DNA of 35,391 nt from a virus. Taxonomy: Duplodnaviria; Caudoviricetes. Both the position numbers and the translations under genes were made by a program. Below, piece by piece: positions 1-35,391 of the stretch. Numbering within the stretch: position 1 is the stretch's first letter; every line of letters starts with the position of its first letter. The notes under the pieces are model-generated. The model saw nothing but the letters and a program-made list of their open reading frames with translations, ran no database searches and was not told the origin of the DNA. The stretch is taken from IMG/VR virus record IMGVR_UViG_3300031748_000007, positions 1 through 35,391 of that record. One strand, given 5' to 3'.

Positions 1-2
1 CA

Positions 3-3000
3 CGCACTAACACACCCGTGAACACCGCTACCGCTACCAATACGCCCGTCAATACAGCCACCAGCACCAACACGCCGCTCTTCACCAACACCGTGACACG
101 TACGTACACGGCCACGGCCACGGCCACGCCGACCAACACGCCGGTGGCCAAGCCGTTCTTCGTTCCGCAGCCCACAGCGACCGCGACTAATACGAACACC
201 CCGCTGCCGGGCAACACGGCTACCGCTACTCGGACAACCACGGCCACCAGCACCAACACCCCTGTCAATACGTCCACGGCAACCAACACCCCGGCCAACA
301 CGCCGACAAGCACGGCCACCGCCACCGCCACGGCTACCGCCACCGTGACGCCAACGGGCTGCATGGTGCTGAGCGGTATGGCAATCTGGTACAAGGCGGA
401 CGCCATTACCGGCGTCGCCAACGGTGCGAGCCTCGGCACGTGGCCCGACAGTAGCGGCAACGGACGGGACGCCACGACGGTGGGCGGCCTTGGCAATCCG
501 ACGTACAAGACCGGAATTGTGAACGGACTGCCTGCCGTGTATCAGAACGGCGCACAGGGGCTGGCGGTGCCCGACCTGCCAGCGACGCCTGCGTCACTTG
601 AGACGTTCATCGTTGTGAAGGCCGACCTTGACCCTCCGGCGGCGTCTCCAGCGTCGGGCTTGTGGCTGTACGGTACGTCGGGGCTCGCGACGCATTACCG
701 GTACCCCGGTGACTTGAACGTGTACGACGGCTTTGGCAGCACCACCCGCCGCAGCGAGGGCAACCTGCCGAACAACCTGGCCGCGTGGAACATATACAAC
801 GTGTCGTCCGCTTCCGCTAGCTGGATCGCCCGGTTCAACGGTGCGCAAGTGTACTCAGATACGACCAACACCGTGGCGATGGGCGGTGGCAACGGGCGCA
901 TCGGCGTGTCGTTCAGTAACTGGGGCCTGGTGGGGTACATCGCCGAGTTCGTGCTGTACAATACCGCGCTGTCCTCGGTGGACCGCGCCACGGTCAACGC
1001 CTGCCTGGCGGCAAAGTACGGCATTACGCTGGCCGTGCCGACCAACACGCCCACCGTAACGCCGACCATCACCCCCGCACCGCGTCCGTTCTTTGTGCCG
1101 CAGCCTACTGCAACGGCTACCGCAACGTCGCTCGCGACGTTCACCTTGACACGTACCGCAACGGCTACCAATACGCCGGTCAACACCAGCACCGCTACCG
1201 TTACCGCTACCGCAACGGCAACAGCGACTGCCACCGCAACGAGCGCCTTTACCACGACACCCACGCCGATGAGCAACCAGTGCCAGTTCGTCGTGGTGAC
1301 GCCACTCTCCAGCGACGGCTTCCCGTACGCGCAAGGTGGCTCGTGGCCAGGGAGTGCAACAGGCTTTGTCACTGGCTCGGCCAACTACATTCAGGCGTCG
1401 TGGGACGGCACGAGCACGTACACGTCGGAGAACTACGTCGCCCGGTTCCCTACGGGTGCCGCGATTCCCGCCAACTCGTACATCGCCACGGCGTGGATGC
1501 ACCTGTTCGTCGGCGCGCAGACGTCTGCCAACACCGATACGACGATCGGCGCGCGGTACTTTGATGCGGGCTCAACGCTTGACTTGACCGACTGGTCCGC
1601 CACGGCGGTTGGGCCGGTGGCGTTCGATATGCCAGGGCCGCTCTCGGGTTACGCCAGCGGCGATCAGAACGTTGCGCTTACCAATGTGGCCAACATCAAG
1701 ACTGGTACCGGCGGATACACCGATCTGCGCCTGGTGGCGGTGCGGCCCGGCGGCGCTGCGCCCACGGGCAACAATTATCTTTACATCGCCACGTCGAGCG
1801 CTCTCTCAACTCAGCAGCCCTTCCTCACAATCGAATACTGCCCGCCGCCACGCTTTATGCCAGTGGTTGTCCCGCAGACACCGACGCCGCTTGCAACGGC
1901 GACGGTCACCAACACGCCCACGTTTACGGCCACGGCCACCGCTACGGCCACCAGCACGGCCACTGCCACCAGCACCGCCACGGCGACGCCCACGCCCACG
2001 TGGACTCCACTGCCGCCCAAGCCGTTCATCATCCCACAGCCCACGGCAACCGTCACCAACACGCCGCCCGCCACTGCCACGGCCACCGCCACGGCCACCA
2101 GCACGGCTACGGTTACGGCGACTGCGACGGTGACGTTGACTCCGACGATTACACTGACGCCTACACCGTCCCCAATGAGCAACCAGTGCACGTTCGCTGT
2201 GCTGACGCCGCTGGCGTCCGATGGCTTCCCGTACACGCAGGGGGCGTCGTGGCCGGGGAGCAGTCCAGGATTTGTTTCCGGCACCGCCAACTACATCCAG
2301 GCAAGTTACGACGGCACCAGCACGTACACCAGTGAGAACTACGTGGCGCGGTTCCCGACGGGTGATGCAGCCCCAGCGGGCGCGTACGTGGCGGCGGCGT
2401 GGATGCACCTGTTCGTGGGCGTTGATACGGCGGCAAACAGCGACGCGACGGTCGGCGCACGGTACTTCAGCGGCACTATGAGCAGCGCCGACTGGGTGCC
2501 GACGCCAACGGGGCCGGTGGCGTTCGACATACCGGGGCCGCTGTCTGGCGTGGCAACGGCGGACGAGAACTACACGCTCCAGAACCTCAGCAACATCAAG
2601 GTGGGTGCGGGTACGTTCACCGACCTGCGCCTGACCACATATCGGCCTGGCGGGGCGGCACCCACCGGGAACAACTACATCTACATCGCCACTTCGACTG
2701 TCTCCTTCCCCAGTCAACGCCCATCGCTGACCGTGGAGTATTGCCCGCTGCCGCGCTTCGCGCCGTTCTTCATTCCCGCGCCAACCGTCACGCCAACCAT
2801 CTACACGCCCACGCCCACGGCCACGGCCACGGCGACCCGTACCGCTACCCCTACGCCGACCAGTTGCTTACCGCAGCAGGCAAGCATTGCCATGTGGTAT
2901 CGCGGCGACGCCATTACCGGTCTGGCCGACGGAGCCTCGCTGCTGACGTGGCCAGACAGCAGCGGCAACGGGCGCGACGCTACCACCGTCAGCGGCCTGC

Positions 3001-4925
3001 CGAATCCGGTGTACCACACCGCCGTGGTAAACGGGCTGCCTGCCGTGCATCACGACGGCACGCAAGGGCTGGCGCTGCCCGACTTACCCTCGACACCCGC
3101 TGCGTTCGACGTATTCATTGTGGTGAAGACCGACGTGGACCCGCCAGCGTCCACGGCCACGTCGGGCTTGTGGTTGTACAGCACGTCCGGCGTGGCGACG
3201 CATTACCGCTGGCCAGGAGACAGCAACATCTACGACAGCTTTGGCAGCACCACCCGCCGTGCGGAGGGCAACCCGGCCACCAGCCTGGCCACGTGGAATC
3301 TGTACAACGTCACCTCGACCGCCAGCGGCTGGACGGCGCGGCTGTCGGGCAGTACGCTCTACAGCGACACGAGCAACGTCGTCGGCATGGGTGGTGGCAA
3401 CGGGCGGCTGGGCGTCTCGTTCAATAACTGGGGCCTGGTGGGCTCCATAGCGGAAGTGGTGGTGTACAGCGCGGAGCTATCGCCATCGGATCGCTCGCTA
3501 GCGGCAGCGTGCTTGGGAACCAAGTACGCGCTGACGATTGCAACGCCCACGCCCACGTTTACGCCCACGCGCACCTTTACGCCCCTCAGCAAGCCGTTCG
3601 TTATCCCACAGCCAACCAACACGATCACAGCCACGCCAACGATCACTGCCACGCCAACGCTTACCGCGACTGTGACCGCTACGGCCACAGCGACGTTCAC
3701 CGTAACGTGGACTCCGGTACCGCCTAAGCCGTTCTTCATTCCCGCACCTACCAACACGGCCACCGGCACGGCTACGGCTACGGCAACCAACACCGGCACC
3801 GCCACGGCTACGCCCACCAACACGCCGGTCGTCAAGCCCTTCTTCATTCCAGCGCCCACCGGCACCGCTACCAGCACGTTCACTGCAACGCCTACGGTCA
3901 CGCCCACCGGTACGGTCACAGCTACTCCGACCAACACGCCCGTGCCGCCCAAGCCCTTTTTCATTCCAGCGTCCACCGACACTCCTACGAATACGGTCAC
4001 GGTAACGCCTACCAACACGGCCACGCCCACTAACACACCGCAGCCGCCCAACCCATTCATCGTGCCGCAGCCCACGGCGTCTCCGACGCAGACGCCGACC
4101 AGTACGCCGACCGTAACACTCACCTCAACACCCACTAATACTCCGGTACCCCCTAAGCCGTTCTTCATCCCAGCCCCAACGGCGTCGGCCACCGGCACGG
4201 TTACGGCCACCGGTACGGCTACGGCCACGCCGACCAACACACCCAAGCCGCCCAATCCGTTCTTCGTGCCGCAGCCCACGTCTACTGCCACGGGCACTGC
4301 CACGGCTACGCCAACCAACACGCCGCAACCACCTAACCCGTTCATCGTTCCGCAGCCCACCCACACGCCAACCAACACGGCCACAGCTACACCCACCGGC
4401 ACGCCTGTACCGCCTAAGCCGTTCGTCGTGCCGCAGACGGTTACTGGCACTGCGACATCAACCGCCACGCAGACGCCGCTGGTGCCGCCCACGCTTACTC
4501 CGGCGCAGGCTCCGTTCTTCGTGCCGCAGCCCACGCAGACGCCCACGCCGTTTGTGGCGTTGGTGCCCACGGGGCACGTGGCCGTGTTTGGTGGCGGCAT
4601 CGGCGACGTGCAGGCATGCGTCAACACGCCAGCGCCCGGTACGCCTGCGCCACCGTACATCTGCGTCAATCCTGCTGCCACGCCGCGTGGCTTTGCCGCT
4701 GCACCGCTGGGCGTACCGGTTGAAGTGCCCAACCTGGGCGGCAAGGTGGTGCGCTGCGCGCCTGGTGATGCCAACCGCGCCTTCTGGTGTCAGACGACGC
4801 CCACGCCCGGTGCCGTGCGGGCACAGGTGGGCTTGGCGGGCACTCCTGTGGAGTACGATGCCACGGGCGACTACGGCATGTGCAGCGCCGCGTCGCAAAA
4901 CTACGTCTGCTCGGTGACGCCATGA
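3..4925 (+). CDS. Giant Thr/Pro-rich repeat protein (5'-truncated) with 2 LamG/ConA-like domains and 2 DNRLRE-like beta-sandwich domains; probable virion decoration, tail or adhesin protein
   Basis: The frame is open from the window edge (cgc act aac aca ccc gtg...). Domain A ([45 protein letters not shown]) occurs at ~357-1030 and ~2863-3540. Domain B ([39 protein letters not shown]) occurs at ~1269-1860 and ~2175-2760. TPT/TAT linkers join them. Family names are recalled from motif similarity. Confidence 0.8.
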
Positions 4926-5161
4926 TCTCCATTGTGCAACGCTTCGAGTTGATTCGACAGGCCGGCATGTTCGCCAAGGCCACCGCCTGCCCCGAGCACG
5001 ACTTCACGGACGTGTCGCGGGACCGGGGCCGGCGCTTGCCGCAGGGCTGGTTGGAGTGTGCGCGGTGCGGGGTGCGCGTGTCGGTGCTGTGTGCGTTCTT
5101 CTACGAACAGGGGCTCCGCCATGCAGAGGCCGGTGCGGGCCGCTTGCGTTCCGCACGGTAA
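4922..5161 (+). CDS. Small Zn-binding hypothetical protein (79 aa)
   Basis: ATG overlaps the previous stop (ATGA); CPEH and CARC motifs. Confidence 0.65.
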
Positions 5162-5179
5162 CGGCGCTATGCGGCGCGC

Positions 5180-5701
5180 ATGAGCAGCTACCGCAACGTC
5201 GATGCCATGATCGATCGGCTGCTACAGCTGCACGCCAGGCTGAGCGCACCGCAAGGCGTGGCTATCGATCGGCTGCGCATGATCACAGCGGCCAGCGCGT
5301 CGATCACCCCGCCGCACGCCAGCGTGCAGCACCGGCTGCTCGTGGAGAAGGTCGATATCATCTGCTGCATCCGCGACGCGCGGTTGAACCGGGTGCAGCT
5401 GTTTGTGCTGTCGGTGTTGTTTCGGCCCCGGCACCGGTACTGCCGGCGCTGCGCCCGCGCGTACCCCGCCGCTACCGAAGTAACGGCCCACTGCCCCCGG
5501 TGCCACGCCACGCGCGACCAGGGGTGGACCTACGAGGCGTTCCCCACCAACAACGTGCTGGCCGAGGAGCTGACGCGCTTTACCCGTACGCCCTGGTACG
5601 AGGAGCGCACGCGCCGATTCCGCAACCGGGTGTACGACGCCGTGGAGGAGTCAATGAAGCGTCGAGGGCTCTGGTACTATGGGCAAGCGGCGTCCGCCTA
5701 A
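5180..5701 (+). CDS. Putative late-gene activator (sigma region-4/ArpU/RinA-like HTH) with inserted Zn ribbon
   Basis: Pattern LNRVQLFVLSVLF...CRRC..CPRC...TNNVLAEEL...RTRRFRNRVYDAVEE; lies directly upstream of the terminase genes. Function is inferred. Confidence 0.5.
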   Translation: MSSYRNVDAMIDRLLQLHARLSAPQGVAIDRLRMITAASASITPPHASVQHRLLVEKVDIICCIRDARLNRVQLFVLSVLFRPRHRYCRRCARAYPAATEVTAHCPRCHATRDQGWTYEAFPTNNVLAEELTRFTRTPWYEERTRRFRNRVYDAVEESMKRRGLWYYGQAASA

Positions 5702-6362
5702 AGCGCACTGGCAGCGCAGCCTGACCGACGGCCGCGCCCGCTGCCAGCACGACGTCTCGGAGGGCGTGCAGTGCCCCAAGCCGGCGCGTCCAGGCTACCT
5801 GCACTGTGCCAGGCACGGTGGCGGCAGCCCGTTGCAGGACCAGTCCAGCACGCACACCGTGGCGCAGCGCCGTGGCGCACGCGCCGCCACCATCCTGGAC
5901 TACAGCGGCGTGGCTCGCCGTGAGTTGTACGCCCGGTACCCGGTGCTGCGGGCGTTCTTTGACCGGTACGCCAAGCTGCCGATGGAACGGGTGGCAGACT
6001 TTCGCGATGTCATTAACGAGATCCGGGCGCTGATGGACTGGCAGAGCCAGTTTCCCACGCTGACGCCCGAGGAGTACTTTGCCGGCCGATTGGCTACGCT
6101 GAGCCGAGGCATCGAGGCAATCGAACGTGCAGGCCGCGCGCAACAAGCCATGCAGGACGTGGACGGCGAGTTGCGGTTGCGCATGGCGCAGCTGCTCCAG
6201 CCAGTGCTCATAGGGCTGGAGCAGCTGATCATTGCCTTTGTGCCCGTGGACCAGCGCACTGCGGCCTTGACGATGCTGCGCGAAGTGGTGACGGTCAGCC
6301 TGGCGCACCCCGTGGTGCCGGTGCCGCTACCGCCACCGCCGGAGGACAGCCCACCGCCATGA
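5679..6362 (+). CDS. terS: Putative terminase small subunit (HGGxS-type Zn motif)
   Basis: RCQH..QCPKPARPGYLHCARHGGGS motif with a helical C-terminus; ATGA-coupled to the large terminase. Confidence 0.6.
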   Translation: MGKRRPPKAHWQRSLTDGRARCQHDVSEGVQCPKPARPGYLHCARHGGGSPLQDQSSTHTVAQRRGARAATILDYSGVARRELYARYPVLRAFFDRYAKLPMERVADFRDVINEIRALMDWQSQFPTLTPEEYFAGRLATLSRGIEAIERAGRAQQAMQDVDGELRLRMAQLLQPVLIGLEQLIIAFVPVDQRTAALTMLREVVTVSLAHPVVPVPLPPPPEDSPPP

Positions 6363-8248
6363 CCGACCCGGCCCCACAGCTGAGCAGCTTGGAACTGGTG
6401 AACGCGCTGCATGGCCGCGTGACGGCGCATGGCCGCGCGCTGGACCTGCCGCCCCTCAGCGTATGGGTGCGCAAGCACCGCATCACCATCGAGCGCCGCG
6501 TGGCCGAACTCGAGACGCGCCCGTGGCTGCGCCAGCTGTACGACGATGCGCATCCGAGCATCGTGCTGCGCAAGGCCACACAGGTGGGCGGCAGCGTGTG
6601 GGCCATCCTCAGCATGTTGCAGAAGTGCGTGGAGGTGAAGAACTGGCGCGGCACGGTGTACTTCTTCCCCACCAAGACCGACGTCACCGACTTCAGCCAG
6701 ACGCGCGTGGGGCCGCTGCTGGAGGAGAACCCCTACTTGCAGACGGTGGTGGGCGACATCGACAAGACCGGCGTGCGCCAGGTGGGCGCGGGGTTCGTGT
6801 ACTTCCGCGGCATGCGCAGCAAGACCGGCATGAAGAGCGTGCCGGCGGACGGCATTGTGTTTGACGAACTCGATGAGGCAACCGACGATGCTAAGGCGAT
6901 GGCCGTGGAGCGGTTGGCCGCTTCTCCGTATAGATTCTGCTATGAGCTATCGAATCCGTCAATTCCGCAGTTCGGCATCGACTATGCCTACAGCGGCGCG
7001 CCGGACAGCGGCATCCCGGGCAGCGACCAGCGCATGTGGCACATCCGTTGCGGCACGTGCAACCGCTGGGTCAGCATGGAAAGCGAATTCCCCACCGTGC
7101 TCGGCGAGACGGATCTCAAGGTGCTGCGCCCGCGCAAGAAGAAGTACCTGACCACGTGGCGCAGGGCTTTGACGGCGGGCATCGACGTGGAGTCGATGGA
7201 CTGGTACCGCTGCTGCCCCACGTGCGGCACCGAGCTGGACCCGCAGCACGGCGAGTGGGTGGCCAGCCGCCCGACGGTCAAGAGTCCGCACGGCTACAGC
7301 CTCAGCCAGCTGTACAGCCCCACCGTGGACCCCGGCAAGCTGGTGAAGCTGTACCACAGCACGCGGCAGCCGCATCACTTCTACAACCTGAACATCGGCA
7401 TCGCCTGGATCCCCAGCGAGGACGTGCTGACCCCTGGCCACGTGCTGCGCTTCTGCGGCGACTACCCCAACGCCTACGAAGACCCCGGCCCCTGCACAAT
7501 GGGCGTAGACCAGGGCAACGCGCTGCATGTGGTCATCAGCCGGCCCGGTCCCATGCCGTTCTGGCGGCAGATTGTGCACATTGGCGTGTACCAGGACTGG
7601 GAGCAGCTGGACCTGTTGATGCAGCGGTTCTCGGTGCGCATGGCGGTGGTGGACCGCCAGCCCGAGCAGCGCAACGCCCGCAGCTTTGCGCTGCGGCATC
7701 CCAAGTGCGTGTACCTGAACACCTACAACGTACACGCCGTGGGTCGCCCCAAGTGGAACGATATTGACCTCACCGTGTCCGAGAACCGCACCGAGATCAT
7801 CGACGTCAGCCGCATGCCGTTCCGCGTGCCGCTGGGCGCAGCGCCCGACCCCAGCCCGCAGACGCCCGTGGTAACGCTGCCCGCGCGCTGCTGGGAGGTT
7901 GAGGAGTTTGCCCGCCACGTGGCCGCGCTGGTGAAGAAGCGCGTGGAGGAGGGCACGGTGCCTGGCAGCCTGCACGAGATGCAGCTGATCAAGCCGGTGC
8001 AGTTTGTGTACGTGGCCAGTGTGCCCGACCACTTTGCGCACGCCTGGGTGTACGACAACATTGCCTGGGCCTTTGACGCCAGCAGCGAAAGCCGTCCCAT
8101 CCGCGACGCCACGTTGCTGGCCGTGGGCAACTTGCGCAGCAACATCAAGCAGCTGCACATGCCCACGCTGTTGCAGAACCTGAGCCGCCGGGACAAGCAC
8201 ATGGAAGGTTACGAGACGGCCGAGGAGGATGAGAAGGAGTTGAAATGA
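6359..8248 (+). CDS. terL: Terminase large subunit, lambda gpA-like family
   Basis: gpA-type Walker A (VLRKATQVGGS), Walker B (IVFDELD), coupling motif (LSNPS), CGTC/CPTC Zn site, nuclease motifs MGVDQG and DHFAHA. Confidence 0.92.
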   Translation: MTDPAPQLSSLELVNALHGRVTAHGRALDLPPLSVWVRKHRITIERRVAELETRPWLRQLYDDAHPSIVLRKATQVGGSVWAILSMLQKCVEVKNWRGTVYFFPTKTDVTDFSQTRVGPLLEENPYLQTVVGDIDKTGVRQVGAGFVYFRGMRSKTGMKSVPADGIVFDELDEATDDAKAMAVERLAASPYRFCYELSNPSIPQFGIDYAYSGAPDSGIPGSDQRMWHIRCGTCNRWVSMESEFPTVLGETDLKVLRPRKKKYLTTWRRALTAGIDVESMDWYRCCPTCGTELDPQHGEWVASRPTVKSPHGYSLSQLYSPTVDPGKLVKLYHSTRQPHHFYNLNIGIAWIPSEDVLTPGHVLRFCGDYPNAYEDPGPCTMGVDQGNALHVVISRPGPMPFWRQIVHIGVYQDWEQLDLLMQRFSVRMAVVDRQPEQRNARSFALRHPKCVYLNTYNVHAVGRPKWNDIDLTVSENRTEIIDVSRMPFRVPLGAAPDPSPQTPVVTLPARCWEVEEFARHVAALVKKRVEEGTVPGSLHEMQLIKPVQFVYVASVPDHFAHAWVYDNIAWAFDASSESRPIRDATLLAVGNLRSNIKQLHMPTLLQNLSRRDKHMEGYETAEEDEKELK

Positions 8249-8378
8249 AGTGTTTGTGTGGATGCGGAAAGCAGACTTTCTCGTACGCCCGGTACGTTAG
8301 CGGCCACAGGTTGCCACCCGTCGGAAGATGAGTATAGCGCAGCGGCTTCGGTGGAAGAACATGCAGGACGGCGAGTAA
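8245..8378 (+). pseudogene. Frameshifted remnant of a homing-endonuclease-type DNA-binding module (CxCGCG...GH plus NUMOD3-like), or two coupled mini-ORFs
   Basis: 8245-8331 reads MKCLCGCGKQTFSYARYVSGHRLPPVGR*. 8328-8378 reads MSIAQRLRWKNMQDGE* in another frame. The junctions are ATGA, ATGA and TAATG overlaps. Confidence 0.45.
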
Positions 8379-8983
8379 TGCCGCGTGACTACAGCCGCAC
8401 CAACTTCCGCGAGTTGCGCGCCAAAGGGTACGCGGACGAAGTGCTGCGCCGCCGCCTGCGCCGCGAGCGCCTGAGCCGCGACAGCCCCGTGCTCCGTGGC
8501 TGGCACGAAGTGGCAGCGGTGCTGCACCTATCCACATCGGCCACCAAGGTGCTGGCTCGCAGCGCGGTGCTGCCGCTGTACACCAGCAAGCTGCATGGCC
8601 GACACGTGCTGGTGGCGTTCCGTGACGAACTGCTGGCCGCATACCGCGACTTGGTGCTAGAGAAGTTCGTTCCGGCCAGCAACGTGCCGTGGAGCAAGCG
8701 TGTGGGCACGGTGCGTACGGCCAAGAAGGTTCTCGAGCTATTGCGTCCGCTGTTGGGGCGGGTCACGCGGCCACCGACGGGGCCGGAATGGGCAGATGCG
8801 GCGCAAGACGTCTGTGAGTTGATGGAGCGCCTGGTGTATGAAAAGACGCAACTCCCTGCCGGCAGCCCCGGCGTCAACGTCGCCACGGGCAAGTGGAGGC
8901 CCGGTACTGCCCCCAACCCTCACGCGCGTGGCAAGGCCGCGCAGCGGCGGACAGTCGCTGGGGCCGGTACCGTTCCGGATTGA
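8378..8983 (+). CDS. Excisionase/MerR-like HTH DNA-binding protein
   Basis: TAATG-coupled start; LRGWHEVAAVLHLSTSATKVLARSAVLP resembles the L.GWKEIA.YL..S..T HTH. Confidence 0.6.
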   Translation: MPRDYSRTNFRELRAKGYADEVLRRRLRRERLSRDSPVLRGWHEVAAVLHLSTSATKVLARSAVLPLYTSKLHGRHVLVAFRDELLAAYRDLVLEKFVPASNVPWSKRVGTVRTAKKVLELLRPLLGRVTRPPTGPEWADAAQDVCELMERLVYEKTQLPAGSPGVNVATGKWRPGTAPNPHARGKAAQRRTVAGAGTVPD

Positions 8984-9593
8984 CGCGCAGCTGCCCGACC
9001 GTCCCATACCGGCGCACTGGTGCACCAGCCAGGGGCGGTGGTGTCGTAAGTTCTGGGTGCTGGGGCCGTGGTGCCTGCGCGTTGACGGTGCGCCCAAGCT
9101 GCACGCGCAGCTGCCGTGCCCGCAGCTGCACAGCACCGTGGAGCCCGCACGGGCCGTTGTGGCGCGTCTACAGCACAGCACGGCCTGCCGGCACCTACCC
9201 GTGGTGGCCACGGGCTTAGACGGGCTGCAAACGCCCCTACAGGCCGCAGCGGCGCTCGCTGGCGCAGCCTGGAGCGCCCGCAGGTACGGTACCCCCACCA
9301 TGCTGGACGCGGCTGGCTTGACGGGCCGCTGCCCCGTATGCGGGCGGGCGTGCGTGGTATGCGCCGACCCGGCTGGCCCGCCGGAGTGTCGCATAAACGG
9401 CTACTGCGTGGTGGCGGAATGGCACGTGGCGCACTGCGCGCCGTGGCTGGTTACGTGGAGTGTGGCCGACGCTGCGGACCCCGGCGGCCTGACCACACGC
9501 CGCTACTACCAGCGCCGCATGCGCCACCCGGACACGCCGGAGCCCCTGGCCGTGGTGCATAACCGCACACAGTCCCGTGCGGGTGGGCGTTAG
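8838..9593 (+). CDS. Hypothetical Cys-rich protein (start uncertain)
   Basis: Fills the gap before the helicase; CPVCGRAC motif; no clear RBS. Confidence 0.4.
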   Translation: MKRRNSLPAAPASTSPRASGGPVLPPTLTRVARPRSGGQSLGPVPFRIDAQLPDRPIPAHWCTSQGRWCRKFWVLGPWCLRVDGAPKLHAQLPCPQLHSTVEPARAVVARLQHSTACRHLPVVATGLDGLQTPLQAAAALAGAAWSARRYGTPTMLDAAGLTGRCPVCGRACVVCADPAGPPECRINGYCVVAEWHVAHCAPWLVTWSVADAADPGGLTTRRYYQRRMRHPDTPEPLAVVHNRTQSRAGGR

Positions 9594-9601
9594 TATAGGG
9601 T

Positions 9602-11173
9602 ATGCAGGCCAGTGTACGCCTGGACGCCACGCCAAGCTGGACGCTGATAACCGAGGCGAGTGATCTCGAACGTGCTACTTCACTGATACGCGCGGCGCTC
9701 ACTGTCCAACTAACCGGCTACCGTCCGGCCGTCTGGGGCCGCAAGGCAGAGCGGTGCTTTCTCTTGCGGCGTGGCGGACAAGCCAGCCGCTTTGCCACGG
9801 GATTTCTCCCACGGGTGGTGAGCACGCTGCGCGCCGCAGGGTGGCGCGTGGACGTGCGGTCTACGCCCCCCGTGCCGCGTCTGCCCGCCGTGCCGTCGAT
9901 CGACCGGCTGAATGGCATCGACAACTTGCACGCGCACCAGGACGAGGCGGCGGCGCGTGCCCTGCCGGTGGTGCGTGCCCGCATACAGGTGGGGACGACT
10001 GGTGGCAAGACGGAAGTGGGCGCGGAGCTGGTGCGCCGCCTGAGCCTGCGCACGCTGTGGACGACCAACAGCGTGGACCTACAGATGCAGACGGTGGACC
10101 GGCTGCGGCTGCGCCTGGGTGCGGACGCGGTGGGCACGTTCCAGCGCGGCATCGACAGTCCGCCGACGGCCCTGGTGTGCGTGGCTACGGTGCAGGCGCT
10201 GCACGCCGCGCGGAAGACATTGCCCGTGTACTGGTGGCGGCAATGGCGCGTGGTTATTGCTGACGAATGCCAGCTGGCCAGCGCCAAGACGTGGTACCAG
10301 ACCATCTTACGCTGCGGCGGCGCGTGGCACCGCTACGGCCTGAGCGGCACGGTGCTGACGGGCAAGCTGGAACGGGACTGGATGCTGGAAGGGGCCACCG
10401 GCGTGCTGTTGGACATCATTGGCGTTGCCGGCCTGGCGGAACGCGGGCTGGCTGCCCTGCCGGAACTGCGGATGGTCCGCGTGCCGCCCGCTGCGTACCC
10501 CAGCTACCACCAGGCGCGGGCGGCGGTGTGCCCCCGTGCGCACCTGATGTTGCAGCGGGCCGCGCACACGCTTGACGATGCCGAGGCGCAGCGGCTGCGC
10601 GCCGCTGCCCGGTACGAGATACGCGCTAACGCCACGCGGCTGTGGAGCTGGACGTACCAGCACGGCATCACGCACAACCAGCAGCGCAACGCTGCCGCGT
10701 TGAAACTGCTGTTGCAGCTGGTGAGCCACGACAACAAGGTGCTGGTGTTGTGCAGCAACCTGGCCCACGGCGCGGCGCTCGAACGGGCACTGCGGCAGCG
10801 CAACGTGCGGGTGGCCTGGCTGAGCGGCCAGGACTCCAAGACGCTGCGGGCCGGCACACTGCGAGCCTTCCGCACGGCCAACAGCGGCGCGGTGCTCATA
10901 GCGTCCAAGATCTTCAACGCGGGTATTGACGCGCCGGAAATTGACGCCGGCGTGCTGCTGGGCGGCGGGGGGCGTACCAGTCCCGTGGACACCATACAGA
11001 AGGTGGGCCGCATGGTGCGCTGGCGTGCGGATAAGACAACGGTGCCGGTGTACGACTTCCTTGATGGCACCGGGCCACCGCGCCCCGGTGTCAAGGACTA
11101 CCTGGCCGCGCACACGGCGGCGCGCGTGGCTGCCTACCGGCGGGCTGGGTATCCGGTGGTGGCATGGCCGTAA
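9602..11173 (+). CDS. SF2 DEAD/DEAH-type DNA helicase (UvsW/XPB/ResIII-like)
   Basis: Motifs GTTGGKT, ATVQAL, IADECQ, GLSGT, KVLVLC, IFNAGIDAP, IQKVGRMVR. Confidence 0.88.
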   Translation: MQASVRLDATPSWTLITEASDLERATSLIRAALTVQLTGYRPAVWGRKAERCFLLRRGGQASRFATGFLPRVVSTLRAAGWRVDVRSTPPVPRLPAVPSIDRLNGIDNLHAHQDEAAARALPVVRARIQVGTTGGKTEVGAELVRRLSLRTLWTTNSVDLQMQTVDRLRLRLGADAVGTFQRGIDSPPTALVCVATVQALHAARKTLPVYWWRQWRVVIADECQLASAKTWYQTILRCGGAWHRYGLSGTVLTGKLERDWMLEGATGVLLDIIGVAGLAERGLAALPELRMVRVPPAAYPSYHQARAAVCPRAHLMLQRAAHTLDDAEAQRLRAAARYEIRANATRLWSWTYQHGITHNQQRNAAALKLLLQLVSHDNKVLVLCSNLAHGAALERALRQRNVRVAWLSGQDSKTLRAGTLRAFRTANSGAVLIASKIFNAGIDAPEIDAGVLLGGGGRTSPVDTIQKVGRMVRWRADKTTVPVYDFLDGTGPPRPGVKDYLAAHTAARVAAYRRAGYPVVAWP

Positions 11174-11250
11174 ACTCGTCCAAGTTTTGGGGGTGGCGTG
11201 GCCGCAAGCCACACGTCCAAGTGGCAACACGTCCAACTCGTCTAAGTGGC
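11173..11250. repeat. Cluster of short imperfect direct repeats (CGTC(C/T)AA core x4) upstream of the initiator-like gene
   Basis: aactcgtccaagt (11173-11185), acacgtccaagtggc (11211-11225), acacgtccaa (11227-11236), aactcgtctaagtggc (11235-11250). Confidence 0.6.
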
Positions 11251-11360
11251 CTGCGGCCTGTAAAGCGTTGGCGCTGCGGGCACTTGCGGCCAACTCAGAC
11301 GTTCCCTTCGCCATACGTAGTACCATGCATACTGTTCTAGGCATAAGGCAGTAGCCCAGT

Positions 11361-12086
11361 ATGCCTAAGCACTTCAACAAAGCCCTACGGGTGGCGGGGG
11401 GAACGTCTGAGTTGCTGGCGCACGGCAAAGTCCCGCACCAAGTGGCGTTATGCATAGGTGTACGGGCAAAGGAGGCCCGCAAGATGAAAAGACAACTGTG
11501 GGGCTCAAAGCAAATGGTTCTGCGCAAGCAGATGTTGGATGTGCAAATGGATATCACGCGGCGTGCGTGGTCCCAGCTAGCGCGGGAAGTAGTACAGGCG
11601 GGACTGTACACCAGAGACGAGATACGCGCCCTGTTGGCTGGCGAACAGAAGCTGCGCGCTGAGGCGTTGTGCAAGGTGCATCTACACGGCCACATTCAAC
11701 GCACGCCGGAGGCCACCGTGGCTGCCGCCACGTCGATGCTGAACGCGCTAGCCGCCAAGTCGCTGACCAACCGGGCGTTGGAAATCATGGGCGTGAAGAC
11801 GACAGAGCCTGTGCGCGTGCGGTACGAGCGATTGGCCGTGGCGCGGCTGGGCGAGGGCGTGACACCCGCCGAACTCCTACAGGTGGTGGAGTGGGGCTGG
11901 CGGCAGAAGAACTTGAACGCCCGCCGCCTGACGGTCATCTGGGGCAAAGACTGCGTGTCGTGGGTGGCGCTGGCCAAGAACCCGAACCCAAGCATCAGTG
12001 CGGTCAGCGATCCCCAAGACCGTGCGATGGTGGCACAGGAAGTGTTGGAACAACTGGCCAGCCGTGGGCAGTTACGCCGTAGGTAA
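11361..12086 (+). CDS. Putative replication initiator/replisome organiser (conserved phage C-terminal domain, Phg_2220_C-like)
   Basis: ARLGEGVTPAELLQVVEWGW...RRLTVIWGKDCVSWV resembles ARL.EG.T.E....V......W...LRP.TLFG.KF..Y; immediately precedes a DnaC-like loader. Confidence 0.55.
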   Translation: MPKHFNKALRVAGGTSELLAHGKVPHQVALCIGVRAKEARKMKRQLWGSKQMVLRKQMLDVQMDITRRAWSQLAREVVQAGLYTRDEIRALLAGEQKLRAEALCKVHLHGHIQRTPEATVAAATSMLNALAAKSLTNRALEIMGVKTTEPVRVRYERLAVARLGEGVTPAELLQVVEWGWRQKNLNARRLTVIWGKDCVSWVALAKNPNPSISAVSDPQDRAMVAQEVLEQLASRGQLRRR

Positions 12087-12145
12087 AGTCCGTTTGCGTT
12101 CCGCAGCGTGTTAGGTGTAGGTGTACTGGCACACGGGAGGTAGAC

Positions 12146-13096
12146 ATGCAAACGGGTAAGCCAAACGGTAACGAGGAAAAGAAAACTGGGCAACCAGAGT
12201 CCGAGTGGGGCTACGATGACGCAGGTAACTTCGTGCAGGACGGGCACCGAATGTACCCACCGCAACCGGATGTAGAGCGTGAGCAAGCGGAGCATCGGTG
12301 GTGGTACCACACGATCTTACCAGATGCCAATGCTCGCGAACTCCGCATCGCCGTGGTGCGGTATGCAGGCTTTGCGTCGCAGCATATGTTTGAGACCAGT
12401 ACGCCACAGCGCGGATACGACTGGTTGAAGCAAGTTGCCCCACCCGGAGAAGCCGCTGCCTATCACGGCGTGGTGGCGCAGGCGCGTCATTGGGCGCAGA
12501 CACCTACCGCCGCACCGGGTGTGGTGCTGCACGGCTTGCCAGGGCGCGGCAAGTCTGCGTTAGCGGCTACGCTGTTGGTGGACTTGGTAGCTGCGGCGTA
12601 CCGCACCCAGCACCCCGACGTGATGGTGCCGGAGCCAATGGAGTTCAGCAACCGCCAGTGGCGGGCGTTGCTGGATGCGTACCACGATGAGGGACGCCCA
12701 TATTACGAAGCGGACACCACGCCGTGCGTGTACTTTGAGTCGTGGCGGCATATGGTTGAAATTATGATGACGTGGGGCCGCGATGAGCAAGATGGATATC
12801 CTACTGCCAAGCAGGAACGGCAAGCGTTGTGGCAACGGGTAAACCATTCGCATGCTATGGTGCTTGACGATGTAGAATTGGTGGAGACGGCGTTCCGGGA
12901 GAATTGTCTGTTGCAGATATTGGAGCGCGTAGAGGCCCACCGCAAACGGTTGATCGTTACCACCAATCTTGATCCGTCGCAGTGGGTGAGCAAACTGGGG
13001 GAGCGTGCGGCCACGCGCTTGGCGGATCGGCAGTTGTTCGAGTTACTGCCAATGACGGATTGGCGGTCGCTAAGGAATAGCTACCCGAGGCAGTGA
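12146..13096 (+). CDS. dnaC: DnaC/IstB-like AAA+ helicase loader
   Basis: GVVLHGLPGRGKS (Walker A), MVLDDV (Walker B), LIVTTNL, GERAATRL; RBS gggagg. Confidence 0.85.
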   Translation: MQTGKPNGNEEKKTGQPESEWGYDDAGNFVQDGHRMYPPQPDVEREQAEHRWWYHTILPDANARELRIAVVRYAGFASQHMFETSTPQRGYDWLKQVAPPGEAAAYHGVVAQARHWAQTPTAAPGVVLHGLPGRGKSALAATLLVDLVAAAYRTQHPDVMVPEPMEFSNRQWRALLDAYHDEGRPYYEADTTPCVYFESWRHMVEIMMTWGRDEQDGYPTAKQERQALWQRVNHSHAMVLDDVELVETAFRENCLLQILERVEAHRKRLIVTTNLDPSQWVSKLGERAATRLADRQLFELLPMTDWRSLRNSYPRQ

Positions 13097-14460
13097 TGGC
13101 GGTGTATGCGTTCAGCGAGGCGTTTCAGCGCAAGATACTTGCAGTGTGGATTCGCAGTGCCGGCGCGGCTTGGGCACATGGCGTGGTGCGTGCTGCGTAC
13201 TTCGGGTCGGGTGCGCCCGGACCGCCTAGCACGCCGCGTCACGTGCTGGCAGAGTTGGTGGCCAACTACTACGCCACGTTCACCGGGGCTGCCCTGAGTG
13301 CCGAGACGATGGACCAGCTGGTGGCGGACGCGCTGCTGCGGCTGCGTCCGCAAGTGCGCGGTGCCGTGGAGGCGGAGTGGCGCATCGTGCGAGCCATTGA
13401 TACCGAGGACGCCCCCTACGTGGCCCGACGCGTGACGGCCTGGGCGCAGGAGACGGCATTCGCGCACGCCATTGCCGCAGCGGCCAGCGCCCTGGCTGAA
13501 GCCGAGGCGCGTGGCGTACCACCGGACCTGGCCACGCTGGCCGAGCCTGTGATGGCCGCGACGCGCCTGGGCACCGCGCAGCAGGAGCGAGCACACTCGT
13601 GGCGCGGCGTGTCGGACATCTGGGAGACTGAGATGGACCCAGCGCGGCGCATCCCCACGCTGCTGCCGGCCTTTGACGCGGCGCTGGGCGGCGGCTGTGG
13701 CCGAGGCGAGCTGATGGTGCTGCTGGCACCGCCCAAGGCTGCCAAGACGTGCCTGCTGGTCAATCTGACTATCGCGGCCAGCCAGCGGCACTACGGCGTG
13801 GCGTTCTTCAGCTACGAGATGCGATGGCAGGCCATGCTGATGCGCCTGGACCAGCGCCTGGCCGGACAAAGCCGTGGCGAGATCTACAGCGACACCACTC
13901 ACCTACGGCGGATGCACCAAGGGCGAGACGTGGCTGGGCTGGGACCGGTGTGGGTGGAAGAGTTTGTAAGCCGCAAGCACGGCTGCGAAGAGGCGCTGCA
14001 CCGTGTGGAGGCGCTGCGGGCCGCGGGCATGCGCGTGGACGTGGTGGTGCTGGACTACCTGACGCTGATGACCAGCCGGGGCCACGAACGCGAGAAGCGT
14101 CACGAGCTAGCCGCCATTGCCCGCGAGATGAGCGCGCTGGCTAAGGAGCTGGACGCAGCGGTGTGGTCGGCCGCGTTGACGCAGCGCAAGAGCGTTGACC
14201 GCCCGCGTGTGGCCAAGCAGGATGTGGCTGAGTGCTATGAGATCATGGCGGTGGTGGACGGTGCGGTGGCCATCACCAGTAGTATCAAGATGCGCGAGCA
14301 AGGCGAACGCAACTTGTGGGTTACGAGTCTGCGCATGGAGGCCGACGAGCGCAGTGCCGGTATGTACAAGGTGAATCTGGCTAAGCAGCTTTGGACGCCC
14401 AACACTGACCCGTCGATGGAAGCGCGCGGCGGGCCGCTGCCAAAGGAGCCGGAACAATGA
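13093..14460 (+). CDS. dnaB: Replicative SF4 DnaB-like helicase
   Basis: GELMVLLAPPKAAKT (H1), FFSYEM (H1a), VVVLDYLTLM (H2), LAKELDAAVWSAALTQR (H3), DVAECYEI (H4). Confidence 0.88.
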   Translation: MMAVYAFSEAFQRKILAVWIRSAGAAWAHGVVRAAYFGSGAPGPPSTPRHVLAELVANYYATFTGAALSAETMDQLVADALLRLRPQVRGAVEAEWRIVRAIDTEDAPYVARRVTAWAQETAFAHAIAAAASALAEAEARGVPPDLATLAEPVMAATRLGTAQQERAHSWRGVSDIWETEMDPARRIPTLLPAFDAALGGGCGRGELMVLLAPPKAAKTCLLVNLTIAASQRHYGVAFFSYEMRWQAMLMRLDQRLAGQSRGEIYSDTTHLRRMHQGRDVAGLGPVWVEEFVSRKHGCEEALHRVEALRAAGMRVDVVVLDYLTLMTSRGHEREKRHELAAIAREMSALAKELDAAVWSAALTQRKSVDRPRVAKQDVAECYEIMAVVDGAVAITSSIKMREQGERNLWVTSLRMEADERSAGMYKVNLAKQLWTPNTDPSMEARGGPLPKEPEQ

Positions 14461-14657
14461 CTGTGCTGACGACAAGACGGAACCCCTGTGTGTGCGACGA
14501 CTGCCAGACGCTGTTCGCTACGCTGGTGCCGCCGTGTGTGGTGCCGGGATGCGACCGGCGCGTGTGCGCCAGGTGCACGGCTACCACGGACAGCGACGGG
14601 CGTTGCGGCGACTGCATGCGCCAGGAGCAGCGGGACGCCGGAGGGCGGGCCACGTGA
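14457..14657 (+). CDS. Small zinc-finger protein (66 aa)
   Basis: CDDC, CVVPGC, CARC and CGDC motifs; coupled to the neighbouring genes; RBS aaggag. Confidence 0.7.
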   Translation: MTVLTTRRNPCVCDDCQTLFATLVPPCVVPGCDRRVCARCTATTDSDGRCGDCMRQEQRDAGGRAT

Positions 14658-15727
14658 CGATGCGGAACGTTGACTGGCCCGCGTGGCTGGCCACCGTGGT
14701 GACGTTGGAAAATACCGACGGCACCCGTGGCGCGGACCAAGGCATCGTGGTGTACAACTGCCCGCTGTGCGGCGACACCCGAGCGCGTGGCTGGGCCAAC
14801 GTGCTGCGGCGCAGCGCCGGTTGTTTCAACGCCGGCTGTGAGGCGGAACCGTACCTGTCCGGTGGACTGTACACGCTGGTGCAGCGGATGGAGCAACTGC
14901 CCGACCGTGAAACCGCCGTGCGCTGGGTGCGCGACCGGTACCTGCTGCCGCCCGGTGTAGAGCCCAGCGCCGCAGGGGGGTCGTTTACACGCCCCGTGCC
15001 CCCAGCCTACTTGGACTGGGCTCGGTGGCCACCCCGGTATGCACTGCTGCTGGACGCGCACCTACGCAGCCTGGCAGCGCGTCCATACGTCAATTTTGCC
15101 TGGCGGCAGTGGGGCCTAACGGCGCTGGACCTGGTGGGGGCGGGTGCGGCGTTCGGTGCGCGGGGCCGGTACGCGCACCGGCTGCTGTGGCCCATACCGG
15201 GGGCGGACGGTGCGCCCATTGGCTTTCAGGCCCGCACCATACGCGCTGACGGACAGCCCAAGTACCGCACGCATCACGCGGGCGCGTTCGACGACCCGGA
15301 CGCGGAGGCTGGCCGACCCGTCGGCGCTATGGTGTATGGCATGGACCGGCTGGCCCGCCTGCCCTACGGCGCGACGCTGGTGATCGTGGAGGGCATAGCC
15401 GACGTGCTGCGCCTGCGCACCGACCCGTCGTTCGACGCGGGCGAGCCGGTGGCGCTGATGGGTACGGAGTTGACTCGAGAACGCGCCGCGCTGCTGGCGG
15501 CGGTACGCCCCGCCCGCGTGGTGGTGGCGCTCGACGCCGACGCCACGGTGCGCGCCGCCGCTCTTGCCTTGGAGCTGGGCGCGTGGGGTCTGGGCGACGT
15601 TGTGCTCGGCCGATGGGAAGGTGGCAAAGATGCAGGCAGCGGCGCACGGTTGGTCGTGGGGCCGGTGCGAGGCGCGCGTGGCTTGTTGGAAGACGTGGTA
15701 TGGACCAAACTGCACGGAAGACTATGA
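14654..15727 (+). CDS. dnaG: DnaG-like DNA primase (Zn finger plus Toprim)
   Basis: CPLC...GCFNAGC Zn finger, IGFQARTI, PKY, IVEGIAD, VALDAD, KDAG; start is GTG 14654 or ATG 14660. Confidence 0.88.
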   Translation: MTMRNVDWPAWLATVVTLENTDGTRGADQGIVVYNCPLCGDTRARGWANVLRRSAGCFNAGCEAEPYLSGGLYTLVQRMEQLPDRETAVRWVRDRYLLPPGVEPSAAGGSFTRPVPPAYLDWARWPPRYALLLDAHLRSLAARPYVNFAWRQWGLTALDLVGAGAAFGARGRYAHRLLWPIPGADGAPIGFQARTIRADGQPKYRTHHAGAFDDPDAEAGRPVGAMVYGMDRLARLPYGATLVIVEGIADVLRLRTDPSFDAGEPVALMGTELTRERAALLAAVRPARVVVALDADATVRAAALALELGAWGLGDVVLGRWEGGKDAGSGARLVVGPVRGARGLLEDVVWTKLHGRL

Positions 15728-15820
15728 AGAGAGGCAGCATCCGGCCTGCGCCCTCTAGCCAGTGGGCCAGGCAATGTCCGCTGGGCGTCAGCAGCGGTTA
15801 AACCGGAGGGGAAGGAGAAG

Positions 15821-16111
15821 GTGATGGGAGCGACCGCACGCAAAATTGTAAAGCCGGCAGTCCGTGCCCGGTTGAAGCAGTGGTTCACGGTGCATGTGCC
15901 CACGTACCGGGCGTTCCGCCTGACCGCCATCGAGCGCGGCGACACCCTGGCCACGGCGATCCGCCTGGCGATGGAACTGTACGTCGAGCACAACGCCCGG
16001 TGGCTACGGTTCCTGGCGTCGGAGGTACCGCATCACCACATCGCGCGGCGCAGGGGCCGCGTAGACGCCAGCGAACTTGATGCATCAACCCGCGACAGCA
16101 CCGATAAGTAA
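15821..16111 (+). CDS. Small basic protein, possibly ribbon-helix-helix DNA-binding
   Basis: Strong RBS (ggaaggagaagg); QWFTVHVP..YRAFRLTAIERGDTLATAIRLAMELY fits a beta-alpha-alpha pattern. Confidence 0.6.
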   Translation: MMGATARKIVKPAVRARLKQWFTVHVPTYRAFRLTAIERGDTLATAIRLAMELYVEHNARWLRFLASEVPHHHIARRRGRVDASELDASTRDSTDK

Positions 16112-16202
16112 AAGACTTGGTGGTCGTCGGCGACCCGGTGACATTTTAGACTTAGCGGTCAACAGCTACGCGGTAAGTAGCGCGGTAGACCCCGCTAGGC
16201 CC

Positions 16203-16233
16203 TGCGGCACAAGGGCTTTGCGGCACAAGGGCT
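16203..16233. repeat. Tandem 15-bp direct repeat TGCGGCACAAGGGCT x2 (period 16)
   Basis: Exact copies at 16203-16217 and 16219-16233, ~50 bp upstream of a promoter. Confidence 0.85.
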
Positions 16234-16280
16234 GGCCGGTGGTGGTCTAAGTCCCCGGAATAACAGGGGTTTTTACCCCC

Positions 16281-16308
16281 TTGCCTTTGGCCAGGCAATG
16301 GCTAGAAT
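16281..16308 (+). promoter_or_regulatory. Sigma70-like promoter TTGCCT-N16-TAGAAT with an overlapping palindrome TTGCCT-N6-AGGCAA
   Basis: -35 at 16281-16286 and -10 at 16303-16308, in an AT-richer patch at the start of the long non-coding region. Confidence 0.6.
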
Positions 16309-16314
16309 ACTGGG

Positions 16315-17133
16315 TGCCACCGGCAAAGTGCCGGTGGGGCAGGGCTGGCCCGGTGGGCTGGCAGAAAGGCAGGTAGTTGGGAAAGCGATCAACGGTTGCA
16401 TACGGTTGGGCCTGTGAGCCCCGTGTCCCTCAGGAGTAGGGTACGCCAGCGGCGTACCGGCCCCTGGCGCAAAAGCCACGCGAGTAGCGCCAGGCCGACG
16501 GTAGACCGCCCGGCCCAAAACGCAGGTAGGGCACAGGGAGGCAGGGCAAGGCTAATGGCTGAACCCAACCGGCGGGCGACCCGCACGGTGCGCGCACAGG
16601 CGCACCGGGGCGGTGCATCGGACCCGGCCACCCCATAGGCTGTAGTTCAGGGGGGAATGGCGACAAGGCGAAAACGGACACCCGTGTGTGCTGCATTTGG
16701 TATCGGCGCAGGGCGAGCCCCAGGTGACAGCGGGGCGCTGCGCGGCGTAGACCCAAGGCGGGCCGGGTGGTGGAACCTAGTAATGCCCAAAGATGAGTGA
16801 GAAGTCGAAATTCCGGCCATGACTCAGAGTCAGCCCAAGCCCGCGTGTAACTGGCGCGGCATACGGGCTGCGCGGTGCGGCCTGGCCCGGTGTGCAACGT
16901 TGCACACCGGGCTGTGACCACACCAACCCCTGGTCCTTACAAAGACGCGGCGCGAGCCGCACAGGGCGTTCAAGACTGACGCAGGACGGTGGCGAAACCT
17001 TTGTTGAGTAGCCGCCCCTGCTAGTGGCACGCTGCGGGCTGACCCCCCAGCAGCGGTAGACCCAGCACCAGACACCGAGCGACCCAGCGGGGGTTGCCCG
17101 CACCCCTGAGTCATTACGTGCGAGGCCGGAATC
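16315..17133 (+). ncRNA. Putative large structured non-coding RNA (~820 nt), with its 3' end defined by hammerhead HH1
   Basis: No credible ORF. Perfect helices: 16317-25/16329-37, 16403-10/16564-71, 16440-47/16451-58, 16463-70/16487-94, 16586-93/16600-07, 16622-29/16761-68, 16829-36/17036-43, plus a 28-nt palindrome at 16885-16912. Confidence 0.55.
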
Positions 17134-17170
17134 TTCGGGGGCTGACCGCCCCGGACTGATGAGACAGGTC
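16804..17170 (+). ncRNA. Type II hammerhead ribozyme HH1 with a 278-nt insert in stem III; predicted cleavage after AUC 17133
   Basis: GUC(16804-06), GAAA, then UUCCGGCC pairing with GGCCGGAA(17124-31), UC, stem I UUC(g)GGGGC/GCCCCGGA, CUGAUGA(17156-62), GAC. The stem III extension AUGACUCAG(16819-27) pairs with CUGAGUCAU(17106-14). The 3' tail GGUC(17167-70) can pair with loop I GACC(17144-47) as a pseudoknot. Confidence 0.8.
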
Positions 17171-17188
17171 GAAAGGTGGTGACACTAC

Positions 17189-17287
17189 ATGCTCACGATC
17201 GTGGGTGCGTACCTTGGCGAAATGCTGTTCGTGTACGCGCTGTACAAACTGGCCAGCCGGCCCGTGCCTGCAAAGGCGGGCCGCTGA
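17189..17287 (+). CDS. 32-aa hydrophobic membrane peptide MLTIVGAYLGEMLFVYALYKLASRPVPAKAGR
   Basis: RBS-like gaaaggtggtga; lies between HH1 and HH2; hydrophobic segment followed by a basic tail; below the ORF-track size cutoff. Confidence 0.55.
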   Translation: MLTIVGAYLGEMLFVYALYKLASRPVPAKAGR

Positions 17288-17303
17288 CCGCGTTGACCCT
17301 GAA

Positions 17304-17378
17304 TGCCGATAACGGCGGGCGCGGGAGACCCCGCCGTTGCCGTGGTGGTGGCCCCCCACGGCCTGATGAGGCAAGCCC
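17304..17378 (+). ncRNA. Type II hammerhead ribozyme HH2 (GAUAA core variant); predicted cleavage after GUU 17338
   Basis: UGCC, GAUAA, CGGCGGG/CCCGCCG, UU, GCCGUGG/CCACGGC, CUGAUGA(17363-69), GGCA, AGCCC. Confidence 0.75.
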
Positions 17379-17424
17379 GACCAGGCAATGCCGCCTGGCG
17401 CACCCGAAGCGTCTGGAGATTCAG

Positions 17425-17652
17425 ATGACCCGCACTACTGTTCGCGGCAGTCGCCGCCTTGTCCGTACCCGTACCGAGTTGGCCCACACCAGCGGCACTA
17501 TGCGCGCCAAGGTGTTGGGTTTCGTTCCGCGTGGCCGTCGTGGCGCAACTTACGCGTCGGTTATCGCCAGCGCCCGTAAGGCTCGCATTCCCCGGCCTTA
17601 CTGCAAGGTCAGCAAGCTGATCGCTGGCGGCATGCTGCGGTACGCTGCGTGA
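17425..17652 (+). CDS. Small basic protein, paralog 1 (75 aa, putative winged-helix-like nucleic-acid binder)
   Basis: RBS ggag; MTRTTVRGSRRLVRTRTELAHTSGTMRAKVLGFVPRG...KVSKLIAGGMLRYAA; clearly homologous to 17779 and 18155. Confidence 0.85.
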   Translation: MTRTTVRGSRRLVRTRTELAHTSGTMRAKVLGFVPRGRRGATYASVIASARKARIPRPYCKVSKLIAGGMLRYAA

Positions 17653-17655
17653 CCA

Positions 17656-17724
17656 GCCGAAACGGCGCACCCGCGTGCGCCGTCGCCAGGGCGGTGGCAC
17701 CGCCTGGCCTGATGAGGCAAGCCC
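17656..17724 (+). ncRNA. Type II hammerhead ribozyme HH3 (canonical core); predicted cleavage after GUC 17684
   Basis: GCC, GAAA(17659-62), CGGCGCAC/GUGCGCCG, UC, GCCAGG/CCUGGC, CUGAUGA(17709-15), GGC, AAGCCC. All core nucleotides and three stems are present. Confidence 0.92.
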
Positions 17725-17778
17725 ACGGTGGGGACTGGCCCGCCGCGCACCCGAAGCGATTCTCCAAAGGGGGATCAA

Positions 17779-18006
17779 ATGTCAAAGGTTGTTCGCAAGG
17801 CCGACAAGCGCCTGGTCCGTACAGGCACCAAGCTGGCCCACACGGGCACGCTGCGTTCGACGGTCCTGGGGTTCGTTCCGGCGGGCCGTGGCGCGATGCA
17901 CAGCGCCGTGGTCGCCAAGACCCACAAGGCCGGCATCAAGTACCCGGCACAGAAAATCCACAAGCTGATTCTCAGCGGTGTGCTGCGGTACGCGAAGTCC
18001 GCGTGA
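17779..18006 (+). CDS. Small basic protein, paralog 2 (75 aa)
   Basis: RBS aaaggggg; MSKVVRKADKRLVRTGTKLAHTGTLRSTVLGFVPAG...KIHKLILSGVLRYAKSA. Confidence 0.85.
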   Translation: MSKVVRKADKRLVRTGTKLAHTGTLRSTVLGFVPAGRGAMHSAVVAKTHKAGIKYPAQKIHKLILSGVLRYAKSA

Positions 18007-18084
18007 ACCGAAACGGCGGGCCGCAAACCGTAGACCCGCCGTCGTCAGGGTGGTGGCACCCCCTGGCCCGATGACGGTAAGCCC
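18007..18084 (+). ncRNA. Type II hammerhead ribozyme HH4 (CCGAUGA plus extra C variant); predicted cleavage after GUC 18043
   Basis: ACC, GAAA(18010-13), CGGCGGG/CCCGCCG, UC, GUCAGGG/CCCUGGC, CCGAUGA(18068-74), C, GGU, AAGCCC. Confidence 0.7.
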
Positions 18085-18154
18085 CGACGCGCATGGTGCG
18101 CGCCGGCATACACAGGCACTGCGGTGGGACAGCCGCCGTGCTGTAGGAGGTACC

Positions 18155-18520
18155 ATGTCCGATACCAAGAGCACCGCGAAGACGACTGCCGCAAAGGCCG
18201 AGGCCCCCAAGGCCAAGGTCAGCAAGGCCAACAAGGCCACCAAGGGCAGCCGCAAGGCCAAGGTCAGCCGCAAGCACGACAAGGACTTCGCCCGCAAGGT
18301 TGCGGCAACCCGCAAGGCCAACTTCGGCAAGAGCGTCGCCCTCGGCGATCGTAACGCCGAAGTCGCTGGCGACCGCAAAGCGATCGTGAAGCTGGTGCCC
18401 ACCAAGGGCAAGATCGCGTACAGTGACCTGACCGCCAAGGCCAGCGAGAAGGACATCAGCCGCCCGAGCGGCAAGGTCCGCAAGCTGGTCGAGCGCGGCG
18501 TGCTGCGTTTCGTCAGCTAG
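18155..18520 (+). CDS. Basic protein, paralog 3, with a histone H1-like Lys/Ala-rich N-tail (121 aa)
   Basis: RBS aggagg; KAKVSK repeats, then DRKAIVKLVPTKGKIAYSDL...KVRKLVERGVLRFVS. Confidence 0.88.
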   Translation: MSDTKSTAKTTAAKAEAPKAKVSKANKATKGSRKAKVSRKHDKDFARKVAATRKANFGKSVALGDRNAEVAGDRKAIVKLVPTKGKIAYSDLTAKASEKDISRPSGKVRKLVERGVLRFVS

Positions 18521-18622
18521 TCTCCAGCGGCTAGCTAGCGCAACACCATGATGCGGCGGGGCGCGGTGGGCGTTGCCCGTGGATGCCCACCAACCCCCGG
18601 CGCGTGGGAAAGGAGAACAGCA

Positions 18623-18940
18623 ATGTCTGACAAGACCGAGCGGTGCAAGTGCGGGCGCGGCCTGCGCCGCGCAACTGCGGACCGCTACGAAAAGCCGGCA
18701 ATGGTGTGCGTCGAGTGCAGTTGCTTGCCTGCGTTTTGCAAGTGCAGCGACGTGCACGCCAAGCGGATGTGTGAGTCGTGTGAAGAGACGCCGGCCGAAC
18801 TGCGATTCACGGCATGCAACATGGACGGCACCATTCTGCACGACCAGGCCCTGTGCCGTGCCTGCGCCAACTACACCCCGCAGTTTGGCCACACGGTCAC
18901 GGTTGAATTCAACGTGGGCACGCCGGCCAACTGGGCGTAG
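18623..18940 (+). CDS. Cys-rich hypothetical protein
   Basis: RBS gaaaggag; multiple CxxC motifs. Confidence 0.75.
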   Translation: MSDKTERCKCGRGLRRATADRYEKPAMVCVECSCLPAFCKCSDVHAKRMCESCEETPAELRFTACNMDGTILHDQALCRACANYTPQFGHTVTVEFNVGTPANWA

Positions 18941-18961
18941 ACCCGGAAAGGAGAAGCGCAC

Positions 18962-19270
18962 ATGGCCAAGAAGCGCCGGTACGTGGTGCGCGTGGTGATG
19001 TTCAAGGACGAACACGCGCTGGACCGCAAGCCTGGCAACGTCAGCTTCACCCGCAACATGGGCACGTTTCTTGAGTGCCTGCGGTACGCCGGCCTGGTGA
19101 CCATACACCAGGACGACGGGAAGCACGTGACGTTCGACCTGCACGCACCACGCGGCCTGGATGACGCCGTATGGGCACAGCACAACGCCGATCGCATGCA
19201 GACGTTCGGCATCAACGCAGTGAAAGCGCCGGAGTGGTTGAACACCTACGGCGAAGACAAACCTGCATGA
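18962..19270 (+). CDS. Hypothetical protein
   Basis: RBS gaaaggag; tight gene packing. Confidence 0.75.
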   Translation: MAKKRRYVVRVVMFKDEHALDRKPGNVSFTRNMGTFLECLRYAGLVTIHQDDGKHVTFDLHAPRGLDDAVWAQHNADRMQTFGINAVKAPEWLNTYGEDKPA

Positions 19271-19382
19271 CCCGCAACGGGTGGGCGGTGGCTTGCGCGC
19301 CGCCTACCGGCGGGCGTTGGCCGATGCTGCCCTGCGTGGGCGGCAGCGGGGAACGCGAGCAAACCAAAGAAAGGAGACGGCG

Positions 19383-19712
19383 ATGACCGACACGTATTTT
19401 GAGAACACCCCGTGGCCGGATGCACCGGCCACGGACGCCGAGCGTAGACCCGCGCCTGCACCGCTGCGGGCGGAGTTTACACGGTTTACCGAGGCGCTTG
19501 TGAAGCACCAGCTGAACGAAGAGTCGAGCTATGCAGACCTGGACGCGTTCTATGCGCCCAGCGAATGCTACCGCGACGTGGCACGCGGCCTGGACCGCCA
19601 GCTGGCCGCGTTGTTTGACAGCTACGGCTACACGGCAGAATCGTACGACGCAGAAGCGCGCCGCCGTGGCGTCTCGTACAAGTGGCGTTACGTCAACGGC
19701 GTGCTGACGTGA
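19383..19712 (+). CDS. Hypothetical protein
   Basis: RBS gaaaggag. Confidence 0.75.
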   Translation: MTDTYFENTPWPDAPATDAERRPAPAPLRAEFTRFTEALVKHQLNEESSYADLDAFYAPSECYRDVARGLDRQLAALFDSYGYTAESYDAEARRRGVSYKWRYVNGVLT

Positions 19713-19733
19713 GAAAGAAACTGGAGGTACCAA

Positions 19734-19946
19734 ATGTCATACTACGCAACAGCGACCCATGAAGCGCCCACTAGCGTGTGTGAACGCTGTGGCCGGCGCG
19801 TGCTGGCCACGCTGATGCGTCACCTGCGTTATGTGGGCAGTGCAACGATCTTCAACTTCTGCTCCACGTGCATCGGCGATGTCATTGGGCCGCGTGGAGT
19901 AGTGGACGCCGCGACGGGTCACTCCGAAGCGTGCTTTGGCAACTGA
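19734..19946 (+). CDS. Small Zn-finger-like protein
   Basis: RBS ggaggt; CERC and CSTC motifs. Confidence 0.7.
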   Translation: MSYYATATHEAPTSVCERCGRRVLATLMRHLRYVGSATIFNFCSTCIGDVIGPRGVVDAATGHSEACFGN

Positions 19947-20005
19947 CCGTAGACCCGGCGGGCCGTGCAACCTGCGGCCCGCCACTGGAAGGAGAACAAC
20001 CACCC

Positions 20006-20182
20006 ATGCGCCGCAAGGCGTCTAAACCCATGACCCATTGTAGTCTGTGCCCGTTGTGCCAACTGACGCCAACGGGCAAGCGGCTGCACCAGCTGTTCAT
20101 CCATGGGGTGGACGCCGAGGCGCAGCTGCACTATCACGAACGCCAGGCGGAACTCCGCAGGGCGGGAAAGAAGGCACCATGA
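20006..20182 (+). CDS. Hypothetical protein (58 aa)
   Basis: RBS gaaggag; CSLCPLC motif. Confidence 0.6.
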   Translation: MRRKASKPMTHCSLCPLCQLTPTGKRLHQLFIHGVDAEAQLHYHERQAELRRAGKKAP

Positions 20183-20469
20183 CCAAGCGGCTTGATGCGC
20201 TGCGGGCAAGCGAATACCGGGTCGAGTTTACGCCGGCCGACCGCAGCGGTGTAGGACGCTCGAAAGTTGCAATTAGCTCCGCGCCCTGGGACCGACCGCT
20301 GACGGCGGCGGCGCTGCGCGAAGCACTCGATGCATACAACACGGCGTTGGAGCCAGGTGGCGTGCTTGAGCACTTGACGTTCTCGCATGGCAAGCCGCCA
20401 TATGCATCGGCCGGTCGGATCGTGCGCAACGCCGACAACCGGTTAATCTGTGAAGTGGAGGCACCATGA
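20179..20469 (+). CDS. Hypothetical protein
   Basis: ATGA coupling at both ends. Confidence 0.7.
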   Translation: MTKRLDALRASEYRVEFTPADRSGVGRSKVAISSAPWDRPLTAAALREALDAYNTALEPGGVLEHLTFSHGKPPYASAGRIVRNADNRLICEVEAP

Positions 20470-20663
20470 CCACGTTGTATGTGACCACGTACTGTAACTT
20501 TGCGCACCGCCTGTCGGACGGCAAGCCGGTGCGGCACGAGTGCCGCATCATCCCGCCCAAGGCGCTGGAGGCCGAGCGCGCAGGCGACATCAACAAGGCC
20601 ATCGAGATCATGCGAGCCGCGCCCGTGCGCATGATGCGGCGCGGTGTGAAGGTGGGGAGGTGA
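20466..20663 (+). CDS. Hypothetical protein
   Basis: RBS ggagg; ATGA coupling. Confidence 0.7.
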   Translation: MTTLYVTTYCNFAHRLSDGKPVRHECRIIPPKALEAERAGDINKAIEIMRAAPVRMMRRGVKVGR

Positions 20664-20666
20664 CCC

Positions 20667-20900
20667 ATGTCCAAGACCACGTACCGGATGAACTGGGCGT
20701 TCCGATGGACAGACCGTGTGTACGTAAGCCGTGCAATCGGCGGCGGGGCACACGGCAACCTGGACTATGTGCTGGTGTTCGACGACGCCGCTGGTGAGCC
20801 TACCAGGCCGCCGGTCAAAATCTCGCGCCGCGAGGCGCGTGGGCTGCTGTGGGCACTGGCCAAGCGATACATCAAAGGCGAGCTGGATGAAGCCAGCTGA
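20667..20900 (+). CDS. Hypothetical protein
   Basis: RBS ggaggt. Confidence 0.7.
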   Translation: MSKTTYRMNWAFRWTDRVYVSRAIGGGAHGNLDYVLVFDDAAGEPTRPPVKISRREARGLLWALAKRYIKGELDEAS

Positions 20901-20915
20901 AAGGAAGGTGACACC

Positions 20916-21359
20916 ATGAGAAGCAAGCGCACAGCTGTAGCGCCGGCGACGGTAGACCTGCCGCCTGGCGTTACGGCCAAGGACACCGTGTGCCCGACGT
21001 GGAAGTCCAAGGACCGCCTGGTGCGGGATGCGGGCGACTATGGCAGGCTCACGTTCTACAAGACGCGTGGGTTCGGCTGGGTGCTGGCCACGCTGCGCAT
21101 CCGCAGGGGGCGCGGCGGCTACACCGACCGCACTTACGGCGTCATCGTCAGCACGGGCAAGCAGTGCCGTGTGGGCTGCGGGCCGCACGTCGAACGGGAA
21201 CTGACCGTGTACGTGCGCGGCAGCCGCGCCAAGGCGTTGGCCAAGTACCTGGTCATGTACGCCGGCGGAGTCGCGGACAGCAACCAGATTCGCGACCGCA
21301 TCAGTACCCGCCGCGCGCAGGGCGCGTTGTACCGTTCGCGCCTTGGCCGGGATGTGTAA
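20916..21359 (+). CDS. Basic hypothetical protein
   Basis: RBS aaaggaaggtg. Confidence 0.75.
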   Translation: MRSKRTAVAPATVDLPPGVTAKDTVCPTWKSKDRLVRDAGDYGRLTFYKTRGFGWVLATLRIRRGRGGYTDRTYGVIVSTGKQCRVGCGPHVERELTVYVRGSRAKALAKYLVMYAGGVADSNQIRDRISTRRAQGALYRSRLGRDV

Positions 21360-21408
21360 CCAAAATCAACCCGTGGCTCGAGAAAGGGCCACAAGAAAGA
21401 AGGCAACG

Positions 21409-21729
21409 ATGTTCCGAAAACTGGTGATCGCCGTGGCGATCGCCGCAATGGAGTTGTTTGCGGGCGCTCCCAGTAGCGCCATCACCAACAGCGTAGCGTG
21501 CACCGCCGACCTTCAGTTGGTGGTGTCCGCCGCGCGGCTGGCGAATCTGTACGTTGAAGCCCGCAAGTGGGAGTCAGCGTGCTTGAGCATCAAGGAGGCG
21601 CTGTTGCATGCCCGGATGGAAGAACATGATTGCGGCACGCCAGCGCCATCCACGACGCTCGATGGGTTGCACTCCCTGTTCAAGCAGATGGAGTGCAGCA
21701 AGTATTGCAGCGAGTACGAGCAGCACTAA
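21409..21729 (+). CDS. Putative exported Cys-containing protein
   Basis: Signal-peptide-like MFRKLVIAVAIAAMELFAGAPSSA; five Cys in the mature part. Confidence 0.65.
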   Translation: MFRKLVIAVAIAAMELFAGAPSSAITNSVACTADLQLVVSAARLANLYVEARKWESACLSIKEALLHARMEEHDCGTPAPSTTLDGLHSLFKQMECSKYCSEYEQH

Positions 21730-21782
21730 CGCTGCTGCAAAGCAAACCCGGCGGGCGTAGACCCGCCACAAGGAGGCATGTC

Positions 21783-22310
21783 ATGTCTGAGGTAATGGAA
21801 CGGAGCGAGTTCCGCGAGACTCGCAGCACCGAGGGGCTGACGCCCATGGAACGTGCGGTGTTGGTTACGGTGTTTTCGTTCAGCTACCCCGTCTTCCGGT
21901 CGTTTTCGGAAACGCTCGAGACGGCCATCAAGCTGGGGCTGGTGGGGTTGAAGCATCGGCGCACGTTCCGCGATGCGCTGGACGCTTTGGTGGCGAAAGG
22001 TTGGGTGGACAAGCGCAGCGAGCGGCCTGCTAAGTACATGGCCATCTCGCTGGGGCATCTGTACGAACGCGTCAAGGCGGAGGCGGAAGGCAAGAGACTC
22101 GCCGAGGCGCGGGAAGTTGAGAACGCTGCGAGCCGGGAGCTGGAAAAGATGCTCGGCTTGCACGAGGGCGCAATCAGCAACCGCTTCGACGGTCTGCGCA
22201 TCAGTGGCATGTCGTCAACTGGGTTGCTGATCAACGTCAAGGCGCTGGTCGCCAGCGGGATCATCCGCAGCGTGCCCAGCACCAGCCGAAGCCGCAAGGC
22301 CAAGGCGTGA
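21783..22310 (+). CDS. TrmB-like winged-helix transcriptional regulator
   Basis: GLTPMERAVL...RRTFRDALDALVAKGWVDKRSERPAKYMAISL matches the TrmB N-terminal pattern; RBS aaggagg. Confidence 0.7.
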   Translation: MSEVMERSEFRETRSTEGLTPMERAVLVTVFSFSYPVFRSFSETLETAIKLGLVGLKHRRTFRDALDALVAKGWVDKRSERPAKYMAISLGHLYERVKAEAEGKRLAEAREVENAASRELEKMLGLHEGAISNRFDGLRISGMSSTGLLINVKALVASGIIRSVPSTSRSRKAKA

Positions 22311-22427
22311 ACACGGTACAGCCGCCCGGTAGGCGCGCAGTAGTCCCGTCCGGCCATGCGGCCCGCGCGTGTGGTTGGAGTGGGGGAGCGTAGACCGGGC
22401 GGCAGCGCCAGAAAGGAGAAACGCGTC

Positions 22428-22751
22428 ATGGCCAAAGGCATGGCGTTGGAAGTCGAACTGAAGGTTGCACTGGTGGCCAACACGGGCAGCGAAGCCATTG
22501 CGGCGTTGGAAGCCGCACTGAACGCAGACCTGGGGCGGGAGACCGAATACTGCCTGGTGGTCAAGCGCATGCAGGGCCGCAAGTCGCCGTCGCGCATAGC
22601 GGCGACCGAGGTAACGGCAACGCTGACCCTGCTGGCCGAGAACCAGGGCGATGCCGCTACGGCGCTGGAGCGCACGGTGCGCAAGTGGTTGCGCACCGGA
22701 CTCGACGCCGAAGTGTGTGGCATCGACATCAAGCGAGCGTCGGCCGCATAA
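22428..22751 (+). CDS. Hypothetical protein
   Basis: RBS gaaaggag. Confidence 0.75.
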   Translation: MAKGMALEVELKVALVANTGSEAIAALEAALNADLGRETEYCLVVKRMQGRKSPSRIAATEVTATLTLLAENQGDAATALERTVRKWLRTGLDAEVCGIDIKRASAA

Positions 22752-22842
22752 CGCGGCTGGCCGGGTGGGCGTGGAACAACGCGCTTCAGCAACGCAAGGC
22801 CACGCCCACCCGTTTCCATTCCATACAGAAAGGGGGTGGCCC

Positions 22843-23073
22843 ATGAAAGTGGCCCATCCGTTGAAGTTAGGCCGCAACCCGTTTGCGCGCGAGACGCTGC
22901 GCAAGCACTACATCCGGTGGCGGGTGCCGGGGCCGGTGGGGTGCTGGTGGTGTGGTGGTCAAGGCCGGCTGTTCTTTGTAGAAGTCGAGGCAGACAGCCT
23001 GCCAGGGCACACCCGGCGGCTGCCTGGCAACTTCTGCTCGATGGATTGTGCGCGCAGCTACCACAGCCCGTGA
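22843..23073 (+). CDS. Small Zn-finger protein (CxxC...FCSxxC)
   Basis: CWWC and FCSMDC motifs; RBS aaaggggg. Confidence 0.7.
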   Translation: MKVAHPLKLGRNPFARETLRKHYIRWRVPGPVGCWWCGGQGRLFFVEVEADSLPGHTRRLPGNFCSMDCARSYHSP

Positions 23074-23085
23074 TGGGAGGGACCG

Positions 23086-23757
23086 ATGCTGAGAATGCAA
23101 CCGACCGGCAAGCTGGTGCGGCCCAGCCAGATACGCCCCGTGCCCCGTGGCACCATCCACCGGATCGAAGCGGTGGTGGTATGGCTGGCCGCAAGGATTG
23201 ACCACAAGCGGCACACTGCTGAGTGGGGCGCGTTCGCCGGCCTGTGGGACATCCGCGTACCGGTGGCGCTGCGTCGCTGGGTGCTGGCCCGCCGTAGACT
23301 CGGCGGCTACTGGTTCAAGGTGAACCGCGTCGAGGCGCGCAAGGTGGTGGCGTGGCTGGCCACCGCCTACGGCATCCCGGCCCCGGTGGTGCGGGATGAG
23401 GCACCCAAGCTGCGACGGGGCACGCGGGGCGCAGGCCGGGTGCGCGGGTGCTTCTACGTCAAGGCCGACGTGGGATACATTGAAGTGCACGGGCGCTGCC
23501 ACCTGAAGACCGTGTTTCACGAGTTTTACCACGGCGTGGAATACGCGACCGACGGCGCGTACTGTAGCGACGATCAGATGGGCGGGCCGACGTCGCTGGC
23601 CTGGCGCTTTGCCGACCGCATGATGGAGGTGATCACGACGGGCGAGATGGCCCCGCCCAAGGAGATGGGTGAGATCACCGAGAAGAACGGCACGCTGGTG
23701 TGCCGGTTCCCAGTGAGCGGCGGTACCACGCGCCGCAGAAAGGGTAAGGTGAAGTGA
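23086..23757 (+). CDS. Putative zincin-like metallopeptidase (HExxH)
   Basis: GCFY...YIEV...TVFHEFYH motif; RBS ggaggg. Confidence 0.65.
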   Translation: MLRMQPTGKLVRPSQIRPVPRGTIHRIEAVVVWLAARIDHKRHTAEWGAFAGLWDIRVPVALRRWVLARRRLGGYWFKVNRVEARKVVAWLATAYGIPAPVVRDEAPKLRRGTRGAGRVRGCFYVKADVGYIEVHGRCHLKTVFHEFYHGVEYATDGAYCSDDQMGGPTSLAWRFADRMMEVITTGEMAPPKEMGEITEKNGTLVCRFPVSGGTTRRRKGKVK

Positions 23758-24710
23758 TGCCGAAGCGAAAACCCGAGCCCCGCAGCACTGGCCCGCCGCC
23801 ACGGCGGTTCGGGGTGCGCAACTTCCTAGACACCCTGCCCTGGTGCGACGCCTGCGGCACGTGGGTGCGCAAACACGGGCACTGGGACGCGAACGGTGAC
23901 TGCGTCTCGGTCAAGTTTCACCGTAGCTTCGATGCGCGGGTGGCCGCGCTGAAGGGAGGCACCGTGGGCAAAGGCAAGCACAAGGGCAAGGCGGCAGTCC
24001 AGGCTCCAGTCAAGGCACCACCGCCCCCGCCCCCTGCGGCCCCAGTCAAGCGGCGCAGGGGCACGGCTGCAACGCCAGCGGCCCCACCGCTGGCCCTGTG
24101 GCACGTGGGGGTGGTGCTGGCGGAGTGGGGCAAAGCCGACTGGGTGGAGCGGTTGAGTAAGCGGCTGCGTGATGAGGCACGGGATGAGGCGATGCGGTTG
24201 GGGCACACGCTGCCGCGCTTTTCTCTGGACTCGGCCACCGGGGCGTACACCGGGGCGTTCGAGGCACGGTGCGCTGGTTGCATGAAGTTGGCGATCGTCA
24301 ACACCGTGCGGTACGTGGCCACGGGCCAAGGCTGGGGCGGTGGCGTGTTCAAGGGTGAGTGTCCCAACCCCGGAGCGGCCATACCCGTGACGGGTGAGAC
24401 CGTGGGCGGACAACCCGCAACCCCTGCGCCGCGCAGCGCAGCGGTGGCCGGTGCCGCACCCACGACGCGAGCCCCACGGGCACCACGGCAGCGGGGCGCA
24501 GCTGCGCCGCTGCCTGCCGACGTGCCGACGCACGTGTACCGGGGCGATGCGGAGCCGCGCCCTGGCACCGAGCGTGCACAGATCAAGGCGGCGGTGCCGG
24601 CCAAGGGCGGCATCGCCAGTGCGGCGCTGCTGGCGGCGCTGCCCAAGATTCTCAGCCCGAGCCGCATCCGCAAGCTACTGGCGGCACGGGTGCTCAAAGC
24701 CAAACCGTAA
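23754..24710 (+). CDS. Pro/Ala-rich multidomain protein whose C-terminal domain is homologous to the 17425/17779/18155 paralogs
   Basis: C-terminus GTERAQIKAAVPAKGGIASAALL...SRIRKLLAARVLKAKP; possible internal start at GTG ~23964 after ggagg. Confidence 0.7.
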   Translation: MMPKRKPEPRSTGPPPRRFGVRNFLDTLPWCDACGTWVRKHGHWDANGDCVSVKFHRSFDARVAALKGGTVGKGKHKGKAAVQAPVKAPPPPPPAAPVKRRRGTAATPAAPPLALWHVGVVLAEWGKADWVERLSKRLRDEARDEAMRLGHTLPRFSLDSATGAYTGAFEARCAGCMKLAIVNTVRYVATGQGWGGGVFKGECPNPGAAIPVTGETVGGQPATPAPRSAAVAGAAPTTRAPRAPRQRGAAAPLPADVPTHVYRGDAEPRPGTERAQIKAAVPAKGGIASAALLAALPKILSPSRIRKLLAARVLKAKP

Positions 24711-24785
24711 CCGGGACGCGGCGCTGGCAGGCGCGAGACGCGGGTCTCGCCGCACCGGCCGCGCACCCAGAAGGGGGTGAGTTAG

Positions 24786-25028
24786 TTGGCAAAGAAACGG
24801 CAAGTGCTCCAAGTGCATGACGGCGATGTTGCAGTCATGCGCACAGGCAACGGTTCCATAAGCGTGTTCTTTCACGCTGTTGGGATCAACGTCGTGAGTG
24901 ACGAGCAAGTGCCTGGCACCGCGATGGTCATGCGCCCTGGTCCTGAGGCAATCGAAGAGATACCGGGGCGGGTGGTGGCGGTGTGTTTCAGCCCCATCAC
25001 CAAGGAGAAAAGAAATGTCAAACCGTAA
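24786..25028 (+). CDS. Hypothetical protein (TTG start)
   Basis: RBS aagggggtga; fills the gap before ardC. Confidence 0.6.
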   Translation: MAKKRQVLQVHDGDVAVMRTGNGSISVFFHAVGINVVSDEQVPGTAMVMRPGPEAIEEIPGRVVAVCFSPITKEKRNVKP

Positions 25029-25947
25029 GGCATACGAACAGATCACGGAGCGCGTGCTGGCCCTGTTGAAGACCGGCACCGTGCCGTGGCACAAGCCGTG
25101 GAGCGGTGGTGCAGCGGCCATGCCCCGCAACCTGATGCGCGGCAGGCCGTATCGCGGCATCAACCTGTGGCTGCTGATCATGGCAGCCATGGACAAGGGG
25201 TACGAGCATCCGTACTGGTTGACCTTCCGCCAGGCCCGGATGCTCGGTGGCCACGTGAAGAAGGGTGAGCATGGCACGGCCATAACCTTTTGGAAGCGTG
25301 GCTCGCGACGCGTAGACCCGGACCCGGACGATGAGGACGATGCAGCCACCGAGCGCAAGTACCTGCTGGTGCGCTTCTACACCGTGTTCAACGTCGCGCA
25401 GTGTGAAGGGCTGCGCGCGTCGCGGCTGCCGGTGGAGGCACCGGGGCTTGGTGAGGCGGAGCGCATTGCTGCCGCCGAGGCGATTGTGGCCGGCTACAAG
25501 GCCGCGCCCACCATCACCAACGGCGGGGGACGTGCGTGCTACACCCCGAAGACGGACGTGGTGGCCATGCCTGCGTTCAAAACCTTCGAGTCCGGTGCTG
25601 AATACTACAGCACGCTGTTCCATGAGTTGACGCACAGCACCGGGCACCCCACGCGGCTGAACCGCGCGGGTATTGCGGACATCAAGCCGTTCGGCACCGA
25701 AGACTACAGCAAGGAAGAACTGGTGGCCGAATTCGGCGCGACGTTCCTGTGCGGCATGGCTGGCATTGAGAACCGCACGGTCAACAACAGTGCCGCGTAC
25801 CTGCGGCACTGGGCCGAGCGGCTGCGTGCCGACACTACCCTGGTGCTGAGCGCCGCAAGCCAGGCACAGGCGGCAGCCGACCACATTCTCGGGGTCGAGC
25901 CTGCTGCGGCTAACGAGAATTCCGATAGCGACGAGGACGCGGCGTAG
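25015..25947 (+). CDS. ardC: ArdC-like antirestriction ssDNA-binding protein (DUF1738 plus zincin-like domain)
   Basis: GTVPWHKPW, YRGINLWLL, WLTFRQA, VKKGEHG, YTVFNVAQ, YYSTLFHELTHSTGH..RLNR, YSKEELVAE, SAAYLRHW. Confidence 0.93.
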   Translation: MSNRKAYEQITERVLALLKTGTVPWHKPWSGGAAAMPRNLMRGRPYRGINLWLLIMAAMDKGYEHPYWLTFRQARMLGGHVKKGEHGTAITFWKRGSRRVDPDPDDEDDAATERKYLLVRFYTVFNVAQCEGLRASRLPVEAPGLGEAERIAAAEAIVAGYKAAPTITNGGGRACYTPKTDVVAMPAFKTFESGAEYYSTLFHELTHSTGHPTRLNRAGIADIKPFGTEDYSKEELVAEFGATFLCGMAGIENRTVNNSAAYLRHWAERLRADTTLVLSAASQAQAAADHILGVEPAAANENSDSDEDAA

Positions 25948-25987
25948 ACCCGGTTGCGCCGCGCAACCCTCAGAAAGGAGCAGTCCC

Positions 25988-26386
25988 ATGAGCAGCATCA
26001 AGCTACGGTACGAGCCATTGCCCAATGGCTCAGTGCGCGTCGATGCCGACGCGCCGTGCGGCAAGCCGTGGAGTGGCATAGCCACGGTGGACGAGCCGAC
26101 GGCGGCTAACCCGGTGTTGGCGCTGAAGGCACCGCTGGGCTTCAACGCGGTGCGCATGATTCTCGAGCACTTCAAGCCGTTAGCCCCAAGTGCCAACGTG
26201 GTGGCGTACCTGGAGCAGGAAGTCTTCAGGTTGGAAGCGGACTTGGCAAGCCGCACGGGCAGTCAAACCGCTACGCCCACCGCGTTCTACATCGAGGGCC
26301 AGTTGGCCGCATTGCAGCTGGCCCTGCGGGTGCTGAGAGGCGATGCCGATGGCACGCTACGTGAAACCGGCGTCCACCTTTGCTGA
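25988..26386 (+). CDS. Hypothetical protein
   Basis: RBS gaaaggag. Confidence 0.7.
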   Translation: MSSIKLRYEPLPNGSVRVDADAPCGKPWSGIATVDEPTAANPVLALKAPLGFNAVRMILEHFKPLAPSANVVAYLEQEVFRLEADLASRTGSQTATPTAFYIEGQLAALQLALRVLRGDADGTLRETGVHLC

Positions 26387-26579
26387 CCCGACGGTAGTAA
26401 CCGCACCGATCGGTAAGCACGACCTGGACCCAGCCATTCCGCGTTGCTGCGGCGTCTGCGGCAGCAAGCGAGTGCAGTTGTACGGGCTGGCGTACCCGAG
26501 CCACAATGCGCGGTACATGTCCGCGGTCCCATACTGTTCGGTGCGGTGTTTCGTGAAAGGAGAAGGCAGACAGTTATGA
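26343..26579 (+). CDS. Small Zn-finger-like protein
   Basis: CGVC and YCSVRC motifs; overlaps neighbouring genes. Confidence 0.55.
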   Translation: MPMARYVKPASTFADPTVVTAPIGKHDLDPAIPRCCGVCGSKRVQLYGLAYPSHNARYMSAVPYCSVRCFVKGEGRQL

Positions 26580-26965
26580 AACCACCCAGCGAACTTGCGT
26601 GTGATCTCTGCCGCTGCAACTCGTACTCCGGCCACGTCAACACCTACAAAGTGTGGACTCTGTGCGGGTGCGGCCACGAGATGAGTCAACACAACACGGT
26701 GGCGCGGCGGCGTAGACCAGCGGTTAGCATGCGGGACCGTGTCGAACGGCTGCTGGGGGACGTATGGGTTGCCGTGGCCCCGGACATCTTTGCCGGCAAC
26801 GGCAACCAGGAACTCAGCGCCGCTGACGTGCGGGGCATCGTGGCCGACAAGTTTGAGGCTAACGTGTCCGACGCCGACGTGGTGCAGTGGTGGTACGGCC
26901 AGGCGGCGGACACCCGCGCAGACATGCTGCGTGCGGTGTTTCCACCGGGCCGCTACACCCTTTGA
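26576..26965 (+). CDS. Hypothetical protein
   Basis: RBS aaggagaagg; ATGA coupling; N-terminal Cys/His cluster. Confidence 0.65.
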   Translation: MKPPSELACDLCRCNSYSGHVNTYKVWTLCGCGHEMSQHNTVARRRRPAVSMRDRVERLLGDVWVAVAPDIFAGNGNQELSAADVRGIVADKFEANVSDADVVQWWYGQAADTRADMLRAVFPPGRYTL

Positions 26966-26971
26966 CTACAA

Positions 26972-27018
26972 GCGGGGCGTGTGCCAGGAGACTGGCCGCG
27001 CCCCGCCATTTGTATTTT
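26972..27018 (+). terminator. Possible intrinsic terminator
   Basis: GCGGGGCGTG/CGCGCCCCGC stem with an inner GCCAG-gaga-CTGGC hairpin, followed by catttgtatttt. Confidence 0.5.
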
Positions 27019-27032
27019 AGGAGGTGACTCTC

Positions 27033-27737
27033 ATGTCAGACGATAAGCCGCTGGCGTTGCGCCTGTTGACCAACGCACTGCCGCCGCCGCCGGCCAATGA
27101 CCCATTTCCGCGCATGGCGCGCCGTGTGCCCCCTGGCGTACAGGGCACGGCGTGCGTGCGGCACCTGACTGTTGACCGCGCCGAAGCGGAGCGTTGGGCG
27201 GTGCGGGCGTTGGCGAGCGGCGATGACTACTACACGCGTCCAGGGCGCTACGCCATCCTGGACCTGGACGGCAAGATCATGATGTCCGACACCGACATGG
27301 AGCGCCGCACCAACCGTGTGGCGTTCCACCGGGCACGGGGCCACGTGCTGGTGCTGGGCCTGGGCCTGGGCATGTTGGTGGCGGGGCTGAAGCGCCGTGG
27401 GCCGTTGACCAGTTTGATGGTGCTCGAACGCAACCGCGACGTGATCGACCTGGTGTGGCCGCACGTGAAATTCGGCAAGGCCACGGTGGTCGAGGCGGAC
27501 GCATTTCACTGGACGCCCACGGCAGGCACCCCGCTGTTCGACACCATCTGGGCGGACATCTGGCCCACAATCTGCCCGGACAACCTGCTGGAGATGGAGG
27601 CGCTGTTCGACCGCTACACGGCGTGGCTGGCCCCCGGCGGGTGGATGGGCTTCTGGTCGCTCGACGCGGTTGCCAAGCGGCTGAACGCGGCAGGGCTCCG
27701 GCGCTTTGGCCGGCTGCTGAAAGGACGGTGGGAGTAA
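27033..27737 (+). CDS. Class I SAM-dependent methyltransferase (spermidine-synthase-like fold)
   Basis: VLVLGLGLG, VLERN..VI, VVEADAF, FDTIWADIW; RBS aggaggtga. Confidence 0.85.
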   Translation: MSDDKPLALRLLTNALPPPPANDPFPRMARRVPPGVQGTACVRHLTVDRAEAERWAVRALASGDDYYTRPGRYAILDLDGKIMMSDTDMERRTNRVAFHRARGHVLVLGLGLGMLVAGLKRRGPLTSLMVLERNRDVIDLVWPHVKFGKATVVEADAFHWTPTAGTPLFDTIWADIWPTICPDNLLEMEALFDRYTAWLAPGGWMGFWSLDAVAKRLNAAGLRRFGRLLKGRWE

Positions 27738-28009
27738 TGTTGACACAACTGATTCTAGTGATCGAGCGGTTAGGCCCTGCGCCAGCTGGTGCACGGTGTG
27801 ACTGCGAGCATGTTGACTGCGAGCGAGACATCGACGCACCTGACGCGCACATTGCTGGCGGGTGCCAGCACATGGCGGTGGAGGCGGTGCGGCTGAGCGG
27901 GTTGCGGGCCGCGCTGTGCGCGCCGTGCCTGCGGCGGTGGGCCACGGTGTCCGAGAACCGCCCCAAGATCGTGATGCAGTGGGGCGGTGGAAGGAGTGTG
28001 GAGTCATGA
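27737..28009 (+). CDS. Cys-rich hypothetical protein
   Basis: TAATG coupling; CDCEHVDC and CAPC motifs. Confidence 0.65.
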   Translation: MLTQLILVIERLGPAPAGARCDCEHVDCERDIDAPDAHIAGGCQHMAVEAVRLSGLRAALCAPCLRRWATVSENRPKIVMQWGGGRSVES

Positions 28010-28542
28010 GCAAAAGCACGCTGCTGCCGCCCACGGCGCGGGCGGTAGACCTAGACGCACGCAAATTCGCGGAGATGGTGGACGGCTGCCACGCTGCGGC
28101 CCAGACGCACCTGAACGGCCTTGGCGAACGGGACTTTCTGCCCATGTTGATCTGTTGGATGGTGCGGCCCGACGGCATGGTCGAGGAGCGGGCCGCGAGC
28201 ATCGCGGGCGCACCGCCCCGGCTGGTGCTGCCGGGACTGCTGCGCCAGTGGAAGCCGTACTGTCACGTGTTCATAGCGGATGCATGGATCGGGAAACCTC
28301 GCCCGGTCGGTACGCCAGTGGAAGACATACCGCTGCCGAGCACCGACCCAGAACGGACTGAGGCACTGGTGATTGCGGCGCGCCACCCGGACGTGCGCGT
28401 TCTAATCGAACAGCCGTACACGCGCGAGTCCGGCACCCTGGTGTACGGCGAGCCACGGCGCAAGGTGCTGTTGCCTAGCGACACCACCACGGTGCTGTGG
28501 GCGTGGGCGTTGGATGACCCAAACGCTACGTTGAACAGCTAG
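28006..28542 (+). CDS. Hypothetical protein
   Basis: ATGA coupling; FIADAW...PSTDPERTEALVI motif. Confidence 0.75.
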   Translation: MSKSTLLPPTARAVDLDARKFAEMVDGCHAAAQTHLNGLGERDFLPMLICWMVRPDGMVEERAASIAGAPPRLVLPGLLRQWKPYCHVFIADAWIGKPRPVGTPVEDIPLPSTDPERTEALVIAARHPDVRVLIEQPYTRESGTLVYGEPRRKVLLPSDTTTVLWAWALDDPNATLNS

Positions 28543-28557
28543 GAGAAAGGGAAGAGT

Positions 28558-28848
28558 ATGAATCCCGTCGCGTGGATCGTCTGGGTTGCGCTGATGGTGC
28601 TCGATCCCTCAACGCCTTGGTGCCCCGGTGTGTGGACGCGCAGGTCCGTGGGGCTGCATTGCTATTGCAAAGGCGGTGTGTCCGAGGCGTTTACCGACTC
28701 CATCGAATTGTGTCGTCCCGCATTGACGGAGGCGTGCATGGCGGCATTCGCCGCATCCGGCAAACCGTGTCGATGGGACGATGTAGAGTGGTTCTCCAGC
28801 GCAATGTCGCGCGGGGAATCTGAGATCATTGATCTAGGTGAGCCATGA
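28558..28848 (+). CDS. Putative membrane-anchored or exported Cys-rich protein
   Basis: Hydrophobic N-terminus (VAWIVWVALMVL); six Cys. Confidence 0.6.
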   Translation: MNPVAWIVWVALMVLDPSTPWCPGVWTRRSVGLHCYCKGGVSEAFTDSIELCRPALTEACMAAFAASGKPCRWDDVEWFSSAMSRGESEIIDLGEP

Positions 28849-28886
28849 CGGCCGCCGAACCATCTGAGGAAAGGAAGGTGAGAACA

Positions 28887-29129
28887 ATGTCAGGGCCGTG
28901 TATGTGCGGCGACATTTACTGTCATAGCTGCGGCCCAGCGCAAGGCAACCACAAGTGCCCTGTCTGTGGCGTGCGGAGCTACGACGGTGAATGCGTTGAC
29001 CCCGCAGCGTGCGAGAAGGCCGAGCGGGAGATGGAAGATGCAATGGTGCGCGATCTGGAAGAAGCCGACCGGGTGGCGCGCGCGTATTGGGCTGCTTTCG
29101 GCAAGAAAGGGGACGAGACAGATGTATGA
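28887..29129 (+). CDS. Cys-rich small protein
   Basis: RBS aaggaaggtg; CMCGDIYCHSCG...CPVC. Confidence 0.7.
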   Translation: MSGPCMCGDIYCHSCGPAQGNHKCPVCGVRSYDGECVDPAACEKAEREMEDAMVRDLEEADRVARAYWAAFGKKGDETDV

Positions 29130-29379
29130 AGCGCATGGCATGGCCCGCTGGGTGGAGGCAGCGCTGAACGAAGCTGGCGTGCGAGATGGCGGAGCCGAAT
29201 ACACCATCACCGTCACGGACACGGCGGGCAACGCCGCCTACGTGGTGGGCGAAGCGGTGGAAGGGTCTCACCGTACCCGGTGGATGATGGACCAAGGGCT
29301 GTGGGTGCAACGGCTGGTGAGCCAGTTGCACTCCGACGACCGTGCGCGGCTGCTCAAGGCGTTGCAGGAGCTGCCGTGA
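29122..29379 (+). CDS. Hypothetical protein
   Basis: RBS aaagggg; overlaps neighbouring genes. Confidence 0.65.
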   Translation: MYEAHGMARWVEAALNEAGVRDGGAEYTITVTDTAGNAAYVVGEAVEGSHRTRWMMDQGLWVQRLVSQLHSDDRARLLKALQELP

Positions 29380-29606
29380 TCGACGGGATGCCGTGGCGGA
29401 CGTATCGGTTGGTGGTCGCGACGGTCCTCCGGACGGAGGTCCAGCGCTACCACCCCGAGCGCCGGGTGGAGCGGGCGGTGCTGGCGAAACTGGCAGACGC
29501 ATTTGCACGGCGCATCGCCGTGGAATGGGCTGCCTTTGACCGCGAGGAGTTTCTGCACATGTGCGGCCTTGCGGACGTGGAGGGGACTGATGAAAATCCC
29601 GGCTAA
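29376..29606 (+). CDS. Hypothetical protein
   Basis: GTGA coupling; LADAFA...FDREEFLHMCGL motif. Confidence 0.65.
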   Translation: MIDGMPWRTYRLVVATVLRTEVQRYHPERRVERAVLAKLADAFARRIAVEWAAFDREEFLHMCGLADVEGTDENPG

Positions 29607-29841
29607 CATTGTTGCAGCCGTCAACGATGGGGCCACGTGGCTGGCGGCTATCACCATTACCCAACCGCTGGGGCTTCCGGCGGCGAAGTTCGTGTTCGTG
29701 GACCTGGTCGATGTCAACGGTAACACCGCGCGCGTCACTATCGACCATGACGTGGACCCCGACGACGTGCGCCAGGCGTTCGCCAGAGCACTGTGCTCGC
29801 AGCGCCGCTTGCCGCGTGGGGCGCGGAGGCGGCGCGCGTGA
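29590..29841 (+). CDS. Hypothetical protein
   Basis: RBS ggagggg. Confidence 0.6.
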   Translation: MKIPANIVAAVNDGATWLAAITITQPLGLPAAKFVFVDLVDVNGNTARVTIDHDVDPDDVRQAFARALCSQRRLPRGARRRRA

Positions 29842-29851
29842 AGGAGGACAG

Positions 29852-30139
29852 ATGACAGATGATGTAACAGAACCATTTCGCCGCCGGGAGCAAGCCCTGC
29901 TCAACCAACAGGGCGAACAACTGGCCTCGGCCAATCCGGCCGACCAGGGCCGTGCAGCGCTCACCGCGTTGCACGGCAGGGTCTACGCCACCCAGGAACT
30001 CAGCGCGGAGTTCGAGGTACTGGGCTTCCTGGCTCCGTACGTACACGTGCGCCGTAAGGCCGACGGCGCGGAGGGTAGCATGAAGTTCCAGCACTACCCG
30101 CGCTTTTACTGGGGCTTTGAGCCTGCGGCTGGTTGGTGA
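29852..30139 (+). CDS. Hypothetical protein
   Basis: RBS aaggagg; EFEVLGFLAPYVHVRRKADG..GSMKFQHYPRFYW. Confidence 0.75.
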   Translation: MTDDVTEPFRRREQALLNQQGEQLASANPADQGRAALTALHGRVYATQELSAEFEVLGFLAPYVHVRRKADGAEGSMKFQHYPRFYWGFEPAAGW

Positions 30140-30141
30140 AC

Positions 30142-30585
30142 ATGGCCAGCACGCTGAAGCTGCTGAGCGTGGGCTTTACCGGCAGCCGGCAGGGGTTGAC
30201 CATACGGCAGTTTCAATCGCTGCGGCTGATGCTGCTGGCGCTGCGTGAGGCAGGCAGCGTGGAGTTTCACCACGGGGACTGCCTGGGCGCTGACCAGAAG
30301 GCGCACTACCTGGCCAAGACGCTGGGGTTCCGGGTGGTGCTGCACCCGCCCAGCAACCCGCGCGCACGGGCCTGGTGCGTGGCCGATGAGTTCCGTGACC
30401 CGCTGCCGTACCTGGATCGCAACCAGGCCATCGTTGACGAATGCCGCGTGCTGGTGGCCGCACCACGGCAGAAGAAAGAAACGCTCCGTTCGGGCACGTG
30501 GAGCACGGTGCGCCGTGCACGCTCGGCGGGCATACCCGTCTGGTTCGTATGGCCGGACGGCACGACCAAGAAGGAGACTCGATGA
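30142..30585 (+). CDS. SLOG-superfamily (DprA/Smf/YspA-like) nucleotide-binding protein
   Basis: VGFTGSR, HHGDCLGAD, LDRNQAIVD, RSGTWSTVRRA. Confidence 0.85.
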   Translation: MASTLKLLSVGFTGSRQGLTIRQFQSLRLMLLALREAGSVEFHHGDCLGADQKAHYLAKTLGFRVVLHPPSNPRARAWCVADEFRDPLPYLDRNQAIVDECRVLVAAPRQKKETLRSGTWSTVRRARSAGIPVWFVWPDGTTKKETR

Positions 30586-30818
30586 CAAACCCGGAACGTG
30601 AGCGAGAGCGCGCGCAACTGCTGTACGAAGGATTCTACCGCTGTCCGCACACCAACCGCGTGCTGGCGGGCTCGCCAGGCGACGACAAGGTGCTGTGCGG
30701 CTGTCAACGGCCGAACCCGGTTGCGCCGCGCGAGGCACCGGGTGTGCACGTCAAGGCGTATCTGAAGCCGGCGACTATTGACGAGTACCTGCGCCAGCGC
30801 GCTACCGACAAGCTGTGA
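30582..30818 (+). CDS. Hypothetical protein
   Basis: RBS aaggag; ATGA coupling. Confidence 0.7.
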   Translation: MTNPERERERAQLLYEGFYRCPHTNRVLAGSPGDDKVLCGCQRPNPVAPREAPGVHVKAYLKPATIDEYLRQRATDKL

Positions 30819-30831
30819 AACATGCCGGCGC

Positions 30832-30860
30832 TTTACAACGCCGCCCACGGCGGCTATAAC
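30832..30860 (+). promoter_or_regulatory. Sigma70-like promoter TTTACA-N17-TATAAC enclosed by inverted repeats
   Basis: -35 at 30832-30837 and -10 at 30855-30860. The spacer contains GCCGCC-cac-GGCGGC. Flanking inverted repeat: CCGGCGCTTT(30825-34)/AAAGCGCCGG(30870-79). Confidence 0.7.
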
Positions 30861-31002
30861 CTACCGGCCAAAGCGCCGGTACAACGGGAGGTCAAGTGTG
30901 TCACAGGTAAGCAAGTCGAACGGGAGCGGTGCACGCCGTCGCCGTAGACCCGCGCTTTCGGCAACGGCGGTACGCGACATCATGTTTGGAAGGAGAACAG
31001 CT

Positions 31003-31485
31003 ATGTCACTCGATGAACCAACTCCGGCCACCGCGCCGGAGCCCACCCCCAACGGCAAGGCGCGCACCCACGCGCCTGCCGCCCGCACGCTGGAGGCGGT
31101 GAAGCAGCTGTGGCCGCAGCTGCGCCCCAAGAGCAAGAACGACGCCACGTGCGCCGTGAAGGTGGCGCAGGCCCTGGCGGATCAGAAGTTGACGCAGCGG
31201 CCCGTTAAGCCGGCCACGGTGTTGTTCTATGCCGGCAGACTGAAGCTGCGTGGCCGTGCGGCGCACGGCACGTTTAGCCGGCTGAAGCACCCGGTGCGCA
31301 AGCGCCGAGGGCCGGCACGGCGCGGCCCTACACCGCCCCCGATGGTCATCACGCCGATGGGCGCGGTGTTGGACGTGCAGCCGGTCAACGACCAGCTGGT
31401 GGCCGTGCAGGAGATACTGACCCTGCTGGCCAAGCTGACGCCAGCGGCACGGGCATTCCTGGTGTCGCTGCTGGTGGAGGCGTAA
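31003..31485 (+). CDS. Basic hypothetical protein (possible upstream GTG start at 30898)
   Basis: RBS gaaggag before ATG 31003; gggagg before the in-frame GTG 30898. Confidence 0.7.
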   Translation: MSLDEPTPATAPEPTPNGKARTHAPAARTLEAVKQLWPQLRPKSKNDATCAVKVAQALADQKLTQRPVKPATVLFYAGRLKLRGRAAHGTFSRLKHPVRKRRGPARRGPTPPPMVITPMGAVLDVQPVNDQLVAVQEILTLLAKLTPAARAFLVSLLVEA

Positions 31486-31573
31486 GTACCAAATTGGTCA
31501 AGCCTGCGGTAAGGCACGCGCGGTGAAGGTAGGCTTAGGTCGCGCTAGCACCTTGGAGAAAGGTAGGTGGGTC

Positions 31574-33082
31574 ATGTCATACAAACCATTCACGCGGGCT
31601 GAATTCGAAAAGGCCCTGCCCGCGCGGTGGCAGCTGGCCGAAGACGTACCGGCGCAGGAGTTGGTGTACCGCTGGCCAGGACAAGGCAAGTATGTCAACT
31701 GGGCCGTGTTGTGTTACAGCGGACTGGCCAAGGCCAGCGGTGTCAGCCGCGCCGTGGGCCAGGATGCCATTCGCTTTGTACTTATTGACACCGTAAGCGG
31801 CAAGGCGGTGGGCAAGACCACCCGTGTGCACCGCACGGGCGACGTGGCGTCGTTGACGGCACGGCTGAAGGACCGCATTGGTGCAATGGGCAAGCTGTGT
31901 GTCGGCGAAGAGCCCAAACGGTGCAAGCGGTGCGGTGCCGCCACGGTTGACCGAGTGAAGAAGGCCACTGGCGAGACGTTCCGCGGCTGCATGCGGTGGC
32001 AGGAGTGCCGCACCAACGGCGCGGCGGTGGCCCAGCCGCCGGACCCGATGCCGCAGCCGGTGGCCGAGCCCGAGCCGCTGGAAGAAGAGTTGACACGGGC
32101 CGACGTAGACCTGGCCCCGCTGCGGCCCGAAACGCCCGTGGCCCAACACCCGCAGGTTACGCAAGTGCTGCGGACGGTGGACGACAAGGTGCTGCTGGTG
32201 CCTACGGCCAAGGTACCGTGGGTGAAGCTGCCGTTTGCGGAGCTGAACCCGATGCAGAGTTTGGTGGTGCCTTACGTTACCGAGGACGTCAACTTGGTGG
32301 TGGCGGCACCCACCAGCGCCGGTAAGACGGTGGTGGCCGAACTGCTGGCCGGCTGGGCGTTGACGGTGCAGCGGCGCAAGGCGCTGTTTCTGAGCCCACT
32401 GAAGGCTGTGACGCAGGAGAAGTACGACGAGTGGCAAGAGCGATTTGTTGGCCGCAACATCAGCATCGTCACTGGGGACTACCAGCTGACCAAGAAGCGC
32501 CAGGCCGAGCTGGCCGCAGCCGACCTGATACTGTTGACCAGCGAGATGCTCGACAGCCGCACGCGCCGCATGGCGCAGGAGGGCAACGCCTGGCTGATGG
32601 ACGCGGCGGTGTTGGTGTGTGATGAATGTCACCTGATTTCCGTAGAGAGCAGGGGTCCGGCGCTTGAGACGGGCTTGGTGCGGTTCACCGATCAGAACCC
32701 CGCCGCCCGTGTGGTGTTGCTGAGTGCCACCATGCCCAACGTCGAAGAGTTGGGCAACTGGCTGAGCCGGCTGAACGGCAAGCACACGGTGGTGATCAAA
32801 AGCACGTGGCGTCCGGTGCCGCATGAGACGCACTACCGCCCGCACCTGGCGGGGCCACGGATGCGGTACCGCCAGATGGAAGAAGACAAGTTGCAGCAAA
32901 CGGTGCAGCTGATCGTCGAGGAGTTTCCTGACGACCGGTTTCTGGCCTTTGTGCACAGCAAGGCCACGGGCCGCGCGCTGCTGGCCAAGCTGAAGGACCA
33001 CGGCGTGGAAGCGGAGTTCCACAGCGCGGACTTATCCAAGGAAGACCGGTTGCGTATCGAAGCCGAGTTCCGTAAGAAGTAA
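31574..33082 (+). CDS. Ski2/Hel308-like SF2 helicase, N-terminal part (N-domain, topoisomerase-type C4 Zn ribbon, RecA1 and the first half of RecA2)
   Basis: CKRC...FRGCMRWQEC; LNPMQ, APTSAGKT, SPLKAVTQEK, TGD, DECH, LSATMPN, WRPVP, LAFVHSK, FHSADLSKEDRLRIEAEFRKK*. Motifs V and VI are absent. Confidence 0.9.
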   Translation: MSYKPFTRAEFEKALPARWQLAEDVPAQELVYRWPGQGKYVNWAVLCYSGLAKASGVSRAVGQDAIRFVLIDTVSGKAVGKTTRVHRTGDVASLTARLKDRIGAMGKLCVGEEPKRCKRCGAATVDRVKKATGETFRGCMRWQECRTNGAAVAQPPDPMPQPVAEPEPLEEELTRADVDLAPLRPETPVAQHPQVTQVLRTVDDKVLLVPTAKVPWVKLPFAELNPMQSLVVPYVTEDVNLVVAAPTSAGKTVVAELLAGWALTVQRRKALFLSPLKAVTQEKYDEWQERFVGRNISIVTGDYQLTKKRQAELAAADLILLTSEMLDSRTRRMAQEGNAWLMDAAVLVCDECHLISVESRGPALETGLVRFTDQNPAARVVLLSATMPNVEELGNWLSRLNGKHTVVIKSTWRPVPHETHYRPHLAGPRMRYRQMEEDKLQQTVQLIVEEFPDDRFLAFVHSKATGRALLAKLKDHGVEAEFHSADLSKEDRLRIEAEFRKK

Positions 33083-33093
33083 GGAGGTACCCA

Positions 33094-33300
33094 ATGGCAA
33101 TTCCGAGTCGCAAGGCCCCTGCGATTACCGATGCGCTGGAGCGCATGTTCGGGCGCAGCACGGCCGTCGAGTCTGACCGCTGCCTGCCGCCACCCATTGG
33201 CTGTGGCGGGCCGGCAGTGGAGTTCCGAGACGAGCGGAGCCGGCGCGAGTATGGCATCTCGGCGCTGTGCCAACAGTGCCAAGACAAAGTGTTTGACTGA
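33094..33300 (+). CDS. Small Zn-binding phage protein
   Basis: RBS aaggaggt overlapping the helicase stop; EFRDERSRREYGISALCQQCQDKVF. Confidence 0.75.
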   Translation: MAIPSRKAPAITDALERMFGRSTAVESDRCLPPPIGCGGPAVEFRDERSRREYGISALCQQCQDKVFD

Positions 33301-33313
33301 AGGAGTACTTGAC

Positions 33314-33601
33314 ATGGCTGAACCGAAAACGCCACAGCGAGAACGCTTCGCCATCGAATCGCGGCTACGAGAGATTGCGAGCCTCATTCAAGGCGCGATA
33401 GATCAGACCGCTGCGCGTACCGGCAGCGGAGATCGCTATGGCTTTGCGCTGTTCGTCTTTACCTATGGGGAGGGCGGTTCGCTCTCCTACATCAGCAGCG
33501 CCGAGCGCGCGGATATTCTGAGGATGCTTGAGGAATGGATCGCGTTGCAGAAGGCTGGCGACGTTGGCACGCTTGCTTCGGGGCCAGGGGATCTGCAATG
33601 A
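33314..33601 (+). CDS. Hypothetical protein
   Basis: RBS aaggag; GFALFVFTYGEGGSLSYISSAERAD. Confidence 0.75.
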   Translation: MAEPKTPQRERFAIESRLREIASLIQGAIDQTAARTGSGDRYGFALFVFTYGEGGSLSYISSAERADILRMLEEWIALQKAGDVGTLASGPGDLQ

Positions 33602-33879
33602 GGCCGGAGGCTGACGGGGAACAGTTCCACGTCACCTGGATCGACGGGCACCGTGAGCCGCAGTGCGCGCCCAACCCGGCGTATCCAGATGGCGTGGTGA
33701 TCCACGCACCTGAAGGGGTGCGCGCCTGCGCGGTCAACCTGCCCTATCCGGCCAAGCGGTGCGGATTCTACCGGGTACACTGCACCATGTGCGGCACCGT
33801 GGTGCTGATTACCACCGCCGGCCGACCAGATGATCCGAGGCAGGTCGAGATTCCTTGCCTATTGAAAGGAGAAGCATGA
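33598..33879 (+). CDS. Hypothetical Cys-containing protein
   Basis: ATGA coupling; LPYPAKRCG...CTMCG. Confidence 0.7.
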   Translation: MRPEADGEQFHVTWIDGHREPQCAPNPAYPDGVVIHAPEGVRACAVNLPYPAKRCGFYRVHCTMCGTVVLITTAGRPDDPRQVEIPCLLKGEA

Positions 33880-34229
33880 TGAAGAGAAAACAACCCCGAC
33901 CCACACCGGCCGATGTGCTAGCCGCATGCGATGCCATTGTGCGCGAGGCACCGCAGTCGGTGGGTCGGGTGTACGCGGCCAGCGCGGCGCGGGTGTACGC
34001 GGACAGCGGGCTGGACGCGTTGACGCAGCAAGTGGCGTATATTCTGCACGTGCTGAAGTGGAACGGGCCGGAGTCGAAAGGGCCGCTGCGTGTGCTGCGC
34101 GCGTTCCGGCACGGGCCGGCGGCTGCGCCATACCCCACGCACGGCGGGGCGGCAGCCGTGCGTGCCTGGCGGCGGCAGCGGCGTGCGGCGGCGCGGCGTA
34201 GACCCGATGACCATGCCGCACGCAGTTGA
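33876..34229 (+). CDS. Hypothetical protein
   Basis: RBS aaaggag; ATGA coupling. Confidence 0.65.
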   Translation: MMKRKQPRPTPADVLAACDAIVREAPQSVGRVYAASAARVYADSGLDALTQQVAYILHVLKWNGPESKGPLRVLRAFRHGPAAAPYPTHGGAAAVRAWRRQRRAAARRRPDDHAARS

Positions 34230-34428
34230 CCCACGGGTGCAGGCCGCACGGGAGGCCATGCAACGCGACAACCCAAAGATCACGCTGCGCAGCTGCTGGC
34301 ACTGCAATGCGGCGCACACGCACCTGCGGGAAGAGCGCGAAGTGGCCATTCTCTGCTTTGCGTGCGGCCACCTGTTCTACCGTGGCGTGCGGGTTACGGA
34401 GGACCCGGAGGCCCCGGAGGAGATATGA
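34207..34428 (+). CDS. Small Zn-ribbon protein
   Basis: CWHC and CFACG motifs. Confidence 0.7.
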   Translation: MTMPHAVDPRVQAAREAMQRDNPKITLRSCWHCNAAHTHLREEREVAILCFACGHLFYRGVRVTEDPEAPEEI

Positions 34429-34697
34429 CGGCACACTGGTTCACGCTGGGCACTAAGGCCGAGCAGGTACAGTGGACGGAGGAGGTACAAATCGTGTTGG
34501 GCACCGACCGGTACCGGGTGCACTGGGTGGGCACCAGCGAGCAGCAAGGCAAGCCCGCCGCCACCGTGGCGGCATTTCTGCGAGCGGAAGACAAGAGCCT
34601 GTTCCTGGAGGCGCTGGTGCTGCAACAGGCGCTGCGCGCCAAAGACCGCGATGCCGTGCAGCAAGCGTTGCGCGCCATCGCCACGATGCCATTGTGA
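34425..34697 (+). CDS. Hypothetical protein
   Basis: RBS ggaggag; ATGA coupling. Confidence 0.7.
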   Translation: MTAHWFTLGTKAEQVQWTEEVQIVLGTDRYRVHWVGTSEQQGKPAATVAAFLRAEDKSLFLEALVLQQALRAKDRDAVQQALRAIATMPL

Positions 34698-34713
34698 GAG
34701 AAAGGAGGCAACA

Positions 34714-34929
34714 ATGGGAGCGCCGAGTGGGCGGTGTAGGCGGACGGGGAAACTGTCGTATGACTCCCCTCAGGCGGCAGAGGGGCATTACCGGGCGCTG
34801 CACAAACGCAACCACTACGTGGGCGAAGTGTACCGCTGTCAGTTCTGCCACAAGTGGCACATCGGGCGGCGTCCGCAGTTTGGTCGTAAGGGCAGCAAGC
34901 ACAAGAAGGTGCAGTCCAATGAGCGGTGA
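34714..34929 (+). CDS. Small basic Zn-binding phage protein
   Basis: RBS aaaggagg; C..TGKLSY....A...YRCQFCHKWHIG. Confidence 0.75.
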   Translation: MGAPSGRCRRTGKLSYDSPQAAEGHYRALHKRNHYVGEVYRCQFCHKWHIGRRPQFGRKGSKHKKVQSNER

Positions 34930-35176
34930 AGAACCCCAGTGGCTAGCAGAGATCAAAGCCGACGGTGCGGCCAAGCGGTACCGCAGCCTGGACGTGATTA
35001 CGCGCAGCCACGTGCGCCACATACGCCGTGGCCTGCGCGCCGGTGGGACGCTGGCCGAGATACAGCGGACCTTCGAGGAGACGTGCGCCAACTGGCGACC
35101 GTCGATACGGGCCGTGCACCTGGTCGATGTGTACCGGGCGCTCGGCTACGCCGCAGCACACAAAACCAACTCATAG
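34919..35176 (+). CDS. Hypothetical protein
   Basis: ATG 34919 overlaps the previous gene; ends at TAG just before the helicase C-part RBS. Confidence 0.6.
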   Translation: MSGEEPQWLAEIKADGAAKRYRSLDVITRSHVRHIRRGLRAGGTLAEIQRTFEETCANWRPSIRAVHLVDVYRALGYAAAHKTNS

Positions 35177-35191
35177 GAAGGGAGTCTGACC

Positions 35192-35391
35192 ATGTTACGG
35201 GTACTGGTCTCCACGCCGACGCTGGCGTGGGGCGTCAACGTGCCTGCCCGCCGCGTGGCGGTGCTGGGTATTCACCGTGGGATGAGCAACCGCGTCAGCC
35301 CACTGGATGTGATACAGATGACCGGGCGCGCTGGGCGCACCGGCCTGGACGAGCGGGGGGATGCCTACGTGTTCCTGCCGCGAGACACATT
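35192..35391 (+). CDS. Ski2/Hel308-like helicase, C-terminal part (3'-truncated by the window)
   Basis: Manual translation MLRVLVSTPTLAWGVNVPARRVAVLGIHRGMSNRVSPLDVIQMTGRAGRTGLDERGDAYVFLP... gives helicase motifs V and VI; has its own RBS ggaagggag. Confidence 0.9.
   Translation, partial: MLRVLVSTPTLAWGVNVPARRVAVLGIHRGMSNRVSPLDVIQMTGRAGRTGLDERGDAYVFLPRDT

Follow-up and report, generated by a model that had tools for sequence, protein, structure and literature searches.

The locus and its four hammerhead motifs

The window analysed here is the whole 35,391-nt stretch from an uncultured soil phage, a virus record that is 42% complete and whose 46 window proteins include terminase, helicase, and primase. 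Four hammerhead motifs (HH1 to HH4) each lie 5′ of a small gene, one ORF following each motif, and the genes from 18623 onward carry no ribozyme (Table 1).

Table 1. Features of the ribozyme array, in window coordinates.
Feature	Position	Strand	Details
Sigma70-like promoter candidate (-35, 16-nt spacer, -10)	16281..16308	+	9/12 matches
Leader, non-coding, upstream of HH1	16315..16803	+	start placed from the promoter candidate
HH1, type II hammerhead, canonical core, AUC site	16804..17170	+	predicted cut after 17133; RF02276 20.8 bits (3′ half only)
Multibranched insert in HH1 loop III, about 280-290 nt	16828..17105	+	helix span 321 nt
P1, 32-aa hydrophobic-then-basic peptide	17189..17287	+	weak RBS; best 19-aa hydropathy 1.55
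HH2, type II hammerhead, U13a insertion, GUU site	17305..17378	+	predicted cut after 17338; RF02276 28.4 bits
P2, 75-aa basic protein	17425..17652	+	predicted winged-helix-like fold
HH3, canonical type II hammerhead, GUC site	17656..17724	+	predicted cut after 17684; RF02276 42.9 bits
P3, 75-aa paralog of P2	17779..18006	+	55% identity to P2
HH4, type II fold, U4C and extra C after A9, GUC site	18007..18084	+	predicted cut after 18043; RF02276 32.1 bits
P4, 121-aa paralog, Lys/Ala-rich N-terminal extension	18155..18520	+	27% identity to P2

A type II descriptor (in the order stem II-GAAA-stem III-UH-stem I-CUGANGA-stem II) found exactly four native sites in the window, all on the + strand, and 40 dinucleotide shuffles of the window gave no match under any of the four descriptor settings. 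The strict descriptor returned HH1 and HH3, and relaxing it added HH2 and HH4 together with two cross-paired hybrids of neighboring motifs. The four type II folds reported in the initial annotation were thus recovered at their positions, and the cuts computed from the descriptor sites gave the same fragments of 205, 346, and 359 nt. Hammerhead cleavage leaves 5′-OH and 2′,3′-cyclic phosphate ends. All four motifs have the type II topology, with closed stems I and III, an open stem II, and an NUH cleavage site; their stems pair fully, including the stem I arms of HH2 to HH4, which read as first quoted. The CUGANGA core is present in HH1, HH2, and HH3, and the GAAA core strand is exact in HH1, HH3, and HH4. 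Pairing between loop I and the 3′ tail, judged by sequence complementarity only, could involve 5 pairs in HH1, 3-4 in HH2, and 2 in register in both HH3 and HH4. The hammerhead-constrained folds lie 3.1, 1.4, 0, and 0 kcal/mol over the minimum free energy (MFE) in the four motifs; the hammerhead fold is the MFE structure of HH3, and the HH4 helices are those of the MFE structure of the isolated element. When the check proposed at the outset was run, cmscan with the Hammerhead_II model (RF02276), one of the four motifs, HH3, passed the curated cut-off of 37 bits, with HH1, HH2, and HH4 scoring under it.

Two motifs depart from the canonical core. The core strand of HH2 reads GAUAA, carrying the published U13a insertion, which is discussed among tolerated hammerhead variants (Perreault et al., 2011; PMC3088659). 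In an 88% relative (L015), HH2 is 91.9% identical, all six differences fall in loops, and both U13a and the GUU site are kept. HH4 has the core CCGAUGA with an extra C before stem II, in place of CUGANGA running directly into stem II, and it is the only one among 130 motifs to combine U4C with an insertion after A9. Covariation support comes from the one diverged relative, in which stem changes in HH1/HH2 preserve the pairs. Loss of core nucleotides at homologous loci had been named as evidence that would count against the array; L015 keeps the cores of HH1 and HH2, and HH4 is covered by no diverged relative. Among the contigs of eight DNA runs, no diverged HH3 or HH4 was found and none spans the whole stretch.

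Several accompanying claims stood in part. The sigma70-like site at 16281 exists, its two hexamers are identical in L015 with three changes in the spacer and differences in the downstream bases, and its occurrence (1 found vs 0.6 expected) is at chance level on its own. Each motif does precede one small gene, as described, with the qualification that the peptide's ribosome-binding site is weak and none was scored. A strict rule of one ribozyme per gene fails in L015, which has an extra 112-aa gene without a ribozyme.

Encoded proteins and duplication of ribozyme-gene units

P1 belongs to a seven-member cluster, has no Pfam or PHROG match, and gives a pN/pS of 0.12 against L015, a value that rests on few sites. 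A contig of ~102 kb encodes P1, P3, and P4. The three basic proteins are paralogous, as had been claimed, with 16 invariant columns in the P2-P4 alignment, and by sequence comparison they are under purifying selection (pN/pS of P2 0.16, 0.06, and 0.39 against L015, L016, and L017, respectively). They are predicted to adopt winged-helix folds: the P2 model, built from three sequences, has a strand-helix-helix-helix-strand order at pLDDT 79.9, and its VIA comparison gave a best Z of 6.3, none reaching 8, with many winged-helix domains at Z 4.3-6.1. Foldseek returned no match to the model at E <= 0.001, and Atlas scores were below 0.9. The wider protein family was found only within this phage group. 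Two long protein matches were repeat-rich and spurious, a search of longer proteins for the family yielded nothing, which is weak evidence, and tblastn gave no match in GTDB genomes and, for P0034, none in viral contigs. P4 is predicted to open the polycistronic RNA left after the last cut, and no terminator-like site was found after it.

The proposal that the duplicated unit is a ribozyme plus its gene is borne out for HH2/P2 and HH3/P3, which are similar through ribozyme, leader, and coding sequence, with a leader score reached by 0 of 500 shuffles. It applies partly to HH4/P4, whose protein and stem III are related to those of the other units, the leader being unrelated (its score was reached in 48 and 86 of 500 shuffles), and it is not supported for HH1 and its peptide. 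The shared loop I and AAGCC tail, which had been taken as a sign of local duplication, match the RF02276 consensus and occur in 107 viral loci, and so are not evidence for it. Viral contigs yielded 23 further groups of multiple hammerheads, with up to eight motifs each, and none of these has paralogous genes; the duplicated ribozyme-gene unit is thus a rare feature of this locus. Ordinary tandem duplication of DNA, with a ribozyme and its putative winged-helix gene as the unit, is the likely way in which the array grew.

In the search for a host, all matches to the terminase were below 60% identity (23-27% among the 15 matches listed), and the HH2/3 pattern had no genome match. The first DNA pattern gave nine loci, which lacked an Rfam match and were dropped, and the primase search produced one weak non-self locus (L020), which showed no motif enrichment.

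HH1, its long stem III insert, and the leader

Positions 16112-17188 form 1,077 nt in which the codon model finds no coding ORF; a 47-aa ORF at 16657 is open in L015 as well, yet the codon model calls no gene there and it was not counted. The leader is 90.6% identical in L015, compared with 85.4% for the upstream gene. Its part upstream of HH1 is no more stably folded than shuffled sequence (z -0.06). Of 68 pairs predicted in the window, L015 has two double-sided and one one-sided change that keep pairing vs two that break it; the pair 16475/16481 shows a compensatory change.

HH1 itself folds better (z -3.93). Its stem III is closed by 9+9 long-range pairs joining 16810-16827 with 17106-17132, and in L015 the core is intact, with a compensatory change at 16822/17111, a matched one-pair deletion, and a one-sided change at 17154. 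The long stem III has p>0.7 in 10 of 10 folds of L015 vs 6 of 10 folds of the window, where upstream leader sequence competes with it, and in context the folds do not favor the outer pairs of stem I/stem II. The insert that this stem spans is 83.7% identical in L015 and contains a GTAGACC motif at 17056 and a GAA/AGUA-type hairpin at 16991-17016, the latter read by eye. No Rfam family matched the insert, the weak rows for mir-9193, Prion_pknot, and JUMPstart being below cut-off, and an origin as a relic of coding units was rejected since 225 and 87 of 500 shuffles reached the score. Leader and insert had no homolog in 50,697 phage records and only a near-identical copy in viral contigs. None of 126 comparator hammerheads has a comparable stem III insert; a hammerhead stem III spanning a conserved folded insert is therefore the second rarity of this locus. 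It is likely that HH1 doubles as a trimmer of the 3′ end of a structured leader.

Proposed self-segmentation, its alternatives, and known systems

The best reading of the locus is self-segmentation of a polycistronic phage RNA, to which we assign a probability of about 0.65 for the whole proposal: segmentation, hairpin-capped pieces, graded cutting, tandem duplication, and leader trimming. Transcription would start at the 16281 promoter, and the four hammerheads between the first genes of the transcription unit would cut the RNA while it is being made, giving a non-coding leader of ~820 nt, three single-gene RNAs with the lengths given above, and a polycistronic RNA from there on. At its 5′ end each piece would carry a stem I hairpin, which is GC-rich (-12 to -16 kcal/mol), and at its 3′ end a stem III hairpin; the pieces would be insulated from their neighbors and follow their own decay schedule, most likely a slower one. 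The predicted accessibility of the ribosome sites is identical before and after cutting, which favors segmentation over a translation switch. A switch of that kind, or a type I toxin-like activation of P1, was rejected on this ground, and no minus-strand promoter was found.

Cutting would probably be graded, HH3 being fast, HH1 and HH2 active, and HH4 slow or decaying. A related but unlikely alternative holds that only some motifs are live and that the duplicates are decaying passengers of gene duplication, giving one or two cuts and not four. The core changes of HH2 (with its GUU site) and HH4 and the sub-threshold Rfam scores point that way, and U4C, a known natural hammerhead variant, considerably lowers activity in vitro; judged from its sequence, HH4 may be slow or dead. 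On the other hand, a viroid ribozyme with U4C is still sufficient in vivo, the differences in HH2 of L015 are confined to loops, the HH1 core is intact in both phages, and the stems of all four motifs pair fully.

Rather improbable is a shut-off timer, in which cut pieces are degraded faster, so that synthesis of the peptide and of the earliest basic proteins would be limited to a short burst. Self-cleavage of the glmS mRNA leads to degradation and not stability, and processing may shift stability either way (PMC6765202); the outcome would depend on the nucleases of the host. Against a timer, the pieces would be capped by hairpins at both ends, and keeping one ribozyme per duplicated gene would fit independent messages better than bulk decay.

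Still less probable is that the main product is the ~820-nt leader as a structured RNA, with cleavage gated by a phage protein (perhaps P2-P4) through GUAGACC in loop III. The length of the region without a coding ORF, the conservation of the leader, and the compensatory changes at 16822/17111 and 16475/16481 would suit such a role. GTAGACC has 19 copies on the + strand vs ~2 expected, 11 of 18 right-arm copies are intergenic vs 23% non-coding sequence, and it occurs in loop III of HH4, in loop III of HH2 alleles, and in the HH1 insert. It is absent, however, from HH3 and from the HH2 allele of the window, 7 of the 18 right-arm copies fall inside genes that were called, and it may work as a DNA signal. 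Folding of the upstream leader does not exceed that of shuffles, Rfam gave no match, and no homologs were found beyond this phage group. The fullest form of the idea, in which HH1 is a hammerhead fused to an uncatalogued large phage RNA, releasing the ~820-nt RNA, and the winged-helix proteins control cleavage through a putative GUAGACC site in a protein-gated self-regulating array, is a long shot. Re-ligation of the unit RNAs into small coding circles (retrozyme-like), with RNA-based copying as the source of the repeats, is very improbable: the two ends of the 346-nt piece could pair again into a complete stem II (3/3 pairs; 2/3 in the other two pieces), but common descent would by itself give arms that match, a search for spliced or circular products from clusters of this type found none (Perreault et al., 2011; PMC3088659), and no reverse transcriptase is among the 46 proteins of the 42% complete record.

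Self-segmentation is our preferred account, resting on the folds and the pairing kept between copies and in a relative. The initial annotation had offered self-cutting into monocistronic RNAs as a system in its own right; it is not new, since segmentation of such clusters was proposed and tested by Perreault et al. (2011; PMC3088659), and the layout itself has been known since then. Those authors reported single prophage genes bordered by hammerhead clusters in Clostridium scindens, Azorhizobium caulinodans, and Agrobacterium tumefaciens, proposed that long transcripts are processed into single-gene mRNAs, and observed cleavage in vitro for three tandem clusters and in E. coli for one. Both there and here, close-set same-strand type II hammerheads lie between small phage genes, with a loop I/3′-tail pseudoknot there and sequence complementarity that could form one here, and an anti-restriction gene lies close by, ardA in those prophages and ArdC (25015-25947) in the window. 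The flanked genes in that account 'are not constant', with paralogy unmentioned and no long stem III insert described in its text, whereas the window has three paralogs, one unit a clear duplicate, and the HH1 insert. The window motifs share the topology, core, and loop I and tail consensus of RF02276; HH1 falls below cut-off split by its insert, and HH2 and HH4 through core insertions and changes. The reason for which phages use ribozymes on their own transcripts has been sought since 2011 and is not supplied by this locus; since the phage is uncultured and the host searches gave no genome match, better test cases exist. What the locus does offer is a natural ribozyme series that precedes paralogous genes and has graded core changes, including the U4C and A9-insertion double variant.

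Phage hammerheads also release unit RNAs in the VIPR ribozyme-vrRNA arrays (bioRxiv 10.64898/2026.04.26.720920), as described there with non-coding GGY/NN guide RNA units and a RAMP protein, whereas the units here are protein-coding, are under purifying selection, and lack GGY/NN periodicity. The longest GGY/NN runs are 1, 1, 1, and 2 repeats in the four downstream segments and 3 and 4 in parts of the leader, and Pfam identified no RAMP-type Vipr protein among the 46 window proteins of the 42% complete record. A retrozyme is defined by a non-coding monomer between tandem hammerheads; the window monomers encode proteins (pN/pS 0.06-0.39) and thus fall outside that class.

A parallel to HH1 is the discontinuous (bipartite) rodent hammerhead, which likewise comes together around a very large loop, one that has been proposed as a handle for control. 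The rodent ribozyme lies in Clec2 mRNAs with its insert in stem I, whereas that of HH1 is in stem III; as described, the former removes the poly(A) signal from a mammalian 3′ UTR, while HH1 is of type II, belongs to a phage, and terminates a 5′ leader. The form that HH1 takes is missed by standard covariance searches, and if HH1 is active, long-insert phage hammerheads would be under-counted and may mark large non-coding RNAs.

Hammerhead folds and their setting

The four folds proposed in the initial annotation are real: a type II descriptor found four native hammerhead sites in the window (HH1 to HH4, in map order), all on the plus strand, whereas 40 dinucleotide-shuffled versions of the window contained no site. 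The Rfam scan proposed there as a check placed only HH3 (42.9 bits) above the 37-bit cut-off of the Hammerhead_II model (RF02276), with HH4 (32.1), HH2 (28.4) and the 3′ half of HH1 (20.8) below it. No ribozyme family other than hammerhead was found in the window at E ≤ 1. Forcing the hammerhead helices costs 0 kcal/mol for HH3 and HH4, 1.4 for HH2 and 3.1 for HH1. The cores of HH1 (site AUC) and HH3 are canonical, HH2 has a U inserted in GAAA (U13a) and the site GUU, and HH4 carries the core substitution U4C with an additional C ahead of stem II. The loop I and tail common to the motifs are the RF02276 family consensus, matched by 107 viral loci, and thus do not alone show local duplication.

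The window, an entire linear IMG/VR virus record (estimated completeness 42%; G+C 65.6%), includes genes for terminase, helicases, primase and an ArdC anti-restriction protein, and from 16.1 kb many small genes follow one another on the same strand. No gene is called in the 1,077 nt of 16112-17188, of which 16725-16816 is identical in an 88% relative, L015. Directly ahead of the promoter region, a 95-aa gene (15824-16111) without a convincing family match resembles, by eye, a small DNA-binding regulator. The stretch is present in 24 runs, all soil metagenomes and each a possible source, and identical copies of P1 (a 32-aa peptide) and of the basic proteins P3 and P4 lie on a 101,836-base contig. 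GTDB genomes, 50,697 phage records, a terminase comparison and an HH2/HH3 pattern search of genomes yielded no close cultured phage or host.

Conservation in relatives and a repeated motif

Five related loci were available, four near-identical and the fifth, L015, ~88% identical from the promoter to the first bases of HH3. Both promoter hexamers and the HH1 core are retained in L015. In HH1, one stem I pair changes from U-G to U-A, one outer stem III pair is gone on both sides, and pair 16822/17111, spanning 290 nt, is A-U in the window and G-C in L015. With pairs predicted from the window alone, L015 substitutions in 16804-17170 fall at 3.4% of paired vs 9.6% of unpaired positions; 0 of 59 pairs are broken and 7 are gapped. 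When the whole 856-nt leader was folded, the window sequence could favour other partners (9 of 162 pairs broken), and the long stem III of HH1 formed in 6 of 10 window folds vs 10 of 10 for L015. This comparison, thin with one diverged relative, suggests that HH1 pairing has been kept across divergence.

The U13a insertion and GUU site of HH2 are also retained in L015, which carries an extra gene with no PHROG match. Minority contigs depart from the window sequence at 17290 in 4 of the 8 runs examined; this junction, polymorphic across several runs, is the insertion point of that gene. The array thus acquires genes without ribozymes, and the claim of one ribozyme ahead of every gene fails in L015.

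Features of the locus, its relative L015 and larger viral arrays
Feature	Position	Remarks
Perfect 28-nt palindrome	16885-16912	Within HH1 insert; centre altered in L015
Hairpin with GAA/AGUA internal loop	16464-16494	Loop-E-like, judged by eye; compensatory change 16475/16481 in L015
Hairpin with GAA/AGUA internal loop	16991-17016	Loop-E-like, judged by eye; two copies in L015, ~940-965 and 1090-1115
ArdC-type anti-restriction gene	25015-25947	Within small-gene arm that also carries hammerheads
Extra 112-aa gene	L015 1405-1743	Between peptide gene and HH2; C-terminus Cys-rich; no ribozyme ahead
Larger type II arrays, other viral contigs	L062, L080	8 motifs
	L060, L063, L082	7 motifs
	L066	6 motifs

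The motif GTAGACC occurs 19 times on the plus strand of the window vs ~2 expected, with 18 copies in the small-gene arm (16185-34204), 11 of these intergenic, an enrichment over the 23% of non-coding sequence, and one at 7505; it sometimes overlaps a TAG stop. Copies are found in HH4 loop III, inside the HH1 insert, and in HH2 loop III of L015 and of minority contigs, and a near copy heads the L015 extra gene. None of 126 hammerhead motifs from other viruses carries it in stem III. The motif could act in DNA or in RNA; candidate roles are a cassette junction, an RNA-binding site and an oriented operator.

Proteins, duplicated units and proposed segmentation

Judged by pN/pS against three relatives (0.16, 0.06 and 0.39 for L015, L016 and L017), the basic protein P2 is evolving under purifying selection, as is P1 (0.12, from few sites). 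P2, P3 and P4 contain 18, 16 and 33 K+R residues. The predicted P2 model (pLDDT 79.9, built from 3 sequences) has a strand-three-helix-strand order; its structural matches are middling (best Z 6.3; Z ≥ 8 in 0 of 48,161 chains), with no significant match in Foldseek. Winged-helix domains are numerous among them (MCM C-terminus, RPA32C, linker histone H1.8), and we infer from the model that P2-type proteins may bind nucleic acid. The family is narrow, with three relevant representatives among 1.84 billion entries.

The proposal that ribozyme plus gene forms the duplicated unit holds for HH2+P2 and HH3+P3, which are similar through ribozyme, leader (score reached by 0 of 500 shuffles) and gene. 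It does not extend to the leader of the HH4 unit, which has no detectable relationship to the other unit leaders in the same 500-shuffle test, though HH2 and HH4 have a related stem III (1 of 500).

Most likely, the hammerheads would cut an early transcript during its synthesis, yielding a leader of ~820 nt, three pieces (205, 346 and 359 nt) and a downstream message beginning 111 nt ahead of P4. The chemistry of the ends left by cleavage (5′-OH and 2′,3′-cyclic phosphate) is established (PMC6765202). Every piece would start with a stem I hairpin and end with a stem III hairpin. Predicted ribosome-site accessibility is unchanged by cutting, which favours segmentation over a translation switch. 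Segmented pieces would decay independently and probably more slowly; RNase E is slowed by 5′-OH ends, and which host carries the phage would decide the direction of the effect. The motifs probably differ in how well they cut, HH4 being the most doubtful.

Comparison with known hammerhead arrays

All 107 viral loci matching the family loop/core/tail pattern were compared (80 of at least 1,500 nt), and in 100 of them a complete type II fold forms at the anchor. This gives 130 distinct motifs, four of them from the copy of the present virus; core variants are under-counted in this set because the pattern required a canonical core at the anchor. The motifs fall into 67 groups, of which 24 contain at least two; six groups besides that of the present virus hold 6-8 inside ~5 kb, mostly spaced 230-770 nt and flanking unrelated small genes, so hammerhead arrays are ordinary. 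A stem III span of at least 60 nt (closing helix of at least 8 pairs, spans to 450 nt) is restricted to the present virus (0 of 126 other motifs). BLASTP-detectable paralogy of the following genes is likewise restricted to the present virus (0 of 23 other arrays), although ORFs were chosen crudely for this count and some genes were missed. The U4C core with insertion occurs in 1 of 130 motifs, and U13a also in L069, a second phage motif of the subfamily.

Perreault et al. (2011; PMC3088659) describe prophage single genes flanked by clustered hammerheads, for which single-gene-length mRNAs were proposed. They report that three clusters cleaved in vitro and that one did so in E. coli, consider the variants U13a and U4C, and state that no spliced or circular cluster products were found. 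Among those examples ardA adjoins the hammerheads; here ArdC lies in the small-gene arm. The bacterial role of hammerheads is called largely elusive in PMC6765202, and passages of PMC10085705 and PMC9901934 add nothing specific. A preprint on VIPR (bioRxiv 10.64898/2026.04.26.720920) describes guide arrays spaced by hammerheads; the present locus does not show the GGY/NN pattern of those guides. Among the papers listed by a full-text literature search, with most subscription journals beyond reach, none treats a long stem III insert in a phage hammerhead, or the duplication of a ribozyme together with its gene. The locus genuinely belongs to the known hammerhead-array arrangement, and what is rare here is the long conserved HH1 insert and the duplicated ribozyme+gene unit.

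Follow-up and report, generated by a model that had tools for sequence, protein, structure and literature searches.

A split type II hammerhead in a tailed phage encloses a conserved structured domain and may form the 3′ end of a large non-coding RNA

Type II hammerhead ribozymes of phages and prophages (Perreault et al. 2011, PMC3088659; Rfam RF02276) are described as ending in stem II and as carrying a pseudoknot of at least four pairs between loop I and the 3′ tail. According to the same paper they occur in tandem before small variable genes, tandem phage copies cleaved in vitro, and loop III was opened for two-strand constructs, which indicates that this loop tolerates opening (PMC3088659). 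The purpose of phage hammerheads is called an open question in PMC6765202. The hammerhead analysed here shares the core, the open stem II and the pseudoknot with the ribozymes set out by Perreault et al., and, as in their phages, compact copies (three in our case) stand in tandem before small variable genes. Compared with the forms presented there, it differs in a stem III that spans 323 nt around a multi-helix domain instead of a short hairpin, in falling under the Rfam cut-off, and in ending a long conserved non-coding leader. In the open-access literature we found no account of a phage hammerhead whose halves enclose a structured domain.

Hammerheads with halves up to hundreds of nucleotides apart in one transcript are described for the 3′ UTRs of mammalian lectin mRNAs (Martick et al. 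2008, as reviewed in PMC2920678). As portrayed in that review, these use a bulge-loop contact and their spacer is unrelated, whereas the ribozyme analysed here makes its contact through a pseudoknot and encloses a structured, conserved spacer, in a leader on a phage contig that encodes terminase, DnaB-like helicase and primase. Theta (HDV-like) ribozymes beside phage tRNAs have been proposed to produce the 3′ ends of these non-coding RNAs (PMC10879173); as characterized there, they belong to another class and lie outside the processed RNA, whereas here half of the ribozyme would stay in the product and the window holds no tRNA. GOLLD, ROOL and OLE are large structured RNAs whose function is described as not known; GOLLD and ROOL are carried by phages, GOLLD RNAs are in many cases longer than 800 nt, and Rfam includes profiles of all three (PMC12286853). 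The RNA proposed here resembles them in being large and structured, but has no Rfam match and no tRNA island in its contig, and would be terminated by a ribozyme. The GOLLD, ROOL and OLE covariance models gave no match to it. Retron and defence-RT non-coding RNAs have an adjacent reverse transcriptase gene. This class was considered on account of the inverted repeat that bounds the insert; no such gene was found among the 44 ORFs scanned on the 35-kb contig, one phage protein of which is also present on a 102-kb contig.

Anatomy of the split hammerhead and its enclosed domain

The window, that is the whole stretch of 35,391 nt that was analysed, is a contig of a tailed phage with 65.6% G+C. 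Family matches among the scanned ORFs comprise terminase, two helicases, a DnaC-like loader, a DnaB-like helicase, primase and ArdC, and the ORFs taken as genes are all on the same strand. The 24 runs listed with positions 16250–18200 are all soil DNA, possibly from a single campaign. Behind the primase gene follows a 96-aa ORF and then a region, 16112–17188, in which codon scores reveal no gene-like ORFs: the two short ORFs in 16315–16803 score 0.04 and −0.35 bits per codon, and those within the insert are non-coding by the same measure. Both hexamers of the promoter-like site (Table 1) are identical in an 87%-identical relative, L164, with neighbouring bases changed, and we infer a transcription start near 16315. 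No terminator match was found between this site and 19000.

Table 1. Coordinates of the features in and around the split hammerhead (window positions).
Feature	Position	Strand	Basis or score
Sigma-70-type promoter-like site, TTGCCT-16-TAGAAT	16281–16308	+	sole match within 15700–19000; shuffle mean 0.2
5′ part of proposed ~820-nt structured non-coding RNA	16315–16803	+	non-coding, L164 covariation
Hairpin module (stem with AAA...GAGUA loop), copy 1 of 2	16463–16494	+	motif search
5′ half of the hammerhead (GUC of stem II, GAAA of the core, 5′ strand of stem III)	16804–16818	+	sequence
Closing helix (9-bp), 5′ strand	16819–16827	+	pairs with 17106–14
Enclosed domain, 278 nt	16828–17105	+	folding, L164 comparison
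Hairpin module (GAA...GAGUA loop), copy 2 of 2	16988–17016	+	motif search
Closing helix 3′ strand, 9-nt bulge, stem III 3′ strand, AUC triplet	17106–17133	+	sequence, L164
Hammerhead 3′ half: stem I, GACC loop, CUGAUGA, GAC, GGUC pseudoknot strand	17134–17170	+	family pattern
Ribosome-binding site and 32-aa hydrophobic peptide ORF (17189–17287)	17171–17287	+	0.49 bits per codon
Compact type II hammerhead 2 (GAUAA core variant, GUU triplet)	17304–17381	+	RF02276 28.4 bits, under cut-off
Compact type II hammerhead 3, ahead of basic ORF 17779–18006	17655–17727	+	RF02276 42.9 bits, over cut-off 37
Compact type II hammerhead 4 (CCGAUGA core variant)	18006–18087	+	RF02276 32.1 bits, under cut-off

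An earlier note on this DNA had proposed a split hammerhead with halves about 300 nt apart at 16804–17170. All elements are present at these positions, and a fitting 5′ half arose in none of 3000 dinucleotide shuffles of 16111–17123. The usual hammerhead position numbering is used (C17, A15.1–U16.1). Stem II, formed by GUC 16804–06 and GAC 17163–65, is open, and the core consists of GAAA 16807–10 and CUGAUGA 17156–62. The eight pairs said to join the two halves are there and are extended to nine Watson-Crick pairs in stem III (A16810–C16818/G17124–U17132) by A15.1–U16.1; the nine further pairs (16819–27/17106–14) likewise exist and continue the stem beyond a 9-nt bulge on the 3′ side. Stem I (17134–40/17149–55) has 7 bp including one U.G, and the proposed GGUC/GACC pseudoknot is found at 17167–70/17144–47. 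The stem III strands lie 305 nt apart, and the predicted cut site is 3′ of C17133 (C17).

The CUGANGA and GAAA boxes and a UH triplet are arranged around three stems, and the open stem II and the pseudoknot of at least four pairs between loop I and the 3′ tail are those of type II. At the level of sequence, 16804–17170 is thus confirmed as a type II hammerhead with core and pseudoknot intact. The feature that it lacks is a stem III closed by a short hairpin (RF02276 at 37 bits or more): with the 323-nt span, only its 3′ part is matched, at 20.8 bits against the cut-off of 37, and an Rfam scan of the whole window found the three compact hammerheads and missed this one. When 16800–17175 was folded, stem III and the closing helix had pair probabilities of 0.92–1.0; in the full-length fold model stem III was outcompeted (p 0.01). 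Single contigs cross the region with zero substitutions in two of the four DNA runs examined, and L164 has a diverged copy, so the split form is not an artefact of assembly. A local type III hammerhead using GAAA 17171–74 was rejected, as its stem III partner is absent.

The claim that the enclosed domain is structured holds: the insert folds with a z-score of −3.2 (0 of 200 shuffles as low), 16829–17043 reaches −5.4, and the domain is conserved in L164. The model comprises a variable hairpin (16831–70), hairpins 16883–914, 16933–46 and 16947–60, a module hairpin (16981–17021) and weaker ones up to 17097, with helix 16874–80/17098–104 likely closing the whole. All inner helices listed by the earlier note exist as sequence; however, GUCAGCCC/GGGCUGAC (16829–36/17036–43) and hairpin 16831–70 are mutually exclusive, with probabilities of 0.44 and 0.40. 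Of the 28-nt palindrome, L164 keeps a hairpin and not the perfect symmetry. The insert also has words that resemble twister and group I sequences; these were discarded, since Rfam matched neither and L164 lacks the twister-like one.

The note had drawn the unit too small, as RNA upstream of 16804 appears to belong to it too. A hairpin with an RAA...GAGUA internal loop, which we take to resemble a bulged-G (S-turn) motif, occurs only twice when both strands of the whole window are searched, once upstream of the ribozyme and once in the insert (Table 1); L164 has three, the third in the variable first hairpin of the insert. The promoter-like site, the covariation upstream (see below) and the module common to both parts together suggest a transcript of about 820 nt with its 3′ end at C17133, in which the insert would form the 3′ domain. 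The upstream part, 16315–16803, folds no better than shuffles (z −0.4).

Family size range and conservation in a relative

We collected matches to the same 3′ half by pattern scans, which gave at least 124 viral loci (about 150 estimated), 29 loci, and 31 in species genomes. Duplicates were merged, and 8 loci of the same phage and matches with less than 60 nt upstream were excluded, which left 150 distinct matches. Among the matches listed, 124 of the 150 resolve as type II. Stem III spans at most 32 nt (median 18) in 120 of these 124 and 53–55 nt in two, and it exceeds 200 nt in the remaining two, this phage (323 nt) and L164 (321 nt); these counts apply to the matches listed, and 44 loci of the scan with at least 124 viral loci had flanks of 300 nt only, too short for showing a long insert. 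The 29 loci come from a long-gap pattern, and among them the split form occurs in this phage alone. The 26 unresolved matches consist of chance matches and degenerate cores, together with one type III form, one CRISPR spacer and a few compact members that had been missed. Long spans scored for six other loci (L007, L028, L034, L038, L079 and L071) were artefacts, each of these loci having a local 5′ half. The split hammerhead is real, conserved and well beyond the size range of its family.

Some of the matches have features of their own. At L083:690–1260 a type III form of the hammerhead family closes a long, apparently non-coding leader, and on the minus strand of L048 a hammerhead with a 55-nt stem III span stands at the end of another such leader. 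Near L183:901–929, a CRISPR spacer of a bacterial assembly contains the 3′ half of a hammerhead of the same family. GAA follows the pseudoknot strand in 5 of the 101 resolved family members among the matches listed.

L164 was obtained by scanning metagenome contigs with an alignment of the basic proteins described below; the four loci found were three near-identical strains and L164. It is 87% identical to the window across 15920–17290 and keeps the split hammerhead. Stem II, the core and the pseudoknot are unchanged, at a divergence of about 21% at four-fold sites (22 of 103 differ in three ORFs). Within 17134–17170, 36 of 37 nucleotides are the same, the lone change turning the U.G of stem I into U-A. 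Stem III has lost one C and one G, i.e. one pair from both strands, and the closing-helix pair 16822/17111 is A-U in the window and G-C in L164. The insert differs at 24 of 267 aligned nucleotides and 16315–16803 at 39 of 485, both fewer than at four-fold sites (Fisher p 0.0024 and 0.00024). The untranscribed 16112–16280 is likewise slow (17 of 168), and low divergence alone is therefore no marker of RNA. A run of 92 consecutive bases within 16720–16815, spanning the 5′ half of the hammerhead and its immediate upstream, is identical in L164.

Covariation was assessed by predicting structures from the window alone and scoring them against L164, with 5000 controls in which substitutions were spread evenly, the real ones being clustered; the test draws entirely on two sequences, the window and L164, which is the one diverged homologue found. 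In 16800–17175, none of the 54 pairs with p above 0.9 is broken by a substitution and 6 touch gaps (control mean 4.9 broken; 15 of 5000 as good), and of the 92 pairs with p above 0.5 five have lost their pairing in this way (391 of 5000). This segment has one two-sided change, which is not significant by itself (591 of 5000). Among the 143 pairs with p above 0.5 in 16315–16800, four have changed on both sides against 0.32 expected, a count that none of the 5000 controls reached, and 9 pairs are broken against 15.4 in controls (37 of 5000). The inner pair 16475/16481 of module copy 1 is G-C in the window and A-U in L164. A free consensus fold gave 4 compensatory pairs against a control mean of 4.3 (77 of 119 controls as high). 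We discounted invariant long-range helices of 9–12 bp as evidence; 313 helices of at least 6 bp are possible in both sequences.

Further searches returned little beyond the phage itself. BLAST against a phage collection gave no match for 16100–18200 and two short weak ones for 16804–17175. Three patterns of conserved segments, run on viral contigs, found 2, 26 and 54 loci; apart from the phage itself, these were one chance match in a coding region, 25 loci without extension and 53 that lacked a profile match. Such a pattern found none in species genomes. Five distant primase relatives had no similarity to the proposed RNA. One distant relative, L162, whose primase is 38% identical, has five twister matches (one P1 and four P5) after its primase gene, at L162:7348–11883, which suggests that cleavage at the post-primase position is independent of the type of ribozyme.

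Possible roles of the ribozyme

On balance we favour, as probable though by no means certain, a reading in which the ribozyme generates the mature 3′ end of the large RNA and releases the message for the peptide, with the compact hammerheads dividing the rest. The host polymerase would initiate near 16315, the 278-nt domain would fold, and the closing helix would bring both strands of stem III together. Cleavage after C17133 would then free a structured RNA of about 820 nt from the start of the early message. The 5′ product (about 16315–17133) would terminate in a closed helix, and the 3′ product would begin with the stem I hairpin ahead of the peptide gene. The three compact hammerheads would leave products of the same form and split the remaining message. 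The insert would act as the 3′ domain of the released RNA, held in a loop directed away from the catalytic core, and would not be a sensor. What the released RNA does is a guess of low confidence; tentatively, it could be a protein-binding scaffold or decoy that works through the repeated GAA/GAGUA modules. A bolder version, which we consider doubtful, is a new class of large phage RNA with the ribozyme within its 3′ domain, in which folding of the domain would gate cleavage as a checkpoint and the RNA would then act in trans via the GAA/GAGUA modules and time the release of early genes.

The leader could instead work only in cis, in antitermination or in protecting or packaging a long early transcript, with the hammerhead as an ordinary first divider of the mRNA and the cut-off piece without a job. 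Tandem hammerheads around small phage genes are known, as reported by Perreault et al. (PMC3088659), the cassettes between the ribozymes vary among strains, and the one-sided gene orientation and the lack of a terminator match up to 19000 would suit a long transcript. We nevertheless regard this as unlikely, because it leaves selection on a 300-nt domain in stem III unexplained in a family where the listed matches so rarely exceed 32 nt, and because cleavage would sever the cis element from its transcript.

The earlier note proposed that the ribozyme may be gated, which we find improbable. Formation of the core, and with it control of the downstream genes, would then depend on a ligand, a protein or the folding state of the insert or leader. 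Allosteric control has been proposed for the mouse split hammerhead, according to PMC2920678, and a local rival fold does exist here: the core CGAA (16806–09) can pair with UUCG (17134–37) with p 0.79–0.86. This rival is kept in L164, and a stem I beginning with UUCG occurs in none of 100 compact members. The active fold is 6.4 kcal/mol less stable than the minimum-energy fold, and 6.3 in L164; the median for the 100 compact members is 1.6, with one of them as high. These fold models omit the energy of the pseudoknot and core. However, the modelled gap is the same 6.4 kcal/mol with the insert or with a tetraloop in its place. The CGAA/UUCG rival may therefore slow the ribozyme, but it leaves the insert uninvolved and does not make a sensor of it. 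The stem I change in L164 favours the active fold. No known aptamer or riboswitch family was found with Rfam at E up to 10 across 16100–17200, where the matches were chance ones of the hairpin type.

The competing helices on which the gating proposal relied did not survive closer comparison. Pairing of 16829–36 with GGGCUGAC loses two of eight pairs in L164, whichever of the two copies is the partner, GUCAGCCC having become GCCAGCCG, which is locked within a 9-bp local hairpin. The local pairing of GAC with GUC-GAAA cannot form as written, since only 2 nt separate GAC from GUC 17168–70. The suggested coupling of cleavage to translation is not borne out by the model, which leaves out pseudoknot and core energy: the ribosome-binding site does not become more open, with an unpaired probability of 0.53 before and 0.39 after cleavage. 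In the full-length model, upstream segments 16510–38 and 16572–82 capture the 3′ arm, as gating might require, but shuffled leaders also break stem III in 159 of 195 cases, and imposing stem III on the fold takes only 4.4 of 414 kcal/mol. We rejected this anti-ribozyme pairing because shuffled leaders break stem III equally often and because helices backed by two-sided changes occupy some of the same upstream bases; shuffles were as strong in 5 and 36 of 500 cases, with arms picked post hoc.

That the ribozyme rarely or never forms, as a slow or silent remnant or around a mobile element with 9-bp inverted ends in loop III, is very improbable: stem III is lost in global folding models, the modelled barrier is large and a perfect inverted repeat bounds the insert, as a miniature inverted-repeat element would have it, but every core and pseudoknot position is invariant in L164, the window has no second copy of the insert, no target-site repeat is visible by eye in the flanks, and the module is common to the insert and the sequence upstream of the ribozyme.

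The split form shows that phages contain hammerheads which enclose selected inserts of about 300 nt and score under the Rfam cut-off. A search for 3′ halves of ribozymes that lack a 5′ half close by could therefore reveal more such RNAs. As a hammerhead base-paired into a large conserved RNA outside Rfam, the present one marks a putative, previously uncatalogued RNA and suggests a testable role for these ribozymes, the formation of the 3′ end of a non-coding RNA.

Downstream genes and further sequence features

The 32-aa peptide differs by one residue in L164, has a best 19-residue hydropathy of 1.55 and gave no Pfam or PHROG match. With one hydrophobic stretch, a basic tail and a ribozyme on either side of its gene, it is possibly a small membrane protein. 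Hammerheads 2 and 4 precede basic ORFs 17425–17652 and 18155–18520; together with ORF 17779–18006 these encode three related Arg/Lys-rich proteins whose database relatives are nearly absent, the second having only 2 matches in each of two relative searches. Its model is winged-helix-like at low confidence (pLDDT 75), which could suit a protein-gated ribozyme, but a fold search gave no clear match (Foldseek E 0.98; best Z 7.0), and nothing links the basic proteins to the proposed RNA.

The cassettes between the hammerheads differ among strains (17290–18027; L164:1390–1760). Contigs from two runs have 453 different bases in place of 17290–18008, one contig links 18027 back to 17330, and L164 has an additional 112-aa Cys-rich ORF downstream of the peptide gene.

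The word GTAGAC occurs at 22 places on the plus strand of the window (e.g. 16185, 16501, 16747, 17056, 18030, 18937 and 25944) and at 4 on the minus strand. GTAGACC is found 19 times on the plus strand against 1.1 expected, with a strong strand bias and frequently beside stop codons. GTAGAC also lies within loop III of hammerhead 4 and has 7 copies in L164; it is possibly a protein-binding or recombination signal. A weak JUMPstart match at 9010–9045 scores 26.9 bits, under the Rfam cut-off. Two 14-nt direct repeats (16203–16232) stand upstream of the promoter-like site and downstream of the replication genes, and are possibly part of an origin or operator.

Follow-up and report, generated by a model that had tools for sequence, protein, structure and literature searches.

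A large structured RNA and a predicted split hammerhead ribozyme in the early region of an uncultured soil phage

The gene-free gap and its neighbours

We analysed a linear virus record of 35,391 bases (the window, taken over its whole length), which is estimated to be about 42% complete and comes from an uncultured soil phage. Near-identical DNA occurs in 24 listed soil metagenome runs; none of these is an RNA run and they have no bearing on expression. The genes of the record include those for the terminase large subunit, helicases, a DnaC-like loader, DnaB and a primase. The primase is followed by an open reading frame of 96 codons that ends at 16111, the last credible one before the gap, and the next gene begins at 17189. 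This confirms the gene-free gap at 16112-17188 that the first-pass annotation of this DNA had described. From 17189 to the end of the record we found small plus-strand genes with strong ribosome sites. The features from the start of the gap onwards are:

16281..16308, plus strand: sigma-70-type promoter-like site (TTGCCT-16-TAGAAT; -35 at 16281-86, -10 at 16303-08; predicted start near 16315)
16315..17133, plus strand: predicted released RNA, about 819 nt, non-coding, structure-conserved
17189..17287, plus strand: gene for a hydrophobic peptide of 32 aa that has a basic tail; it comes first on the 3' cleavage product
17304..17381, plus strand: HH2, compact type II hammerhead (28.4 bits; predicted cut after 17338; extra U in the GAAA element)
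17425..17652, plus strand: gene for a basic 75-aa protein with a predicted winged-helix fold
17655..17727, plus strand: HH3, compact type II hammerhead (42.9 bits, above the Rfam gathering score; predicted cut after 17684)
17779..18006, plus strand: gene for a basic 75-aa paralog, 55% identical to the first
18006..18087, plus strand: HH4, compact type II hammerhead (32.1 bits; predicted cut after 18043; C replaces core U4)
18155..18520, plus strand: gene for a 121-aa paralog with a Lys/Ala-rich N-terminal tail

The sigma70-like promoter reported earlier at 16281-16308 was retrieved: we found one promoter-like site, against 0.2 ± 0.5 in shuffled sequences. In L263, the diverged relative of the locus described below, its hexamers carry no change in 12 letters and the adjoining spacer and downstream letters carry 6 in 22.

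The first gene of the downstream product is not one of the basic proteins that the first-pass annotation had placed directly after the gap. It encodes the 32-aa peptide, and its ribosome site lies directly 3' of the pseudoknot of the first hammerhead, in a small hairpin. Four of the five codons that changed in L263 are synonymous, and by this comparison the gene is real and under purifying selection. The make-up of the peptide is like that of small membrane peptides. The basic proteins come after the second ribozyme. None of the three has a Pfam or PHROG match. A model of the first paralog (pLDDT 80) matched many winged-helix chains (best Z 6.4, rmsd 2.2, 64 aligned), and a Foldseek search with it gave no match at E 0.001; with these modest scores we predict a winged-helix fold for the family. 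For such a fold, DNA binding is at least as likely as a link to RNA. When 1.84 billion proteins were searched with a profile of the paralogs, the matches were limited to the clusters of these proteins themselves and three or four long, repetitive proteins. Moreover, L263 and another relative, L268, carry different inserted genes between the 32-aa gene and the next hammerhead, whose products of about 110 and 145 aa have Cys/His clusters. Hence, the earlier proposal that the basic paralogs are partners of the RNA in an RNP is unsupported: they are predicted winged-helix proteins, they are not adjacent and the relatives insert unrelated genes in between. In L268 the hammerhead after the inserted gene is a chimera of HH4 and HH2, and the contig ends there. 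From these comparisons, the ribozyme-flanked slots appear to exchange genes. The core insertion of HH2 (U13a) is among the variants described for type II hammerheads (PMC3088659), while the U4 to C change in the core of HH4 suggests that its activity may be impaired.

Other elements of the region are of separate interest. Two tandem direct repeats of about 15 nt lie at 16201-16231, just 5' of the promoter, and are kept in L263. They adjoin the 96-aa gene (15821-16111), which has no Pfam or PHROG family match and whose product, judged by eye, we presume to be a ribbon-helix-helix protein; the gene and the repeats are a possible repressor and operator. The 7-mer GTAGACC occurs at 19 plus-strand sites (7505 to 34198) and 2 minus-strand sites. 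Eighteen of the 19 plus-strand sites lie downstream of 16112 (p 1.6e-4), and the sites are often in hairpin loops or at gene junctions, four of them within the gene-free gap. L263 has extra copies, and 13 related loci show no enrichment. The 7-mer is possibly an oriented operator or RNA signal. An ArdC-type anti-restriction gene lies at 25015-25947, within the same early operon.

The predicted split hammerhead at the 3' end

The ribozyme at the downstream border of the gap, HH1, is made of two distant halves:

16804..16818, plus strand: HH1 5' half (stem II strand 16804-06, GAAA 16807-10, stem III 5' strand 16810-18)
16819..17123, plus strand: loop III insert of HH1, a 305-nt multi-branched domain closed by helix 16819-27/17106-14
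17124..17170, plus strand: HH1 3' half (stem III 3' strand 17124-32; predicted cut after C17133; stem I 17134-40/17149-55; CUGAUGA 17156-62; stem II strand 17163-65; pseudoknot 17144-47/17167-70)

The core elements stand in type II order (CUGANGA at 17156-62, GAAA at 16807-10, UH cut site at 17132-33). Stem II has 3 bp and is open, and stems I (7 bp) and III (9 bp) are both closed. L263 keeps all three, with stem III at 8 bp (one C-G pair is gone from both arms). The two halves of the core are 324 nt apart and the upstream half lies inside the predicted RNA. Stem III (16810-18/17124-32) is followed by the second 9-bp helix that closes the insert, with pair probabilities of 0.95-1.0 in both, and the chance of finding such an upstream partner within 1400 nt is about 1.5e-6. 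The core, the stem I loop and the pseudoknot match a common phage subfamily of type II hammerheads. A covariance search with Rfam RF02276 gave a partial match at 17109-73 of 20.8 bits (22.8 in L263), below the 37-bit threshold; this match leaves out the distant GAAA half. Without counting the pseudoknot, the active fold is 4.6 kcal/mol less stable than the minimum free energy fold (3.9 in L263); among 59 compact members the median gap is 4.1, and 24 are at or above 4.6. We also considered a local type I or III hammerhead using the GAAA at 17171-74 and rejected it: by inspection it has no matching stem III, and the upstream partner fits fully. On these sequence grounds HH1 is very probably a real split hammerhead, and it is predicted to cleave itself.

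The first-pass annotation had the 3' end of the RNA matured by HH1. The predicted cut after 17133 agrees with this, but HH1 is no plain boundary, since half of its core lies 324 nt upstream within the RNA. The two are interleaved, and the 3' third of the RNA is loop III of the ribozyme.

To place this arrangement among its relatives, we scanned viral contigs for the 15 letters from core to pseudoknot, which gave 122 loci from 48 of the 64 parts of the collection. Sixty-three distinct cores passed the loop filter and had a pairing upstream partner. The stem III span is 15-54 nt in 62 of them and 324 nt in the remaining one, which is this phage. Eleven further cores had no partner under the pairing rule used; some are chance matches in genes and some are hammerheads with variant stems, and five of the 11 had at most 300 nt upstream, where a long insert would escape this count. 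In an unrelated phage (L191, minus strand), about 420 nt upstream of the match, a purine-rich leader close to a promoter ends in a type II hammerhead. This ribozyme has the core variant with the extra U, and its stem III spans 85 nt.

Pseudoknot-type II hammerheads are described as clustering between phage and prophage genes (RF02276; Perreault et al. 2011, PMC3088659). HH1 and its neighbours share with the hammerheads described there the core, the pseudoknot between loop I and the 3' tail, and the flanking of single small genes by several ribozymes. Unlike them, as far as that account goes, HH1 has a loop III of 305 nt under structural selection. A discontinuous hammerhead is known from mammalian Clec2 3' UTRs (reviewed in PMC6765202). 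As in HH1, its core halves are described as several hundred nucleotides apart and active only when brought together; in contrast, HH1 lies in a phage 5' leader, has type II topology and encloses a conserved branched domain that would be released with the product. A literature search, mostly of the open literature at the level of abstracts, did not bring up any phage hammerhead described as having a large conserved domain within it, and the supplementary alignments of PMC3088659 may hold long-loop examples.

Selection and fold of the RNA

We scanned metagenomes for the two HH1 core halves placed 330-360 nt apart. This revealed 10 loci: four near-identical copies of the phage, which differ by 0-1 letters in the RNA, four tandem compact hammerheads, one chance match and L263. 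The latter is 87% identical over 15920-17290 and keeps the layout. It keeps 38 of the 39 letters of 17134-17172, and as the scan pattern demanded an intact core, the conservation of the core is not independent evidence. Hence, the search for homologs in viral metagenomes that the first-pass annotation had suggested produced one diverged relative with covariation, and otherwise near-identical copies only. Blastn against cultured phages gave only two chance matches of 26 nt, and tblastn with the primase gave no match in them. Protein scans of viral contigs returned the same phage only, viral pattern scans returned only the same phage or unrelated matches, and GTDB genomes contained no homolog. 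Contigs from eight DNA runs contained one 151-nt variant of 16904-17038 at depth 2.4, with some changes common with L263, which was not counted.

The comparison with L263 indicates constraint along the whole RNA. It carries 59 substitutions in 774 positions (7.6%, leaving out one exchanged hairpin), against 19 in 82 (23%) at the four-fold sites of the two flanking genes (p 4e-5). Constraint is seen in every third of the RNA (29/260, 10/225 and 20/289). The substitutions have no codon-phase bias (14/24/21), and 19 of the 20 indels are not multiples of three.

The first-pass annotation had counted at least eight perfect helices, long-range ones included. We found 13 of at least 8 bp in 16315-17133, among them 16403-10/16564-71 and 16622-29/16761-68. 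The helices are present, but their number is not beyond chance (shuffles have 8.6 ± 2.8 and reach 13 in 4 of 60 cases, and 6 of 24 other 819-nt windows of the same genome have at least 13), and we rejected the count as evidence of structure. The fold of the whole region is more stable than that of shuffled sequences (z = -2.4, 0 of 20 as stable), but the signal is confined to the 3' 330 nt: with 30 shuffles for each part, z is -0.6 for 16315-16575, +0.4 for 16576-16804 and -5.4 for 16805-17133. For the 5' 490 nt, the fold is not more stable than in shuffled sequences. A long-range helix 16829-36/17036-43 (probability 0.44) was discarded, as it is broken in L263 and local hairpins fit both sequences better. 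Elsewhere, a z of -4.0 was found at 18300-18499, inside the coding sequence of the third paralog, in one of 18 windows.

Covariation provides a second line of evidence. RNAalifold on the two sequences gave five pairs changed on both sides (16369-16399, 16412-16544, 16413-16543, 16475-16481 and 16822-17111). Random placement of the same 60 substitutions gave 1.4 ± 1.1, and five were reached in 1 of 119 nulls. The consensus energy was -385 against -355 ± 7 in the nulls (reached by 0 of 119). The minus strand gave two both-sided changes and a consensus energy of -369. Pair changes on one side were not in excess (77/119 nulls). When we asked how often nulls preserved the fold as well, this occurred in 5 of 100 for the 5' part and 2 of 100 for the insert, and the middle domain was not significant (19/100). 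A structure-blind test found six helices with a both-sided change against 5.2 (135/300 nulls), a long covarying helix in 54 of 300 nulls and a helix with two changes in 4 of 300. One of the five pairs (16369-16399) is doubtful, as a neighbouring pair breaks in L263. We conclude from this comparison that the RNA is under purifying selection, with pair-preserving changes in its 5' and 3' domains; structure at both ends is supported, from two independent sequences only. The parts of the RNA outside the ribozyme core are:

16315..16575, plus strand: 5' domain, three short hairpins and a long arm at 16403-16571
16463..16494, plus strand: repeated module, copy 1 (pair 16475-16481 goes from G-C to A-U in L263)
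16576..16803, plus strand: middle domain and purine-rich linker (10/225 substitutions; no fold excess, z +0.4)
16836..16866, plus strand: exchangeable hairpin, replaced in L263 by a third module copy
16988..17016, plus strand: repeated module, copy 2 (L263 keeps the motif, and loop letters vary)

The long arm of the 5' domain is closed by helices 16403-10/16564-71 and 16411-15/16541-45, and the second of these holds the two adjacent both-sided changes at 16412-16544 and 16413-16543. Conservation is highest in the middle domain, the part whose fold is least certain. In the insert, the closing-helix pair 16822-17111 goes from A-U to G-C in L263. The module consists of a stem, an A-rich strand, a mini-hairpin of 2-3 bp, GAGUA and a stem, and presumably resembles the bulged-G/loop-E motif. 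The RNA has two copies of it, and the two strands of the 35 kb contain no others; L263 has three copies, and a looser version is found in one of seven related leader regions (L129). Such a variable copy number would suit a protein-binding or packing unit.

Rfam scans of 15700-18700 and of L263 placed the RNA in no Rfam family, with ROOL, OLE and other large RNAs unmatched, and the first-pass annotation had likewise recognised no conserved motifs of a known family. A hairpin at 16838-70 looks like domain V of a group II intron; it has no Rfam match and is replaced in L263. A resemblance to a group I core seen by eye has no Rfam match either.

Could the region act as DNA, or encode a protein? 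An origin, a terminal repeat or an operator array would fit its position after the primase gene and the tandem direct repeats just 5' of the promoter, and a 47-codon frame at 16657-16800 stays open in L263. However, the pair-preserving signal is biased to the plus strand, a full ribozyme is threaded through the region and the changes show neither codon phase nor triplet indels. The 47-codon frame, which we rejected as a gene, has no properly spaced ribosome site and shows no synonymous change in its 3' 30 codons. We regard both the DNA element, which the first-pass annotation had named as the case against an RNA, and the small gene as highly improbable. The earlier proposal of a discrete non-coding RNA of about 820 nt is thus supported by purifying selection, by the covariation with L263 and by the intact promoter hexamers. 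By these comparisons the large RNA is real, uncatalogued and maintained by selection, and its split-ribozyme 3' end is unusual.

The uneven fold signal raises the question of whether this is one RNA or two. A leader of 490 nt and a separate, ribozyme-closed RNA of 330 nt, with a host nuclease cutting between them in the purine-rich linker, would account for the difference between the parts and for the lack of consensus pairs between them (only a weak 3-bp helix joins the 5' part to the 3' part). It would also match the leaders of related phages, which have 220-400 nt. Yet the same module is found in both parts, about 90 nt of the linker region are identical in L263, and no second promoter or ribozyme was found inside 16315-17133 by a promoter scan and an Rfam scan. 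We consider the division into two RNAs improbable. From the conservation pattern, the region from promoter to cut is probably one conserved structured transcript.

The insertion of a domain into a hammerhead stem also suggests a natural allosteric ribozyme, in which the loop III domain would sense a ligand or protein, gate HH1 and thereby switch the translation or stability of the 32-aa message. Engineered aptazymes likewise graft a domain into a hammerhead stem. The ribosome site of the peptide gene, directly 3' of the pseudoknot and within its hairpin, is well placed for such a switch, and a bulge of 9 nt that separates stem III from the next helix persists in L263 with varied letters. Nevertheless, these two helices are strong (8-9 bp each, with probabilities near 1), unlike a weak communication stem, and the 5' 490 nt, which are as conserved as the insert, would be left unexplained. 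Such a switch therefore seems rather unlikely to be the purpose of the RNA.

Related loci and the possible role of the RNA

We used an alignment of 18 primases to find related phages, which gave 14 viral loci, one of them this phage. Type P5 twister ribozymes lie between the small genes right after the primase in 4 of the 10 loci scanned (18 matches). The twister arrays comprise six ribozymes in L125:4174-6218, seven in L126:9363-13282, of which the first has a longer inserted stem, and four in L127:9977-15460. Because these arrays occupy the same position, cutting seems to be kept while the ribozyme class changes. Six loci (L124-L127, L129 and L131) have, by reading, a purine-rich leader of 220-400 nt behind a promoter-like site; L123 has none clearly. 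Most of these leaders fold no better than shuffles, like the 5' half here, and they are not alignable with this RNA (all z at most 1.9), so that no deep family is shown for it. From these comparisons, the position and the cutting of the early transcript are family traits, and the RNA and the ribozyme class are exchanged. Two loci (L125:3905-4115 and L126:9158-9362) share an uncatalogued leader RNA of about 220-290 nt between the promoter and the first twister, in which, as a raw count, 8 of 49 consensus pairs are changed on both sides.

These leaders bear on a reading in which the RNA works in cis, modifying RNA polymerase like the put RNA of HK022 such that the early operon is read through, with the ribozyme merely trimming the leader. 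The RNA lies directly behind the early promoter of a plus-strand gene run of more than 19 kb, and six relatives have a leader at the same place. The put RNAs are likewise structured and described as sitting just downstream of early phage promoters (PMC9378689). By the same description they have about 70 nt and two stem-loops and no ribozyme, whereas this RNA is ten times larger, with several domains in 819 nt and a ribozyme. In addition, L130 has an early operon and a twister without a leader, and the conserved 305-nt domain inside the ribozyme would be needless for such a job. We hold antitermination to be an unlikely explanation.

We favour, tentatively and at slightly under even odds, an early transcript that is released by its own split hammerhead as a folded, protein-binding RNA. 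Host polymerase would start near 16315, making the RNA the likely first product of the early promoter. During folding, the helices that close the 3' domain would zip and the hammerhead would then assemble. To form, the ribozyme would need a finished and closed 3' domain, and cleavage would hence follow folding. The cut after 17133 would release about 820 nt with a base-paired 3' end and a 2',3'-cyclic phosphate, and would start a fresh message with a 5'-OH for the 32-aa peptide and the early genes, which HH2-HH4 would cut further into pieces of 346 and 359 nt. The released RNA would act by its shape, binding protein through the repeated modules in a multivalent manner. Its action in trans, as a scaffold or decoy in early infection, is the weakest step. 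We propose it mainly because the module copy number varies (two here, three in L263), and give it somewhat less than an even chance.

The RNA invites comparison with GOLLD and ROOL, phage-encoded RNAs of about 600-830 nt that are described as rich in multi-stem junctions and as still open in function (PMC5737381; bioRxiv 10.1101/2024.12.08.627333). Like GOLLD in these accounts, it is close to 800 nt long (819 nt), lies among phage genes, has many multi-stem junctions and joins a 5' and a 3' domain by a linker. It differs in having a 3' end predicted to be made by a threaded ribozyme and in lacking a covariance-model match. The GOLLD model (RF02032) gave none in 15700-18700 with a cutoff of E 10, and none in L263 with a cutoff of E 5. 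GOLLD is often near tRNA genes; a tRNA search of the 35-kb record, which is about 42% complete, found none. A further trait of GOLLD and ROOL is an RNA-only multimeric cage. A bolder reading, which we consider plausible but unlikely, is that the RNA founds a class of phage RNAs of GOLLD size, each joined to the ribozyme that matures it, and that it is modular and forms a multivalent particle that neutralises a host factor within the first minutes after infection. As part of this unlikely reading, the hammerhead core would clamp the ornate domain and cut only when the domain is folded or bound to its partner.

Bacteria and phages have few known RNAs that are as large and complex as this one, and what ribozymes do among phage genes is described as unsettled (PMC6765202). 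The locus joins these two questions, the function of large phage RNAs and the purpose of phage ribozymes. With the ribozyme built into the RNA, cleavage would be a direct read-out of folding or of the effect of a ligand or protein. Covariance-model scans miss hammerheads with long loop III inserts, and more such RNAs may therefore hide in the early regions of phages.

A separate structure, unrelated to this RNA, also came to light: a perfect hairpin with tandem G-A mismatches (L271, L273, L281 and L282), which occurs twice in each of two low-GC phage contigs.
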